Source of the DNA: Squalus acanthias
Taxonomy: Eukaryota
Assembly (NCBI GenBank): GCA_030390025.1
Contig: CM059431.1
Location: 154,010,001-154,074,000, forward strand
Direction: 5' to 3'
DNA length: 64,000 nt
Positions 1 to 64,000 of the stretch are shown one piece after another (position 1 is the stretch's first letter; every line of letters starts with the position of its first letter). The notes under the pieces are model-generated. The model was given only the letters and a program-made list of their open reading frames with translations, made no database searches and was not told where the DNA came from. Both the position numbers and the translations under genes were made by a program.

Positions 1-679
1 GAAATTACACTGACTGAGAGTTTGATTGGACGCACGTGTGTGAACACACACAGCGAGACGCGCGCACAAGTGGAGAATTGTGATTGTAAAACAGCAGTTA
101 AATCTACCACTTGTATATTAATGGCCAATTCTGAGATTGTAAGATCCCTAAATATATTCCAGAAATCAATGCTGTGCATCATCTCACTGTTTAAAGTTAC
201 ATGATTCATAATATTATTCATAAGTTTTAATATTAGTGGAACAGTGGTAAGTGACCTCACCTTTTACAGTGCTGATTCCTCAGGTGCTGACACCATGAGA
301 GATATGGTCAATATATTCAAATAGAAGCACCAAACAGGACACATCTCCAGTAATACACGGACAATGCCACAGCCCATAGAGACCAGAGGGTTCAGATCTC
401 GACATATATTGTGTGTGGATAGATATCATAGTCATAAACTACCAGAATTTAATATCAAAATTCAGCAAATCCAAAATATTAAACAAAAATCGGTGAATAA
501 ATATATTATACCGCCAGAGTGTGAAACCCAGTGCTCCATATTTCCCTGCAGAATATTCTCTACCTCAAGAATAAGGCTGGTTTTGGCGTGCACTGTGAGT
601 AAAGCTTACAAACGGGCACTCTCAGTGCGGAGTCCCGGCCGACGGGAGCACATCTGGAACTCGGTTGTGGAGATCAGCA

Positions 680-1000
680 ACAAATTGTATTTATATAGCG
701 CGTCGATAGGAGTAAAACGTCCCAAATCCGCTTCACAGGTGTATTATAAGTCAAAAACTTGATACCGAGCCAGGTGAGGAGAAATTAGGATAGATAACTA
801 AAAGCTTGTTCAAAGACGTAGGTTTTAAGGAGCGACTTAAAGAAGGAAAGTGAAGTGGAGAGTCAGAGAGTTTTAGGGAGGGATTTCCAGAAATTAGGGC
901 CTAGGCAACAGATGGCACGGCCACCAATGCTTGAGCGATTATTATCAGGGATGCTCAAGAGGGCAGAATTATAGGAGCGCATTTATCTCGCGGCGGGGGG
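680..1000 (-). mobile_element. L2-type LINE 3' end fragment
   Basis: Homologous to 8820-9100 and, in reverse, to 5450-5840. Confidence 0.65.
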
Positions 1001-1009
1001 GGGGACTTT

Positions 1010-2550
1010 TTACCGTTTACGGGATGTGGGCGTCGCTAGAAAGGCCAGCATTTATTGCAAAACCCTAATTGCCCTTGAGAAGGTGCTGGTGACCTGCCTT
1101 ATTGAAAAGCTGCGGTCCGTGTGGTGAAGATACTCCCATAGTGCTGTTATTTACAGAGTTCCAGGATTTTGGTCCAGCGACGATGAAGGATCAGCGATAT
1201 ACTTCTAAGTCAGGATGGTGTGTGACTTGAGGGGGAACCTGGAGGTGGTGGTGTTCCCATGCGCCTGCTGTCCTTGTCCTTCTAGCTGGTAGAGGTCGCG
1301 GGTTTGGGAGGTGCTGCCAAAGTATCCTTGGCGAGTTGCTGTAGTGCATCTTCTCGATGGTACACACTGCAGCCACGGTACGCCGGTGGCGGAGGTAGTG
1401 AATGTATAACGTGTTGGATGGGGTGCCAATCAAGCGGGCTGCTTTGTCCTGGATTGTGTCGAGGTTCTTGAGTGTTGCTGGAGCTGCACTTATCCAGGCA
1501 AATGGAGAATATTCCATCACACTCCTTACTTGTGACTTGTAGATGATGAAAAGATGTTGGGGAGTCAGAGGTGATACACTCGCCTAAGAATACCTAGCCT
1601 CTGAACTGCGCTTGTTGCCACAGCTTTTATGCGGCTGATCTAGTTAAGTTTCAGGTCAACGGTTACCCCCAGGGTATTGATGGTTGGAGATTCGACGTTG
1701 AATGTCAAGGGGAGGTGGTTAGACTCTCACTTGTTGGAGATAGTCATTGCCAGGCACTTCTGTGGCGCGAATGTTACCTGTCAATTATCAGCACAAGCCT
1801 GAACGTCGTCCAAGTCTTGTTGCATGCGGGCATGGACAGCTAAATTATGTTAGGAATTGTGAATGGCGCTGAACACTGTGCAGTCTTCAGCGAACATCCC
1901 CATTTCTCACCTTTTGTTGGAGGGAAGGTCATTGATGAAGCAGCTGAAGATGGTTGGGTCTAGGACACTGCCCTGAGGAACTCCTGCAGCGATATCCTGG
2001 GGCTGTGATGATTGAGCTTCAACCACCAGAACCATCTTCCTTTGTGCTAGGTATGACTCCAGCAATGGAGCCTTTCCCCCCCGCCCCCCCCGATTCCCAT
2101 TGACTTCAGTTTTACCTGGGCTCCTTGATGCCGCACTCGGTCAAATGCTGCCTTGATGTCAAGGGCAGTCTCTCTCATCTCACCTCTGGAATTCAGCTAA
2201 TTTGTCCATGTTTGAAACAAGGCTGTGATGAGTTCGGGAGGCGAGTGGTCTCTGCGGAATCCGAACAGGGCAACAGTGAGCAGGTTATTGGTGAGTTAGT
2301 GCCGCTTGATAGCAATATCGATGACACATTTAATCACATGGCTGATGATTGAGAGTGGACTGATCGGGCGGTAACTGGCTGGGTTGGATTTGTCTGGCTT
2401 TTTGTGGACAGGCCATACCTGGGAGTTTACCAGTCGGATAGATGCCAGTGTTATAGCTGTACTGGAACAGCTTGGCTAGAGGCGCATCTAGTTCTGGAGC
2501 ACAAGTCTTCAGCACGATAGCCGGGATGTTGTCGGGGCCCATAGCCTTAA
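1010..2550 (-). mobile_element. CR1/L2-group LINE (family B), 5'-truncated, internally deleted
   Basis: RT fragments KAMGPDNIPAIVLKTCAPEL and MEYSPFAW; same 3' tail as the 32870-35320 copy. Confidence 0.85.
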
Positions 2551-3229
2551 TCCACATCTGAGACTAGAGAGCAGAATTCATAAAACTGTTGGAGCTGAAA
2601 CAGAATATTTATCAAATAGTGAAAAATTACAAGCAGGAAAATGGAAGGTTGTTTTCGAGTGTGAGAGATGAGGTGACTAGGTGTTAAAAAAATGCAAGTT
2701 ATAATAGGATCAAAATTACAAAGGTTTTGATTTAGGATTGACTGTTATGCCTGTAAGTTTACAAATCATTCCAAATATATTTGGAAAGTCAGAAGCATGA
2801 GAGATGTGATTTCTTATCGATAGGACAGGGCCTGGGATTTCACTGGACTCATAGATATATTCCTGGTCATAACATTTTGAGGAGGAGAAAAATAATTGTG
2901 GACGCCATAATCAATAAAGGGTTCCAGGACATGGCTAGAAGAACAATAAAACACTCTTATTTCTATAGCATCTTTAACGTAGTAAAACGTCGTAAGGCAC
3001 TTCACTGGAGCGTTATCAAACAAAATGTGATACCGAGCCACATAAGGAGATATTCGGACAGGTGACCAAAAGCTTCGTCAGAGAGGGAGGTTTTAAGGAG
3101 CGTCTCAAAGGAGGAGAGAGATGTTTTGAACAAAAGGATCTTCCTGGGCGCTATATTAAGGTAGAATCCCTGCACTTTAAAGTAAAATAGTGAAAAGACA
3201 CTATTACACATATTGAATAATTCGTTCGA

Positions 3230-4690
3230 AATAGGTGTCATGCCAGAGGACTCGCCGGTGGCTAACGTTATACCTATATTTAAGAAGGAGGATAAAACAT
3301 ATCTAGGAAACTAAAGACCAGTCAGCTTAAATCAGTAGTAGGAACAATAATGGAATCTGTACTAAAAGAGAAAATAGAAAAAAATCTAGAAAGCAAAAAT
3401 ATAATAATGAATAGTCAACATGGATTTCAAATGGGAAATTCTTGCTTGACCAACTTCATTGAATTCTTTGACGAGGGAACATAGAGAGTAGACAGAGGTA
3501 ATGTGGTAGATGTAATATCTGTTGTTTTCTAAAAGGTCTTTGATAAGGTACCACATAATAAACTAATGAATAAGGTGAGAGCATGAGGAGTCAAGGGACA
3601 AGTAGCAGAATGGATAGCTTGGTGGCTGCAGGACAGAAATCAGAGAGTAGGGGTAAAGGGTAGCTATTCAGAGTGGCAGAAGGTGGATAGTGCTGCTCCA
3701 CAAGGATCAGTGCTGGGACCACTGTTATTCACAATTTACTTTAACGATTTAGACTTTTGAATCAATAACAAAATTACTCAATTCGTTGACAACCTAAAAT
3801 AAGGACGGATAGTCAATACTGAGGAGGACTTCAATAATTTACAGGAAACTTACAGAATAGGCATGTCATTGGCAAATAAATATCAACATAGATAAGTGTG
3901 TTTTATCACATTTTGGTTGGAAAAGTAAGGAGGTCACATATTACTTAGAAATAAGAATCTTTATGGGGTAGTGGAACAAAGTGATCTCGGATTAAAAATA
4001 CACAAATCATTAAAAGTTACAACGCAGGTTAATAAATGCATAACAAGAGCAAAACAAGCACTGGGTTTTCTTTGTAGAGGGATAGAATTGAAAAGTAGGG
4101 AAGTTATGATTATCTTGTATCGAACCTTGGTTAGACCAGAGTTGGCGTACTGTGTACAGTTCTGGTCGCCGTATTATAGAAAAAGCATATTGAGGCAATT
4201 GAGTAGGTGCAAAAAGGATTTACAAGGGTGATGCCAAAACTGCCTGGTTCTACATCTCAGGAAAGTTTGAACAGGCTTGGTCTCTTTTCTCGTGAAAAGA
4301 GAGGATTTAGGAGTGACATATTACAAGTCTTTAAAATTCTGAAAGGTTTTGATACAATAGACAGAGTGTTTCCACTTGTGGTGAAGAGCAAAACTAGAGG
4401 CCATCAATATAAGATAGTCACCAAGAAATGAAATAGGGAATTCAGCAGAAACATCTTTAGCCACAGAGTGCTGAGAATGTGAAATTCGCTACCACAGGGA
4501 GTGGTTGAAGCGAATAGTATAGATGCATTTAAGGGGAGGCTTGATAAGCCTATGAGGGAGAAGGGAATACAGGGTTATGCTGATAGTTGGATGAGGAAGG
4601 ATGGGAGGAGGCTGGAGTGGAAAATAAATGGACAGGTTGGGCCGAATGGCCTGTTTCTGTGCTTTATATTGTTTGTAATTCTAAGTAATC
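3230..4690 (+). mobile_element. CR1 LINE, decayed RT and 3' UTR
   Basis: PQGSVLGPLLF and LVRPELAYCVQFWSPY motifs. Confidence 0.85.
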
Positions 4691-4726
4691 CATATGTACA
4701 AAGGTAAGCATTAAGAAGGGAAAGAG

Positions 4727-4887
4727 CAATGTTCCCCCTAATATTTTATAGGTGCGGCTCCCTTTAATGAGCTGCGCGGACCATTCACAATTTCGCGCAT
4801 GTGCCAAATCTACCATAGAAAAGTCGGTAAGCGGCCTGAGCAGGATCTCCAGATAGTGCGCGGTCGTGAAGCTGAGCGGGAACGTTG
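4727..4887. mobile_element. Short MITE-like element (possibly hAT-type)
   Basis: Terminal inverted repeats CAATGTTCCC / GGGAACGTTG; no clear TSD. Confidence 0.45.
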
Positions 4888-5449
4888 CAGTGGAGGTGAG
4901 ATAGAGGGGGAGCTGGGGGAAACTCGTGGAGGGTGAAGGTTTTGCAGATAAAAAATGGTTCCTTTGATAGAGGAAGTGAAAATGTTGATGTAATGGAGGA
5001 GGATGTGGGTCCACAGTTAGAGATCACATTACAGAAGGAATTGGATCTGAGAAAAATAGCTGAGGTGGATAAGTCACTGGACCGAGAGATAATGCAACTC
5101 AGGCTGTTAAAGGAAACATCAGTGGGGAGATAAAAGGAACTCTGAGAACAATTTTTCTATCCTCATATAATATCGGAAATGTACAGGTGGACTGAAGAGC
5201 CCAAACAATGTGTCTGTTAAAATGCGGATAGAGCATCTGCGGATAACTGAAGACCAATTCATTTGTTGTTTGTGAGAAAGCTGTTCGAAACTGTAATTCC
5301 AGGTTGAATTAATGAACATTTAGAGATAAAGACGAGGCTGGAACAGATTAGCTACAGACAAGTTGTATTTGACGAATTTGATGCACCTTTTTTGAGACGT
5401 GTCTTTATAGATCTGCTATTGAAAGCATCAATCACCCATGTGCATTCTG

Positions 5450-5840
5450 ACCTACATTGGCTCACGATCCGGCAGCACCTCGATTTAAAAAATTCTCATC
5501 ATTGTTTTCAAATCCCTCCATGTCTCGCTACTCCCAATCTGTGTCACCTCCTCCAACTCTAAACCGTCGAGATCTCTGCGATCCCGTAATTCAGGACACT
5601 TGCGCATCCCCGAATTTAATCACTCCGCCATTGGTGGCCATGCCTTCTACTGCCCTAAAGTCTGGAATTCCATCTCTCTCCATATGACGCTCCTTAAAAC
5701 CTACCTCTTTGGCCAGGCTTTTGGTCACCTGTCCTAATATGTGGCTCGGTGTTCAATTTTGTTTGATAGCGCTCCTGCGATGTTCCTTGGAACATCTTAT
5801 TACGTTAAAAAAGCTTTATAAATGAAAGCTGTTGCTGTGG
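5450..5840 (+). mobile_element. L2-type LINE 3' end fragment
   Basis: Reverse complement of the tail at 680-1000 and 8820-9170. Confidence 0.65.
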
Positions 5841-6074
5841 AGACTGTAATCTTGCCTCATCAACCGGATAAGTCGGGTATTTGGCTATTCCACCCAGATA
5901 GGACCTTTGCTGTAGGCCATCTCATTCGGAATCAGGCCCTGGATCCAGCAGATTCTTTACAGCACATTCATCTTGTCCGCAACCTTTTGCCAGGTGAGCT
6001 ACAGTGCCATCCTGTGGGCTCGGTGCCCTAGAATATTGAGCCCGACCTCTTGTGACAGACATGGTGTGCTGCCA

Positions 6075-7520
6075 TACTGTGGGGTAGGGCTGGGTCCGTG
6101 GATTGTCAGTGTCGGGCTGGGTGATTGCAGTGTTCGGTTGTGTGAGTGGGGTTTCGGTGTTGGGTTGGGTCAGTGGAGTATCGGTGATGGGCGCGGTAGT
6201 GAGGTGTCACTGTATGGCTGCGTCAGTGGGGTTTCGGTGTTGGGCTGTGTCAGTGAGGTGTCGGTTTTGGGCTGGGTCAGTGGGGTGTCGGTGTTGGTCT
6301 GGGTCAGTGAGGTGTCACTGTATGGCTGCGTCAGAGGGGTGTCGGTGTTGGTCTGTGTCAGTGAGGTATCACTGTAAGCCTGCGTCAGTGGGGTGTCGGT
6401 GTTGGGCTGTGTCAGTGAGGTGTCGGTTTTGGGCTGGGTCAGTTAGGTGTCTGTGTTGGTCTGTGTCAATGGGGTGTCGGTGTTGGGCTGGGTCAGTGAG
6501 GGTGTCGAAGTTAGGTCAGTGGGGTGTCGGTGTTGAGCTCGGTAAGTGTGGTTCCGGTGTCGGGCTGGGTCAGTGGGTTGTCGGGTTGTGGCCGGGTCAG
6601 TCTGTTTCGGTGATGTGCTGGCTCAGTGTGGTATCGTTATCGTGCTGGGTCAGAGAGGATGTCGGTTTTGGCCTAGGTAAGTGGTGTTTCGGTTCAGGAC
6701 TGGGTCAGTGAGGGTGTCGGTGTTGGGCTGTGTCAGTGGGGTGTCGGTATAGGACTTGGTCAGTGGGGTGTCGGTGTAGGACTGGGTCAGTGAGGGTGTC
6801 GGTGTTGTGTCAGTGAGGGTGTCGGCCTAGGTCTGGTCAGTGGGGTGTCGGTGTAGGAATGGTTCAGTGGGGTGTCTGTGTTGATCTGGGACAGTGGGTT
6901 GTTGGTGTGGGGAATGGGTCTGTGGGGTGTCGGTGTAGGGCTGGGTCAGTGGGGTGTTGGTGTTTGACAGGGTCAGTAACGTGTCGGTGTTGGGTCAGTG
7001 AGGGTGCCGTTGTTGGGCTGGGTCAGTGGGGTCTCGGTGTTGGCCTGCGTGAGTGGGTTGTCGTTGTGGAGCTGGGTCAGTGAGGATGTCGAGGCTTGTC
7101 ATTGAGGGTTTTGTGGCTGGTCAGAGAGGGTGTTGGTGTTGGGTCAGAGAGTGTGTTGGGGTTGCGTCAGTGAGGGTGTCGGGACTGGGTCTGTGAGGGT
7201 GTCGGGACTGGGTCAGTGAGGGTTTTGGGGCTGATCAGAGAGGGTGTTGGGGTTGGGTCAGTGAGGCTGTCGGGACTGGGTCAGTGAGGGTGTCGCGGCT
7301 GGGACAGTGAGGGTGTCGGGACTGGGTCAGTGAGTGTTTTGGGGCTGGTCAGAGAGGGTGTTGGGGTTGGGTCAGTGAGGGTGTCGGGACTGGGTTAGGG
7401 AGGGTGTCGGTACTGGTCAGAGAGGGTGTTGTGGCTGGTCAGAGAGGGTGTTGGGGTTGGGTCAGTGAGGGTGTCGGGACTAGGGCAGTGAGGGTGTCGC
7501 GGCTGGGTCAGTGAGGGTGT
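6075..7520 (+). repeat. G/T-rich minisatellite, ~20-26 bp unit with core GGGTCAGTGAGGGTGTCGG
   Basis: Dozens of tandem degenerate copies are visible. Confidence 0.95.
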
Positions 7521-8745
7521 CCTACGATGCCACCTTCCATACCAGTGCTTCTGACATGTCTTCTTTTTTCCTCAACGAGGAGTCCCCTCTATATTAGTTG
7601 ACACGGCCCTTGACCATGTCCGTTCTATCTCACGCACTTCTCCCCTCATCCCTGCCCCTCCCTCCCGGACCCTGACAGAGTTCCCCTTGTCCTCACCTTT
7701 CACCCCACCAGCCTCCACATTCAACGGATCATCCTTCGCCATTTCCGCCAACTCCAGCGTGATGCCACCACCAAATGCATCTTCCCCTCACGTCCACTTT
7801 CAGCATTCCGTATGGACCGCTCCCACCGCGACACCCTAGTCCACTCCTCTATCACCCCCAACACCCCTTCCTCTTCGCCCGGCAACTTCCCGTGCAAGCG
7901 CAGGAGATGCAACACCTGCCCTTATACTTCCATCCTTCCCACTGTCCAGGGCCCGAAACACCCCTTCCATGTGAAACAGCGATTTACTTGTACTTCTTGC
8001 AATTTAGTATAATGTGTTCGCTGCTCACGACGTGGTCTCATCTACATTGGGGAGACCAAACGCAGCTTGGGTGACCGCTTTGCGGAACACCTGCGTTCAT
8101 TCCGTAAGTGGAACCCCGAGCTGCCGGTCGCCTGTCACTTTAACTCACCGCTCCACACCCACTCTGACCTCACCGTCCTCGGCCTCTTGCATTGTTCCAC
8201 GGAAGCTCAGCGTAAGCTTGAGGAACAATACCTCATCTTTCGATTAGACACTTTACAGCCTTCTGGACTCAAAATGGAGTTCAGCAATTTCAGGTTATAA
8301 CCTCGGCCCCTATCATATATATATATATTTTTTATCCACACTCTTTGTCTGTCTTTTTTTTCTTTTCCCCCACATGGCAGCTGTCTTTCATTCTGCAAGC
8401 GCAATTTACACTTCATCGAGAGCCATCGTTTGTTTCTTAACCTGTCCCATTACCAACTCATTTTGCCTTGAATATCTCTTAATGTCTCTTAAAATCTTCC
8501 GCCTTATATCCTATCACAGACCTTCTCTTTTGTTCTTTCATCCCCTCCCCACTTTCCTAAACTCAACACTTGATTAAAAAAATCTGTTTCATGTTCTGCT
8601 TTTTTCCAGTTCTGACGAAAGGTCATCGACCTGAAACGTTAAATCTGTTTGTCTCTTCACAGACGCTGCCTGACCTGCTGAGGTTCTCCAGCACTTTCTG
8701 TATTTATTTCAGATTTCCAGCATATGCAGTGTTATATTTTTGTCT
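7521..8745 (+). mobile_element. Penelope-like element, 5'-truncated (GIY-YIG endonuclease remnant plus pLTR tail)
   Basis: YIGETKR.LGDRFAEHLRS and EQYLIFRLDTLQPSGL; homologous to 14951-16258. Confidence 0.9.
8606..8646 (+). ncRNA. Minimal type I hammerhead ribozyme in Penelope pLTR
   Basis: AGTT-CTGACGA-a-AGGTC atc GACCT-GAAA-CG-TT-AAAT; one mismatch in stem I. Confidence 0.7.
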
Positions 8746-8819
8746 TACAATACTCCTGTGAAGTGCCTTGGGATGTTTTAGAACGTTAAAGGCGCTATAC
8801 AAATAAAAGTTGTTGTTAT

Positions 8820-11800
8820 AAGAAAATAAATTGACACCGTGACACATAAGGTGAAATTAGCGCAGATGACTAAAAGATTGGTCAAACGGGTAGGTTTTAA
8901 GGAGCGATATGAAGGAGTGAAATCGAGGTAGAGAGGCGGAGAGGTTTAATGAGGGATTTCCACAGCTTCGAGCCTTGGCAACTGAAGGCATGGCCACCAG
9001 TAGTTGAGCGAATATAATCAGGGATGCGCAAGTGGGCTGAATTATAGGTGCACATCTATCTTGGGGTGGGGCGGGGAGGCTGGAAGAGATTAGAGGTAGG
9101 GAGGTGCGAGGCCATGGAGGGAATTGAAAAGAAGGGTGAGAATTTTGAATTCGAGGCGTTGCTTAACCGGGATCCAATGTCTCTTCTTCTTATGCAGTTC
9201 CTCGGAACCGAGGATGACTTGCTTCGACACTAAAAATTAGTTCCCAGGTGCCTGCTGAGTCCAATGCGGTAACTACAGTTTCTGTCATAGGTAGGGCAGA
9301 CGGTGTTTGAAGGGCCGGGTGGGTGGAGTGCTTGGTTTGACCTGCGCTCCTTCCGCTGTTTGCACTTGGCTTCCGCTTGCTCCCGCTGAAGAGGCTCGAG
9401 GTGATCGGCGCCATCCCGGGTGCTTCTCTTCCACTTTGTCTAGTCTTGGGCTAGGAATTCCCAGGTGTCGGTGGGAATGTTGCACTTTTTCAAGGAGGCT
9501 TTGCGGGTGTCCTCGAAGAGTTTCCTCTGCCCTTCTGGGTTTCTCTTGCTGTGTCGGAGCTCCGAGTACAGCTCTTGTTTTGGGAGTCTCGTATCGGACA
9601 TGCGGACAATGTGGCCCGTCCATCGGAACTGATCCAGCATGGTGAAAGCTTCGATGCTGGGGATGTTGGCCTGAGCGAGAAAACTGATGTTGGTGCGCAT
9701 ATCCAGCCAATAGATTTGCAGGATTTTGCGGAGGCAGCGTTGGTGTAGCCTCTCCAGATCTTTGAGGTGCTTGCTGTACTTGGTCCATGACTCCGAAGCA
9801 TACAGGAGGGCGGGTATCACTACTGCTCTGTTGACGATTAGCTTGCCGCTGGGTTTGCGGTCCTGGTCTTCAAACACTCTCTTCCTCAGGCAAACGAAGG
9901 CTGCGCTGGCACACTGAAGGCAGTGTTGGACTTCGTCATCGACGCCCTTGTTGACAGTAGGTTCCCGAGGTATGGAAAGTTGTCCACGTTATCCAAGGTC
10001 TGCGAGCACAGGGGTGATGGGTGAATGGGACTTGGTGCGAGTTAGGACACTGGCACCCGAGTTTAGAGTGGCCTCTAATTTACGTAGGGTAGAATCTGGG
10101 TGGCCAGCCAGGAGTGTTTTGGAACAGTTAAGTCCAGAGTTAACAAAGGGATGGATGCGGGTTTCAGGAGCAGATGTTCTGATGCAGGTTTGGAGACAAG
10201 CGATGGTGGAGGTGGAAATAGGCGGTCGTGGTTAGGCCACGGATACTTTGTCGGAGGCTCCTTTCAGGCTCAAATCTGAATCCAAGATTGCAAAAAGTGT
10301 GTTTCAACATCAGACAGATGTTAGGGAGAGGGATGGAGTCAGTGACGGGGAATGAAAAAAATGGCTTCCCAATATTTATCTGTAGAAAATTTCTGCTCAT
10401 CCAGAACTGGATGTCGGACAACAGTCTGACAATTTAGAGACAGTGAAGGGGTCGAGAGAAGTGGTAGTGAGCTGGAGCTGCGTGTCGTCAGCGTAAACGT
10501 GGAAACTGAAGCTTCGTTTTCCGATGATGTTGTCAAGGGGCAGCATGTAGATGAAAAATAGGAAGGGGTCAAGGATAGATTCTTGGCGGAAACCAGAGGT
10601 AGTGATGCGCGAGTGAGAAGAGAAGCCATTGTACGTGATTGTCTGTCTATGATAAATAAGAATGGAACCAGACGAGTGCAGTCCCAAACAGCTGAACGAC
10701 GGTGTAGAGGCGTTGGAGGAGTGTGGAGTGTTCAAGCGTGTCAAAGGGTGCTGAGAAGTCGAGAAGGCCGAGGAGGCATAATTTATCTTTTTCGCAGTCA
10801 CAAAGGATATCATTTGTGACCTTGATGAGAGCCGTTTCATTACTGTGGCAGGGGCGGAAACCCGATTGCAGGCTCTCAAATATGGAGTACCAGGAAGGAT
10901 GGGAATGGCTATGGAAGGCAACAACATGTTCAAGGAATTTGCAGCGGAAAGGGACGTTGGAGCTGGGGCGGAAATTTGCAAGGACGGAGCTGTCGAGAGT
11001 TATTTATTTGAGGAGAGTGGTGATGACGGCAGATTTGAAGGAGAGAGGGACAGTACCTGAGGAGAGAGAGCCATTAATAATGTCAGCTAACATGGGAGCC
11101 AAAACAGGAAATGGGTGGTCAGCAGTTAACTGGGAATAGGATCGAGTGAGCAGGAACTGGGTCTCATGGACACGATAAGTGAGGGAGAGGTCAGGGGAGG
11201 AGACCAGAGAGAAGCTGGAGAAAGATGCGAGTTCAGGTCTAGGGCAGAGGGAACGTTATTGAATATTTTCCCGGTGGGTTAGGGGACGGATGAGAAGTGG
11301 CAGAGGCAGCTGATCGGATGGTCTGAATCTTAGAGACAAATACATTTATGAGCCTCTATCAAATGTTGTTGGAGGTGAGGGTGGAGGAGACAAGGGAGAG
11401 AGGTTTAAGAAGATGGTTAGCAGTGGAGAATAGAAGCAGTGGTTTGTCTTTGCATTCCAGAATGAATTTGGAATAGTGAGCAATTTTTGCAGACGAGTGC
11501 AGGACCCGATAATGCTTTCTGTGGTCCAGCCAGAACTGGCGGCAAATGGCTAAACCCATTGACTGCCATATCATTTCAATTCTGCGTCTCTTGGAATTAA
11601 GGGAGCGATATGAGGGCTGTACCAATTAGAAAAGGCAGGGTGAGAAAATGTGATTGATTTAATAGGGAGTAGGGCATCGAAGGTGGTGGTGAGGGTGTGG
11701 TTGAGCTGATCGGGAGCTGTAGTAATGTTGTGGTGAATGGAGGGCCAAAAGCTGGATGGCTGGGATTTCGTAAATGCAGTTTTTAAGAGATTTGGGAGAG

Positions 11801-12050
11801 AGATTTTTCGACACAGAATGAAGTAAGTTTGAGGGGGAAGGGGGATGTGGAAGGATTGTGATAGGGATTTGGGAAAGCAGCGTATCCTAAAGAGCAGAGA
11901 TGAAAGGAGGTATGACGACTGGAGAAGCGATCAGGTAGGTTTAGAGAGAAAAGGAAAAAAGGGGAGAAAAAAGTGGAAATGGAAGTGAACGGCTCGGGTC
12001 TGGAGCGGCATACAAAATACATACTCAAGATCAGCGGGACTCACTGAATT
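8820..12050 (-). mobile_element. L2 LINE, decayed, interrupted by an RTE insertion
   Basis: RT motif FHVYADDTQL, MSRNFLQINIGK, L2-type 3' tail. Confidence 0.85.
9183..9990 (-). mobile_element. RTE/BovB-like LINE 3' fragment
   Basis: LLYASESWT..HQRCLRKILQIYW..LYSEL; probable TSD atccaatgtct (9172-9182) / atccaaggtct (9991-10001). Confidence 0.85.
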
Positions 12051-12229
12051 TCACTGGGCAGCTTTCTGTGTCACACCTGATCTGGAGTGGTGATGGTAAC
12101 AGTCGGGAAATGCTGGTAACCAGAGCTAACAGTTTGCTGTACTGATGGATGAGGAGGGCCTTGATATCATGTTTAATAAGGCAACGTTCTGCTTCTCATC
12201 TTAATATTTCTGCCTAACCCTCCTATTAA

Positions 12230-13930
12230 TATATTTATTAAAGAGCATCAGAATCTGGGAACGCCAAAGGGAGCAGATCTCGTGCAGAACCTGCAGCGCA
12301 CACAGGAAGAGGGAGCAGGACATGAGCTGAGTACAAAATGTGAAGTGAGTGACCCTCTAGAGGGGCACCGCAGTCACAGGTGCAGGAAGCCCTGAGTATT
12401 AGAACGGACCAATACATACCTAGTTTTTGGGGACAGTAAGCTAGATAGAGCTTTTGACACGAAGGAGGGTTTTCCTGAGCAACAGTGTGACTCCAGAGAG
12501 CAGGAGGCCACCCCGAGTTGGGCAGAGGTGAGAGGCAGGTGGGAACAAAAATAGGATAGCGATAGTGGTGGGAGATTCTATAGTCAGCTGAATAGACAGA
12601 CCCGTCTTCAGCCCTGAGCAGGTGCCAATTGGGAATATGCATCCCTGGTGCCAGAGCGAAGAACAATCTGGGAAGGAAAGGAGAGAAGAAATTACCCATG
12701 GTCGGAATCAGTAACACGGATAGAAATACGTTTATAGAGAGAATATTGAGACTGAGGCACTAGATTAAAGACAAGGGCCCAGAAATTGAAGACGGAGCCT
12801 TCGTGCGGGGTTAAGGAATCCCCGCGCTTTCTCACTGCGCGCCGGCTTTTTCATTCCGAGCTCGCACGAACTTGATTTTCGAGACAGCAGCTGTGCAGTG
12901 CTTCCGTATCCCACAGGCGCAGTTAATTCGTGCGAGCTGTGGGATCACGTGATTCAGTTAGAGCCAATAGCAGCACACCATCTTTCTTTCATAGTTTTCA
13001 CAACAAGTGCTGTGAAAGCTATGAATCTATACCCCCCAAAAGAACAGCTAAACCTCAATTACATTTTAAAAAAACCCATCACATTAATAAAATAAGTATA
13101 GTTAAATAAATTAACCACTTTAAACAAAAAATTAAATTTTTGAAAAAAATTAAAATCTTTTAAAAAGTTATAAAAATAAACTTACCTTTCTTTAAAGTCT
13201 CTAAAAAAGATATACCTGTTGAAAAAAATTCAAAATAATACTTAATTAACTACTTACCTTGTTAAAAGAGGGTCTTACGCCTCCTTTCTTTATGTGCAAA
13301 ATATTCCATGCTGACCTGCGCGTTCAAAGCACTAAGTGCACTGCGTGCGCGCAGCCTGTAACGCGCACGCGGGTCACTTAGGAACCGCCCCCTTTTGAAA
13401 TCACCAAGTGCCGGTTTTCAGCGCATGCGCAGTGCATGCAGAAAACCGGCAATTGGAGACAGAATACGCGAGAGTACACAGTGCGTACTCTCGCGTAGAA
13501 ACACTAATTTTTGGGCCAAGGTCTCAAGCTGGAGATCTCTGGATTGTTTTGCACTGGGCCGCTTAATGAGGGAATTATGAGGCAGGTCAATGCGAGACTG
13601 CTTGGCTGGAGTAAGGGGGAAGAGTTCAAATTCTTGGGGCAGGAGGGTGAGTTCAGGGAAAAGGGAATGGACGGCCGCGATCTGAACCCACCAACAACAA
13701 TGGTTTCACAGAATAGGTGAATGAAGCAGTGGGAAGGGTATCAGCTGATATGATTAGTGTGACAAATATCCGCATCTGAGACAACAGAGTGGAATTAATG
13801 AAGCTATTGGAGCTGAAACAGAATATTTGTGAAACAGTGAAACATTTTGAGCAGGAAAAAGGAAGTTTGTTTTCGAATAGTGAGAGATGAAGTAACCTGC
13901 TGTTAAAAAGATTGAAATAAAAAAGTGTCA
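12230..13930 (+). mobile_element. Old CR1 ORF1 region; hosts later insertions and resumes at ~19680
   Basis: Esterase-like IVVGDSIV and PGAR remnants; 13775-13930 plus 19680-19810 align contiguously with 2555-2850. Confidence 0.6.
12776..13517. mobile_element. PIF/Harbinger-type MITE
   Basis: TIRs GGCCCAGAAATT / AATTTTTGGGCC; 3-bp TSD AAG/AAG. Confidence 0.8.
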
Positions 13931-13940
13931 ATATTTTGTG

Positions 13941-14100
13941 GCAGTAAAAGCAGCGCGAGCGGCTGGAGAGCACCAGACTTCGGCGGATGTAAAAGCAGCG
14001 GGAGCGGCTGGAGAGCGCGAGACTTCGGCGGCAGTAAAAGCAGCGGGAGCGGCTGGAGAGGGCGAGACTTCGGCGGCAGTAAAAGCAGAGGGAGCTGCTG
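13941..14100 (+). repeat. 45-bp tandem repeat (~3.5 copies) in the CR1 5' UTR
   Basis: Units start at 13941, 13986, 14031, 14076. Confidence 0.9.
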
Positions 14101-14950
14101 AGATACAAAGGACCGGTGAGTGTAAAAAAGTAAAAAGTAATCGAAGTGTCACGTCAAAAGTAAGCAGTTGATGAGTATTTCTCTATTTCTCGCTCTTTTC
14201 CAAACTTGGGCGTCTAAATATAAGTGCCTTGGTGTAGCTTAAAATATATACGTGTTCCAATGTGACGTTGGCGCAGGGGAGGAAGCTGATTAGTGAATAG
14301 TGGTTGAGTGTTTTCTTTTCTTCAATTTTAAGTGAATTTTTTAAGGTAGTTCATAGCTAACGTAGTTCGGGAGAGCGAGAATCCGAGATTTAAATTTGAG
14401 GTAAGAGTTTTTTAATTAAGGTTATGGCAGGGGACCTCAGTCCCGTGCGTTGCACGTCCTGCAGCATGTGGGAATTCCTAGACGCTTCTTGCAGTCAGGA
14501 TGACCACATGTACTGTAAGTGCCAATGGATTGGCCAACTGGAGATCCGGTTTTCGGAGCTCGAGCATCAGCTGGAGGCACTGCAGTGTATTCGCGAGGTC
14601 AGACCTACATGGATAGCACATTTTTGGACGTGGTTACGCCGCAGAATTAGAAAGTGCAGTCAGAGAGGGAATGTGAGACCACCAGTCAGAAGAATGGGGG
14701 CAGGCCGGTAGTCAGGAAAGCCCCAGAGTGCATCTCACTCAACAACTGTTATTCCGTGTAGGAAACGCGTAAAAGTGACGGTTCCTTTGGGGAGAGCTGG
14801 CAGAGTCAAGTTCACGGCACAATGGGTGGCTCAGCTGCACAAGGGGGGAGGAGTAAAAGTGGAAGTGCAATAGTGGTAGGAGACGCAATAGTGAGGGTTG
14901 CAGACAGGCGTTTCTGCGGCAGAAGACGTGACTCCAGCATGGTAAATTGC

Positions 14951-16258
14951 ATTCACTATAAGCCCAATGACTCCCACAGCTACCTGGACTACACTTCCTC
15001 CCACCCCGCCTCCTGTAAGGACTCTGTTCCATTCTCACAGTTTCTCCGTCTCCGCCGCATCTGCTCTGATGATGCCACCTTCCATAGCAGTGCTTCCGAC
15101 ATGTCTTCATTTTTACTCAACCGAGGATTCCCCTCTACCGTGGTCGACACGGTCCTCGACCGTGTCTGTTCTATCTCCCGCACTTCTGCCCTCTCCCCTT
15201 CCCCTCCCTCCCGGAACCACGATAGGGTTCCCCTTGTCCTCACCTTTCACCCCAACAGCCTCCACATTCAACGGATCATCCTCCGCCATTTCCGCCACCT
15301 CCAGCGTGATCCCACCACCAAACACATCTTCCCCTCACCTCCGCTTTCAGCATTCCGCAGGGACCCCTCCCTCCGCGACACCCTAGTCCACTCCTCTACC
15401 ACCCCCAGCACACCTTCCCCTTCGCCCAGCACCTTCCCGTGCACGCGCAGGAAATGCAACACATACCCTTATACCTCCCCTCTTCCCACTGTCCTCGGCC
15501 CCAAACACCCCTTCCAGGTGAAACAGAGATTTACTTGTATTTCTTGCAATTTAGTATACAGTATTCTCTGCTCACGATGTGGTCTCCTCTACATTGGGGA
15601 GACCAAACGCAGATTGGGTGACCGCTTTGCGGAACACCTCCGTTCAGTCCATAAGGGGGACCCCGAGCTCCCGGTCGCCTGTCACTTTAATTCACCGCTT
15701 CACTCCCACTCTGACATCACCGTCCTCGTCCTATTACACTGCTCCACGGAAGCGCAGCGTAAGCTCGAGGAACAGCAGCTCATCTTTCGTTTCGGCACGC
15801 TACAGCCCTCTGGACTCAATATCGAGTTCAACAATTTTAGATCATAACCTCAGCTCCAATCACATTTATATTTTATTTTTTCCACCCTTTTATTTGCCCT
15901 CCCCACCTTTTGTTTTCCTCCTACAAGCTGGCAGCTGTCCTTCATTCTGCCAGTGGATTTCACACTTCTTTCAGCCTTAATCTGTCACATTAACACCACC
16001 TCTAGCCTTGCATATCTCTTAATGTCTCTTAATGTCTCTTCATCTCCCCCTTTGTTCCTTTATCCCCTCCCCCTTATCCCAGCTTTACCGTGGACTTAAA
16101 TCTATATGATTTCCGGCTCTTCCCAGTTCTGACGAAAGGTCATCGACCTGAAACGTTAACTCTTTCTCTCTCCACGGATGTTGTCTGGCCCGCTGAGTTT
16201 TTCCAGCGTTTTCTTTTGTTATTTCGGATTTCCAGCATCCGCAGTATTTTGCTTTCGT
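14951..16258 (+). mobile_element. Penelope-like element inserted in CR1 ORF1, GIY-YIG frame open
   Basis: YKPNDSHSYL...NLVYSILCSRCGLLYIGETKR; TSD catggtaa(a/g)ttgc at 14938-14950 and 16259-16271. Confidence 0.95.
16125..16161 (+). ncRNA. Minimal type I hammerhead ribozyme with intact core
   Basis: AGTT-CTGACGA-a-AGGTC atc GACCT-GAAA-CG-TT-AACT; palindromic AACGTT in place of stem III. Confidence 0.8.
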
Positions 16259-19200
16259 CATGGTAAGTTGCCTCCCTGGTGCCAGGGTCAAGTATGTAAC
16301 TGAACGGCTGCAGGGCATTCTGAAGGGGCCGTGCGAAATGTCGGAGGTCGTGGTTCATATTGGTACCAACGACATAGTTAGAAAGATAGATGAGGTCCTG
16401 CATGAAGAATTTAGGGAGCTAGGTAGCAGATTAAAAAGCAGGACGGAAAAGGTTGTAATCTCTGGCTTACTCCCGGTACCACGTGCTAGTGAGTATAGGA
16501 ATAGGAGGATGGAGCAGATGAATACGAGGCTAAAGAGTTGGTGCAGGAGGGAGGGCTTTAGTTTGCTGGATCATTGTGTCTGCTTCTGGGGAAGGTGGGC
16601 CCTGTACAAGTCGGACGGGTTGCACCAGGACCAACATCCTTGCGGGGAGGTTTGCTCGAGCTGTTAGGTGGAATTTAAACTAACTTTGCAGGGGGATGGG
16701 ATACGGAGCGGAGCTATAGTAGGGGGTGATGCGCAGCCAAACATAGAGGAAAAAGCAAATCAGTTTGTAAGTCAGAGCAAATATGTAACGGCACAAGGAA
16801 GTATGGCAAGTCTGACGGGCATGCTAGTAGTCTTGCGAGTAAGGCAGATAAATAAAGTTGTGGATGAACACATGGGAGTATGGTATTGTTGCTATCACGG
16901 AGACAAGGTTGAGGGAGTGCCAGGACTGGCAGCTCATTATTACGGGGTATAGAATCTTCAGGCGAGACAGATGTGGGTGTAAAAGAGGAGAGGGTGTCGC
17001 AATATTGAAGAAGGAGTCAATTATTGCAGTAAGGAGTGATCATATCATAGCAGGTTCCTCTAATGAGGCCATATTGGTAGAACTTAAAAACAAAAGGGGG
17101 CAAACACTTTCATAGGAGTGTACAATAGGCCCCCAAACATTCAGGGGCGATAGAGGAACTGATATGTAGGCAAATCTCAGAGAAGTATAGATATAATAGG
17201 GTAATAATAGTAGGGGGTTTGAACTTCCCCAATATTAACTGGGATAGTCAGAGTGTGAAAGGCTCTGAGGGTGCGGCTTTCTTAAAGTGCATCCAGGAGA
17301 GCTTTTTGAGCCAGCTCGTAGAAAGTCCTACAAGAGAAGGGGCGGTACTAGAACTAATTATAGGGAATGTAGCGGGGCAAGTGGTAGAAGTGTCAGTAGG
17401 TGAGCATTATGGTGACAGTGACCGTAATTGGATGAGATTTAATGTAGTCATGGAAAAGGAAACATATGAACCGGAGATAAAGGTTCTAAATAGGGGGAAG
17501 GCCGATTTTAATCTGAGAAGGGAGGATCTGGCCAAAGTGGACTGGGATCAGCACCTTGTAGGAAAATCCATATCAGAGCAGTGGGAGTTATTCAGAAAGG
17601 AAATCGAGAGAGTACAGCTCCAACATGTTCCCGTAAAGGTCAAGGGTCGGACCAACAAGGCCAGGGAACCCTGGATGTCAAGGGATATACAATAATGGAT
17701 TTAGGAAAAAATGGAGTCTTTTGGCAGATACAAAGGACCAAAAACAGTGGAAACCCTAGAGGAGTATAGAATGTGCAGAGGGGTACTAAAGAAAGAAATT
17801 AGGAGTGCGAAGAGGGGTCAATAAAAAACACTGGTGTCCAAACTAAAGGAATATCCCAAGGTGTTTTATAATTATATTAAGGGCAAGAGGATAAACAGGG
17901 AAAGAGTAGGGCCCATTAGGGACAAAAGTGGCAATTGTGTGCAGAGCCGGAAGATGTAGGTGAGGATTTAAATGAATATTTTGCATCTGTGTTCATTATA
18001 GAGAAGGACGTAGTTGGCATATAATTCAGCCAGGGGTGTTGTGATATACTTGAACAAATTATCATTGAGAGGGTGGAGGCAAAAGCGGTTTTAGTCGGCT
18101 TAAATATGGATAAATCCCCAGGCCCAGACGAGATGTATCCCAGGATGCTGTGTGAGGCAAGGGAGGAGATTGCAGGGGACCTGACACAAATTTTCAGAAA
18201 CTCTCTGGCCACAGGGGAGGTGCCAGTGGGCTGGAGGTCAGCTAACGTAGTACCATTATTCAAGAAGGGTAGTTGGGATAAAGCAGCGAACTGCAGACCA
18301 GTGAGCCTAACATCAGTGGTAGGGAAATTATTGGAAACAATTCTGAGTGACAGAATTATTCTTCACTTCGAGAGGCAATAATTAATCAAGGATAGTCAGC
18401 ATGGCTTTGTCAGGGGGATATCAAGTCTAACCAATTTGATTGAATTTTTCGAGTGGTAACTAGGTGTGTAGATGAGAGTTGTGCAGTTGATGTAGTCTAC
18501 ATGGACTTCAGTAAGGCTTTTGACAATGTCCCGCATGGGAGACTGGTCAAGAAGTTAAGAGCCCATGGGATCAGGGCAATTTGGCATATTGGATCCAAAA
18601 TTGGCTTAGTGGCAGGAGGCAGAGGGTGAGGTCGAAGGTTGTTTTTGTGACTGGAGGCCTGTGTCCAGTCGGTGTACCGCAGGGTTCGGTGCTGGGTCTC
18701 TTGCTGTTTGTAGTGCACATTCATGATTTAGATATGTATGTAGGAGGTATGATCAGTAAGTTCGCAGATGACACGAAAATTGCTGGATTGGTAAATAGCG
18801 AGGAGTGAAGCCTCAGGCTACAGGACGATATAGACGGGTTGGTCAGATGAGCAGAACAGTGGCAAATGGAATTTAACCCTGAAAGGTGTGAGGTGATACA
18901 TTTTGGGAGGACTAAGAAGGCAAGGGTATACATAATGAATGGTAGGACCGTAGGAAGAACAGAGGATCAGAGGGACCTTAGTGTGCATATACATAGATCT
19001 CTGAAGGCAGGAGGACAGGTAGATAAGGTGGTTTAAAAGGCATATGGGATACTTGCCTTCATTAGCCGAGGCATAGAATATAAAAGCAGGAAGTTTATGA
19101 TGGAACTGTACAAAACGTTAGTTAGACCACAGCTGGAATACTGAGGGCAGTTCTGGTCGCCACACTATAGGAAGGACGTGATTGCTTTGGAAAGGGTGCA

Positions 19201-19811
19201 GAGGATATTCACCAGGATGTTAATTGGGCCGGAGCGCTTTAGCTATGAAGAGAGACTGGACTGGCTGGGGTTGTTTTCCTTAGAGCAGCGAAGGCTGAGG
19301 GGGGACCTGATTGAGGTGTACAAAATTATAAAGGGAATAGATAGGATATTTTGAAAGGAACTTTTCCCCTTAGAAGCGGGGTCAATAAACATATGCCATA
19401 TTTTCAACGTAAGTGACAGGGGGTTTAGAGGGGATTTGGGAAAAACTTCTTCACCCAGAGTGTGGTTGGAATCTGGAATTCACTGCCTGAAAGAGTGGTA
19501 GAGGCAGGAACCCTCACAACATTCAAGAAGCATTTAGATGATCACTTGAAAGGCCATAGCATACAAGGCTAGGGACCAAGTGCTGGAAAATGGGATTAGA
19601 ATGGACAGGGCTTGATGGCGGGCGAAGGCACGATGGCCGAAGGGCAGCTTTTTGTGCTGTATAACTCTATGACTCTAATTCAAAGAATTGGATTTAGGAT
19701 TGACTGTTGTGCCTGTAAATATACAAGTCATTCCAAAGACACTTGGAAAGTCATAGGCATGAAAGATGTGATTTAGTATCTATAAAATAGGGCCTGGGAT
19801 TTCACAGGACT

Positions 19812-20730
19812 GCTGATGATACAAAGCTAGCTGGGACAGTAAGTAGTGAGGAGAACAAAATGAGTCTGCAAAGTGATATAGATAGACTGATTTAGCGGGC
19901 AGTAGGGTGGCAAATGAATTATAAGGTAGGGAAATGTGAGGTTATTCACTTTGTTATGAAGAATAGAAAAAGAGATTTCTTTTAAAATTGAGAGAAACTT
20001 TCAAATGTTATTGTGTTCAGAGTGATTTGGGGTTCCTCGTGCAAGAAACACAGAAAACAAGCATGCATTAAGGAAGGTAAATTATATGTTGGCCTTTATT
20101 GCAATGGGTGTGGAGCATAAGGATAAGGAAGTCTTGCTACAATTGTACAGGTTCTTGATTAGACCACAACTGGAGCACTGTGCACAGTTTTGGTCTCCTT
20201 ATCTAAGAAAGGATATACTTGCCTTGGAGGCTGTGCATTGAAGGTTCACCAGATTGATTCCTGGGATGAGAGGGCTGTCCTATGATGACAGATTGTGTAG
20301 AATGGACCTATAATCTCTGGAGTTCAGAAGAATGAGAGGTGATCTCATTCAAACATACAAGATCTAAAGGGGATGGACAGGGTAGATGCTGAGATTTTGA
20401 TTCCCCCGCTTGGAATGTCTAGAAGTATGGGGCACAGTATAAGGATAAGTGGTAGACCATTTAAGACAGACATGACGACGAACTTCTTCACTCAGAGGGT
20501 TGTGAATCTTTGGAACTCTCTGCCCCAGAGGGCTGTGAATGGTGAGTCTTTGAGTATATTCAAGGCTGAGATACATAGATTTTTGGACTCTTGGGCAATC
20601 AAAGGATAAAGAGATGGGTCGGGAAAGTGGAACTGCGGTCGATGATCAGGCACGACTTAATTGAATGTCTGAGTATGCCGATAGGGCCGGATGGCCTACT
20701 CCTGCTATTATTTCGTATGTACTTTGTAGA
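19812..20730 (+). mobile_element. CR1 3' fragment
   Basis: ADDTKL start, FFTQRVVNLWNSLP, CR1 3' UTR. Confidence 0.85.
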
Positions 20731-20749
20731 CAGGGGCAATGTAGTATTA

Positions 20750-23050
20750 GTAATATATCTATATTTATAAAATGCCTTTGATATGGTATCACATAATAAT
20801 CTAATGAATAAGGTGAGTGCATGCGGAGTTGCGGAACACGTAGCAGAATGGATAGCGAGGTGGCTTCAAGAGAGAAATCAGAGAGTAAGGGTAAAGGGTA
20901 GCTATTCAGAGTGGCAGAAGGTGTATAGTGGGGTTCCACAAGGATCAATGCTGGGACCACTGTTGTTCACAATTTATTTCACGATTTAGACTTTGAAATC
21001 AAAAACACATTTTCTGAATTTGTAGACAACATCAAATTGAGAGTGATAAGTCAATACTGAGGAGGACTTCAAGAAATTACAAGAAGACATGAATAAACTT
21101 GCAGAATGGGCATATATTTGGCAAATGAATTTCAACATAGATTAGTGTGATGTATTATATTTAGGTAAGAAAAGTAAGACGTCACATATTTTTTCGAAAA
21201 TAAGAATCTATATGGGGCAGAGGAGGAAAGGGATATCGGAGTACAAATACACAAATCATTAAAAGTTACGATGCAGGTCAATAAAGCCAAAATAAAAGCA
21301 ACCAATCACAGGGGTTTATTTGTAGAGAGATAGAATTAGAAAGTAGAGAAGTTCTGCTAAACTTTTATCGAACCTTGGTTAGACCACACTTGGAGTAGAC
21401 GGGGCTGGGTCGGAGAGGGTTGGGGATGATTTGCTGAGAGTGCGGGGCTGGGTCGGTGGGGGGTGGGGGAGGATTGCTGAAGTGGCGAGTCTGGTTTCGG
21501 TGGGTGGCGGCGAATGTTTTGCTAAGGGGGCGCGTCTGGGTCGGTGGGGGAGCAGGGCGGGATCGGTGAGGGGGCGGGGCTGGGTCAGTGGATGTTGAGG
21601 ATGGATTGTTCAGGGGTGGGGCTGGGTCTGTGGGGGCGGGGCTGGGGCGGTGTGGGGTGGGAATGGATTGCTGAGGGGGCGGGGCTTTGTCGGTGTGGGA
21701 GGCGGGGCTGTGTCGGTGGGTGGCGAGCATGAGTTGCTGACGGGGCGGGGCTGGTACGGTAGGGGGCGGGGCTGGGTCGGGTGCGGTGGGGAGAGTTTGC
21801 TCGCGGTGCGTCTGTGTCGGTGGGGGTCGGGGATTGGTTGGTGAGTGGTGCGAATGGAATCGCTGAGGGGGCGGGGCTGTGTCGTGGAGTAGACGGTGAT
21901 GGTTCGGTACGGTTTGGGGATGGATTTCTGAGGGGGCGGTGCTGTGTCGGTGGGTAGACGGTGCTGGGTCGGTCGGTGTTGTTGTTGGATTGCTGAGGGG
22001 GCGGGGCTGGGTCATTGAGTATGCGGTGCTGCGTCGGTCGGGTGTGGGGATCGATTGCATAGGGGACGGGACTGGTTCATTGAGTATGCAGGGCTGAGTC
22101 GGTGGGGTGTGGGGATCGATTGCTGAGCGGGCGGGGCTGGATCATTGAGTATGCGGGGCTGGGTCGGTGGGTTGTGGGGATCGATTGCTGAGGGGGCGGG
22201 GCTGGGTCGGTGGTGTGGCGGGGATGTTTCGGGCGGGGGCGGGGATTGATTGCTGAGGTTGCGGGTCTGGTTTGGTTGTTACACGGGGCTGGGTCGGTGG
22301 GAATACTGGGCTTTGTCGGTGGGGGGCGGGGTTGATTTGCTGAGGGGTTCGGTGCAGGGTCGGTGGGTAGACGGTTCTGGTCCGTGGGGTTTGGGGATGA
22401 TTTGATGAGGGTGCGGAGCTGAGTGGGTTGGGTGGCTGGGTCGGTTGGAGGCGGGGATGTATTGCTGATGGGCGGGGCTAGTTCGCTGGGTAGACGGGGC
22501 TGGGTCGGTGGGGTGTGTGGAAGGTTCACTGGAGTGGCAGAGTGATGCTGTTTCAGTGGTTCGTGGGGTCTTGAACAGTGGTGTGCGGTGCTGGGTCGGG
22601 GGTGTGGGGCTTGGTCAGTGGGGTGTGGGGTGAGTCAGTGGGGTGTGGGGCTGGGTCAGTGGGGTTTGGGGTGTTCAGTGGGGTGTGGGGTGAGTCAGTG
22701 GGTTGTGGGGTGTGTCAGTGGGGTTTGGGGTGTTCAGTGGGGTGAGGGGCTGGGTCAGTGGGGCTTCGATGTTCGGCTGTGTCAGTGGGATGTATGAACA
22801 AAAGCACTTGAACTACACAGGGTCAATGGGTGGGAAAGCTCGAGGTTACCGAAACTCACTGCAAAGAAAATATGTATTTGTGGATAACCTAGTTAAGCAA
22901 GAGGAAGAAAAGAATTGGAAGATTCTGCTGATAGGGTTAAATAAACAGGGACGGGAGGAGGTTCAGGTGGAGTATAAACACAGGCATGAACCAGTTGAGA
23001 CGAATGGACTGTTTCTGAGCTGTACATTCTATGCAATTCTCTGTATTAAA
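20750..23050 (+). mobile_element. CR1 fragment paralogous to 3520-4690, interrupted by a minisatellite
   Basis: 20770-21395 aligns to ~3540-4145; 22925-23050 aligns to ~4570-4690. Confidence 0.75.
21398..22790 (+). repeat. G-rich minisatellite (GGGGCGGGGCTGGGTCGGTG..GATTGCTGA units, switching to GGGTCAGTGGGG units after ~22580)
   Basis: Direct inspection of tandem units. Confidence 0.95.
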
Positions 23051-23059
23051 AAAGGGAAG

Positions 23060-23565
23060 TGACGGCGCTTCACTTAAGGGTAAGGCTTCTACACGCCTCA
23101 TCCAATTTTCCATCAGGGCCATGATTTCGATGCACTCAGTCATGATAAGCTCATGGTTGGAAAGGACCTGGTTCGCAAGAGAATGTGCTTGACGGAGGAA
23201 CATGGGGAGAGGTTCGGTGATGTCTAGCCAACCGCCAGTGTCCACAGTCTCAGCGCTGGGAGAAGGGAGTTGGACGGGAAGGAGATTGAGAAGATTAGCC
23301 CCCAGCGGGCGGCCTGGGCGGGAAGTTCGGGGGAAGAGTTGCATAATACAGTTGGGGTTGCAGCTCGTGAGGAGGCAGCAACGAGTGCCACGGTGGGCCT
23401 TTCGGAGGATGTCAAGAGAGGCACAGAGGGAAGCTGTAGACTTATCTAAGATGGACGGCAGCAGGAGAGTAGGAAGGTCGAAGAACAATGAATTGTTGGT
23501 GCAGGAATTTGGGAGTGTAGTGTATCCGAGATAGGAGAGATGAAAGGAGGCATAATGACAGGAGA
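23060..23565 (-). mobile_element. L2-type LINE 5'/endonuclease-start fragment
   Basis: ECIEIMALMENW (ALTETW-like); similar to 11860-11930. Confidence 0.55.
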
Positions 23566-24395
23566 GAAGGAAGGAATGAGTTTGCATTTACTGATGCTTT
23601 CTTCAAATATCTGTGCATTATTTATTAGCTCTTTAGGCAATCGATCGAGAGTTACAACTATTTCTAATTGCTCAGCAGCATCTGGTGATTCCAAGCCATA
23701 AATTTCGACCTCGATTCTCGGATCACCGACCGCAACCATCATATGTTAATTTTCTGGATATATGATAACATATGAATATTTGCTCATGATTTAGCTATGC
23801 TTTTGTGAGGTTTCGACTCGATTCATTAAACGACATTTGTGCACTGCCAGATAGAATCTCCAGAGCTCGACTGCTTCAATTCATATGTTCAACCACATTT
23901 CCACTTATCCGTAATCCCCTACGTCAGTGATCGACATTCACTTGTTATCCCAGACAATTTGTGAAAGACTCTTACTCATCTACAATTCCGTTTGCGGTTT
24001 CGAGCGTCTTAGCTCTGCAGTCTTCTTCAGAAACACTCTTTTATTTCTGGTCCATCCTCTCCCTTTGCTGTTGTCCCCAGATTATTGGTTCCTCTGCTCC
24101 GGACTCCAACAAAGTCGTTAGCACCACTGGCTGGAATCCGTTGCTATGTGCCTGCACTCTTTACTTCCAACTTAATCTAAACAACCTCCACATGTTGCAA
24201 CATCTAGGTCGTTTCTCTTAACTCTACGAAAAAGAGGCAGTTTAACTCGAAATTCCTGCTCTGTGAGGCGCCATTGGCCGTCTCACTGTTTGAAAGGCTC
24301 TAAAGAAAAGCTGCTGCTCTAAAAGTTAGTTCAAATTATTCATTGCTTCAAAGCAAATATTGTATTGTAACCTGTTCTCATTTACACTTGTACAG

Positions 24396-24565
24396 AAAAT
24401 TCAGATACTAAAATGTTACTAATGTTGGCGAGCTACACGGATATCCAGCTTGGAAGAATTATCGGCTGCTACCGTCAGAGACTAGAATCGTCAATTGAAG
24501 AATTCGTTGAAGCTGTTAGTCAGTCGCTCTTAGATGCAAACGTGTTTACTGAAACAATTCATAAG
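24396..24565 (+). CDS. NLR N-terminal cassette 1, exon A (NSDTKMLLMLASYTDIQLGRIIGCYRQRLESSIEEFVEAVSQSLLDANVFTETIHK)
   Basis: tacag acceptor (phase 1), AAG|gtatg donor (phase 0), open frame, conserved in three copies. Confidence 0.85.
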
Positions 24566-27500
24566 GTATGCTACATATATGTTGGAATTGTCTAAGTGTC
24601 CTCCTAAAATTTCGTCGGGTTGGTGGTAGATTATTCAAGTCGGTCTGGAACGGCATGTCTTTGCTGTTGTAACGGTTGTATTCTCTGGCGACTGTATATT
24701 CCCCGCGGAGGTGTGATGGCGCGAGGACTTGATAGCCATGGGGTGGATGGTAACAGCCTTCTCACGATCCACCATTTTACGTGCTCTTAGGTTACAGCTA
24801 ATGCCGTCTCAAAGGTCACAGAAGTTGTCGTTTTTAATGCATTAAATAACAAGAGAACAGCATCTCATGGTATAACCATGTGTTCATCGTGGAAGAATCC
24901 TCGACACAAATATCGTCAGCTGCTTCATCAATTATTTTTTTTCTGTCATACGGTCAGAATTTGGGCTGTTCGCTGATGATTGCAGTGTTCAATTCCATTC
25001 CCAATTCCTCAGCTAACTAAACAGTCCATGCCCGTATGCAACATTATCTGGTCAACATGCCAGTTTCGGTGGATAATTAGCAAGTAACATTTGTGCCGCA
25101 CAAGTGACAGGCAAAAACCATCTGCAGAAAGAGAATCTCTAATCAACTGATAATTCACTGGAAAACGTCTTGTAGTTAAGCTACTTACCTTGGCCGTATT
25201 TCTACAGGGATTCGGGTTACTGTTGTTTCTGTAATCGGACATAAATGGCATCCTATCCAAGGAGCAATTAATCCAAATTTCAGGATTGCAAGGAACACGC
25301 CAAGAAACAATGGCTCGTATTTTCCGATGCCTACGTGTGAGTACACGCGGTGTACATACCCGTAGGGACATCGGTAATGCCCGTTTCAGGCATGCGAAGC
25401 GCATGCGCTGAATATTCGGCATTTATGATCTGTGAAGAATCATCTTGGCAGATCGGACGCTTGCCCCAGAGAAGGGCCTCTGCGGGTGGAGATTTCCGCT
25501 GCAGGACATCCGCTCTTGAAAACACTTACAAATCGTACTCCTGGTAAAAACAGGCGCAAGACCTGCTTTTCCCAGCACAAGAGTTTAAAAAAGTAAAAAA
25601 TATATATATTTTTTCAATCATTAATAATTTTAAAGAACTTCCAAATAAGGTAAGTTTAATTTTAGCTCCATAAAAATCTTTAATAATTTTTTTCAAAACA
25701 TTAAATTTTTGTTTAAAATATTTCAATTAATATAAATGTTACTCATTTTAAAAACGCGACGCTTTTTAAAAATGTATTTATTGTTTTTGGGGTGATCTCC
25801 ATTCATACCTTTGACAGGTCTACCCTTCTATTCTCTCGCTTGTCCACCTATCTCAGGAGCTCACGAGCTTCGCAAGCTTCCCTGGGATAAGGTGGGCCCT
25901 GCGCATTTCTGCTGTGGACAGGCCCAGAATCGGAAATGGCTCCTCCTCGGGAGCCCTCAGGTAAGGGCGTAGATTTCTTCCCGATAGGAGGCATCCGCAC
26001 GCAAGAAGCCTCCTAACGGAAATTACGGGCCAAATATTGCAATGAATATTTGAATAAGATACCACTAGCAGCACAAGCATCACGCGTCCTCAGCAAAGAC
26101 CCAATGGATATCCTGGAGCTAGATAGAACATCTAATAGCCACATATATCTAATCTCAGGAAAATAAATTGACTGACATATTTAAAATAAGCTGTCGCTCA
26201 CGGCCGAGAAATTCTGACCGTTCTTTAGCAAAGGTGACGTGCATTTTAATTAAACGAGACGATCCGTGTGAGTCACTGCCGGTGGCACCAATTTCTAGAT
26301 CTTTCTACTGAACATATCCAAGTCGTTGCTTCCATTTCTTTTCTCCTTCCAACTTCACAGCATGGCTGATTCTACCTGCCTATCTACCAACTTCCCTGCC
26401 ACAGTTATTACTTTTAAGTAACAACCTCAAAAAATCTGCATTATTCTACGTCTCACCAAGCACTCGGAAAATTCATGCAGTCCATGGGTTACGAAACTTT
26501 AAGCCTTCACGTTCATTCTTCCGCCCAATGCTCAGGGACATCAACATTACCGGCATCTCCTGTCATGACAGCAATCATGTCCGATTTTAAATAAAATTCC
26601 GAGTCCCATCCTTGATGTCTATCTGATCTATTTTCTAATATTTCCTGATGTTATATAACACATATATTAATAAAGCATGGTGAATAAAGCTGACTAGTTG
26701 AAGCTAGCGATTGTCTGATGATGCTCTAGGAAGTTATAACATGAAGACATTAACACCTACGTGGTTAATGTAAGCGCACGTCTGGGAGCTTGGCGTTAAT
26801 GGGCCGGATATTCCGATCCTTACGGGTGTGTACGCGCTGTGTACACAACCGTAGGGACATCTAAAATGGCGGTTTTAGGCATGCCATCGAATGCATTGAA
26901 ATCCGTAATTTCCGATCTGTCAAGAATGCTCTTGACAGATTGGACGCCTAGCCTGGATAAGGTCCTCTGCGGACGGATAGTTCCACTTTCTGGAGAAACC
27001 CCGCCTGCAGAAAACCATCAGAAATCGGATGCCTGCTAAAAGCAGGGCTAAGGCTTGCTTTTACTATGTTTTAAGGGTGAATTCCATTCATATATTTGAC
27101 AGGTCTTCCTGTCAAAAGTATGAAGGGAGATTCCCTTCTCTGATTGGCTCCCTACGTGATCCCAGGGACGCTGCGAACCGCCATGCGCCTCTGGGATACG
27201 TGGGCCCTGCGCACCGGAAGTTTGGAGAGACCAAGCAACGGAACTCTGCGCCTCCCGGGAGCTCTCCGGTCCAGGCACAGATTTTTCCAGATCGCAGCCC
27301 TCCGCCCGCGGGCGGCCTGCGAAAGGAATTTTTGGGGCACTATGTTTTTGGGGTGAACTCCATTCATATATTTGACAGGTCTTCCTGAACAAGTGTATGA
27401 ATGCATTTTCCCTACTTTGATTGGCTCCCCATGGCTCACATGATCCCAGGCACCCTGTAATCAGCCTGTGCCTCTGGGCTAAGAGGGGCCTGCGCAAGTG

Positions 27501-30500
27501 GAGATTGGAGAGGCCCAGCATCGGAATCGTGTGCGTCCGGGGATCCCTAAGGTAAGGCCGTAGATTTTTCCAGATTGCAGAACTGCGCACCCGAGATTCC
27601 TGCAATCGAAAAAACTGGCCATTAACTATGAGGAGTTCATTATCATGCACAAGTGGTGGGTCACGAATTGAGGAAGCAATATATTGAAAAAATGGAAACA
27701 TTTTAGCGTGGGTGTCAGAGATATGGGTGACTTTAAATATCTAAAATATAGAAGTGATGTACGGGTGGAAGAGGGAGTGTGCTGTCTGCCAGTATCCAGG
27801 ACGTGAGATAGATGGGTACGTTTCCAGAACAACAGGGAAGGAATGAGTATTGGATCAATTTCTGCAAACGGATAACGGATATCTAAGAAGCAATGATATC
27901 ATTATAATTCAGATGAACAGTAAATCAAAGCAATATATATGTACAGGATAACAAATTTCAAAAATCAAGAACACATTAGCCCAGATATATTGGGACGGAA
28001 TGGATCAGATAATTCCGTCGGGAAGCAATACGAAGGTACCAAGTAGGAAATCAATGCGATACGATATATAGGAATTACAGGATAATAAAACGAGTGGAGC
28101 ACATACAAGAATTATTTGGATGTGCATAGAAAAGGAAATTAAAAGTAGATTTACAAATTGACTGTTGGGGGTTGATTATATAAATCAAATCAAAGAAACA
28201 TAGAGGTTAACGAGCAGAAGTTAAACCGTTGACAGTTTAAGAATTTGGTGATTGGCATGAGACAGTATTCGGGACAATGATCACATTTCATAAACACTTC
28301 AAATAAAATAGTTACTCATAAGACAGGACTATTCAGATATTCAAAGCAAATGGTTCATATAGAAGATGAAAGATTGACTGATAAGCTTGTGCTGCTGTTT
28401 CGATGAATGATACTTGAAATGAACGGCAGTCTAATTGCAATCAATGGTCAAAAAGTACGGACGCGTGTAACACGAGCCGACCATTCGCTATCAGCACTTG
28501 TCATGCGACTGGCCTATTCCAATTTCACCCGCATTGTTTTACAATCTGTGCAGTTTTAATTTCTAAAAGCACGTTGTGAGCTTTCCAGAACATTGCTGTT
28601 ACTAACAACAAATAATGCTTCATTTTGCACGAACCATATTCCTGAAATCTGACTTTTCCCCTTTTATTTGGCACTTAACATTATTTCATATCAGTTGAGA
28701 AAATTCAGCTTCCCTCGGTGACTCAACGCGAGTCCTCTCTATCTCTGCAACAACCTCCAGCCCTACAATCCTCCGTGATCTCTGTGCTCATCAAATTCTG
28801 AACCATTGCACAACCCCGATTCTCTTCACGCCACCAATGGTCGCCGTGTGTTGTGCTGCCTCGGTCCTAAACTCTGGAATTAACTCTGTAATCCTCTCCG
28901 GCCGTCTGCCATTCTCTGCTCTTTAGAGACGCTCCTTATAACTTATCTCGTTGACATAGATTTTGGTCACCTGATTGTGAGCTTTTATATTCATTCCTCC
29001 CATAAAGAGAGGGAGAAAGAAAACCGACGTTTCTTAGCTGATTTTGTAAAATACTTTTTTCAATATGATTTAAATATTTTTTTAGGAAATCAGAACACTT
29101 GCTGAAAGTCAGCGCAGAAACGGTGCTTCCCAACGCATTTTCGATACCGCGCTGGAAAAGGGAGCTCGGGGAGAAAGAACAATGTGGAACATATTTCTTC
29201 AACTGCAGAATACAAAACCCGAACTGAAAGCGACATTGTCAGAGATACAGAAGACAGGTACAGGGTCAAAACATGAGCTAGAAGGTAGGCGATTTCAATA
29301 TCTAATTGCAAAAGATCTCGTTTACTTTCAGAGTAAGAGAGTTCATTGTTTATGTCGAGGAACTTATTTTAAGTTAATATCCAGGAGGATGAAATTCTAA
29401 TTGTCGGGGACACACAATGGCCGGTAACATTTGCCGACAGTTAGACACACGCCCGATATTCAGCTCAATTCAAGTTTATTAGCGCGCAACATATAATAGG
29501 CGATGGATGCGATACCGCCTGTGTTTTGTCCTCGCCGAAAAACGGCCGGTATGGCATCTGCTGCCCGTTGTTTGCTCGGTCCTATGTTCCCATCCTTTGA
29601 CTCCAATAAAATTGCAAAGGCTGCGCTGTGCCCACCCAGAGCCGGTAATCAGGGAAATCTCTCAAATCAGGGAAACTGATGTAATCTTCGGCACTTTCAC
29701 AGTAATTGAGATCTTGAATTCCCCACTAAAATTTTGACGGAAAACGAAGGGTGTAACTGGATTGCAACAGCGTATTGAATTCTAAACAAATGTGACGGCC
29801 AGAAAATCTAATTTTAATTTTGTGCAGAGACAACTTTATTCATTTAAATAAAAATTAACATTATTCTGAAAATTTAATTATTTTAAAAGATTTTTCCTCC
29901 TTCTTTCTGCTTTGCATTTTCCCCATGTTAGAGCCCCAATATTTGCTCCGTTCGCTCAATCATTTTTTTAAATGTTAGAATTTTAACAGCTTATTCACTC
30001 CCGTGTTCGCTGTCTGTGAGAATTCTGCGTTTTGGTTGGATGCTTAGACAGCCTGTTGACTTCACAACAGCTTGCACTCGGGATTCCCAATGATGCTCCG
30101 TTGATTTGAATTACACTTCAGAAAACCTGATTGCGAGATCTTTGTGTGAAGCTTACTTTGTGGCCGCAGCAAATGCCTTTGATTCGCGCTGACCGCTAAT
30201 TCCGGGCCGTTCTTTATTTAGTATCTCTCAGGTCTTTCTACTTCCATCGATAGGCATTTTAGAATCAGTTACATTCAATTATGATTCCTACCAGCTATTG
30301 TCATGTTTCAGATGTGGTATTTGAGATTTAGTTATTATTTCAATTTGATATCAATAACTTTTTCCCAATGGTGTCTTCTTGTAATTGTTGTATTGATATC
30401 TATCAAATTTATTTTGAGTACATTTAGATTCACAGTATTTCAATTTGTCCGGTCCGTATCGCAGTTTACTTTTCCCAAGAAAGAAGGAATGAGCTTGCAA

Positions 30501-33500
30501 TTACTGTTACTTTCTTCAAATAACTGTGCATTTCTAATTAGCTCTTTAGGCTAACAAGCGACAGTCTCGACTATTTCTATTTGCTCAGCAGCATCGGGTG
30601 ATTCCAAGCAATAAATTTCGAATGGATTCTCACATCACCGTCCGCAACGATCATATTTTAATTTTCTGTATATATGATAGCATATGAATATTTTCTCGTG
30701 ATTTAGATACGCTTTTGTGAGTTTTAGACTCGATTCCTTAAACGACTTAAGGGCACTGCCATATAGAATCTCCAGAGCTCGACTGCTTCAATTCATCAGT
30801 TCACCCTCATTTCCACTTATCCATAATCCCATTCTTCGGTGACCTACATTCACTTGCTATCTCAGACAATTTGTGAAGACTCCTACTCATTTACAATTCC
30901 CTTTACGGTCTCGAGCGTCTTAATTTTACAGTCTTCTTCAGAAACACTCTTTTATTTCTGCTCCATCCTCTCCCTTTGCTGTGGTCCCCAGATTATTGGT
31001 TTCTCTGCTCCGGACTCCAACAAAGTCGTTAGCACCACTGTCTGGAATCCGTTGCCTTCGGCTTCCACTCTTTACTTCCTACTTACTTTAAACAACCTCC
31101 ACATGTGCAAGATCTAGGTCGTTTCTCTTAACTCTACGAAAAAGAGGCAGTTTAACTCTAAATTCCTGCTCTGTGAGGCGCCATTGGCCGTCTCACTGTT
31201 TGAAAGGCTCTAAAGAAAAGCTGCTGCTCTAAAAGTTAGCTCAAATTATTCATTACTTCAAAGCAAACAAAATATTGTAACCTGTTCTCGTTTACACTTT
31301 TAAAGAAAATTCAGTTCCTAAAATGTTACTAATGTTGTCGAGCTACACGGATATCCAGCTTGGAAGAATTATCGGCTGCTACCGTCAGAGACTAGAATCG
31401 TCAATTGAAGAATTCGTTGAAGCTGTTAGTCAATCGCTCTTGGATGCAAACGTGTTTACTGAAACAATTCATAAGGTATGCTACATTTATGTTGGAATTG
31501 TCGAAATGGCCTCCTAAAATTTGTTTGCCATACAGACTGCATTTGACACATTAGATCCCCTGTGACACCACCTCATTGTCTCAGTTGTATCTTGCTATGT
31601 CTTTGATATGCTGCCTTCCATGCTGACCTGATTGTTTCTCTGCCGAGGTGTGATGAAAGGCAATCAGAAAGATAAAATGTAGTCGTCCGACATTGTACGC
31701 TACACAGGCATTGTTCTCTGACTATATATGCTTTGTCGATTCGTATTCCTTCACTTCACCTGACGAGGAAGGCAGCTCCGAAAGCTTGTGATTTCAAATA
31801 AAACTGTTGGACTATAACTTGGTGTTGTGCGACTTCTCACTTTTGTACACCCCAGTCCAACACCGGCATCTCCGCATCATGGCAAATATAGAAAGGCAAT
31901 GGTTCATATAGAAGATGAATGATTGACTGATAAGCTTTCGCTACTGTTTCGATGAACGATATTTGGAATAAACGAAAGTCTCATTGCAGTCAATAGTAAA
32001 GAAATCCGGAGGCATGTTAAATGGGGCGCACATTCGCTATCAGCACCTTTCATGAGAATTGCCGATTCCAATTTCATCCGCATTGTTTATCAATCTGTGC
32101 AATTTGAGTTGCTGAAAGCAAGTTGTGAGCTTTCCAAAATATTACTGTTACTAACAACCAATAATACTTGATTGGACGAATCATATTCCTGCAATCGGAA
32201 GTTTTTCCCTTTTTTTGGCACTTTACCCTTAATTCCTCTATCAGTTGAGAAACTCCAGTTTCCCTCCGTGACTCAACAGTGGTCCGCTCTATGTTTGCAA
32301 ATCCCTAGAGCCCTACAGCCCCCCTTGATCTCTGTGCTCATCCAATTCTGGTCTTTTGCGAATCCCCGATTTTCTGCACGCCACCATTGGTAGACGTGTC
32401 TTGAGCTTTCTCGGCCCTAAGCTCTGGAATTCACTCCCTAATCCTCTCCGGCTCTCTGCCATTCTCTCCTTCTTTAAGGCGCTCCTTAAAACATTCCTCG
32501 TAGACGAAGATTTTGTTCACCTTATTTTGAGCTTTTCTATTCGTTCCTCTCATAAAGAGAGGAAGAAAATAACAGACGTTTCTTGTCTAAATGACTTGGT
32601 TGAATATGATTGCAATATATTTTTTAGCAAATCAGTAAATTTGCTGAAAGTCAGAGCAGAAACGATGCTTCCCAACTCATTTTCGATACCGTGCTGGAAA
32701 AGGGAGCTCGGGGAGAAAGAACAATCTGGAACATATTTCTTCAACTGCAGAATACAAAACCCAAACTGAAAGCGACATTGATAGAGATACAGAAGAGTGG
32801 TACAGCGATAGAAAATGATCTAGAAGGTAGGTGGCGTCCAACTCTAATGGCAAAAATCTTGTTTCCTTTAAGGAGTTGCCCTAGGTGCCCTTAACATTGA
32901 CTTCGGATCCCAAGAAGTCTCATGCCTTCAGGTGAAGCATTGGCAAAGAAACCTCCTGCTGATTACCACCTACCCCCTTCCTCAGTTGATGAATCAGTAC
33001 TCCTTCATGTTGAACACCACTTGTAAGAAGCACTGCGAGTAGCAAGGGCACAGAATGTACTCTGAGTGGGGGACTTCAATGTCCACCAAGAGTGCCTCGG
33101 TAGCACCACTACTGACCGAGCTGACCTAGTGCTGACGGACATAGCTGCCAGTCTGGTCCAGCGACAGGTGGTGAGAGATTCAGAACAGACCTAGCAGCTC
33201 AAAACTGGGCATCCATGAGGCGCTGTGGGCCATCAGCAGCAGCAGAATTGTATTACATCACAACCTGTAACCTCATGGCCCAGCATATCCCTCACTCTAA
33301 GATTACCATCAAGACATCGGACCAACCGTGGTTCAATGAGGAATGCAGAATAGCATGCCAGGAGCAGCACCAGGCGTACCTAAAAATAAGGTGCTTACCT
33401 GGGGAAGCTGCAACACATGCATGCTATTAAGTGGAAGCAGCATGCTGTAGACAGGTCTGAGCGATCCCACAATCAACGGACCAGATCAAAGCTCTGCAGC

Positions 33501-36500
33501 CCTGCCACATCCAGTCGTGAATGGTGGTGGACCATTAAACATCTAACGGAGGAGGAGGCTTCATGAATATCCCCATCCTCAATGATGGTGGTGCCCAGCA
33601 CGTGAGTGCAAAAGACAAGGCTGAAGCGTTTGCTACCATCTACAGCCAGAAGTGCCGAGTGGATGATCCATATCGGCCTACTCCTGAGCTCCCCACCATC
33701 ACAGAAGCCAGTCTTCAGCCAATTCAATTCACTCCACGTGATATCAAGAAACGGCTGAGCGCACTGGATACAGAAAAGGCTATGGGCCCCGACAACATCC
33801 CGGCTATCGTGCTGAAGGCATTTGCACAAGAATTAGCTGTGCATCTAGCCAAGCTGTTCCAGTACAGCTACAGAACTGTATTCTATCCGACAATGTGGAA
33901 AACTGCCCAAGTATGTCCTCTCCACAAAAAGCTGGACAATTTCAGTCTGGCCAATTACCGCCTCATCAGTCTTCTCTCAATGATCAGCAAATGATGGAAG
34001 GTGTCAGCACAGTGCTATCAAGCAATACGTAATAACCAATAACCTGCTCACTGATGCCCAGTTCAGGTTCTGCCAGGACCACTCGCCTCCCAACCTCATT
34101 ATAGCCTTGGTACAAACATGGACAACGGAGCTGAATTCCAGAGGTGAGGTGAGAGTGTTTGCCCTTGACATCAAGGCAACATTTGACCGAGTGTGGCATC
34201 AAGGAGCCCTTGTAAACTGAAGTCAATGGGAATCAGGGGGAAAACTCTACACTAGCTGGAGTCATACCTAGCATAAAGGAAGATAGTTGTGGTGGTTGAA
34301 GGTCAATCATCATAGCCCCAGTAATTACTGCAGGAGTTCCTCAGGGCAGTGATTTGGCACAACTATCTTCAGCCGCTTCATCAATTAACTTCCCTCCATC
34401 ATAAGGTCATAAATGGGGACGTTCGCTGATGACTGCACAGTGTTCAGCGTAAGTCACAACTCCTCAGATAATGAAGCAGTCCAAGCCCGCATGCAACAAG
34501 ACCTGGACGACGTTCCGGCTTGGGCTGATAAGTGGCAGTTAACATTCGCGCGCACAGAAGTGCCATGCAATGAATCTCTCCAACAAACTAGAGTCTAACC
34601 ACCGCCCAATGACATTCAACGGCATTACCATCGTCGAATTCCCCACCATCAACATTCTGGAGGTCACCATTGACAAGAAACTTAACTGGACCCGCCACAT
34701 AAAAATTGTGGCAACAAGAGCAGGTCACAGCCTAGGTATTCTGCGGCGAGTGTCTCACCTCCTGACTCCCCAAAGCCTTTCCACCATCTACAAGGCACAA
34801 GTAAGGAGCGTGATGGAATACTCTCCACTTGCCTGGATGAGTGCAGCTCCAACAACACTCAAGAAGCTCGACACCATCATGGAAAATGCTTGATTGGCAA
34901 CCCATCCACCACCTTCAACATTCACTGCCTCCACCACCGGCATACCGTGGCTGCATGTGTACCATCTACAAGATGTAATGAAAGCAACTCGCCAAGGCTT
35001 CTTCGGCAGCACATCCCAAACCACGACCTCTTCCACCTTGAAGGACAAGGGCAGCAGGTGCATACGAACAGCGCCACCTCCAAGTGCCCCTCCAACTCAC
35101 ACACCATCCTGAGTTGGAAGTATATCGCCGATCCTTCATCCTCGCTGGGTCAAACTCCTGGAACTCCCTACCTAACAGCACTGTGGGAGTACCTTTACCA
35201 CACGGACTGCAGTGGTTCAAGAAGGCAGCTCACCACCACCTTCTCAAGGGCAATTCGGTATGGGCAATAAATGCTGGCCTTGCCAGCGATGCCCACATCC
35301 CATAATTGAATTAAAAAAATCTCTCAGTCCTTTCTACTTCCATCCCACTGCATTTTAAAACCAGGAGCATTCAATTATGAATCCTTAGGCATTTTCATAT
35401 TTCAGAAATGGTTTTAGAGATTCTGTTATTATTTTAATTCGAGATCAATAACTATTTTCCCAATGGTGTGTTCTTATAATTGGTGTATTGATATCTATCA
35501 AAGTTATTTTGAGTACGTTTAGTTTCACAGTATTTCAATTTCTCGGTTCCATATCTTAGTTAATTTTTCGAAGAAAGAAGGAAAGAACTTGCATTTACTG
35601 TTTCATTCTTTAAATGTATGTATATTTATTAGCTCTTTAGGCAAACAAGCGAAAATCACGACTATTTCTAATTGCTCAGCAGCATCTGGTGATTCCATGC
35701 AATAAAGTATGACCTGGAATCTCAGGTCACCGTCCGCAACCATCATATTGTTAATTTTCTGGATATATATTAAAATATGAATATTTGCTCCTGCTTTATC
35801 CACGCTTCAGAAATTAAGACTCGATTCCTCAGCGATCTTTGTGCACTGCCAGTTAGAAACTCCAGAGTTCGACTGCTTCAATTCAAAAGTTCACCATAAT
35901 TTCCAGTTATCCGTAATTCCCTTCGTCAATGACCTACATTCAATTATTATCTCAGTTCATGTGTGAAATCCTCCTACCCAACTACAATTCCCTTTAAGGT
36001 CCGGAGCGTCTTAGCACCATGTTTTCTTCAGATGCACTTCCATAACTCTAGTCCATCCTCTTCCTTTCCTGTGTCTCCACATTATTGGTTCATCTGCTCC
36101 GGACTCCAACCAAGTCTTCAGCACCACTGGCAGGATCTCCGATGCTATGGGACTCCACTCTTTACATCTTACTTACTTTAAATAACCTCCACATGTTGCA
36201 AGATCTGGGACGTATCACATAACGCTAACAAATAGAGGTAGCTCTTTTCGGCGCCATTGCCGTCTCACTGCTTGAAGGGCTCTCAATAAACGCTGCTGCT
36301 CTTGAAGTTAGTTCAAATTATGCATTGCTTCAAAGCGGGTACTTTATTTCAACCTGTTCTCATTTACACCTTGACAGTAAATTCAGATACTAAAATATTA
36401 CTAATGTTGGCGCGCTGCACGGACATCCAGCTGGGAAGAAATATCGTTTGCTGGCGTCAGAGACTCGAACAGTCAATTGAAGATTTCGTGGAAGCTGTCA

Positions 36501-39500
36501 GTCAGTCGCTTTTAGATGCAAACTTGTTTACTGAAACAGATCACGAGGTATGTTATATATATGTTGGAATGAAATAATGTTAAATGAGTCGTACGATTGA
36601 CTGTTTAGAATCTTATTTTTCTTTCGTATGGTAGTAGCAAAGCAAATTAAATGTCAATATCTAAGTCAGATATCCAAGCCAAAGTTTCCGGTGTAACAGC
36701 ATGGATATCTTGTAGGCTGCCTGCGAATTTCCTCTGAGTGGAGTGCTCAATGATGTGCTCCAGGGTCTGATTCGGAGCTCCGCATTCGCACGATTGGGAT
36801 GCTGTCATCTTCCATCTATGGAGAAGGCGGCAGCATCTACCATGACCGGTTCTGAGGCGGTTGATGATTATCCACTTTTTGCGAGGAAGGTTTGATCCTT
36901 CTGGTTATACCGTGGGTCCTTTATAAGGTCTCCATTCCGAATGTCACAGTTCTTCCAAGCATTTTGCCATTGGTTATCAAGGCTGAAGGGCTTCAGCGAC
37001 TGTCCAATATGTCCTTCTAGATTTGAGCTGGGTTGGTGGTAGCTTGTTCAATTCGGCCTGGCCCGGCATGTCTATGCTGGTGTAAAGGTTGTATTCTCTG
37101 GGATGACAACTTGAATGAAGAAAGCCTTTTCACGGCCAAACCTTTTACTTGATCTTAGATTACAACGAATGTCGTCTCAAAGTACACCAAACTTGTCATT
37201 ATATCGACCTCCCAGTGATGGTAACAAACTAAGCTAATCGAACGGTCGTCTCCACAAGCAAACACAACTCTTTACAATAGCTGTATTCCGTGAAATCCAA
37301 AGATATAAACAGTAGGCTAAGCTCTACTGGTTTAACTTGAATAATAACACTGAACTACTTGTCCGGTGCCAATTTAAACAACATTTGAAATGGTCTTCTG
37401 CGAACTCTCCCTGGTTAATTATTTTTGACTGAAGTTTTCAATTAATGCATTAATAATAAGAGAACATCCTCTCATGCTTTAACCATGAGATCACCGTAGC
37501 GGCATCCTCGGCCCAAATATCGTCAGCTGCTTCATCAGTGAATTTTTAATTCGTTTATAGAATGTGGGCGTCACTGGCAGATCGGCATTTATTGCCCTTC
37601 CTAAGTTGCCCTTGAGAAGGTGGTGGGGAGCCGCCTTCTTGAACCGCTGCACTCTGTGTGGTGATGCTACTCCCAAAGTGTTGATTGGGAGGGAGTTCCA
37701 GGAATTTGACCCAGCAACGATGAAGGATCGGTGATATACTTCTAAGAGATGTCGGGGGGGCGGGGGGGTGGGGGGGTTGGAACGGACCTTGGAGGTGGTG
37801 GTGTTCCTATGCACCTATTAATCCAAATTCAGGATTGCAAGGAAGAAGCAAAGGCACATTATAATGAATAACTGTTTTAGACACCAGTTACAGAGCAGGC
37901 ATCACGAGTCCTCAGCTCAGACCCAATGGAAATCCTGGAGCAAGATAAAACCTGTAATAGCCCCATATATCTAATCTCAGGTGAAGAAATTAATTAACAT
38001 ATACAAACTAAACTGTCGGTCACGGACTAGAGTTCTGTCCGTTTTTTATCAAAGCAGCCTTGCGTTCCAGCTGAAGTATAAGATTCGTGTGAGTCACTGC
38101 CGGTGGCACGAATTTCCAGAACATTCAACTGAACATTACCAAGTCCTTGCTTCCATTACTTTTCTCCTTCCAAGTTCACTGCATATCTGATTCTACTTGC
38201 ATTTCCAACACCTTCTCTGCCACAGTTCATCCAGCCCATGGTTTACGCATCCTTTTGCCTTGACCCCAGGGCAGCTCAGGCCACGCCCGTTTTTCCGGCC
38301 CATTGTTCAGGTACATCAACAATGCCGGCCTCTTATTTCAAGACTGCTATAATGCCCCATTTAAAAAATAACCCATAGTCCCATCTGTGATGTCTACCTG
38401 CCCTCTCTCCGAATATTTCCTCGAGTTAATTAATATATATGTTAATAAAGTAACGTGAATAATGCTGGTTAGTTGATACAAAAGCAAAATACTGCAGATG
38501 CAGAGAATCTGAAATAAAAATAGAAAATGCTGGAAATACTCAGCAGGTCAGGCAGCATCAGTGGAGAGAGAAACAGAGTTAACGTTTCAGGTCGATGACC
38601 CTTTGTCACAACTGGAATAATCTGGAGATGGAACAAGTTTTTAAGCAAGTGCAGGGACAGGGAAAGGGGGGAGAGTAGGAAAGAACAAAAGGGGAGTTCT
38701 GTGAAAGGATGGAAGGCAGGAGAGAGTAAGAGACAAAAGGGATGATGGTGCAAGGCAAAAGGAGATGGTAATGGGACAAGTTAAGAAACAAAATATGGCT
38801 CCAGATGAAGTGTAAATGGCACTGGCAGAATCAAAGACAGCTGCCATGTGAGAGAGAAATTGTCTGATGCTGCTCGAGGAAATTATGATATGAAGACATT
38901 AACAGCTACGTGGGGATGGGCAGGGTTGGGAGCAAGGAGCTAAAATGTCCTTTTACCAAAAAGGGAATAGTTTTTAAACAAAATAGGGAAGAGTTTTATT
39001 AACATATTCAACTGCAGCACGAAAACTCAGGGTGTCAGAAACATGTGTGACTTTAAATATCTAAAATATGGAATTGATGTACGAGTGCAAGTGAGGGTGT
39101 GCTATCTGCTACATGTCCAGGACGTTAGATCAATTGGGACGGTTTCAGGAGAAAAACAATGGATGGGTATTGGATCCATTTCTGCACACACAGAGCTATT
39201 CATAAGACAGGGCTGTTCAGATCAAGAATTTAAATGGTTCCTATAGAAGATGATGGATTGACTGATAATATTTTGCTACTGTTTCGATGAATGATACTTC
39301 GAATTAACGAATGTTTCATTGCAGTCAATGGTAAAGAAATGCGACCGCATGTAAAACGGGCCGCCCATTCACTATCAGCAACTTTTCTGCGACTGACCGA
39401 CTCCAATTTCACCCACATTGATTATCAATCTGTGCAATTTGAGTTTCTGAAAGCACGTTGAGAGCATCCAAAATATTACTGTTATTAACAACAAATAAAG

Positions 39501-42500
39501 CATGATTTTGACTTAATCATATTCGTGCAATCGGACTTTTTTTCCTTTTATTTGGCACTTTATCCTTATTTCATATCAATTGCGAAAATCCAGATTCCCT
39601 CAGTGACTCAACGCTGGTCCTCTCTATCACTGCAACCTTCTCCAGCCCTACATAGAAACATAGAATATATGAGCAGTAGTAGACCGTTCGGACCCTCGAG
39701 CCTCCTTCGACATTGAATAAGATCATGGCTGATCTTCCAAATTCAGTACCCTGTCCCTGCTTTCTCCCCATATCCCTTGATCCCTTTAGACTTAAGAAAT
39801 ATATCTAACTCCTTCTTGAATATATTTAATGAATTGGCCTCAACTGCCTTCTGTGGTAGAGAATTCAACAGGTTCACCAATCTCTGGGTGAAGAATTACA
39901 TCCTCATCTCAGTCCTAAATGGTTTACCCCTTATCCTTACACTGTGACCCCTGGTTCTGGACTCCCCCACCATCGGAACATCCTTCCTGCATCTAGTCTG
40001 TCTAGTCCTGTTAGACTTTTAAAAGTTTAAATAAGATACCCTCTCATTCTCTAAACTCTAGCGAATATAAGCGTAATCGGAACAATCTCTCCTCATATGT
40101 ATTTCCTGCCATCCCAGGTATCAGTCTGGTAAATCTTCGCTGCACTCCCTCCATGGCAAGAACATCGTTCCTCAGATAAGGCCACCTAAACTGCAGACAA
40201 TACTCAAGGTGTGGTCTCACCAAGGCCCTGTAAAACTGCAGCAAGACATCCTTGCTCCAGTACTCCAATCCTCTCGCTATGAAGGCCAACATACCATTTG
40301 CCTTCTTAACAGCCTGCAGCACCTGCATGCTTACCTTCAGCGACTGGTGCACAAGGAGACTCAGGTCTCGTTGCACTTCCCCTTCTCCCAGTCTATTGCC
40401 GTTCAGATAATAATTTGCCTTCCTGTTTTTGCCACCAAATTGGATAACCTCGCATTTTTCCGCATTATACTGCATCTGCCATTCATCTGCCCAAACACCC
40501 AGCCTGTCCAAATCCTACTGGAATTTCTCTGCATCCTCCTCACAGCACACACGCCCACCCAGCTCTGTGTCGTCTGCAAACTTGGAGATATTACATCTAG
40601 TTCCCTCGTCTAGATCATTAATATATATTGTGAATAGCTGGGTTCCTACCACCAATCCCTGCGGTACCCCACTAGTCACTGCCTGCCACCCGGAAAAAGA
40701 CCCGTTTATTCCAACTCTTTGCTTCCTGTCTGCCAACCAATTCTCTATTCAAGTCAGTAGCTTAACCTCATGCCATGTGCTTTAACTTTGCACGCTAATC
40801 TCTTATGCGGGACCTTATCGAAAGCCTTCTTAAAATCCAAATACTCCACATCCACTGGTTCTCCTTTATCTATTCTACAAGTTACATCCTAAAAAAATTC
40901 CAGTAGATTACTCAAGCATGATTTACCTTTTGTAAATCCATGTTGAGTTTGTCCGATCCTGTCGCTGTTTTACAAGTGATCTGCTATTACATCTTTTATA
41001 ATGAACTCTGGCATTTTCCCCACTACCGATGTCAGGCTATAATTCCCCGTTTTCTCTCGACCACTTTTTTTAAATAGTGGGTTTACATTAGCTATCCTCG
41101 AATCCATGGAAACTATGCCAGAGTCTATAGAATTTTGGAAGATGACCAGCAATGCATCTACTATTTCTAGGGCCACTTCCTTAAGTACCCTTAGGATGTA
41201 GATTATCAGGCCCTGGGGATTTATCGGCATTCAATCCCGTCAATTTCCCTAACAACATTTTCCTGCAAATACTGATTTCATTCAGTTCGTCCCTCTCATT
41301 AGATCCTATGTTCTCCGACATCTCTGGAAGTTATGTGTGTTCCTTTGTGAAGACAGAAACAAAGTATGTATTTAATTGTCAGCCATTTCTTTGTTCCCCA
41401 TTATAAATTGCCCTGATTCTGACTTCAATGGACCTACGCTTGACTTCACCAATCATTTTTCTCTTCACACATCTATACAAGCTTTTACAGTCAGTTTTTA
41501 TGTTCCCTGAAAGCTTACTCTCATACTCTATTTTCCCCCTCTTAATTAATCCTTTTGTCCTCGTTTGCTGAACTCAAAAGTGCTACAATCCTCAGGTTTG
41601 CTGCTTTTTCTGGCCAATTTGTATGTCCTCCGTGAATTCTGTGCTCATCCAATTCTGCCCTTTTTGCTCATGCTCGATTCTTTTCACGCCACCATTGGCC
41701 GAGGCGTATTGAGCTTTCTCGGCCCTAAGCTTTGGAATTCACTGCCTAATCATCTCTGACTCTCTGCATTTCTCTCCTCATTTAAGATGCTCCCTAAAAC
41801 TTATCTCGTTGACAACGATTTTGGTCACCTGATTGCGAGCTTTTCTATTCATTCTTCTCATAAAGAGAGGGAGAAAGAAAACAGTCGTTTCTTAGCTGAT
41901 TTTGTAAAATACTTTGTTCAATATGTTTACAATATCTATTTTTTTAGGAAATCAGAACGCTTGCTGAAAGTCAGCGCAGAAATGATGCTTCCCAACTCAT
42001 TTTCGATACCGTGCTGGAAAAGGGAGCTCGTGGAGAAAGAACATTCTGGAACATAATTCTTCAACTGATGTATTCAAAACCCAAGCTGAAAGCGACATTG
42101 CTAGAAATACAGATCAGAGGTACAGGGGCAGAAAATATTCTAGAAGGTAGGTCATGTCCAAATCTAATGGCAAAAGATCACGTTTACTTTCAGCGGAGCA
42201 AAATTCATTATTCATGTCGATTAACTTATTTTAAGTTAATGCCCTTGAGGATAAAATCATAAGTGGGCGGGGACACAAAACAGGTGAAATCGCATTTGCC
42301 GACAGTTACAACACACGCCAGATATTCAGTTCAATTCAAGTTTGTTCCGGCGCAGCGTACAATAGGTGATGTTTGCGATACCGCCTGTATTATGTCCTCG
42401 CCGAAAAACGGCCGAGATTACATATCTTCCGTTGACTTCAGTAGAACTGCATAGGCTGTATTGTGCCCACCCTCCACACCCCAACCCCCAGAGCCGGCAA

Positions 42501-45500
42501 TCAGGGAAATCTCTCACATCAGGGAAACTGCTGAAATCTTCGGCTCTTCACAGTAATTGCACTCTTAAATTCCCCAATAAAAGTTAGACTGAAAGGCATT
42601 GGGCGTAAGTGGGTTTCAACAGCCTATTGGCTTTCAAACAAAAGTTATGGGCCTGAAATTCTAATTTTAATTTTTAGCAGAGATCAATTTTATTCATTTT
42701 AATAAAATTAATATTTTTAGGAAACTTTTTCTTCAATGTTTTTTAAATTCTTATTTCAGGATTTCATTTTCCTCATGCGAGAGTTTCAATGTTTGTTTTG
42801 TTCGCTCTAACATTTAAAAAAAAGTTTGATGTTTAAGAGCTGACTCACTTCCTTGTTCACTGTCTGTGAGAATTCTGCGCTTTGATTGGCAGCTTAGATA
42901 GCCTGTTGACGTCACAGCAGCTTGCACTAGGGCATCCCGATGATTTTCCGTTCATTTCGATTACGCTTCAGAAAACCTGAACTTCTTCACACAGAGATTG
43001 CGAGACCTTTGTTTGAAACTATCTTTGGGGCTAGCCGCAAACGACTTTGCTTCGCCACTGACACAAATTCTGGGCCATTGCTTATTTAATAGTGGCATCT
43101 CTTAGGCCTTTCTACTTCCATCCCACTGCATTTTAGAACCAGGTACATTCAATTATGAATCCTTCAAGCTATTGTCATGTTTCAGATATGGTATTAGAGA
43201 TTCTGTTATTATTTTAATTTGATATCCATAACTATTTTCCCAATGGTTTGTTCTTGTAATTGGTGTATTGATTTCTATCAAATTTATCGTGACTATCTTT
43301 AGATTCACAGTATTTCCATATCTTTGTTCTCATATCCCAGTTTAGTTTTCGAAGAAAGAAGGAAAGAGCTTGCATTTACTGATGCAATCTTTAAATCACT
43401 GAACATTATTTATTAGCTGTTTAGGACAAACAAGTGAAAAACATGACTATCGCTAATTGCTCATAAGCACATGGTGATTCCAAGGCATTAACTTTGACCT
43501 GGAGTTTCAGATCACCGTACGGAACCATTATAGGTTAATTTTCTGGATATATGATTCCATATGAATAATTGCAGTGTTTTTATTCACGCTTTTGTGAGTT
43601 TTAGACTCGATTCCTCAAACGACCTTTGGACACTGCCCATTCTAAACTCCTGTTTGTCCAGAGCTTCAATTCAAAAATGAACCCCATTTCCACTTATCCG
43701 TAATCACTTTCATCAATGATCTACTTTCACTAGTTATCTCAAATCATTGATGAAATTTTCCTACTCTACGGCCTTGACCACCTTTTCTCTACAATCTTCT
43801 TCACAACCGCTCTATTTCATTCCTGTCGCTCCTCTCCTCTTGCTGTGAGCCCCAGATTATTGGATTCTCTGCTCAGGACAATACGTCAGCGCCACTGGCT
43901 GGAACTCCGTTGCCGTGGGCCTCCGCTCTCGACTTCTTAATTACTTTAAACAGCCTCCACAGTGCCAATACGTTGAATTTACTTTATTTTATCGTTCTTA
44001 ATTTATTGATCAAAAACATAGTCTCTCGTTCCCCTGTGTGTAACGTTGCGTCGAATATCTTCTTTAGCGCCCGCATTTCAATCTCTCTTGGTTCCCTTTT
44101 TAACCTTTGAAAAAAAGTCTTATTGATGATAAAAAAAATTCTGGAATGCTTTCTCGGATCACCAATGCACCCCGCAATTCTTCGCAAACTCCAGTTACTT
44201 TAAAACAGTGCAGCTAGAGTCTTCTCTTATATAAACAAGTCATGTAATTCTATTGCTCATCAGCACCGAGCTGTACTGGCTTCTTGGTACAAGCAGTTTT
44301 GAGATTAAGGACCTCGAACATGTTGCGATGTTCCATCCATGGATTCCTTCCATTTTCTCTGTGCAGATTTCTCGGCCCGACACGTTACCTCTGCTTCTGT
44401 CCCTGAATGTTACTGCAATGGTGGATCTGCACTGGTGTATTACAGGCAGCCTTTCTATCACAACACACTTGCTCTTATGGACCGTTCGTTGTTAATTCCT
44501 TTGCCACGAAACCTGTCCCCTTTCTTTCCCAACGGCTCTTAAAATCTCTCTCCTAGTCTATATCTCAGATTCCGACGTCAACATTAAACCCGCAGCTTGT
44601 GTCCTGCTTTAATATTTTATAAATATTTTCATATGTGGAGATGAAGCTCCAAGGGGTGAATTGCTGATGTCTGCTGAAGCAAAGAATTCCGGCAGTGACT
44701 ATTCTTCTGATTCTAACTTCATATTGAGGAATACGGATCGATATCTAGTAATTCTTTCAAAGTTACAATGGAAATTGCAAATATTTATCTGGCAAATTTC
44801 TCGTCATGAATGTCTTTTGTAATTTTCAAAACTTTACTACAGGAGGCTCGTGAACCCGAAGTAAATGGCCCAGAATCCTTAATTCTGCTTCATGAAATTC
44901 GCTGATATTTCAGAAAAGTATGATCCGTCAGGCTACTGTATTTTTCTTATGGTGTCTGGGCACCAAAGGGCAAAATAATTAAAAGTTGACTCGTTACTCA
45001 CAACGTTCATAGGATATTTTTCTTGCATATTAGATTTCCTTCATTGCATTGACAGTTGAAATATTTTTCTCCTGAGTCAGAATTGCTATGATAATAAAAT
45101 TGTTTATGGTTTCATATTCAAGAGATAGAACTTCAGCACAAAGCCACTCTCCTAAAACAGTCTCAGAAGCTGAGAGTTACCATCACAATCACTGGAAGAA
45201 AAGAGACGCCTCGGTCCTGTTCGCTCGATGAGAGTTACACTGGCGTAAGGATTGTTGCTTCCCTGCGTGAGCGGGCATTGGTAGAAAATGAACTGAAGGC
45301 CCGGGGGAGAGACCGCGAAGAGATACAGAGGGAAAATGTCATGAATGAGCATGAAGTTCAACTCGATCAACTTTTGAGAAGCAGTTCCCCTAAAGTAGAC
45401 AGTTCTGGGACAACTGCGGTAATTGGGGCTGCAGGGATTGGGAAAAGCACCATGATACAGAAGATAATCCGTGACTGGGCCACAGGAAAAATATACCAGC

Positions 45501-48500
45501 AGTTCAAATTTGTCTTTCATTTTAACTTTACACAATTAAATTTAACCAAAGTCAGAACAAATCTAACTGCTCTGATCCTGGATTCCTACCCTTACTTCGA
45601 AAATGCGTTCGGAACATCTGTGGGAAGAACCCGGAAACATACTGTTTATATTTGATGATTTTGACCAATTTGATCAAACCATCGATTTCACCGATGTTCA
45701 GAGAAACAACGACCCCCAAAATCAGTGTTTCGATTCCGAATGCTGCTGTTCGGTGTCAGACATCGTGCGCTGCCTCATTCAGGCAGAGTTACTGAAAGGC
45801 TGTTCAGTACTGATCACAAGCCGGCCGTGGAATCTGCTGTCTCTGGCAAAGGCAAACATAAATCAAACGTTCGAAATCCTAGGTTTCACCTCTGAGAAAA
45901 TAAAACGATATTTTCGCCGTTATTTTGGAGATGAGCAGTTTGCGACAGATGTAATCGAGTACATTGAGCAGAATGATACCTTGCACACCATGTGCTATAA
46001 CCCTCTGTACTGTTCAGTCCTCGCTTCATTATTAGAGTCACAGCGGTCACAAGGAGCGGGGGAGAGACCATTGTCCGTCACAACCAGCACACAAGGTGTT
46101 CTCCGCGTACGTCACATGTCTTTTAGAGAAATGCGGCAGTGACGCGGAAACATCTCGCGATATGTTGCAGAAACTAGGCCCTTTGGCCTACGAAGGCATT
46201 TGCAAGAAAACCGTTGTGTTAAAAGCCGAACAATTAAATTGCCACAGACTCAAACTTTCAAATGTTATCTCTGCGTTTGTGATGCAGATTCGCGACGAAG
46301 ATCTGTGTAGTGTTGACTACACATTCACTCATTCCGTCGTGCAGGACTTTGTCGCTGCACTTATGAAAAGTCTAAGCACACCAGGAAATGGACAGACACG
46401 ATTGCTCAATGAAGTGTATACGTGCACTGACGAGAGATTCAATATTTTTTCACGCTTTCTTGTCGGTCTCTCCTCACGGATTTCGACTGATCAGCTTGAA
46501 AGTCAAATGGGAGATTTTCCTTCTGAAGCAACCGCGTGTATGTCGCAGTGGCTCACAGAACATGTCAAAAGACGTGTTCAGAACTTAGAAGATGGGCAAA
46601 GCCAAAGGACACTCTTAAAGATATTGCATTATTTCCTTGAATTTGGAGACATAAAACTGATGAAGGTCGCAATAACACCGATAAAGACAATGAAATTCAC
46701 ACAGTGTCCCTCTTAAACCTTCTGACTGTGCGGTTCTGTCAAACGCACTAATGGCCGTTGAACTGATAGAAGAGTTGAATCTCAGTACCTGTGGGATACA
46801 AGATGAAGGCATCCATCAGCTGAAGCTCGTGCTACACAAATGTAAAATACTCAGGTAATTCAGCGAATACGTTCAATATCATTATCAACAACTAATGTTT
46901 TACTGGCATCAGGGGTAATATTAGGTAAAAGTAAAAACATTCACTGAATTCGATCAATTAATGAGCACATTCTCTCATTCCACTCCCTGCTGTGCTAAAT
47001 GGCACCCTAAGAGACAGCACTGGAGTGTCTGTTCAGGTAATGCCTGAAAGTGCTGTGGTGCTCATTTAATTAGATCAGATTGGATGTTGTCAACATTACA
47101 TCCAAATCAAGCGCACTCTTTGCACCACGGAGGAGTCTGGATTAATCATTAAGATATATTCCCCTACACTTTAGTCATGATATATTAGATCGCTGTTGGG
47201 AAAAAAAAAAACATTTCACAGATTCACAGAATCTTACAGCATAGAAGGAGGCCGTTCATCCCATCCTGTCTGTGCCGGTTTTCGAAAGAGCTATACAATT
47301 AGCCCCACTCCCTTGCTCTTTCCCCATAGCCCTGCATATTTACCCCCTTCAAGTGTTTATACAAGTCCCTTTGATAAACTACTATTGAATGTGATTCCAC
47401 TAGCCTTTCAGGCAGAGCATTCCAGATCATAACAACTCGCTCCATAAATGTGTTTCCTCATGTCACCTCTGGCTTTTTAGACAATTAGCTTCAATCGGTG
47501 TCATCTGGTTACTGACCATGTGCCAATGGAACATTGCCAGCAACAAAATATCTGTTTTATTTTAAACTGTAAACAAATAACATTGTTATATTTTGCAGTT
47601 TCATTAATTTACAGGCGAGCTTTAACTGTATTGTTCTAAATTTTTCAATCCATCGATCAGATCAGATTTGCTGAATCAATAATGTTATTGTTCAGACTCA
47701 ATGGTGTCAAGTGATGCAGTCAGATGTGGGTTCACGTCTGCGATTCCTCAAATTCTGAGTATTCTTTCCAGCCGCACTGCTGTGCCAAAACATCATCAGA
47801 GGTCCGGAGGGAAGAAAAGTGAGAGGGATTTTCATCCCAATTGCTCTTATGCACATTCGAGCGATATGTTACAATCCCCATCAGTGGATTCTCCAATAGA
47901 CTTGGGCATCATTTAATGACATTTGTGAACCTCATTGCATCAAATAGATAACTTTCCTGAAATAGAGACAAGATCAAAGGGACGGACTCTAATTTTAACA
48001 TAAATTCTCCTATTAATGAAGAGAATCGTCCTGTGAGGGACATATGTCGTGGATTCCTCTCCGTTACAGACCACGAGTTTATAGCATTTAATCTGCCAAC
48101 CACTCAGTGCCTACATTAAATGTTATAATTTTAAATGTATGTTGAAATCATGATCGCGGGCATTAGAGTAACTTCCGGTAAAAGAACTACACTTTGTGAT
48201 CGTCACTGATTTGAACGCATGCGCTATTACTAAATAATGTTGAGCAAATCATAGAATTGAATTTTGATTACAGGTCTTATGTTCGCGTCTTGGATGCCCA
48301 AAGTGTCCCACGTTAAATGCATTAAAGAATTACGAATATTTCCTATGTATTGCATTGCTACCTATTAATTATTGATTTTGGTTATTCCTGTTCAGACTCA
48401 ATGAGAATAAACTGGGAGATTCGGGAGTGAAACGGCTCTCTGCCGTTCTGAAGAAAAATGACTGTAAAATACAGAGACTGGAGTGAGTAATTATGTTTAA

Positions 48501-49274
48501 AATATTGAACTGTACAACTAGAAAGTCATTTAACTATAATAATTCTAATTAGTGTGCGAATGATGATCAGGCAGCTCACAATTCAATTCAAATTAAGACG
48601 GAAATAATTTATAAACAGAAAAAAAAATGCTTATATCATGAAAGGTATCTCCCACGTTCTCTGGAATTTCACAGTAATTATTAACAGGTGATGTATATTT
48701 TAACGTGTGAGCGTTTTATATAATTTCTGTTTATTTTTCGATCATGCAGGTTAAAAGCTAACGATATCACAGATCATTGTGTTGAAAATCTAGTCTCTGC
48801 CCTCCATGATAATGGTTCACTGATGGAGCTGGATCTGAGTAATGATAATCAGGACTGTGAACAGGCCAACAGACTGACTGACAAGTCTGTTCCGGCATTG
48901 CGCCGTCTCATCCAGAGTAGAGCTAATCTCAAGCAAATCAGGTGAGTTTCCAGGTTAACTATTTATTAATTAAATGTTCTTTCACATGTAAAATGCATTT
49001 TCGGTATTTTAATTTGAATAGACTTGATATGGGAAAAATGACAATATTATATCGTGGAGAATGTATCTCCTTCGCATGAGAAAACACATTTATTCTGAAT
49101 GAATTTCATAATATAGCTACTCACAGTGAGTGGAAGAATCCACTCCTTATCGATAATTATTTCTTCGTTATTTTAATATTTTTCAGTTTGACAAACAATC
49201 AATTCTCGGCAACAGGACAGAAAAATCTGAAGTCGGTCAATGTATCTGGTCATTTGACTGTAATTACAGAATAA
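24396..49274 (+). CDS. NLR (NACHT-LRR) gene model: 3x N-terminal CARD-like cassette + FISNA-like + NACHT + LRRs. 10 exons, about 1,067 aa if the three +1 frameshifts are corrected
   Basis: Exons joined by hand, all AG/GT bounded with matching phases: 24396-24565, 29086-29284, 31306-31475, 32628-32826, 36378-36547, 41948-42146, 45123-46854, 48396-48482, 48750-48941, 49187-49274 (TAA). A 5' exon was not found; ATG 24413 is a possible start. Confidence 0.85.
25312..26031. mobile_element. PIF/Harbinger-type MITE, opposite orientation to 12776-13517
   Basis: TIRs GGCTCGTATTTTCCG / CGGAAATTACGGGCC; empty site in duplication unit 3 at ~37850. Confidence 0.8.
26801..27620. mobile_element. PIF/Harbinger-type MITE with an internal ~277-bp duplication
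   Basis: Ends aat-GGGCCGGATATTCCG / CGAAAAAACTGGCC-att; homologous to 25312-26031. Confidence 0.75.
29086..29284 (+). CDS. NLR N-terminal cassette 1, exon B (EIRTLAESQRRNGASQRIFDTALEKGARGERTMWNIFLQLQNTKPELKATLSEIQKTGTGSKHELE)
   Basis: Pyrimidine tract ttttttag acceptor (phase 0), GAAG|gtagg donor (phase 1); CARD-like LEKG motif. Confidence 0.85.
29419..30208. mobile_element. Second Harbinger-like MITE family, copy in unit 1
   Basis: aat-GGCCGGTAA...AATTCCGGGCC ends; paralogous copy at ~42280-43076. Confidence 0.6.
31306..31475 (+). CDS. NLR N-terminal cassette 2, exon A
   Basis: taaag acceptor, AAG|gtatg donor; near-identical to 24396-24565. Confidence 0.8.
31525..31882 (+). mobile_element. 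Penelope-like pLTR fragment (second family)
   Basis: Contains a hammerhead motif followed by AATAAA; absent from units 1 and 3. Confidence 0.65.
31756..31791 (+). ncRNA. Minimal type I hammerhead ribozyme
   Basis: TCAC-CTGACGA-GGAAGgcagCTCC-GAAA-GC-TT-GTGA; palindromic AAGCTT. Confidence 0.7.
32628..32826 (+). CDS. NLR N-terminal cassette 2, exon B (QISKFAESQSRNDASQLIFDTVLEKGARGERTIWNIFLQLQ...)
   Basis: ttttttag acceptor, GAAG|gtaggt donor, open frame, 199 nt like the other B exons. Confidence 0.85.
32870..35320 (+). mobile_element. CR1/L2-group LINE (family B), APE-RT remnant
   Basis: GDFNVH, DQPWFNEEC, KAMGPDNIP, FADDCTV, VRSVMEYSPLAW; AATAAA tail and A-run. Confidence 0.9.
36378..36547 (+). 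CDS. NLR N-terminal cassette 3, exon A (NSDTKILLMLARCTDIQLGRNIVCWRQRLEQSIEDFVEAVSQSLLDANLFTETDHE)
   Basis: gacag acceptor, GAG|gtatg donor, open frame, 170 nt. Confidence 0.85.
37550..37815 (-). mobile_element. LINE family B 3' end
   Basis: Reverse complement of the 35070-35310 tail. Confidence 0.8.
38477..38858 (-). mobile_element. Penelope pLTR fragment with a mutated hammerhead core
   Basis: Reverse complement of 8370-8745; core reads GTGACAA instead of CTGACGA. Confidence 0.8.
39650..41625 (-). mobile_element. CR1 LINE, 5'-truncated, relatively young
   Basis: ISKFADDTELGG, ALVRPHLEYC; highly similar to 52230-54215. Confidence 0.95.
41948..42146 (+). CDS. NLR N-terminal cassette 3, exon B
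   Basis: tttttag acceptor, GAAG|gtaggt donor, open frame, 199 nt. Confidence 0.85.
42280..43076. mobile_element. Second Harbinger-like MITE family, copy in unit 3
   Basis: Aligns to 29419-30208; right end AATTCTGGGCC-att. Confidence 0.6.
45123..46854 (+). pseudogene. Large FISNA-like/NACHT/first-LRR exon with three apparent +1 frameshifts (~45610, ~46095, ~46710)
   Basis: Walker A GAAGIGKST (from 45425), Walker B ILFIFDDFDQ (45639-45668), sensor-1 VLITSR, MCYNP, winged-helix YTFTHSVVQDFVAA and LRR IEELNLSTCGIQDEG lie in four successive frame segments; donor CTCAG|gtaatt. Confidence 0.9.
48396..48482 (+). CDS. NLR LRR exon, 87 nt (LNENKLGDSGVKRLSAVLKKNDCKIQRL)
   Basis: ttcag/gtgagt boundaries, phase 2-2, ribonuclease-inhibitor-type LRR. 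Confidence 0.9.
48750..48941 (+). CDS. NLR LRR exon, 192 nt (LKANDITDHCVENLVSALHDNGSLMELDLSNDNQDCEQANRLTDKSVPALRRLIQSRANLKQI)
   Basis: tgcag/gtgagt boundaries, phase 2-2, two LRRs. Confidence 0.9.
49187..49274 (+). CDS. NLR terminal exon (LTNNQFSATGQKNLKSVNVSGHLTVITE*)
   Basis: tttcag acceptor, LRR-like LxxNxF, TAA at 49272-49274 overlapping AATAAA 49270-49275. Confidence 0.85.
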
Positions 49275-49384
49275 AGGATTACTTATCAAGAAGGTAGTTT
49301 AATGCAATTATGTTAATTCGGTGATACTGTAGAATCGGTTGCATTTTTGAACAGGTTGCCCGGACGTGTTCCAAAGAGAACAAA

Positions 49385-49800
49385 CAACAAAAATGAGCTC
49401 AGAAGACGCATTTCCTCCCTTACCACTTCCCAGTGTCCCAGATACTCCATCCAGGTTAAACAGCGAGATACAAGCACTTCTTTTAATGCATTATACTGTA
49501 TTCGCTGTTCACAATGCCAACTCCGCTACAGTGGGTAGACCTAGTGTAGGATCAGTAATCGCTTTAGTGAACACATCTGTTCTCTCCGGAAGTGTGACCC
49601 TTAGCTTCGGATCGCTTGACATTTTAATTCTACCATCCCACTGGGACCTCTTTGTACTCGGGCAATGACGCTTATCAGAAGCTCGAGGAATAGCAGATCA
49701 TCTTTTGATTATGCACTTTGCCACCTTCCGGACTCAACACTGAGTTCAACAATTTTAGATCATAGTCACTGCTCCCATTTTTACGACAGTAGCTGCCGGT
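49385..49800 (+). mobile_element. Old Penelope GIY-YIG remnant
   Basis: NALYCIRCSQC; end aligns to 15780-15845. Confidence 0.7.
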
Positions 49801-50294
49801 AATTAAAGCTTAAGAACGAGATCCACAGCGTTATTTAGATATGTGGACATCGGAATGTATAATATATCTGCTTAAAGACATCAAAAATGAATATATATAA
49901 CAAAACATCTAATACACGAATTATTGAAATAATAATAAAATAAACGTAATGTGGACTGAATTACATGTGCGTGCACTGATTTATTTATGCAAGGTAGAAA
50001 GGGATTATGGATCGTACTATCAGAATGTGGTAATTGAATAGCTAGTGCTGGACAGCTCAGGACACAAATAAAATGTAAATAAACTGATTTTGGCGACATC
50101 CTGCTGGTCTGACAGGGAGAAACAGGAGTCACAGGTGGAGCGCCTTCCCGAGTTTCACGATGTGTCTACTAGATACGGGCTGTACGTCTGTGAATTCAAT
50201 TGTAGAAGTGACGCTGAGGCGAGTTCTCCTTGGTAATATTGTGGCAAGTTGGAGATAAGTTTACCGACGGGGTGCGATGTATATTTACTGAAAC

Positions 50295-50440
50295 TGTCAG
50301 CGCAGTACTGAGGGAGCGTTGCACTGTCTGATGTGCCATCTCCTGGATTAGACATTAAATCGAGGCCACGTCTCCCTTCTCAGCTGGATTGAAATGATCC
50401 AATGGCACAATTTGAAAGAAAAGCTAGGGAGTTCTGTCCG
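50295..50440 (+). mobile_element. Deu-domain SINE-like fragment
   Basis: gcagtactgagggagcgttgcactgtc...aatggcacaattt resembles the DeuSINE core as recalled; not searched. Confidence 0.5.
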
Positions 50441-50694
50441 ATGTACTGACAGTACACTGGAGTGCCGGCGTCGACAATGTCCTGAAGTCTCTGGAAAGAT
50501 GGATACTCACTAAAAGCGGGCCAAAATGCACACATATGCAACTTTACGTAGTTTCCTCCTGTCCACTTAGAAGATCAGTCTATCACCAAATGGCCCGGAT
50601 CCAACTGAAGCTGAAAAACGTGCAGTCCCTCTTCTGAGCGTTCTTTAGTGTTAGAACACACCGCATGTTCTGTGACGGAGAGTAAATTCGAGAC

Positions 50695-53600
50695 GATGAA
50701 TGCCAGGTTGGTATGTTGCCTCCCTGGTGCAAGGATCAAGGATGTCTCGAAGCGGCTGCAGGGCATTCTGAAGGGGGAGGCTGAACAGCAAGTTGTCGTG
50801 GTGCATATAGTTACCAACGATATAGGTAAAAAACGGGATGAGGTCCTAAAATCTGAAAATAGGGAGTTAGGAGGTAAATTAAAAAATAGGACCTCAAAGG
50901 TAGTAATCTCAGTATAGCTACCGGTGCCACGTGCCAGTCAGAGTAGAAATAGAAGGATCCTTCAGATGAATACGTGGTTAGAGGAGTGGTGCAAGTGGTA
51001 GGGATTCAAATTCCTGTGACATTGGAACCGGTTCTGGGGGAGGTGGGACCAGTACAAACTGGATGGTTTGCACCTGGGCAGGACCGGGACCGATGTCCTA
51101 GGGGGAGTGATTGATAGAGCTGTTGGTGAGGGTTTAAACTAAAATGGCAGGGGGTTGGGAACTGTGCAGGGAAACAGAGGAAGGGGAAGCAAGGATAGAA
51201 GCAAAAGACAGGAAGGAGAAAAGCAAAAGTGGAAGTCAGTGAAATCAAGGGTGTAAATCAAACAGGGCTACAGTAAATAATAATTCTAAAAGGACAAAGA
51301 GTGTTAAAAAAACAAGCCTGAATGCTTTGTGTCTTAATGCGATGAGCATTCGTAATAAGGTGGATGAATTAGCTGTGCAAATAGATGTAAACGGATATGA
51401 TATAATTGGGATTATGGCGACATGGCTCCAGGATGACCAAGGCTGGGAATTCAACATCCAGGGGTATTCAATATTCAGGAAGGACAGACAAAAAAGGAAA
51501 AGGAGGTTGGGTAGCATTGCTGGTTAAAAAGGAGATTAACACAATAGTAAGGAAAGATATTAGCTCTGATGATGTGGAATCTGTATGGGTAGAGCTGAGA
51601 AATACCAAGGGGCAGAAAACGTTAGTGGGAGTTGTATACAGATCCCCAAACAGTAATGATGAGGTTGGGGATGGCATTAAACGGGAAGTTAGAGACGCGT
51701 GCAATAAGGGTACAGCAGTTATCATGGGTGACTTTAATCTACATATATATTGGGCTAACCAAATTAGTAATAATACTGTGGAGGAGGAATTCCTAGAGTG
51801 TATACGAGATGGTTTCCTGGACCAATATGTCGTGGAACCAACTAGAGATCAGGCCATCTTAGACTGGGTATTATGTAATGAGAAAGGATTAATTTGCAAT
51901 CTTGTTGTACTAGGCTCCTTGGGGAGGAGCGATCATAATATGATAGAATTCTTCATTAAGATAGGGAGTGAAGTAGTTCACTCAGAGACTAGGGTCCTGA
52001 ATTTAAATAAAGGAAACTACTATGGTATGATGAACGAGTTCGCTAGAATGGATTGAGGAGCGTTACTTAAAGGGGTGATGGTGGCTAGGCAATGGCAAAC
52101 ATTTAAAAATCGCATGGATGAACCACAGAATTTGTTCATTCCTGTTTGGCATAACAATAAAACAAAGAAGGTGACTCAACCGTGGCTAACAAGGGAACTT
52201 AGCGATAGCATAAGATCCAAGGAGACGACATATACATTGGCCAGAAAAAGCAGCAAACCTGAGGATTGGGAGCAGTTTAGGATTCAGCAAAGAAGGGTAA
52301 AGTAATTAATTAAGAGGGGGAAAATAGAATATGGGAGTAAAACCTGCAGGGAACATAAAAACTGACTGTAAAATCTTCTATAGATATGTGAAGTGAAAAA
52401 GATTGGTGAAGTCAAGCGTAGGTCCCTTGCAGTCAGAATCAGGGGAATTTATAATGTGGAGCAAAGAAATGGCTGACAATTAAATACATACTTTGATTCT
52501 GTCAGCACAAAGGAGGACACGAATAAACTCGCAGAGATGTCGGGGAACATAGGGTCTAATGAGAGGGTGGAATTGAATGAAATCAGTATTTGTGCAGGAA
52601 AATGGTGTTAGGAAAAATTGATGGGATTGAAGGCCGATAAATCCACAGGACCTGATAATCTCCATCCTAGGGTAATTAAGGTAGAGGCCCTAGAAATAGA
52701 AGATGCATTGTTGGTCATCTTTCAGAATTCTATAGACTCTGGAACAGCACCTATTGATTGGAGGGTAGCTAATGTAACACCAGTATTTAAAAAAGGTGGC
52801 AGAGAAAAAACGGGGAATTATACCCCGGTAAGCCTGGCATCGGTAGTGGGCAAAATGCTAGAGTCCATTATAAAAGATGTAATAGCAGAGCACTTGGAAA
52901 ACAGTGACAGGAGCGGTCAAAGTCAACATAGATTTGCAAAAGGTAAATCATGCCTGACTAATCTATTGGAATTTTTTGAGAATGTAACAGGTGGAATAGA
53001 TAAGGGAGAACCAGTGGATGTTGTGTATTTGGACTTTCAGAAGGCTTTCGATAAGGTCATACATAAGAGATTAGCGTGCAAATTTAAGGCCATGGGATTG
53101 GGGGTAAGGTATTGATTTGGATAGAGAACTGGTTGGCAGACAGGAAGCAAAGAGTTGTAATAAACGGGTCTTTTCCCGAGTGGCAGGCAGTGACTAGTGG
53201 TGTACCGCAGGGATCGGTGCTATGACCACAGCTATTCACAATATATATAAATGATCTAGACGAGGGAACTAGATGTAATATCTCTAATTTGCAGACGACA
53301 CAAAGCTGGGTGGGCGTGTAGGCTGTGAGGAGTCTGCGGAGAAACTCCAGTATGATTTGGAATGTTTGGGTGATTGGGCAGATGCATGGCAGATGCAGTA
53401 TAATGTGGATAAATGCGAGGTTATCCACTTTGGTGGCAAAAACAGAGAAGACAGATTATTATCTGAACGGCAATAGATTTGGAAAAGGGGAAGTGCAATG
53501 AGATCTGGGAGTCCGTGTGCACCAGTCGCTGAAGTTAAGCATGCAGGTGCAGAAGGCGGTTAAGAAGGCAAATGGTATGTTGGCATTCATAGCGACAGGA

Positions 53601-54215
53601 TTCGAGTACAGGAGCAAGGATGTCTTGCTGCAGTTGTACAAGGCCTTAGTGAGACCACACCTTGAGTATTGTGTGCAGTTTTGGTCGCCTTATCTGAGGA
53701 AGGATGTTCTTGCCATAGAGGGAGTGCAGCGAAGATTTACAAGACTGATACCTTGGATGGCAGGAATGACTTATAAAGAGAGATTTGGTCGATTCGGCTT
53801 ATATTCGCTAGAGTTTTGAAGAATGAGAGGGGATCTCACTGAAACTTCTAAAATTCTAACAGGATTAGACAGACTAGATGCAGGAAGGATGTTCCCGATG
53901 GCGGGGGAGTCAAGAACCAGAGGTCACAGACTAAGGGTAAGGGGTAAGCCATTTAGGACTGAGATGAGGATGAATTTCTTCACCCAGAGAGTGGTGAACC
54001 TGTGGAATTATCTACCACAGGAGTCAGATCAGGCCAACTCAAGAAGGAGATAAATATATTTCTTAAGGCTAAAGGGATCAAGGGATTTGGGGAAGAAAGC
54101 AGGGACAGGGTACTGAATTTGAATGATCTGCCATGATCTCATTAAATGGCGGAGCAGGCTCGAGGGTCCTAATGGCCTACACCTGCTCCTATCTTCTATG
54201 CTTCTATGCTTCTAT
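50695..54215 (+). mobile_element. CR1 LINE (ORF1 esterase half + ORF2), moderately decayed
   Basis: VCCLPGARIKDV, CLNAMSIRNK, IMGDFN, SDHNM, YLDFQKAFDKV; (ttctatgc)n tail. Confidence 0.95.
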
Positions 54216-54339
54216 GCTTCCGGAAAGACAGCAAATCAATTGTAGTTTTAAGCAGTGGCCAAGAGATAGTGGTCAGGCGAGGGAGGCATGCCTGATTGAT
54301 GGACCCTGTACAAAAGAGGCGCACCTGGAAACTCTGGTG

Positions 54340-55110
54340 CCTCTCCCACGTGGTTACGAAATAACGCTGCATAGTCCAGGGTACTCGTATCCTCTGTAGG
54401 TTCAATAGCCCGTGTTACTCTGAGCCGCTGTAGGCCCAATAGCGCACGGTATTTGGACCGACTGCAGGGTCAATATCCCAGGGTACTCTAATACTGTGTG
54501 GGCCCAATAGTACAGCGTACTCTAAATCTCTACTGACCTATGATTCAATGGCTTCTGACCCTATATATTGCCCATGTTACACTGAACCTCTTCAAACCCA
54601 ATAGCCGAGGGAACTCTGACCACTTGCATAACCCAGGCAAATCCAACCCTCTGCATAGCCGCGGGTCCTCACAAACACTACACACACAATACCCCATCGT
54701 ACTTTGCGCCACTGCAGGCTCGATTGCCCAGTGTACGCTTCCCCTCTTGCAGCCCAATGTCCCAAGCTACTCTGACATTCTACAATCCCAATAGCCACAG
54801 GTTTTCTGAACCTCTACAGGATAAATATTCCCTCTACCTTCCCGGAGCCCAGGGCACACTGATTCTCTGTCGAGGACGGGAGTCCTACGCTCTGCAGTTT
54901 CATAATTGCTGGGTACTATGACCCTCTGCATGCCCAATATCCCAATGCATTCTGGTCCTCTACATAACCTACGGCACTCAATCCATCTACAGACGAAATA
55001 GGCCAGAGACTATAATCCTCTGCATAGCCCAAGGTAAGATCAGGCTCTACAGGCCCAATTGCATCAGGGTAATCCATAGCCCAGATTACTGTAACGATTT
55101 GCATACCTCA
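54340..55110 (+). repeat. Degenerate ~35-bp tandem repeat (ggcccaatagcccagggtactctga..ctct)
   Basis: Recurring cccaatagc..actctga motif. Confidence 0.6.
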
Positions 55111-55139
55111 GCTACATTCCGATTTACAATTTTTTCATT

Positions 55140-56005
55140 CGTTACTGGGATAGTAAGGCTATCATTTATTTTAAACCCCTAATAGCTCTTGAGAAGGTGT
55201 TGGTGTGCCGCCTTTTAACCACTGTAATCCGCTTGGTGAAGTTACTCCCACAGTGCTGTTATCTAGGGAGTTCCAGGATTTTGACCCAGCGACGATGAAG
55301 GATTGACGACATATTTCTCCCAGCGACTAAAAAAGAATGACGACATATTTCTAAGTCAGCATGTTGTGTAACTTGGAGGGTATATGGCGGTGATGTTGTT
55401 CCCATGTGAAGCTGCCGTTGTCCTTCTCGGTAGAGGAGGTCGCCGGTTTGGGAGGTGCTGTCGCAGAAGCCCTGGCGAGCTGCAGTGCTTCTTTTAGATG
55501 GTATACACTGCAGGCACGGTGCGCCGATGGTGGAGAGAGTGAAAGTTTAAGGTGTTGGATAGAGTGGCGATCAAGCCGGCTGCTTTGTACTAGTTGTGTC
55601 GAGTTTCTTGAGTGTTGTTACCGCTTCACTCATCCAGGCAATTCGAGATTATTCCTTCAAAATCCTGACTTGAGCCATTAGGTGAGACACTCACCGCAGA
55701 ATAGCCAGCCTCTCACCTGCACTTGTACCACATATTTTAGTGGCTGGACAATGTAATTTTCTTGTCAATGGTCACTCCAAAGATGTTAATGCCATTGAAT
55801 GTCAAGGGGTGGTGGTTAGTGACTCTCCTGTTGCAGATATGCATTGCCTGGAACTTGTGTGGCGCGAATATTACTTGCCACTTATGATAAGCCTGAATGT
55901 CGTCCAGGTCTTGCTGCATGTGGGCATAGAATGCTTCATTTTCTGAGCAGTAGCGAATGGAACTGAACACTGTGCAATCATCAGCGAACAATCCCACTTC
56001 TGAGA
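55140..56005 (-). mobile_element. LINE family B 3' fragment
   Basis: FADDCTVF; aligns to 1020-1910. Confidence 0.85.
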
Positions 56006-56139
56006 CCGGAAGGAGGGAGCACAGCGTGAGCGGAGTAGATGGATGCAGCAGTCGCGAGCGGCAGGAGCCTGAGACAGGAAGGAGCTGACATGGAGGGAGC
56101 ACAGCGAGAGCGGAGCAGATAAAAGGAACAGTTGTCTGC

Positions 56140-57490
56140 ACAGATTTTCCGAAGGCGTTTAATAAAGTACTTCATAGAAGGCTAGTTAACAAAATTGAGA
56201 CTCATGGAGTCGGTGGGTCAGTGGCAGCTTGAATAAGGAATTGACTTAAGGACAGAAAACAGCGTGTTTTGGTAAATGGCTGTTTTTCAGACTGGAGGAT
56301 GGTGTACAGTGGTGTTACCCAAGTGTCAGTGCTGGGGCCACTGCTTTTTTGATATATATTAATGACCTGGATATTGGAATACAGAGTAATATTTCTACAT
56401 TTGCCGATGACACCAAACTTCGGGGTGTGGCAAAAAGTGATGATGATACCAATCGACTGCAACAAGACATGGAAAGTCTAGCAGAATGGACAGCTAAGTT
56501 GCAGATGGAATTTAATACAGAGAAGTGTGAGGTGATGCCTTTTGGCAGAAGGAACAGGTAGAGGCAATATGCACTTAATGGCACAATTTTAAAGATTATG
56601 CACGGATAGAGGGACACGGGATTTAATGTGAATATGTGCTTGAAGGTGGCAGGACAAATTGAGAGAGTGGTTAACAAAGCATATGAAATCTTGGTCTTCA
56701 TAAATAGAGACACTCAGTGCAAAGTAAAGAATTTCTGCTGAACCTTTATAAAGCTCTGGTTAGGCCACCACTAGGGTATTGTGTGTAGTTCTGGTCACGA
56801 CACTTTAGGAAGGATGTAAATGCCCTTGAGAGGGTGCAGAAGAGATTTACCAGAATGATTCAGGGGATGGGGTACGTTATCTACAAGGACAGTTTGGAAA
56901 AGCTGGATATAATATCAAAATACTGCGGATGCTGGAAATCCGAAATAACAACAGAAAACGCTTACAAACTCAGCAGGCCAGGCAGCATCCGTGGAAACCT
57001 CTGTTTCTCTCTCCACGGATGCTGCCTGGCCTCATGAGACTCCCAGCTTTTTTTGTTGTTATTTTGGAAAAGCTGGATTTGTTTACCTTAGAGCAAAGGA
57101 GGTTGAGGTGTGATTTGATAAAGGTGTAGAAGATTATGACGGGTTTGTATAGGCTCGACGGGGAAAGGCTGTTCTCACTATTTGATGATACAAGGATAGG
57201 GGGACACCGATTTCAGGCTTTGGGCAAGAAATACAGGGGGGATGTCAGAAAAACTTGCTCACGCAGCGAGTGGTGAGAACCTGGAACTCACTGCCGACGG
57301 AAGTGGTGGAAGCAGAGACACTCAATGTTTGTCAGGGGAAACTGCATAGGCACTTGAGGGAAATAACCTTGCAGGGCTACGGGGATAGAGCGGAGGAATG
57401 GGAATGACTGAATTGCGCTACAGAGAGCCGGCACGGACTGGATGGGCCGCATGGCCTCGTTCTGTGTCGTTATGTCTCCATGACTCTGTG
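56140..57490 (+). mobile_element. CR1 3' fragment
   Basis: IYINDLD, FADDTKL, CR1 3' UTR. Confidence 0.85.
56909..57062. mobile_element. Fold-back Penelope-tail insertion with a 16-bp TSD
   Basis: TTTGGAAAAGCTGGAT at 56893-56908 and 57063-57078; internal inverted repeat. Confidence 0.85.
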
Positions 57491-57829
57491 AGGAGGGGGC
57501 CAAGGATAGATCACTAGATGGGGCTGCACCAGAGGGAACGGTGCAGGAGCGGGAAGAAAGGCCATTGCAGGTGATTCTCTGGCTACTATTAGATAGATAA
57601 GAACAAAAGCAGACGAGTGCAGTCCCACCCAGCCGGACGACGGTGGAGAGGCGTTGTAGGAAGTTGCAGTGGGCAACCGTGTCAAATGCTGCAAGAGGTC
57701 GAGAAGGACGAAGAGCCATAGTTTACCTTTGTCAAAGTGACAAAGGATGTCTATTGTGATTATGATAATAGGCGCTTCGAAATTGTGGCAGGGGCAGAAA
57801 CTGAATGGGTTCTGATAAACTCTGAGACC

Positions 57830-58460
57830 ACATACAAACCTGGCAGAATCCTAACAAACTTAAATCCCCATACATTTCTTGCAGGTACTTGTTATTTTGT
57901 GAAACCCCGTGCCCACCTGGCAGGACACCGATATAAAGTGAAACACCATAACTTGCTGGTTCCTGATACACTATGAAACCCCATACACACCTGGTATGAT
58001 CCTGATACACTGTGAAACCCCATACACAGCTGGCAGGATCCTGATACACTGTGAAACCTTTGCACACCTGGCTGGATCCTGATGCACTGTGAAAACCCAT
58101 AAACACCTGGCAGGAACCTGAAACACTGTGAAACCCTTGCAAACCTGGCAGGTTCCCGATACATTGTGAAACCCTTGCAAACCTGGCAGGTTCCCGATAC
58201 ATTGTGAAACCCCATACACACCTGGTAGGTTCCCGATACACTGTGAAACCCTTGCAAACCTGGCAGGTTCCCGATACATTGTGAAACCCCATACACACAT
58301 GGCAGGATCCTGATACACTGTGAAACCCCTTACTCACCTGGTCGGCAGCTGATACATTCTGAATCCACATACTCACCTGGTAGCATCCTGACACACTGGG
58401 AAACCCCAGGAATAACTGGAACGATCCCGATAAACTGTGCAATCAGATACACACCTAGCT
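57830..58460 (+). repeat. 39-40 bp minisatellite (acctggcaggatcctgatacactgtgaaaccccatacac), about 15 copies
   Basis: Direct tandem periodicity. Confidence 0.95.
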
Positions 58461-58529
58461 GAATTCCAGATTTTCTGTGAATCAACATGAACACATATCA
58501 GATTCGCAATAATGTATGCATTTTTTATA

Positions 58530-61500
58530 AAGGTAAGGTTTATCCAATTAGAACCGGGAATGTTCCCAGGGGATTTGATAGAAGTGTTCAAAACAATGAA
58601 AGGTTTGATAGTGTAAATAAAGTGAAATTAATTGCCGCGGCAGAATTTATAATAAAAATAAGACACATTTTCAGTTGATAGGCAAAACGCAGAGGCTGCA
58701 TGAGGAAACGTGTTTCTATGCAGCGAGTTATTGCGATCTTGAATGGACTGTCTGAAAGTGGATGGAAGAAGATGATATAGTGACCTGCTCAAAGGAATTG
58801 GATAAATACATGAAGGAAAATAATACAGGGCTATGCTGATAGAGAATTGGAGTCGGATAAATGGAAATCTCTACAAATTAGCTGGCACAAACACGATGGG
58901 ACGATTGCCCTCCTTTCCTACTACATTATTCTGTGATGAAAACTAGAAATGGCAGCGACCGTGCATAGTCACAACCAAGAGGAAAGCACAGGTGGCTGGA
59001 CGGGGAGAGTGTGACTTCCAGCAGGAACTGAGGGGAGATGGAGGAGGACGGCCCGCAGACACTGCTCCAATACAACGGGTATGATGTACTTAATACCTGT
59101 GAGGATAAGGAGAAAGACTGCGGGGAGGACAGCCACAATGATGATCTAGGCAGATCGGAGGAGCAGATTCTAAAATTATAGTTATAATGGAGTCAAAAAT
59201 TAGGGGAATACGTTGCATCCTCTGTAGCCACGATCTAGAGTCCCGAAGGATGTGTTGCCTACATGATGCCAGGGTAAGTGATAGGCACATGCGCTTGAAA
59301 AGGAATTTGGAAAGTAAGGGGAAGATCCAGTTGTTGGGGTCCATGACGGGACCAATGACAAAGGTTAGAAAGTATAGAACTTGCAGTAGAAGAAGTATCA
59401 GGACTTCGGAGCTAAATTAAAACGCAGAACATGACGGGTGTTAATTTTACGATTATTTCCGGAGCCACGTGCTAATCAGCAACGCAACAAATAGACCAGG
59501 AAAATGAGCACGTGGCTAAAGGAGTATGTAGGGGAAGGAGGGGTTCGATTTCTTTGGTCACCGGAAACAGTGCTAGGACAGCAAGGTGTACCATTGGGAC
59601 CGGCTGCTTCTGAACCGGGATGGGACCAAAGTCTTCGTGGAAATGATGTCCAGGTGGAATAAAAGGACTCTAAACTAAAAGATGGGAGAAGGACTACGGC
59701 GGTCACAGTAGTAAAAATGATAGTTCATCCTTTTTAAGAAAGGGATAAAAGCAAAGTTCAGTTCACAAACTGTGATAATGATTCTACACACGAGAGGAAT
59801 CATCAAACAACTAAAGTAGTATAAGAAATACATAGAGTAAATTTGAGGCTGAAATACTGATCGCTGGAAGATGGTCAGGATTAGGATTTAAATATTCTAG
59901 TTAATAATGTCTTTAGTAAGGATAGGGAAACTGGAAGATGAGGTTTGGTAGCCTTATTGATTTAATATATTATTACAACATGTGTAAGAGAGGATATAGG
60001 TTGATGAAATCAATCAGCTGAGAGATTGTTTAGAAATTGCCAATAAGAGAGGACATAAAATTATAACAGGATTTATCGACAGACCTCCTGATAGCAACAA
60101 TTGAGTCGTAGAACGTGCGAGTTCAAGTATTAGAGAAGCTTCATGCAAAATAAGAGTTGTTTTAATTGGTGAATATGATTTTCAGAAAGATTATGAAGAG
60201 CAGAGTAGTTCAAGTTTGAAAGGTAGTGAATTTACTCATTGCATTCATGGTCGGGCAATGTGTTCGAGAAACATCAAGAGGGCAGTATATACTAGAATTA
60301 GTAATACGTAACCAGCCAGTCTTAGTTAATAATCTAACAGTAAGAGAATATTAATCGAACAGTGATCATAATCGGATAGAATGCAATGTTAGTTTCCAAA
60401 AGGAAAGTAACACTAGGATTCTGGGTCGTGGTATGGACAGAGACTGACGACAGCAAAATGGCCCAACCTATTATCGGGAAAAACTACAGATAATCATTGG
60501 GAGATGTTGAAATCAAAATTCAGCTTATTGCAGGACCAGTACATACACCGAAGTGGCAAGAGCTCTACTTAAAAAAAAACAGCTATGATCGAGAAAATAT
60601 TTTTGAGAAAACACAATACTAAAGGAAAGAGCATGCAAAAGTGCAAAGAATAGTGTAAATCAAGGGATCAGATTAAATAACTTCAAAAGAGGCCAAAAAG
60701 TAGTTGTTAAAAGGGAAGAACATAAGAACATAAGAACATAAACAATAGGAGCAGGAGTAGAACATTTGCCCCTTGATCCTGCTCCATCATTTAATGAGAT
60801 CATGGCTGATCTGATCTTGGGATCAGCTCCATATCCCTGCCCGCACCCCATAACCCATCACTCCCTTATTGTTCAAAAATCTGTCTACCTTCACCTTAAA
60901 TATATTCAATAATCCAGCCTCCACAGCTCTCTCGGGAAGAAAATTCTACATATTCCCGACCCTCTGAAAGAAGAAATTCCTCCTTATCTCACTTTTAAAT
61001 GGGCGATCCCTTATTCTGAAACTATGCCCTTAGTTCTAGATTCCCCATGAGGGTAACATCTACTCTGCATCTACCTTGTAGAGCCCCCTCAGTATATTAT
61101 ATGTTTCAATGAGATCACCTCTATTTCTTCTAAATTCCAATGATTATAGGAAGATGAACAGGAGTTTGCGGGAGATATCAAAATGAACACAATCGAGTTT
61201 TTACAATTATAGTAGAAGAAAAAGGGTAGTCAAGGGGGATATGTGCCCTTTAAAACAGATGTGTGCAATATAAACATTAAAATAACGCAATAGTAGAAAA
61301 GTTGAATATTAATTCACTTCAGTGTTCAGTGAAGACCCCATTCTAGGGAAACTAATGGGAACTGGTACTGGGAATCGCTGAAGTTATCATAAGCAGAGAA
61401 ACAGTGTTAGAAAATATAATAGTACTAAGGTCTGACGAATCCCACCGAACTGTTGGTTTCTATCCAAAGATTTAAAAGTTATTATGCGTTGAAGTTGCAA

Positions 61501-61790
61501 ATGCTTCAGCTATAATCTTTCAAAGCTCTATCGATTCAGCAACTGTTGTTTAAATTGAGAAATTAGAAATGTGACTCCATTATTTCAGGACGTTGAGAGA
61601 GAGAGCAACCAGGAAATTTTCGGCCTATAAGTCAAACATTAGTTACGGGAAATTATTGGAAATTATGATTATGGACAGAGTGACTGAGCACTTTGAGAAA
61701 TTAAAGTGATCAGCCATGATGTCTGTGAATGTCGGAATGAACTCGAGCGAATGAATGGCCATTTCCTGTTCCTATGTTCCTGATGCTAAA
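58530..61790 (+). mobile_element. Old, heavily decayed CR1 sequence with a younger minus-strand CR1 3' end at ~60715-61150
   Basis: RRMCCLHDARV esterase remnant, SDHN remnant; (aacataag)n tail at ~60719-60740. Confidence 0.7.
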
Positions 61791-62479
61791 TATATGGATA
61801 TAATTTTAATGCGGTAGACGGCCTTTTGCCCATCGTGCCTGTGCCGGCTCTTTGAAAGAGCTAGCACATTCGACCAACTCCGTTCTATTTCTCCATAGCA
61901 CTGCAATCTAGAAATTGTTAATATTCTGTCGTTTATAATGTTTGTGCTACTGTGCCAGAAAACAAAACCGGGTTGGCGAAGCCGGAAACCGAGGCCGTGG
62001 GTTATCGTGTCTGTCCATGAATGCTGCGATATTATAATAGCTTTGAACTACTATCATGCTGCACATTGCAACATGGCGTCGAATCTGAAAACACGTTTTT
62101 GACCTCCGGTGTGGATTTTGGTAAATTGCAGATCCAATCTTTAAGTATTGGGGTAAATTAGACTTTTAAAACGCACAATATGGACACCCAATGGAAAAGT
62201 TAATCACTGAGCATCTATCGCCCATTCGACAGTAGCAAGAAAAGCTAAAGTTACTCCGAGAGTGTGATAGCACCGTAATGGCCAAGAGGCAAAGTGGTCG
62301 CGACCAATTATCGTATGAGCAAGAGTGGAAAGGATATTCGAGCGGCACATGTTGCCGAAGGGTCGAGGCTTGAATCGCAATCCAACTTGCTAACACCCTC
62401 GCCCATTCCTTTCGCTATTCACTGCTTTGTCTTTCATTTTTTGGCCGCCTGCTTGATCTCGGAGTTGAGAGGAAATATA

Positions 62480-63404
62480 TTATCAAAAATTGTCTTGCGG
62501 CAGTTATCGGATTGGCCTCCCCGCAAAATTTCCGCGCACCATTCCAGCCAGTAAATGTAAAAAAATCACTTTTATTAAGTTTCGGCCACTCACAGCAGGG
62601 TCCCGGTAAAGCGAGGAACGTCAAGATGAAGAATCGGTGCCTAAGTGGAGACAGGAGGGAAAAGCTAAAACAATGGGGCAGAGATTCGGATCGCAGGCTT
62701 CCCGCGGGTGCAAGCCCCCTAACTGCACTTACCCAGCGCGCTTGCCGTTGTGCTGTGGGCCCGCGTGGGATTCCGATCCTGGGCCTCCTCATGCTGCCGG
62801 TGTGCTGTGCTTGCGTATCCCAGGGGCACATTTAGTTCGAAGCGTTCCCTGGGATCACGTGGGCCATGGAGAGCCAATAGGAGCAGGGAATCTCCACTCA
62901 TAGATTTGACAGGAAGACCTGTCAAATCTATGAAATAGAGATCGGCCACAAAACCTTCAACCTTTACTAAAACTTCAAATACATTTAAAAAAAAATCACA
63001 TTTCTAAAATAACTATAAATTACAAAAATTAACTATTTTAAACAAAAATTTTATTTTTTGAAAACATTAATTAAAGTTTTTACGGGGCTAAAAATAAACT
63101 TACCTTTCTTTATAGTATTTAAAAAAGATAAACCTTTGGAAAAAATGTTTAATTTTACTTACTTCACCACTTACCTTGTTAAAAGCAGGCCTTGCTCCTG
63201 CTTTTTCCCCACGCAGCTGCTGGGACTTAACCTCACAGAGTAGCCTTAAAAAAAGCGGAAGTCCGCTGCGTACCCGCTGCCTCTCCGGCGCACGCGATGA
63301 CCTCCGAACCCCTTCCTTCAAGGGAACGCAAGTTCCGCTTTCCAGCGCATGCGCAGTGCATGCGGGAAATCGGTACTTTCGTTGGGTCAACGGGTGAGTG
63401 CACT
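62480..63404. mobile_element. PIF/Harbinger-type MITE (family of 12776-13517), ends degraded or deleted
   Basis: Internal homology (CACGTG, CCAAT, hairpin, AT-rich core, GCGCATGCGC); right TIR missing. Confidence 0.7.
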
Positions 63405-64000
63405 GTCACTCATTCTGTTATGCAGTACTTTGCTGCTGCACTTATGAAATGTCTAAGTACACCACGAATGACCTGACACGCTTGCTCAATGAATGGCACT
63501 CGTGCAGTGACGTCAGATTTAAGACATTTTGCTGTTTCGTTTTGGTCTCTACTCAATAACTTCAACTGAACAGCTTGAAAGCAAATTGAGGGTATTTCCA
63601 TCTAAAGTAACCGCGTGTGTGTCGGATTGGCTCAGCGAAAATGTCAAAAGAAGATTTCAGAACTTGGAAGATAGGTAAAGCCAAAGGACATTCTCTAAGA
63701 TATTGGATTATTTTCTTGAATTTGGAGAATTAAAACTGATCGAGGCCGCATTAACAGCAGATAAATACAATAAAATTCAGACAGTGTCCTCTTAAACCTT
63801 CTGACTGTGCGGTTCTTTCAACTGCAATAATGGGCGTTGAAGTCTTGGAAGAGCTGAATCTCGATAGTTGTGGTGTACAGGATGAAGGCATCCTTCAGCT
63901 GGAGCCCGTGCTACACAAATGTTAAATACTCAGTTAATTCATCCTTATCGATAAATAATATTATGAACAATGACTGTGTTACTGGCAAGTGGCATAATAT
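63405..64000 (+). pseudogene. Degraded paralogous NLR fragment (3' third of the NACHT exon plus intron start)
   Basis: Aligns to ~46325-46920; contains indels and stops (TGT TAA); donor mutated to CTCAG|ttaatt; no 5' part upstream. Confidence 0.9.

Follow-up and report, generated by a model that had tools for sequence, protein, structure and literature searches.

Three tandem two-exon modules, each a predicted CARD, precede the NACHT exon of a shark NLR gene

A 64,000-nucleotide stretch of Squalus acanthias DNA (the window) carries an NLR gene in which three tandem two-exon modules with a predicted CARD fold lie upstream of the NACHT exon. The reading we favour, and consider probable, is that this is a shark-type NLR whose phase-1 modules were duplicated along with their introns, that at least one module is spliced to the next, that the product is likely a three-CARD receptor, and that copy number has likely changed by unequal exchange.

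The first-pass annotation described three pairs of open, GT-AG-bounded exons of 170 and 199 nt, with cassettes starting and ending in phase 1 ahead of a phase-1 NACHT exon, and all of these features were recovered. Exon A1 (24396-24565), which contains in-frame ATGs, would encode an extra N-terminal helix and the first half of the CARD of unit 1, the second half and a linker falling in exon B1 (29086-29284). The second cassette comprises A2 (31306-31475; 97% identity to A1) and B2 (32628-32826), and the third A3 (36378-36547) and B3 (41948-42146). All six exons, on the + strand, are open and bounded by an AG acceptor and a GT donor; the A exons measure 170 nt and the B exons 199 nt. Phases run from 1 to 0 across the A exons and from 0 to 1 across the B exons; the acceptor of the NACHT exon, at 45123, is in phase 1, and the six exons chain in phase 1 into the NACHT exon, followed by three LRR exons. 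Within the 64-kb window, tblastn matches to the unit were confined to these six sites. The three units share 75-84% protein identity pairwise. The LEKG..W..F pattern noted earlier reads LEKG-x7-W-x2-F in B1 and B2; in B3, I replaces F.

RNA contigs bear out the predicted cassette-to-cassette splicing for one joint: B2 is spliced to A3. Record 10 of read set X5 connects 32727-32824 to 36376-36545 without a mismatch, offset by 2 nt from the B2-A3 exon edges at a shared AG. Read sets X5 and X7 have no RNA label on record; we treated them as RNA because the joints are exon-exact. B2, A3 and the 192-nt LRR exon each match RNA contigs with 0 differences, at depths of 53, 49 and 33, respectively. The RNA pieces listed included none of the B1-A2, A3-B3 or B3-NACHT joints, and among the 15 listed of 1193 there were no joints between cassette exons.

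The suggestion that the unit is a death-fold domain can be narrowed to a predicted CARD, based on modelling of a relative together with VIA and profile matches. An AlphaFold2 model of a unit from relative P0015 (178-298; 51% identical to unit 3) has a pLDDT of 87.8 and shows a CARD fold plus one additional N-terminal helix. In the VIA structure comparison, 25 of the 27 top rows were CARDs or CARD proteins by title, with Z of 8.0-10.6, although VIA values below 13 can be generic among helical folds. The NLRC4 CARD (Z 10.5, rmsd 2.6, 88 aligned) is one example, and the structural matches also include CARDs of RIG-I and MDA5. The first death domain appeared at rank 32 and pyrin domains at ranks 43 and 50 (Z 6.2 and 5.9). 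Foldseek against the PDB gave no match at E <= 0.001, and its top five rows were CARDs; PDB profile matches were weak (best E 0.001-0.004) and mostly CARDs. Pfam CARD scored 40.4 bits on P0015 against a cut-off of 23.9, and gave no match on the window's own single exons, each of which holds half a domain. The best Atlas score, 0.77, serves as a lead only, and a protein (A0A401NYT5) related to the Scyliorhinus torazame model XP_072354261.1 is named 'CARD domain-containing protein' in UniRef. Pfam found no PYD in the window exons or in P0015. We rejected a PYD or death-domain identity, as CARDs outrank both structurally (Z 10.5 versus 6.2 for PYD). In a model of a four-unit relative, the units appear as separate domains with no confident inter-unit packing (pTM 0.39, uninformative on real contacts), and they are predicted to behave as independent beads on linkers.

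The unit is present in 67 of 120 NACHT relatives, from sharks, rays, a chimaera, bichirs, sturgeons, amphibians and lizards, and this distribution beyond sharks and rays rules out the lineage-specific domain proposed earlier. Frogs, bichirs, sturgeons and lizards have a single copy; tandem expansion was seen in sharks and rays. The NACHT of the window gene groups within a clade of sharks and rays (27 rows, SH-aLRT 100, in a quick tree made without bootstrap). Among its 26 clade relatives, the models contain no unit in 16 cases, one in eight, three in one and five in one. In a tree of the units with few columns (123), a separate clade unites the Mustelus copies (100/99) and the three from the window cluster with one another (98/70); those from S. 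torazame are not monophyletic. With just exon B as the query, a search for homologues yielded 0 from 46 candidates.

Self-blast showed that the introns flanking the cassettes were duplicated along with the exons. A copy of the type of intron found after B exons lies 5' of A1 (23565-24192, + strand), truncated at 23565 by repeat sequence, and a fourth inter-cassette intron copy (43097-43961, + strand) stops ∼200 nt short of the expected exon A site; tblastn of the window found no exon A after it. Upstream of the A exons, flank divergence is 0.11 between copies 1 and 2 and 0.19-0.20 in the remaining pairs, while upstream of the B exons every pair differs by 0.19-0.21. These mosaic flanks, together with the extra intron of junction type, suggest unequal exchange in the shaping of the array, and a fourth cassette that would now be lost or lie outside the window. 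Copies diverge by 7-14% in exons and 10-21%, with indels, in flanks, which excludes assembly duplication as their origin.

An unlikely alternative is that copy number simply drifts, without a distinct function for the additional CARDs. Phase-1 modules in a repeat-rich cluster would permit such drift; LINE-like repeats abound in the introns, models of 16 of the 26 clade relatives lack the unit, and two of the three exon B pairs have a dN/dS near 1. However, all six exons have remained open with intact splice sites while their flanks have diverged by 11-21% with indels, exon A has a dN/dS of ∼0.4 (P = 0.04-0.09), and amino acid change between B1 and B2 is in excess. For this last pair we counted 19.5 non-synonymous versus 0.5 synonymous changes (Fisher P = 0.009-0.051), a signal of 20 changes in one among several comparisons. 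In simulations of neutral decay, the number of runs out of 5000 that left all three cassettes open was 1, 0 and 0, given assumed rates per site per copy of 8-10% for substitutions and 0.4-1% for indels, with every indel fatal.

Downstream of the cassettes, the exon at 45123-46854 (+ strand) encodes NACHT, winged helix, HD2 and the first LRR, with Pfam scores above cut-off for NACHT (55 and 54 bits), NOD2_WH (36.8) and NLRC4_HD2 (39.5). Walker A is intact; Walker B reads DDFDQ rather than the canonical hhhhDGhDE, and DG is likewise absent from all 16 clade relatives in which the motif was read (the pattern missed 10 of 26). Further LRR exons follow on the + strand at 48396-48482 (87 nt, phase 2-2) and 48750-48941 (192 nt, both boundaries exact in an RNA contig), and the last coding exon (49187-49272) places the stop where relatives have it. 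All three match LRR regions in relatives at 57-72%; Pfam LRR_6 is weak (E 0.007). By its domain matches the gene is an NLR, with NACHT, winged helix, HD2 and C-terminal LRRs all present. A dead NACHT fragment occupies 63395-64000.

The NACHT exon also contains three successive +1 frame changes (∼45605-45611, 46092-46095 and 46708-46711), absent from the first-pass annotation, and these bear on the rather unlikely alternative that the gene is a pseudogene, with RNA derived from an intact allele or a near-identical paralogue. The cassettes would then be recent, or serve a CARD-only decoy transcript of the kind known from ICEBERG and CARD16; four CARD-only models occur among the relatives (P0121, P0122, P0123 and P0125), and the dead fragment at the window's end fits the same picture. 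Also in its favour, the X5 contig over the NACHT exon differs at 19 of 1063 nt (1.8%), versus 0 of 460 nt in the other exons (P = 0.002), an excess that may stem from another allele or paralogue. Against it, B2, A3 and the 192-nt LRR exon match RNA perfectly at similar depth, short homopolymers lie at two of the three breaks, and reading through the breaks with X reveals no in-frame stop. Furthermore, the contigs fall short by the number of breaks spanned: X5 record 14 has 1063 nt over 1065 window nt, with two gaps, across the second and third breaks, and X7 record 29 has 176 nt over 177, with one gap, across the first, an agreement in length and gap count rather than gap position. For the repeat-rich 20-kb stretch covered by this comparison, 12 of 71 indels were listed. 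X5 lacks cover at 45008-45674, which carries no weight either way. Because the RNA contigs are short by the matching number of bases, a transcript with an intact NACHT frame likely exists, and assembly errors, or changes private to this haplotype, probably account for the frameshifts.

The first-pass annotation envisaged an accordion-like locus, varying by unequal crossover and alternative splicing; the variation between genes (0, 1, 3 or 5 units) and the signs of exchange support the former, while skipping was not seen. Isoforms with 0 to 3 CARDs, made by including or skipping whole cassettes, seem improbable: phase symmetry permits them, and of two predicted models apparently from the same S. 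torazame gene, P0015 and P0121, one has a unit that the other lacks, but the sole cassette junction seen is a consecutive one and nine RefSeq isoform sets, each with zero or one unit, show no internal whole-unit skip.

If the gene encodes a three-CARD receptor, as we favour, its function can be pictured from other tandem CARDs. Those of NOD2 and RIG-I increase avidity and nucleate CARD filaments. By analogy, NACHT oligomerisation or membrane clustering would bring together several CARDs per chain, giving higher avidity, and the clustered CARDs could seed the CARD filament of a caspase or adaptor. The copies may differ in their partners owing to divergence of exon B.

A transmembrane helix was found in 10 of the 26 clade relatives. 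In the 64-kb window, a search for signal-peptide or transmembrane exons gave nothing convincing (best E 0.5-0.6); the 24 kb upstream of A1 is mostly repeats, and such exons may therefore lie outside the window. We tentatively raise the possibility that the gene belongs to an undescribed class of vertebrate membrane-anchored NLRs, in which CARD number and surface would be diversified by unequal exchange and positive selection, each receptor having its own signalling valency and acting as a plasma-membrane or endosomal inflammasome scaffold. Such a receptor would consist of a signal peptide, a short ectodomain, one transmembrane helix, consecutive CARDs in variable number, a NACHT whose Walker B is altered, and few LRRs.

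Vertebrate NLRs are taught as cytosolic proteins with one effector domain, or two in NOD2. Like NOD2 and RIG-I/MDA5, the window gene places multiple CARDs before a nucleotide-binding sensor. The CARD pairs of those proteins are ancient, fixed and dissimilar, whereas here the copies arose recently (75-84% identity) and vary in number. The closest parallels are two automatic models, both named 'NACHT, LRR and PYD domains-containing protein 3-like', from Mustelus asterias (XP_078087540.1, three units) and Scyliorhinus torazame (XP_072354261.1, five units), which share with the window gene the same unit (∼50% identity), the tandem pre-NACHT layout and the NACHT clade. They differ in having a transmembrane-like stretch, none being found in the window, and their expansions are separate from the window's because copies group by gene. 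Both are known from databases; we found no description of them in papers, nor any account of tandem-CARD or transmembrane NLRs in sharks in the literature outside subscription journals. With three- and five-copy genes already in public models, three copies are a modest case, and what the window locus adds is direct RNA evidence of tandem-cassette splicing. The family likely tunes CARD number per receptor. This gene-to-gene variation supplies a natural series in which to ask how the signalling threshold of CARD filaments depends on valency, and bears on how sharks build inflammasomes.

In the whale shark, the accessible part of one report describes an expansion of 'NLRP-related' NLRs, proposed as inflammasome activators, and few true NLRPs in sharks (PMC8455134). 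This is probably the same broad family as the window gene, although that part of the report does not mention N-terminal CARDs, tandem cassettes or transmembrane helices. Among invertebrates, NACHT proteins with N-terminal transmembrane segments have been reported as anthozoan membrane-bound NLRs (PMC3879445, PMC5094078) and sea cucumber AjNLRC4 (PMC8699970), and the 10 clade relatives with a helix resemble them in combining NACHT with a transmembrane N-terminus. As far as the accessible parts of those reports go, the invertebrate proteins have three to five helices, or carry Ig domains and lack CARD and LRR, whereas the shark models have a signal peptide, a short ectodomain, one helix and CARDs.

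The first-pass annotation placed three tandem cassettes ahead of the NACHT exon of an NLR gene, each pairing an exon A of 170 nt with an exon B of 199 nt to give a 123-codon unit. All six exons lie on the forward strand at the positions it had named (A1, 24396–24565; B1, 29086–29284; A2, 31306–31475; B2, 32628–32826; A3, 36378–36547; B3, 41948–42146), each open and AG/GT-bounded, and no additional cassette exon was found in the window. The claimed phase symmetry was also seen: exon A opens in phase 1 and closes in phase 0, exon B does the reverse, and phase 1 is also where the NACHT exon starts, at 45123. The three units share 75–84% protein identity, and the introns flanking the cassettes are duplicated too; the copies are therefore segmental duplications of several kb rather than an assembly echo. 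Exon A1 contains in-frame ATGs, and the equivalent place is the start of one isoform model in Scyliorhinus torazame.

To classify the unit, we relied on several methods. Pfam assigns a CARD to the S. torazame model P0015 (40.4 bits, cut-off 23.9), and profile matches in the PDB are mostly CARDs, albeit weak (best E 0.001). For a relative's unit, 51% identical to unit 3, an AlphaFold2 model (pLDDT 87.8) retrieved CARDs in 25 of the 27 top VIA rows (structural matches ranked by Z; 8.0–10.6), above the first death domain (7.5) and the first pyrin domain (6.2), although Z values of this size can be generic to helical folds. Foldseek gave no match for this model at E ≤ 0.001. Because the class agrees across methods, the death fold predicted earlier is probably a CARD, preceded in the model by an extra helix (residues 3–12). 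In the model of a four-unit relative each domain is confident on its own, whereas the packing between domains is not.

The closest relatives of the gene are shark and ray 'NLRP3-like' models (120 of 195 matches listed). A profile built from the three units and run on the 120 listed NACHT relatives found the unit in 67, of which 64 are single-copy and come from sharks, rays, a chimaera, bichirs, sturgeons, frogs, caecilians, a newt and lizards. Two units occur in one frog model, itself with two NACHTs, three in P0013 (Mustelus) and five in P0015. A broader search returned 199 proteins (150 listed), among them ray models bearing two or three units and transmembrane receptor models bearing several units each, of which one is labeled as lamprey. 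Thus, the proposal of a lineage-specific domain does not hold: the domain is old and widespread, and it is the tandem array before NACHT that is a shark/ray trait within the sample searched.

The NACHT/winged-helix/HD2 exon (45123–46854, forward strand) scores above the Pfam cut-off, and three LRR-region exons follow, with a stop near 49272 that matches relatives. Three successive +1 frame changes interrupt the NACHT exon (about 45605–45611, 46092–46095 and 46708–46711); it contains no stop once these breaks are read through with X. One rival reading is a dead copy accompanied by an intact one. We mapped contigs of four runs onto 29000–48990, a stretch that excludes A1; runs X5 and X7 were guessed to be RNA and accepted as such on their exon-exact joints. 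Record 14 of X5 crosses the second and third breaks with two gaps and falls 2 nt short of the window sequence that it spans, and record 29 of X7 crosses the first with one gap and falls 1 nt short. Judged by their lengths and gap counts, both fit an intact NACHT transcript. Record 14 possibly derives from another allele or paralogue, since it carries 19 further differences, whereas other exons show 0 across 460 nt (P = 0.002). Record 15 of X5 matches a 192-nt LRR exon exactly.

In record 10 of X5, the end of B2 is joined to A3 with no mismatches and a 3.5 kb intron removed, the joint being shifted 2 nt along a shared AG. The proposed chain of spliced cassettes is thus borne out at least in part, for B2–A3; no cassette-exon joint appeared among the 15 of 1193 joints listed. 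Record 9 of X5 holds an exon A that differs from A2 by 9 changes (A1 differs from A2 by 5), plus 482 nt upstream without a listed piece, a candidate leader or further cassette. Overall, the cassettes are real, predicted to be CARDs and at least partly spliced as proposed.

Position 46823, inside the NACHT exon, is A in the window and G in all four runs, possibly an assembly error or a private allele. Elsewhere, 63395–64000 on the forward strand holds a decayed 3' piece of another NLR NACHT exon (79% identity to 46314–46921) with stops, frameshifts and a 5' part replaced by repeat. Long GT-rich tandem repeats (periods 27, 23 and 65 nt) lie upstream of the gene at 6100–7520 and 21390–22790, amid LINE-like repeats.

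A second rival is that copy number drifts neutrally. Exon A evolves under constraint (dN/dS about 0.4), and in a neutral-decay simulation with assumed rates all three units were open in 1, 0 and 0 of 5000 runs. Between B1 and B2 there are 19.5 non-synonymous versus 0.5 synonymous changes (P = 0.009–0.051), mainly in the first helix and linker, although the flanks upstream of these exons have diverged by about 0.2; with 20 changes and several comparisons, this signal of selection is suggestive only. In a unit tree (123 columns, 69 rows of at least 100 residues), the Mustelus copies fall into a single clade (100/99), the three copies of the window cluster with one another (98/70), and four of five S. 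torazame copies group, with one apart. Flanks before exon A differ by 0.11 between copies 1 and 2 and by 0.19–0.20 in other pairs, versus 0.19–0.21 for every pair before exon B, a mosaic that probably arose by unequal exchange or by conversion. The inter-cassette intron recurs before A1 (23565–24192) and after B3 (to 43961), the latter copy without exon A. A plain triplication would not yield both of these extra copies, which points to a fourth cassette, either lost or upstream of the window. Of the accordion-like system envisaged earlier, variation between genes (0, 1, 3 and 5 units in the clade below) stands, and the mosaic flanks hint at exchange. As for a third rival, splice tuning of cassette number, no internal whole-unit skip occurs in nine RefSeq isoform sets, none of which has more than one unit.

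A quick NACHT tree (62 rows; P0124 was left out, its alignment being too short) places the gene inside a 27-row shark/ray clade (SH-aLRT 100). Its 26 relatives there have 0 (16), 1 (8), 3 (1) or 5 (1) units, some of the zeros perhaps reflecting incomplete models. Walker B is DD or DN in all 16 clade relatives read by pattern, never DG, and DDFDQ in the window. A transmembrane-like stretch precedes NACHT in 10/26 clade relatives versus 3/35 models outside; by hydropathy alone, several can be read as a signal peptide followed by a short ectodomain, a helix, basic residues and a tyrosine motif. The window yielded no signal-peptide or transmembrane exon; its first 24 kb consist mainly of repeats. 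The gene is a modest member of a striking, already auto-annotated shark family.

Six shark/ray models (P0013, P0014, P0021, P0022, P0008 and P0009) have a transmembrane helix and basic stretch before 0–3 CARDs and NACHT-LRR. Most of them begin with a signal-peptide-like segment and several carry a tyrosine motif; they are putative type I membrane NLRs of jawed vertebrates. In P0015 four CARD units, and in P0125 (Cetorhinus maximus) two, precede the transmembrane-like stretch and would be outer or luminal if models and topology are right. P0083, P0086 and P0088 (reedfish, bichir) and P0161 place a transmembrane helix before the CARD unit and NACHT, P0083 and P0088 also carrying Ig-type Pfam families; these may represent a distinct membrane-NLR architecture or gene models fused in error. 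P0188 (Lethenteron reissneri), P0205, P0223, P0229, P0241 and P0260 are transmembrane receptor models with several related cytoplasmic CARD units and a cysteine-rich ectodomain, TNF-receptor-like by eye; we found no literature on such receptors. P0130 and P0132 end in two CARD units, preceded by a long repetitive stretch that resembles the tail of the Chiloscyllium NLR models P0006 and P0007.

Most likely, the gene is expressed and encodes an NLR with three consecutive CARDs. CARDs signal when clustered; by analogy, clustering of this receptor would bring together several CARDs per chain and might seed a filament of caspase or adaptor CARDs. With the phase symmetric, copy number can change at the DNA level.

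Our literature searches turned up no account of shark NLRs that carry tandem CARDs or a transmembrane segment, and the available text of 10.64898/2026.04.26.720791 and PMC9680068 does not mention sharks. An expanded NLRP-related family is reported for the whale shark (PMC8455134); the text available does not mention its N-termini, on which the supplementary files may bear. Membrane-bound NLRs are described, in the text available, for anthozoans (PMC3879445, PMC5094078) and a sea cucumber (PMC8699970).
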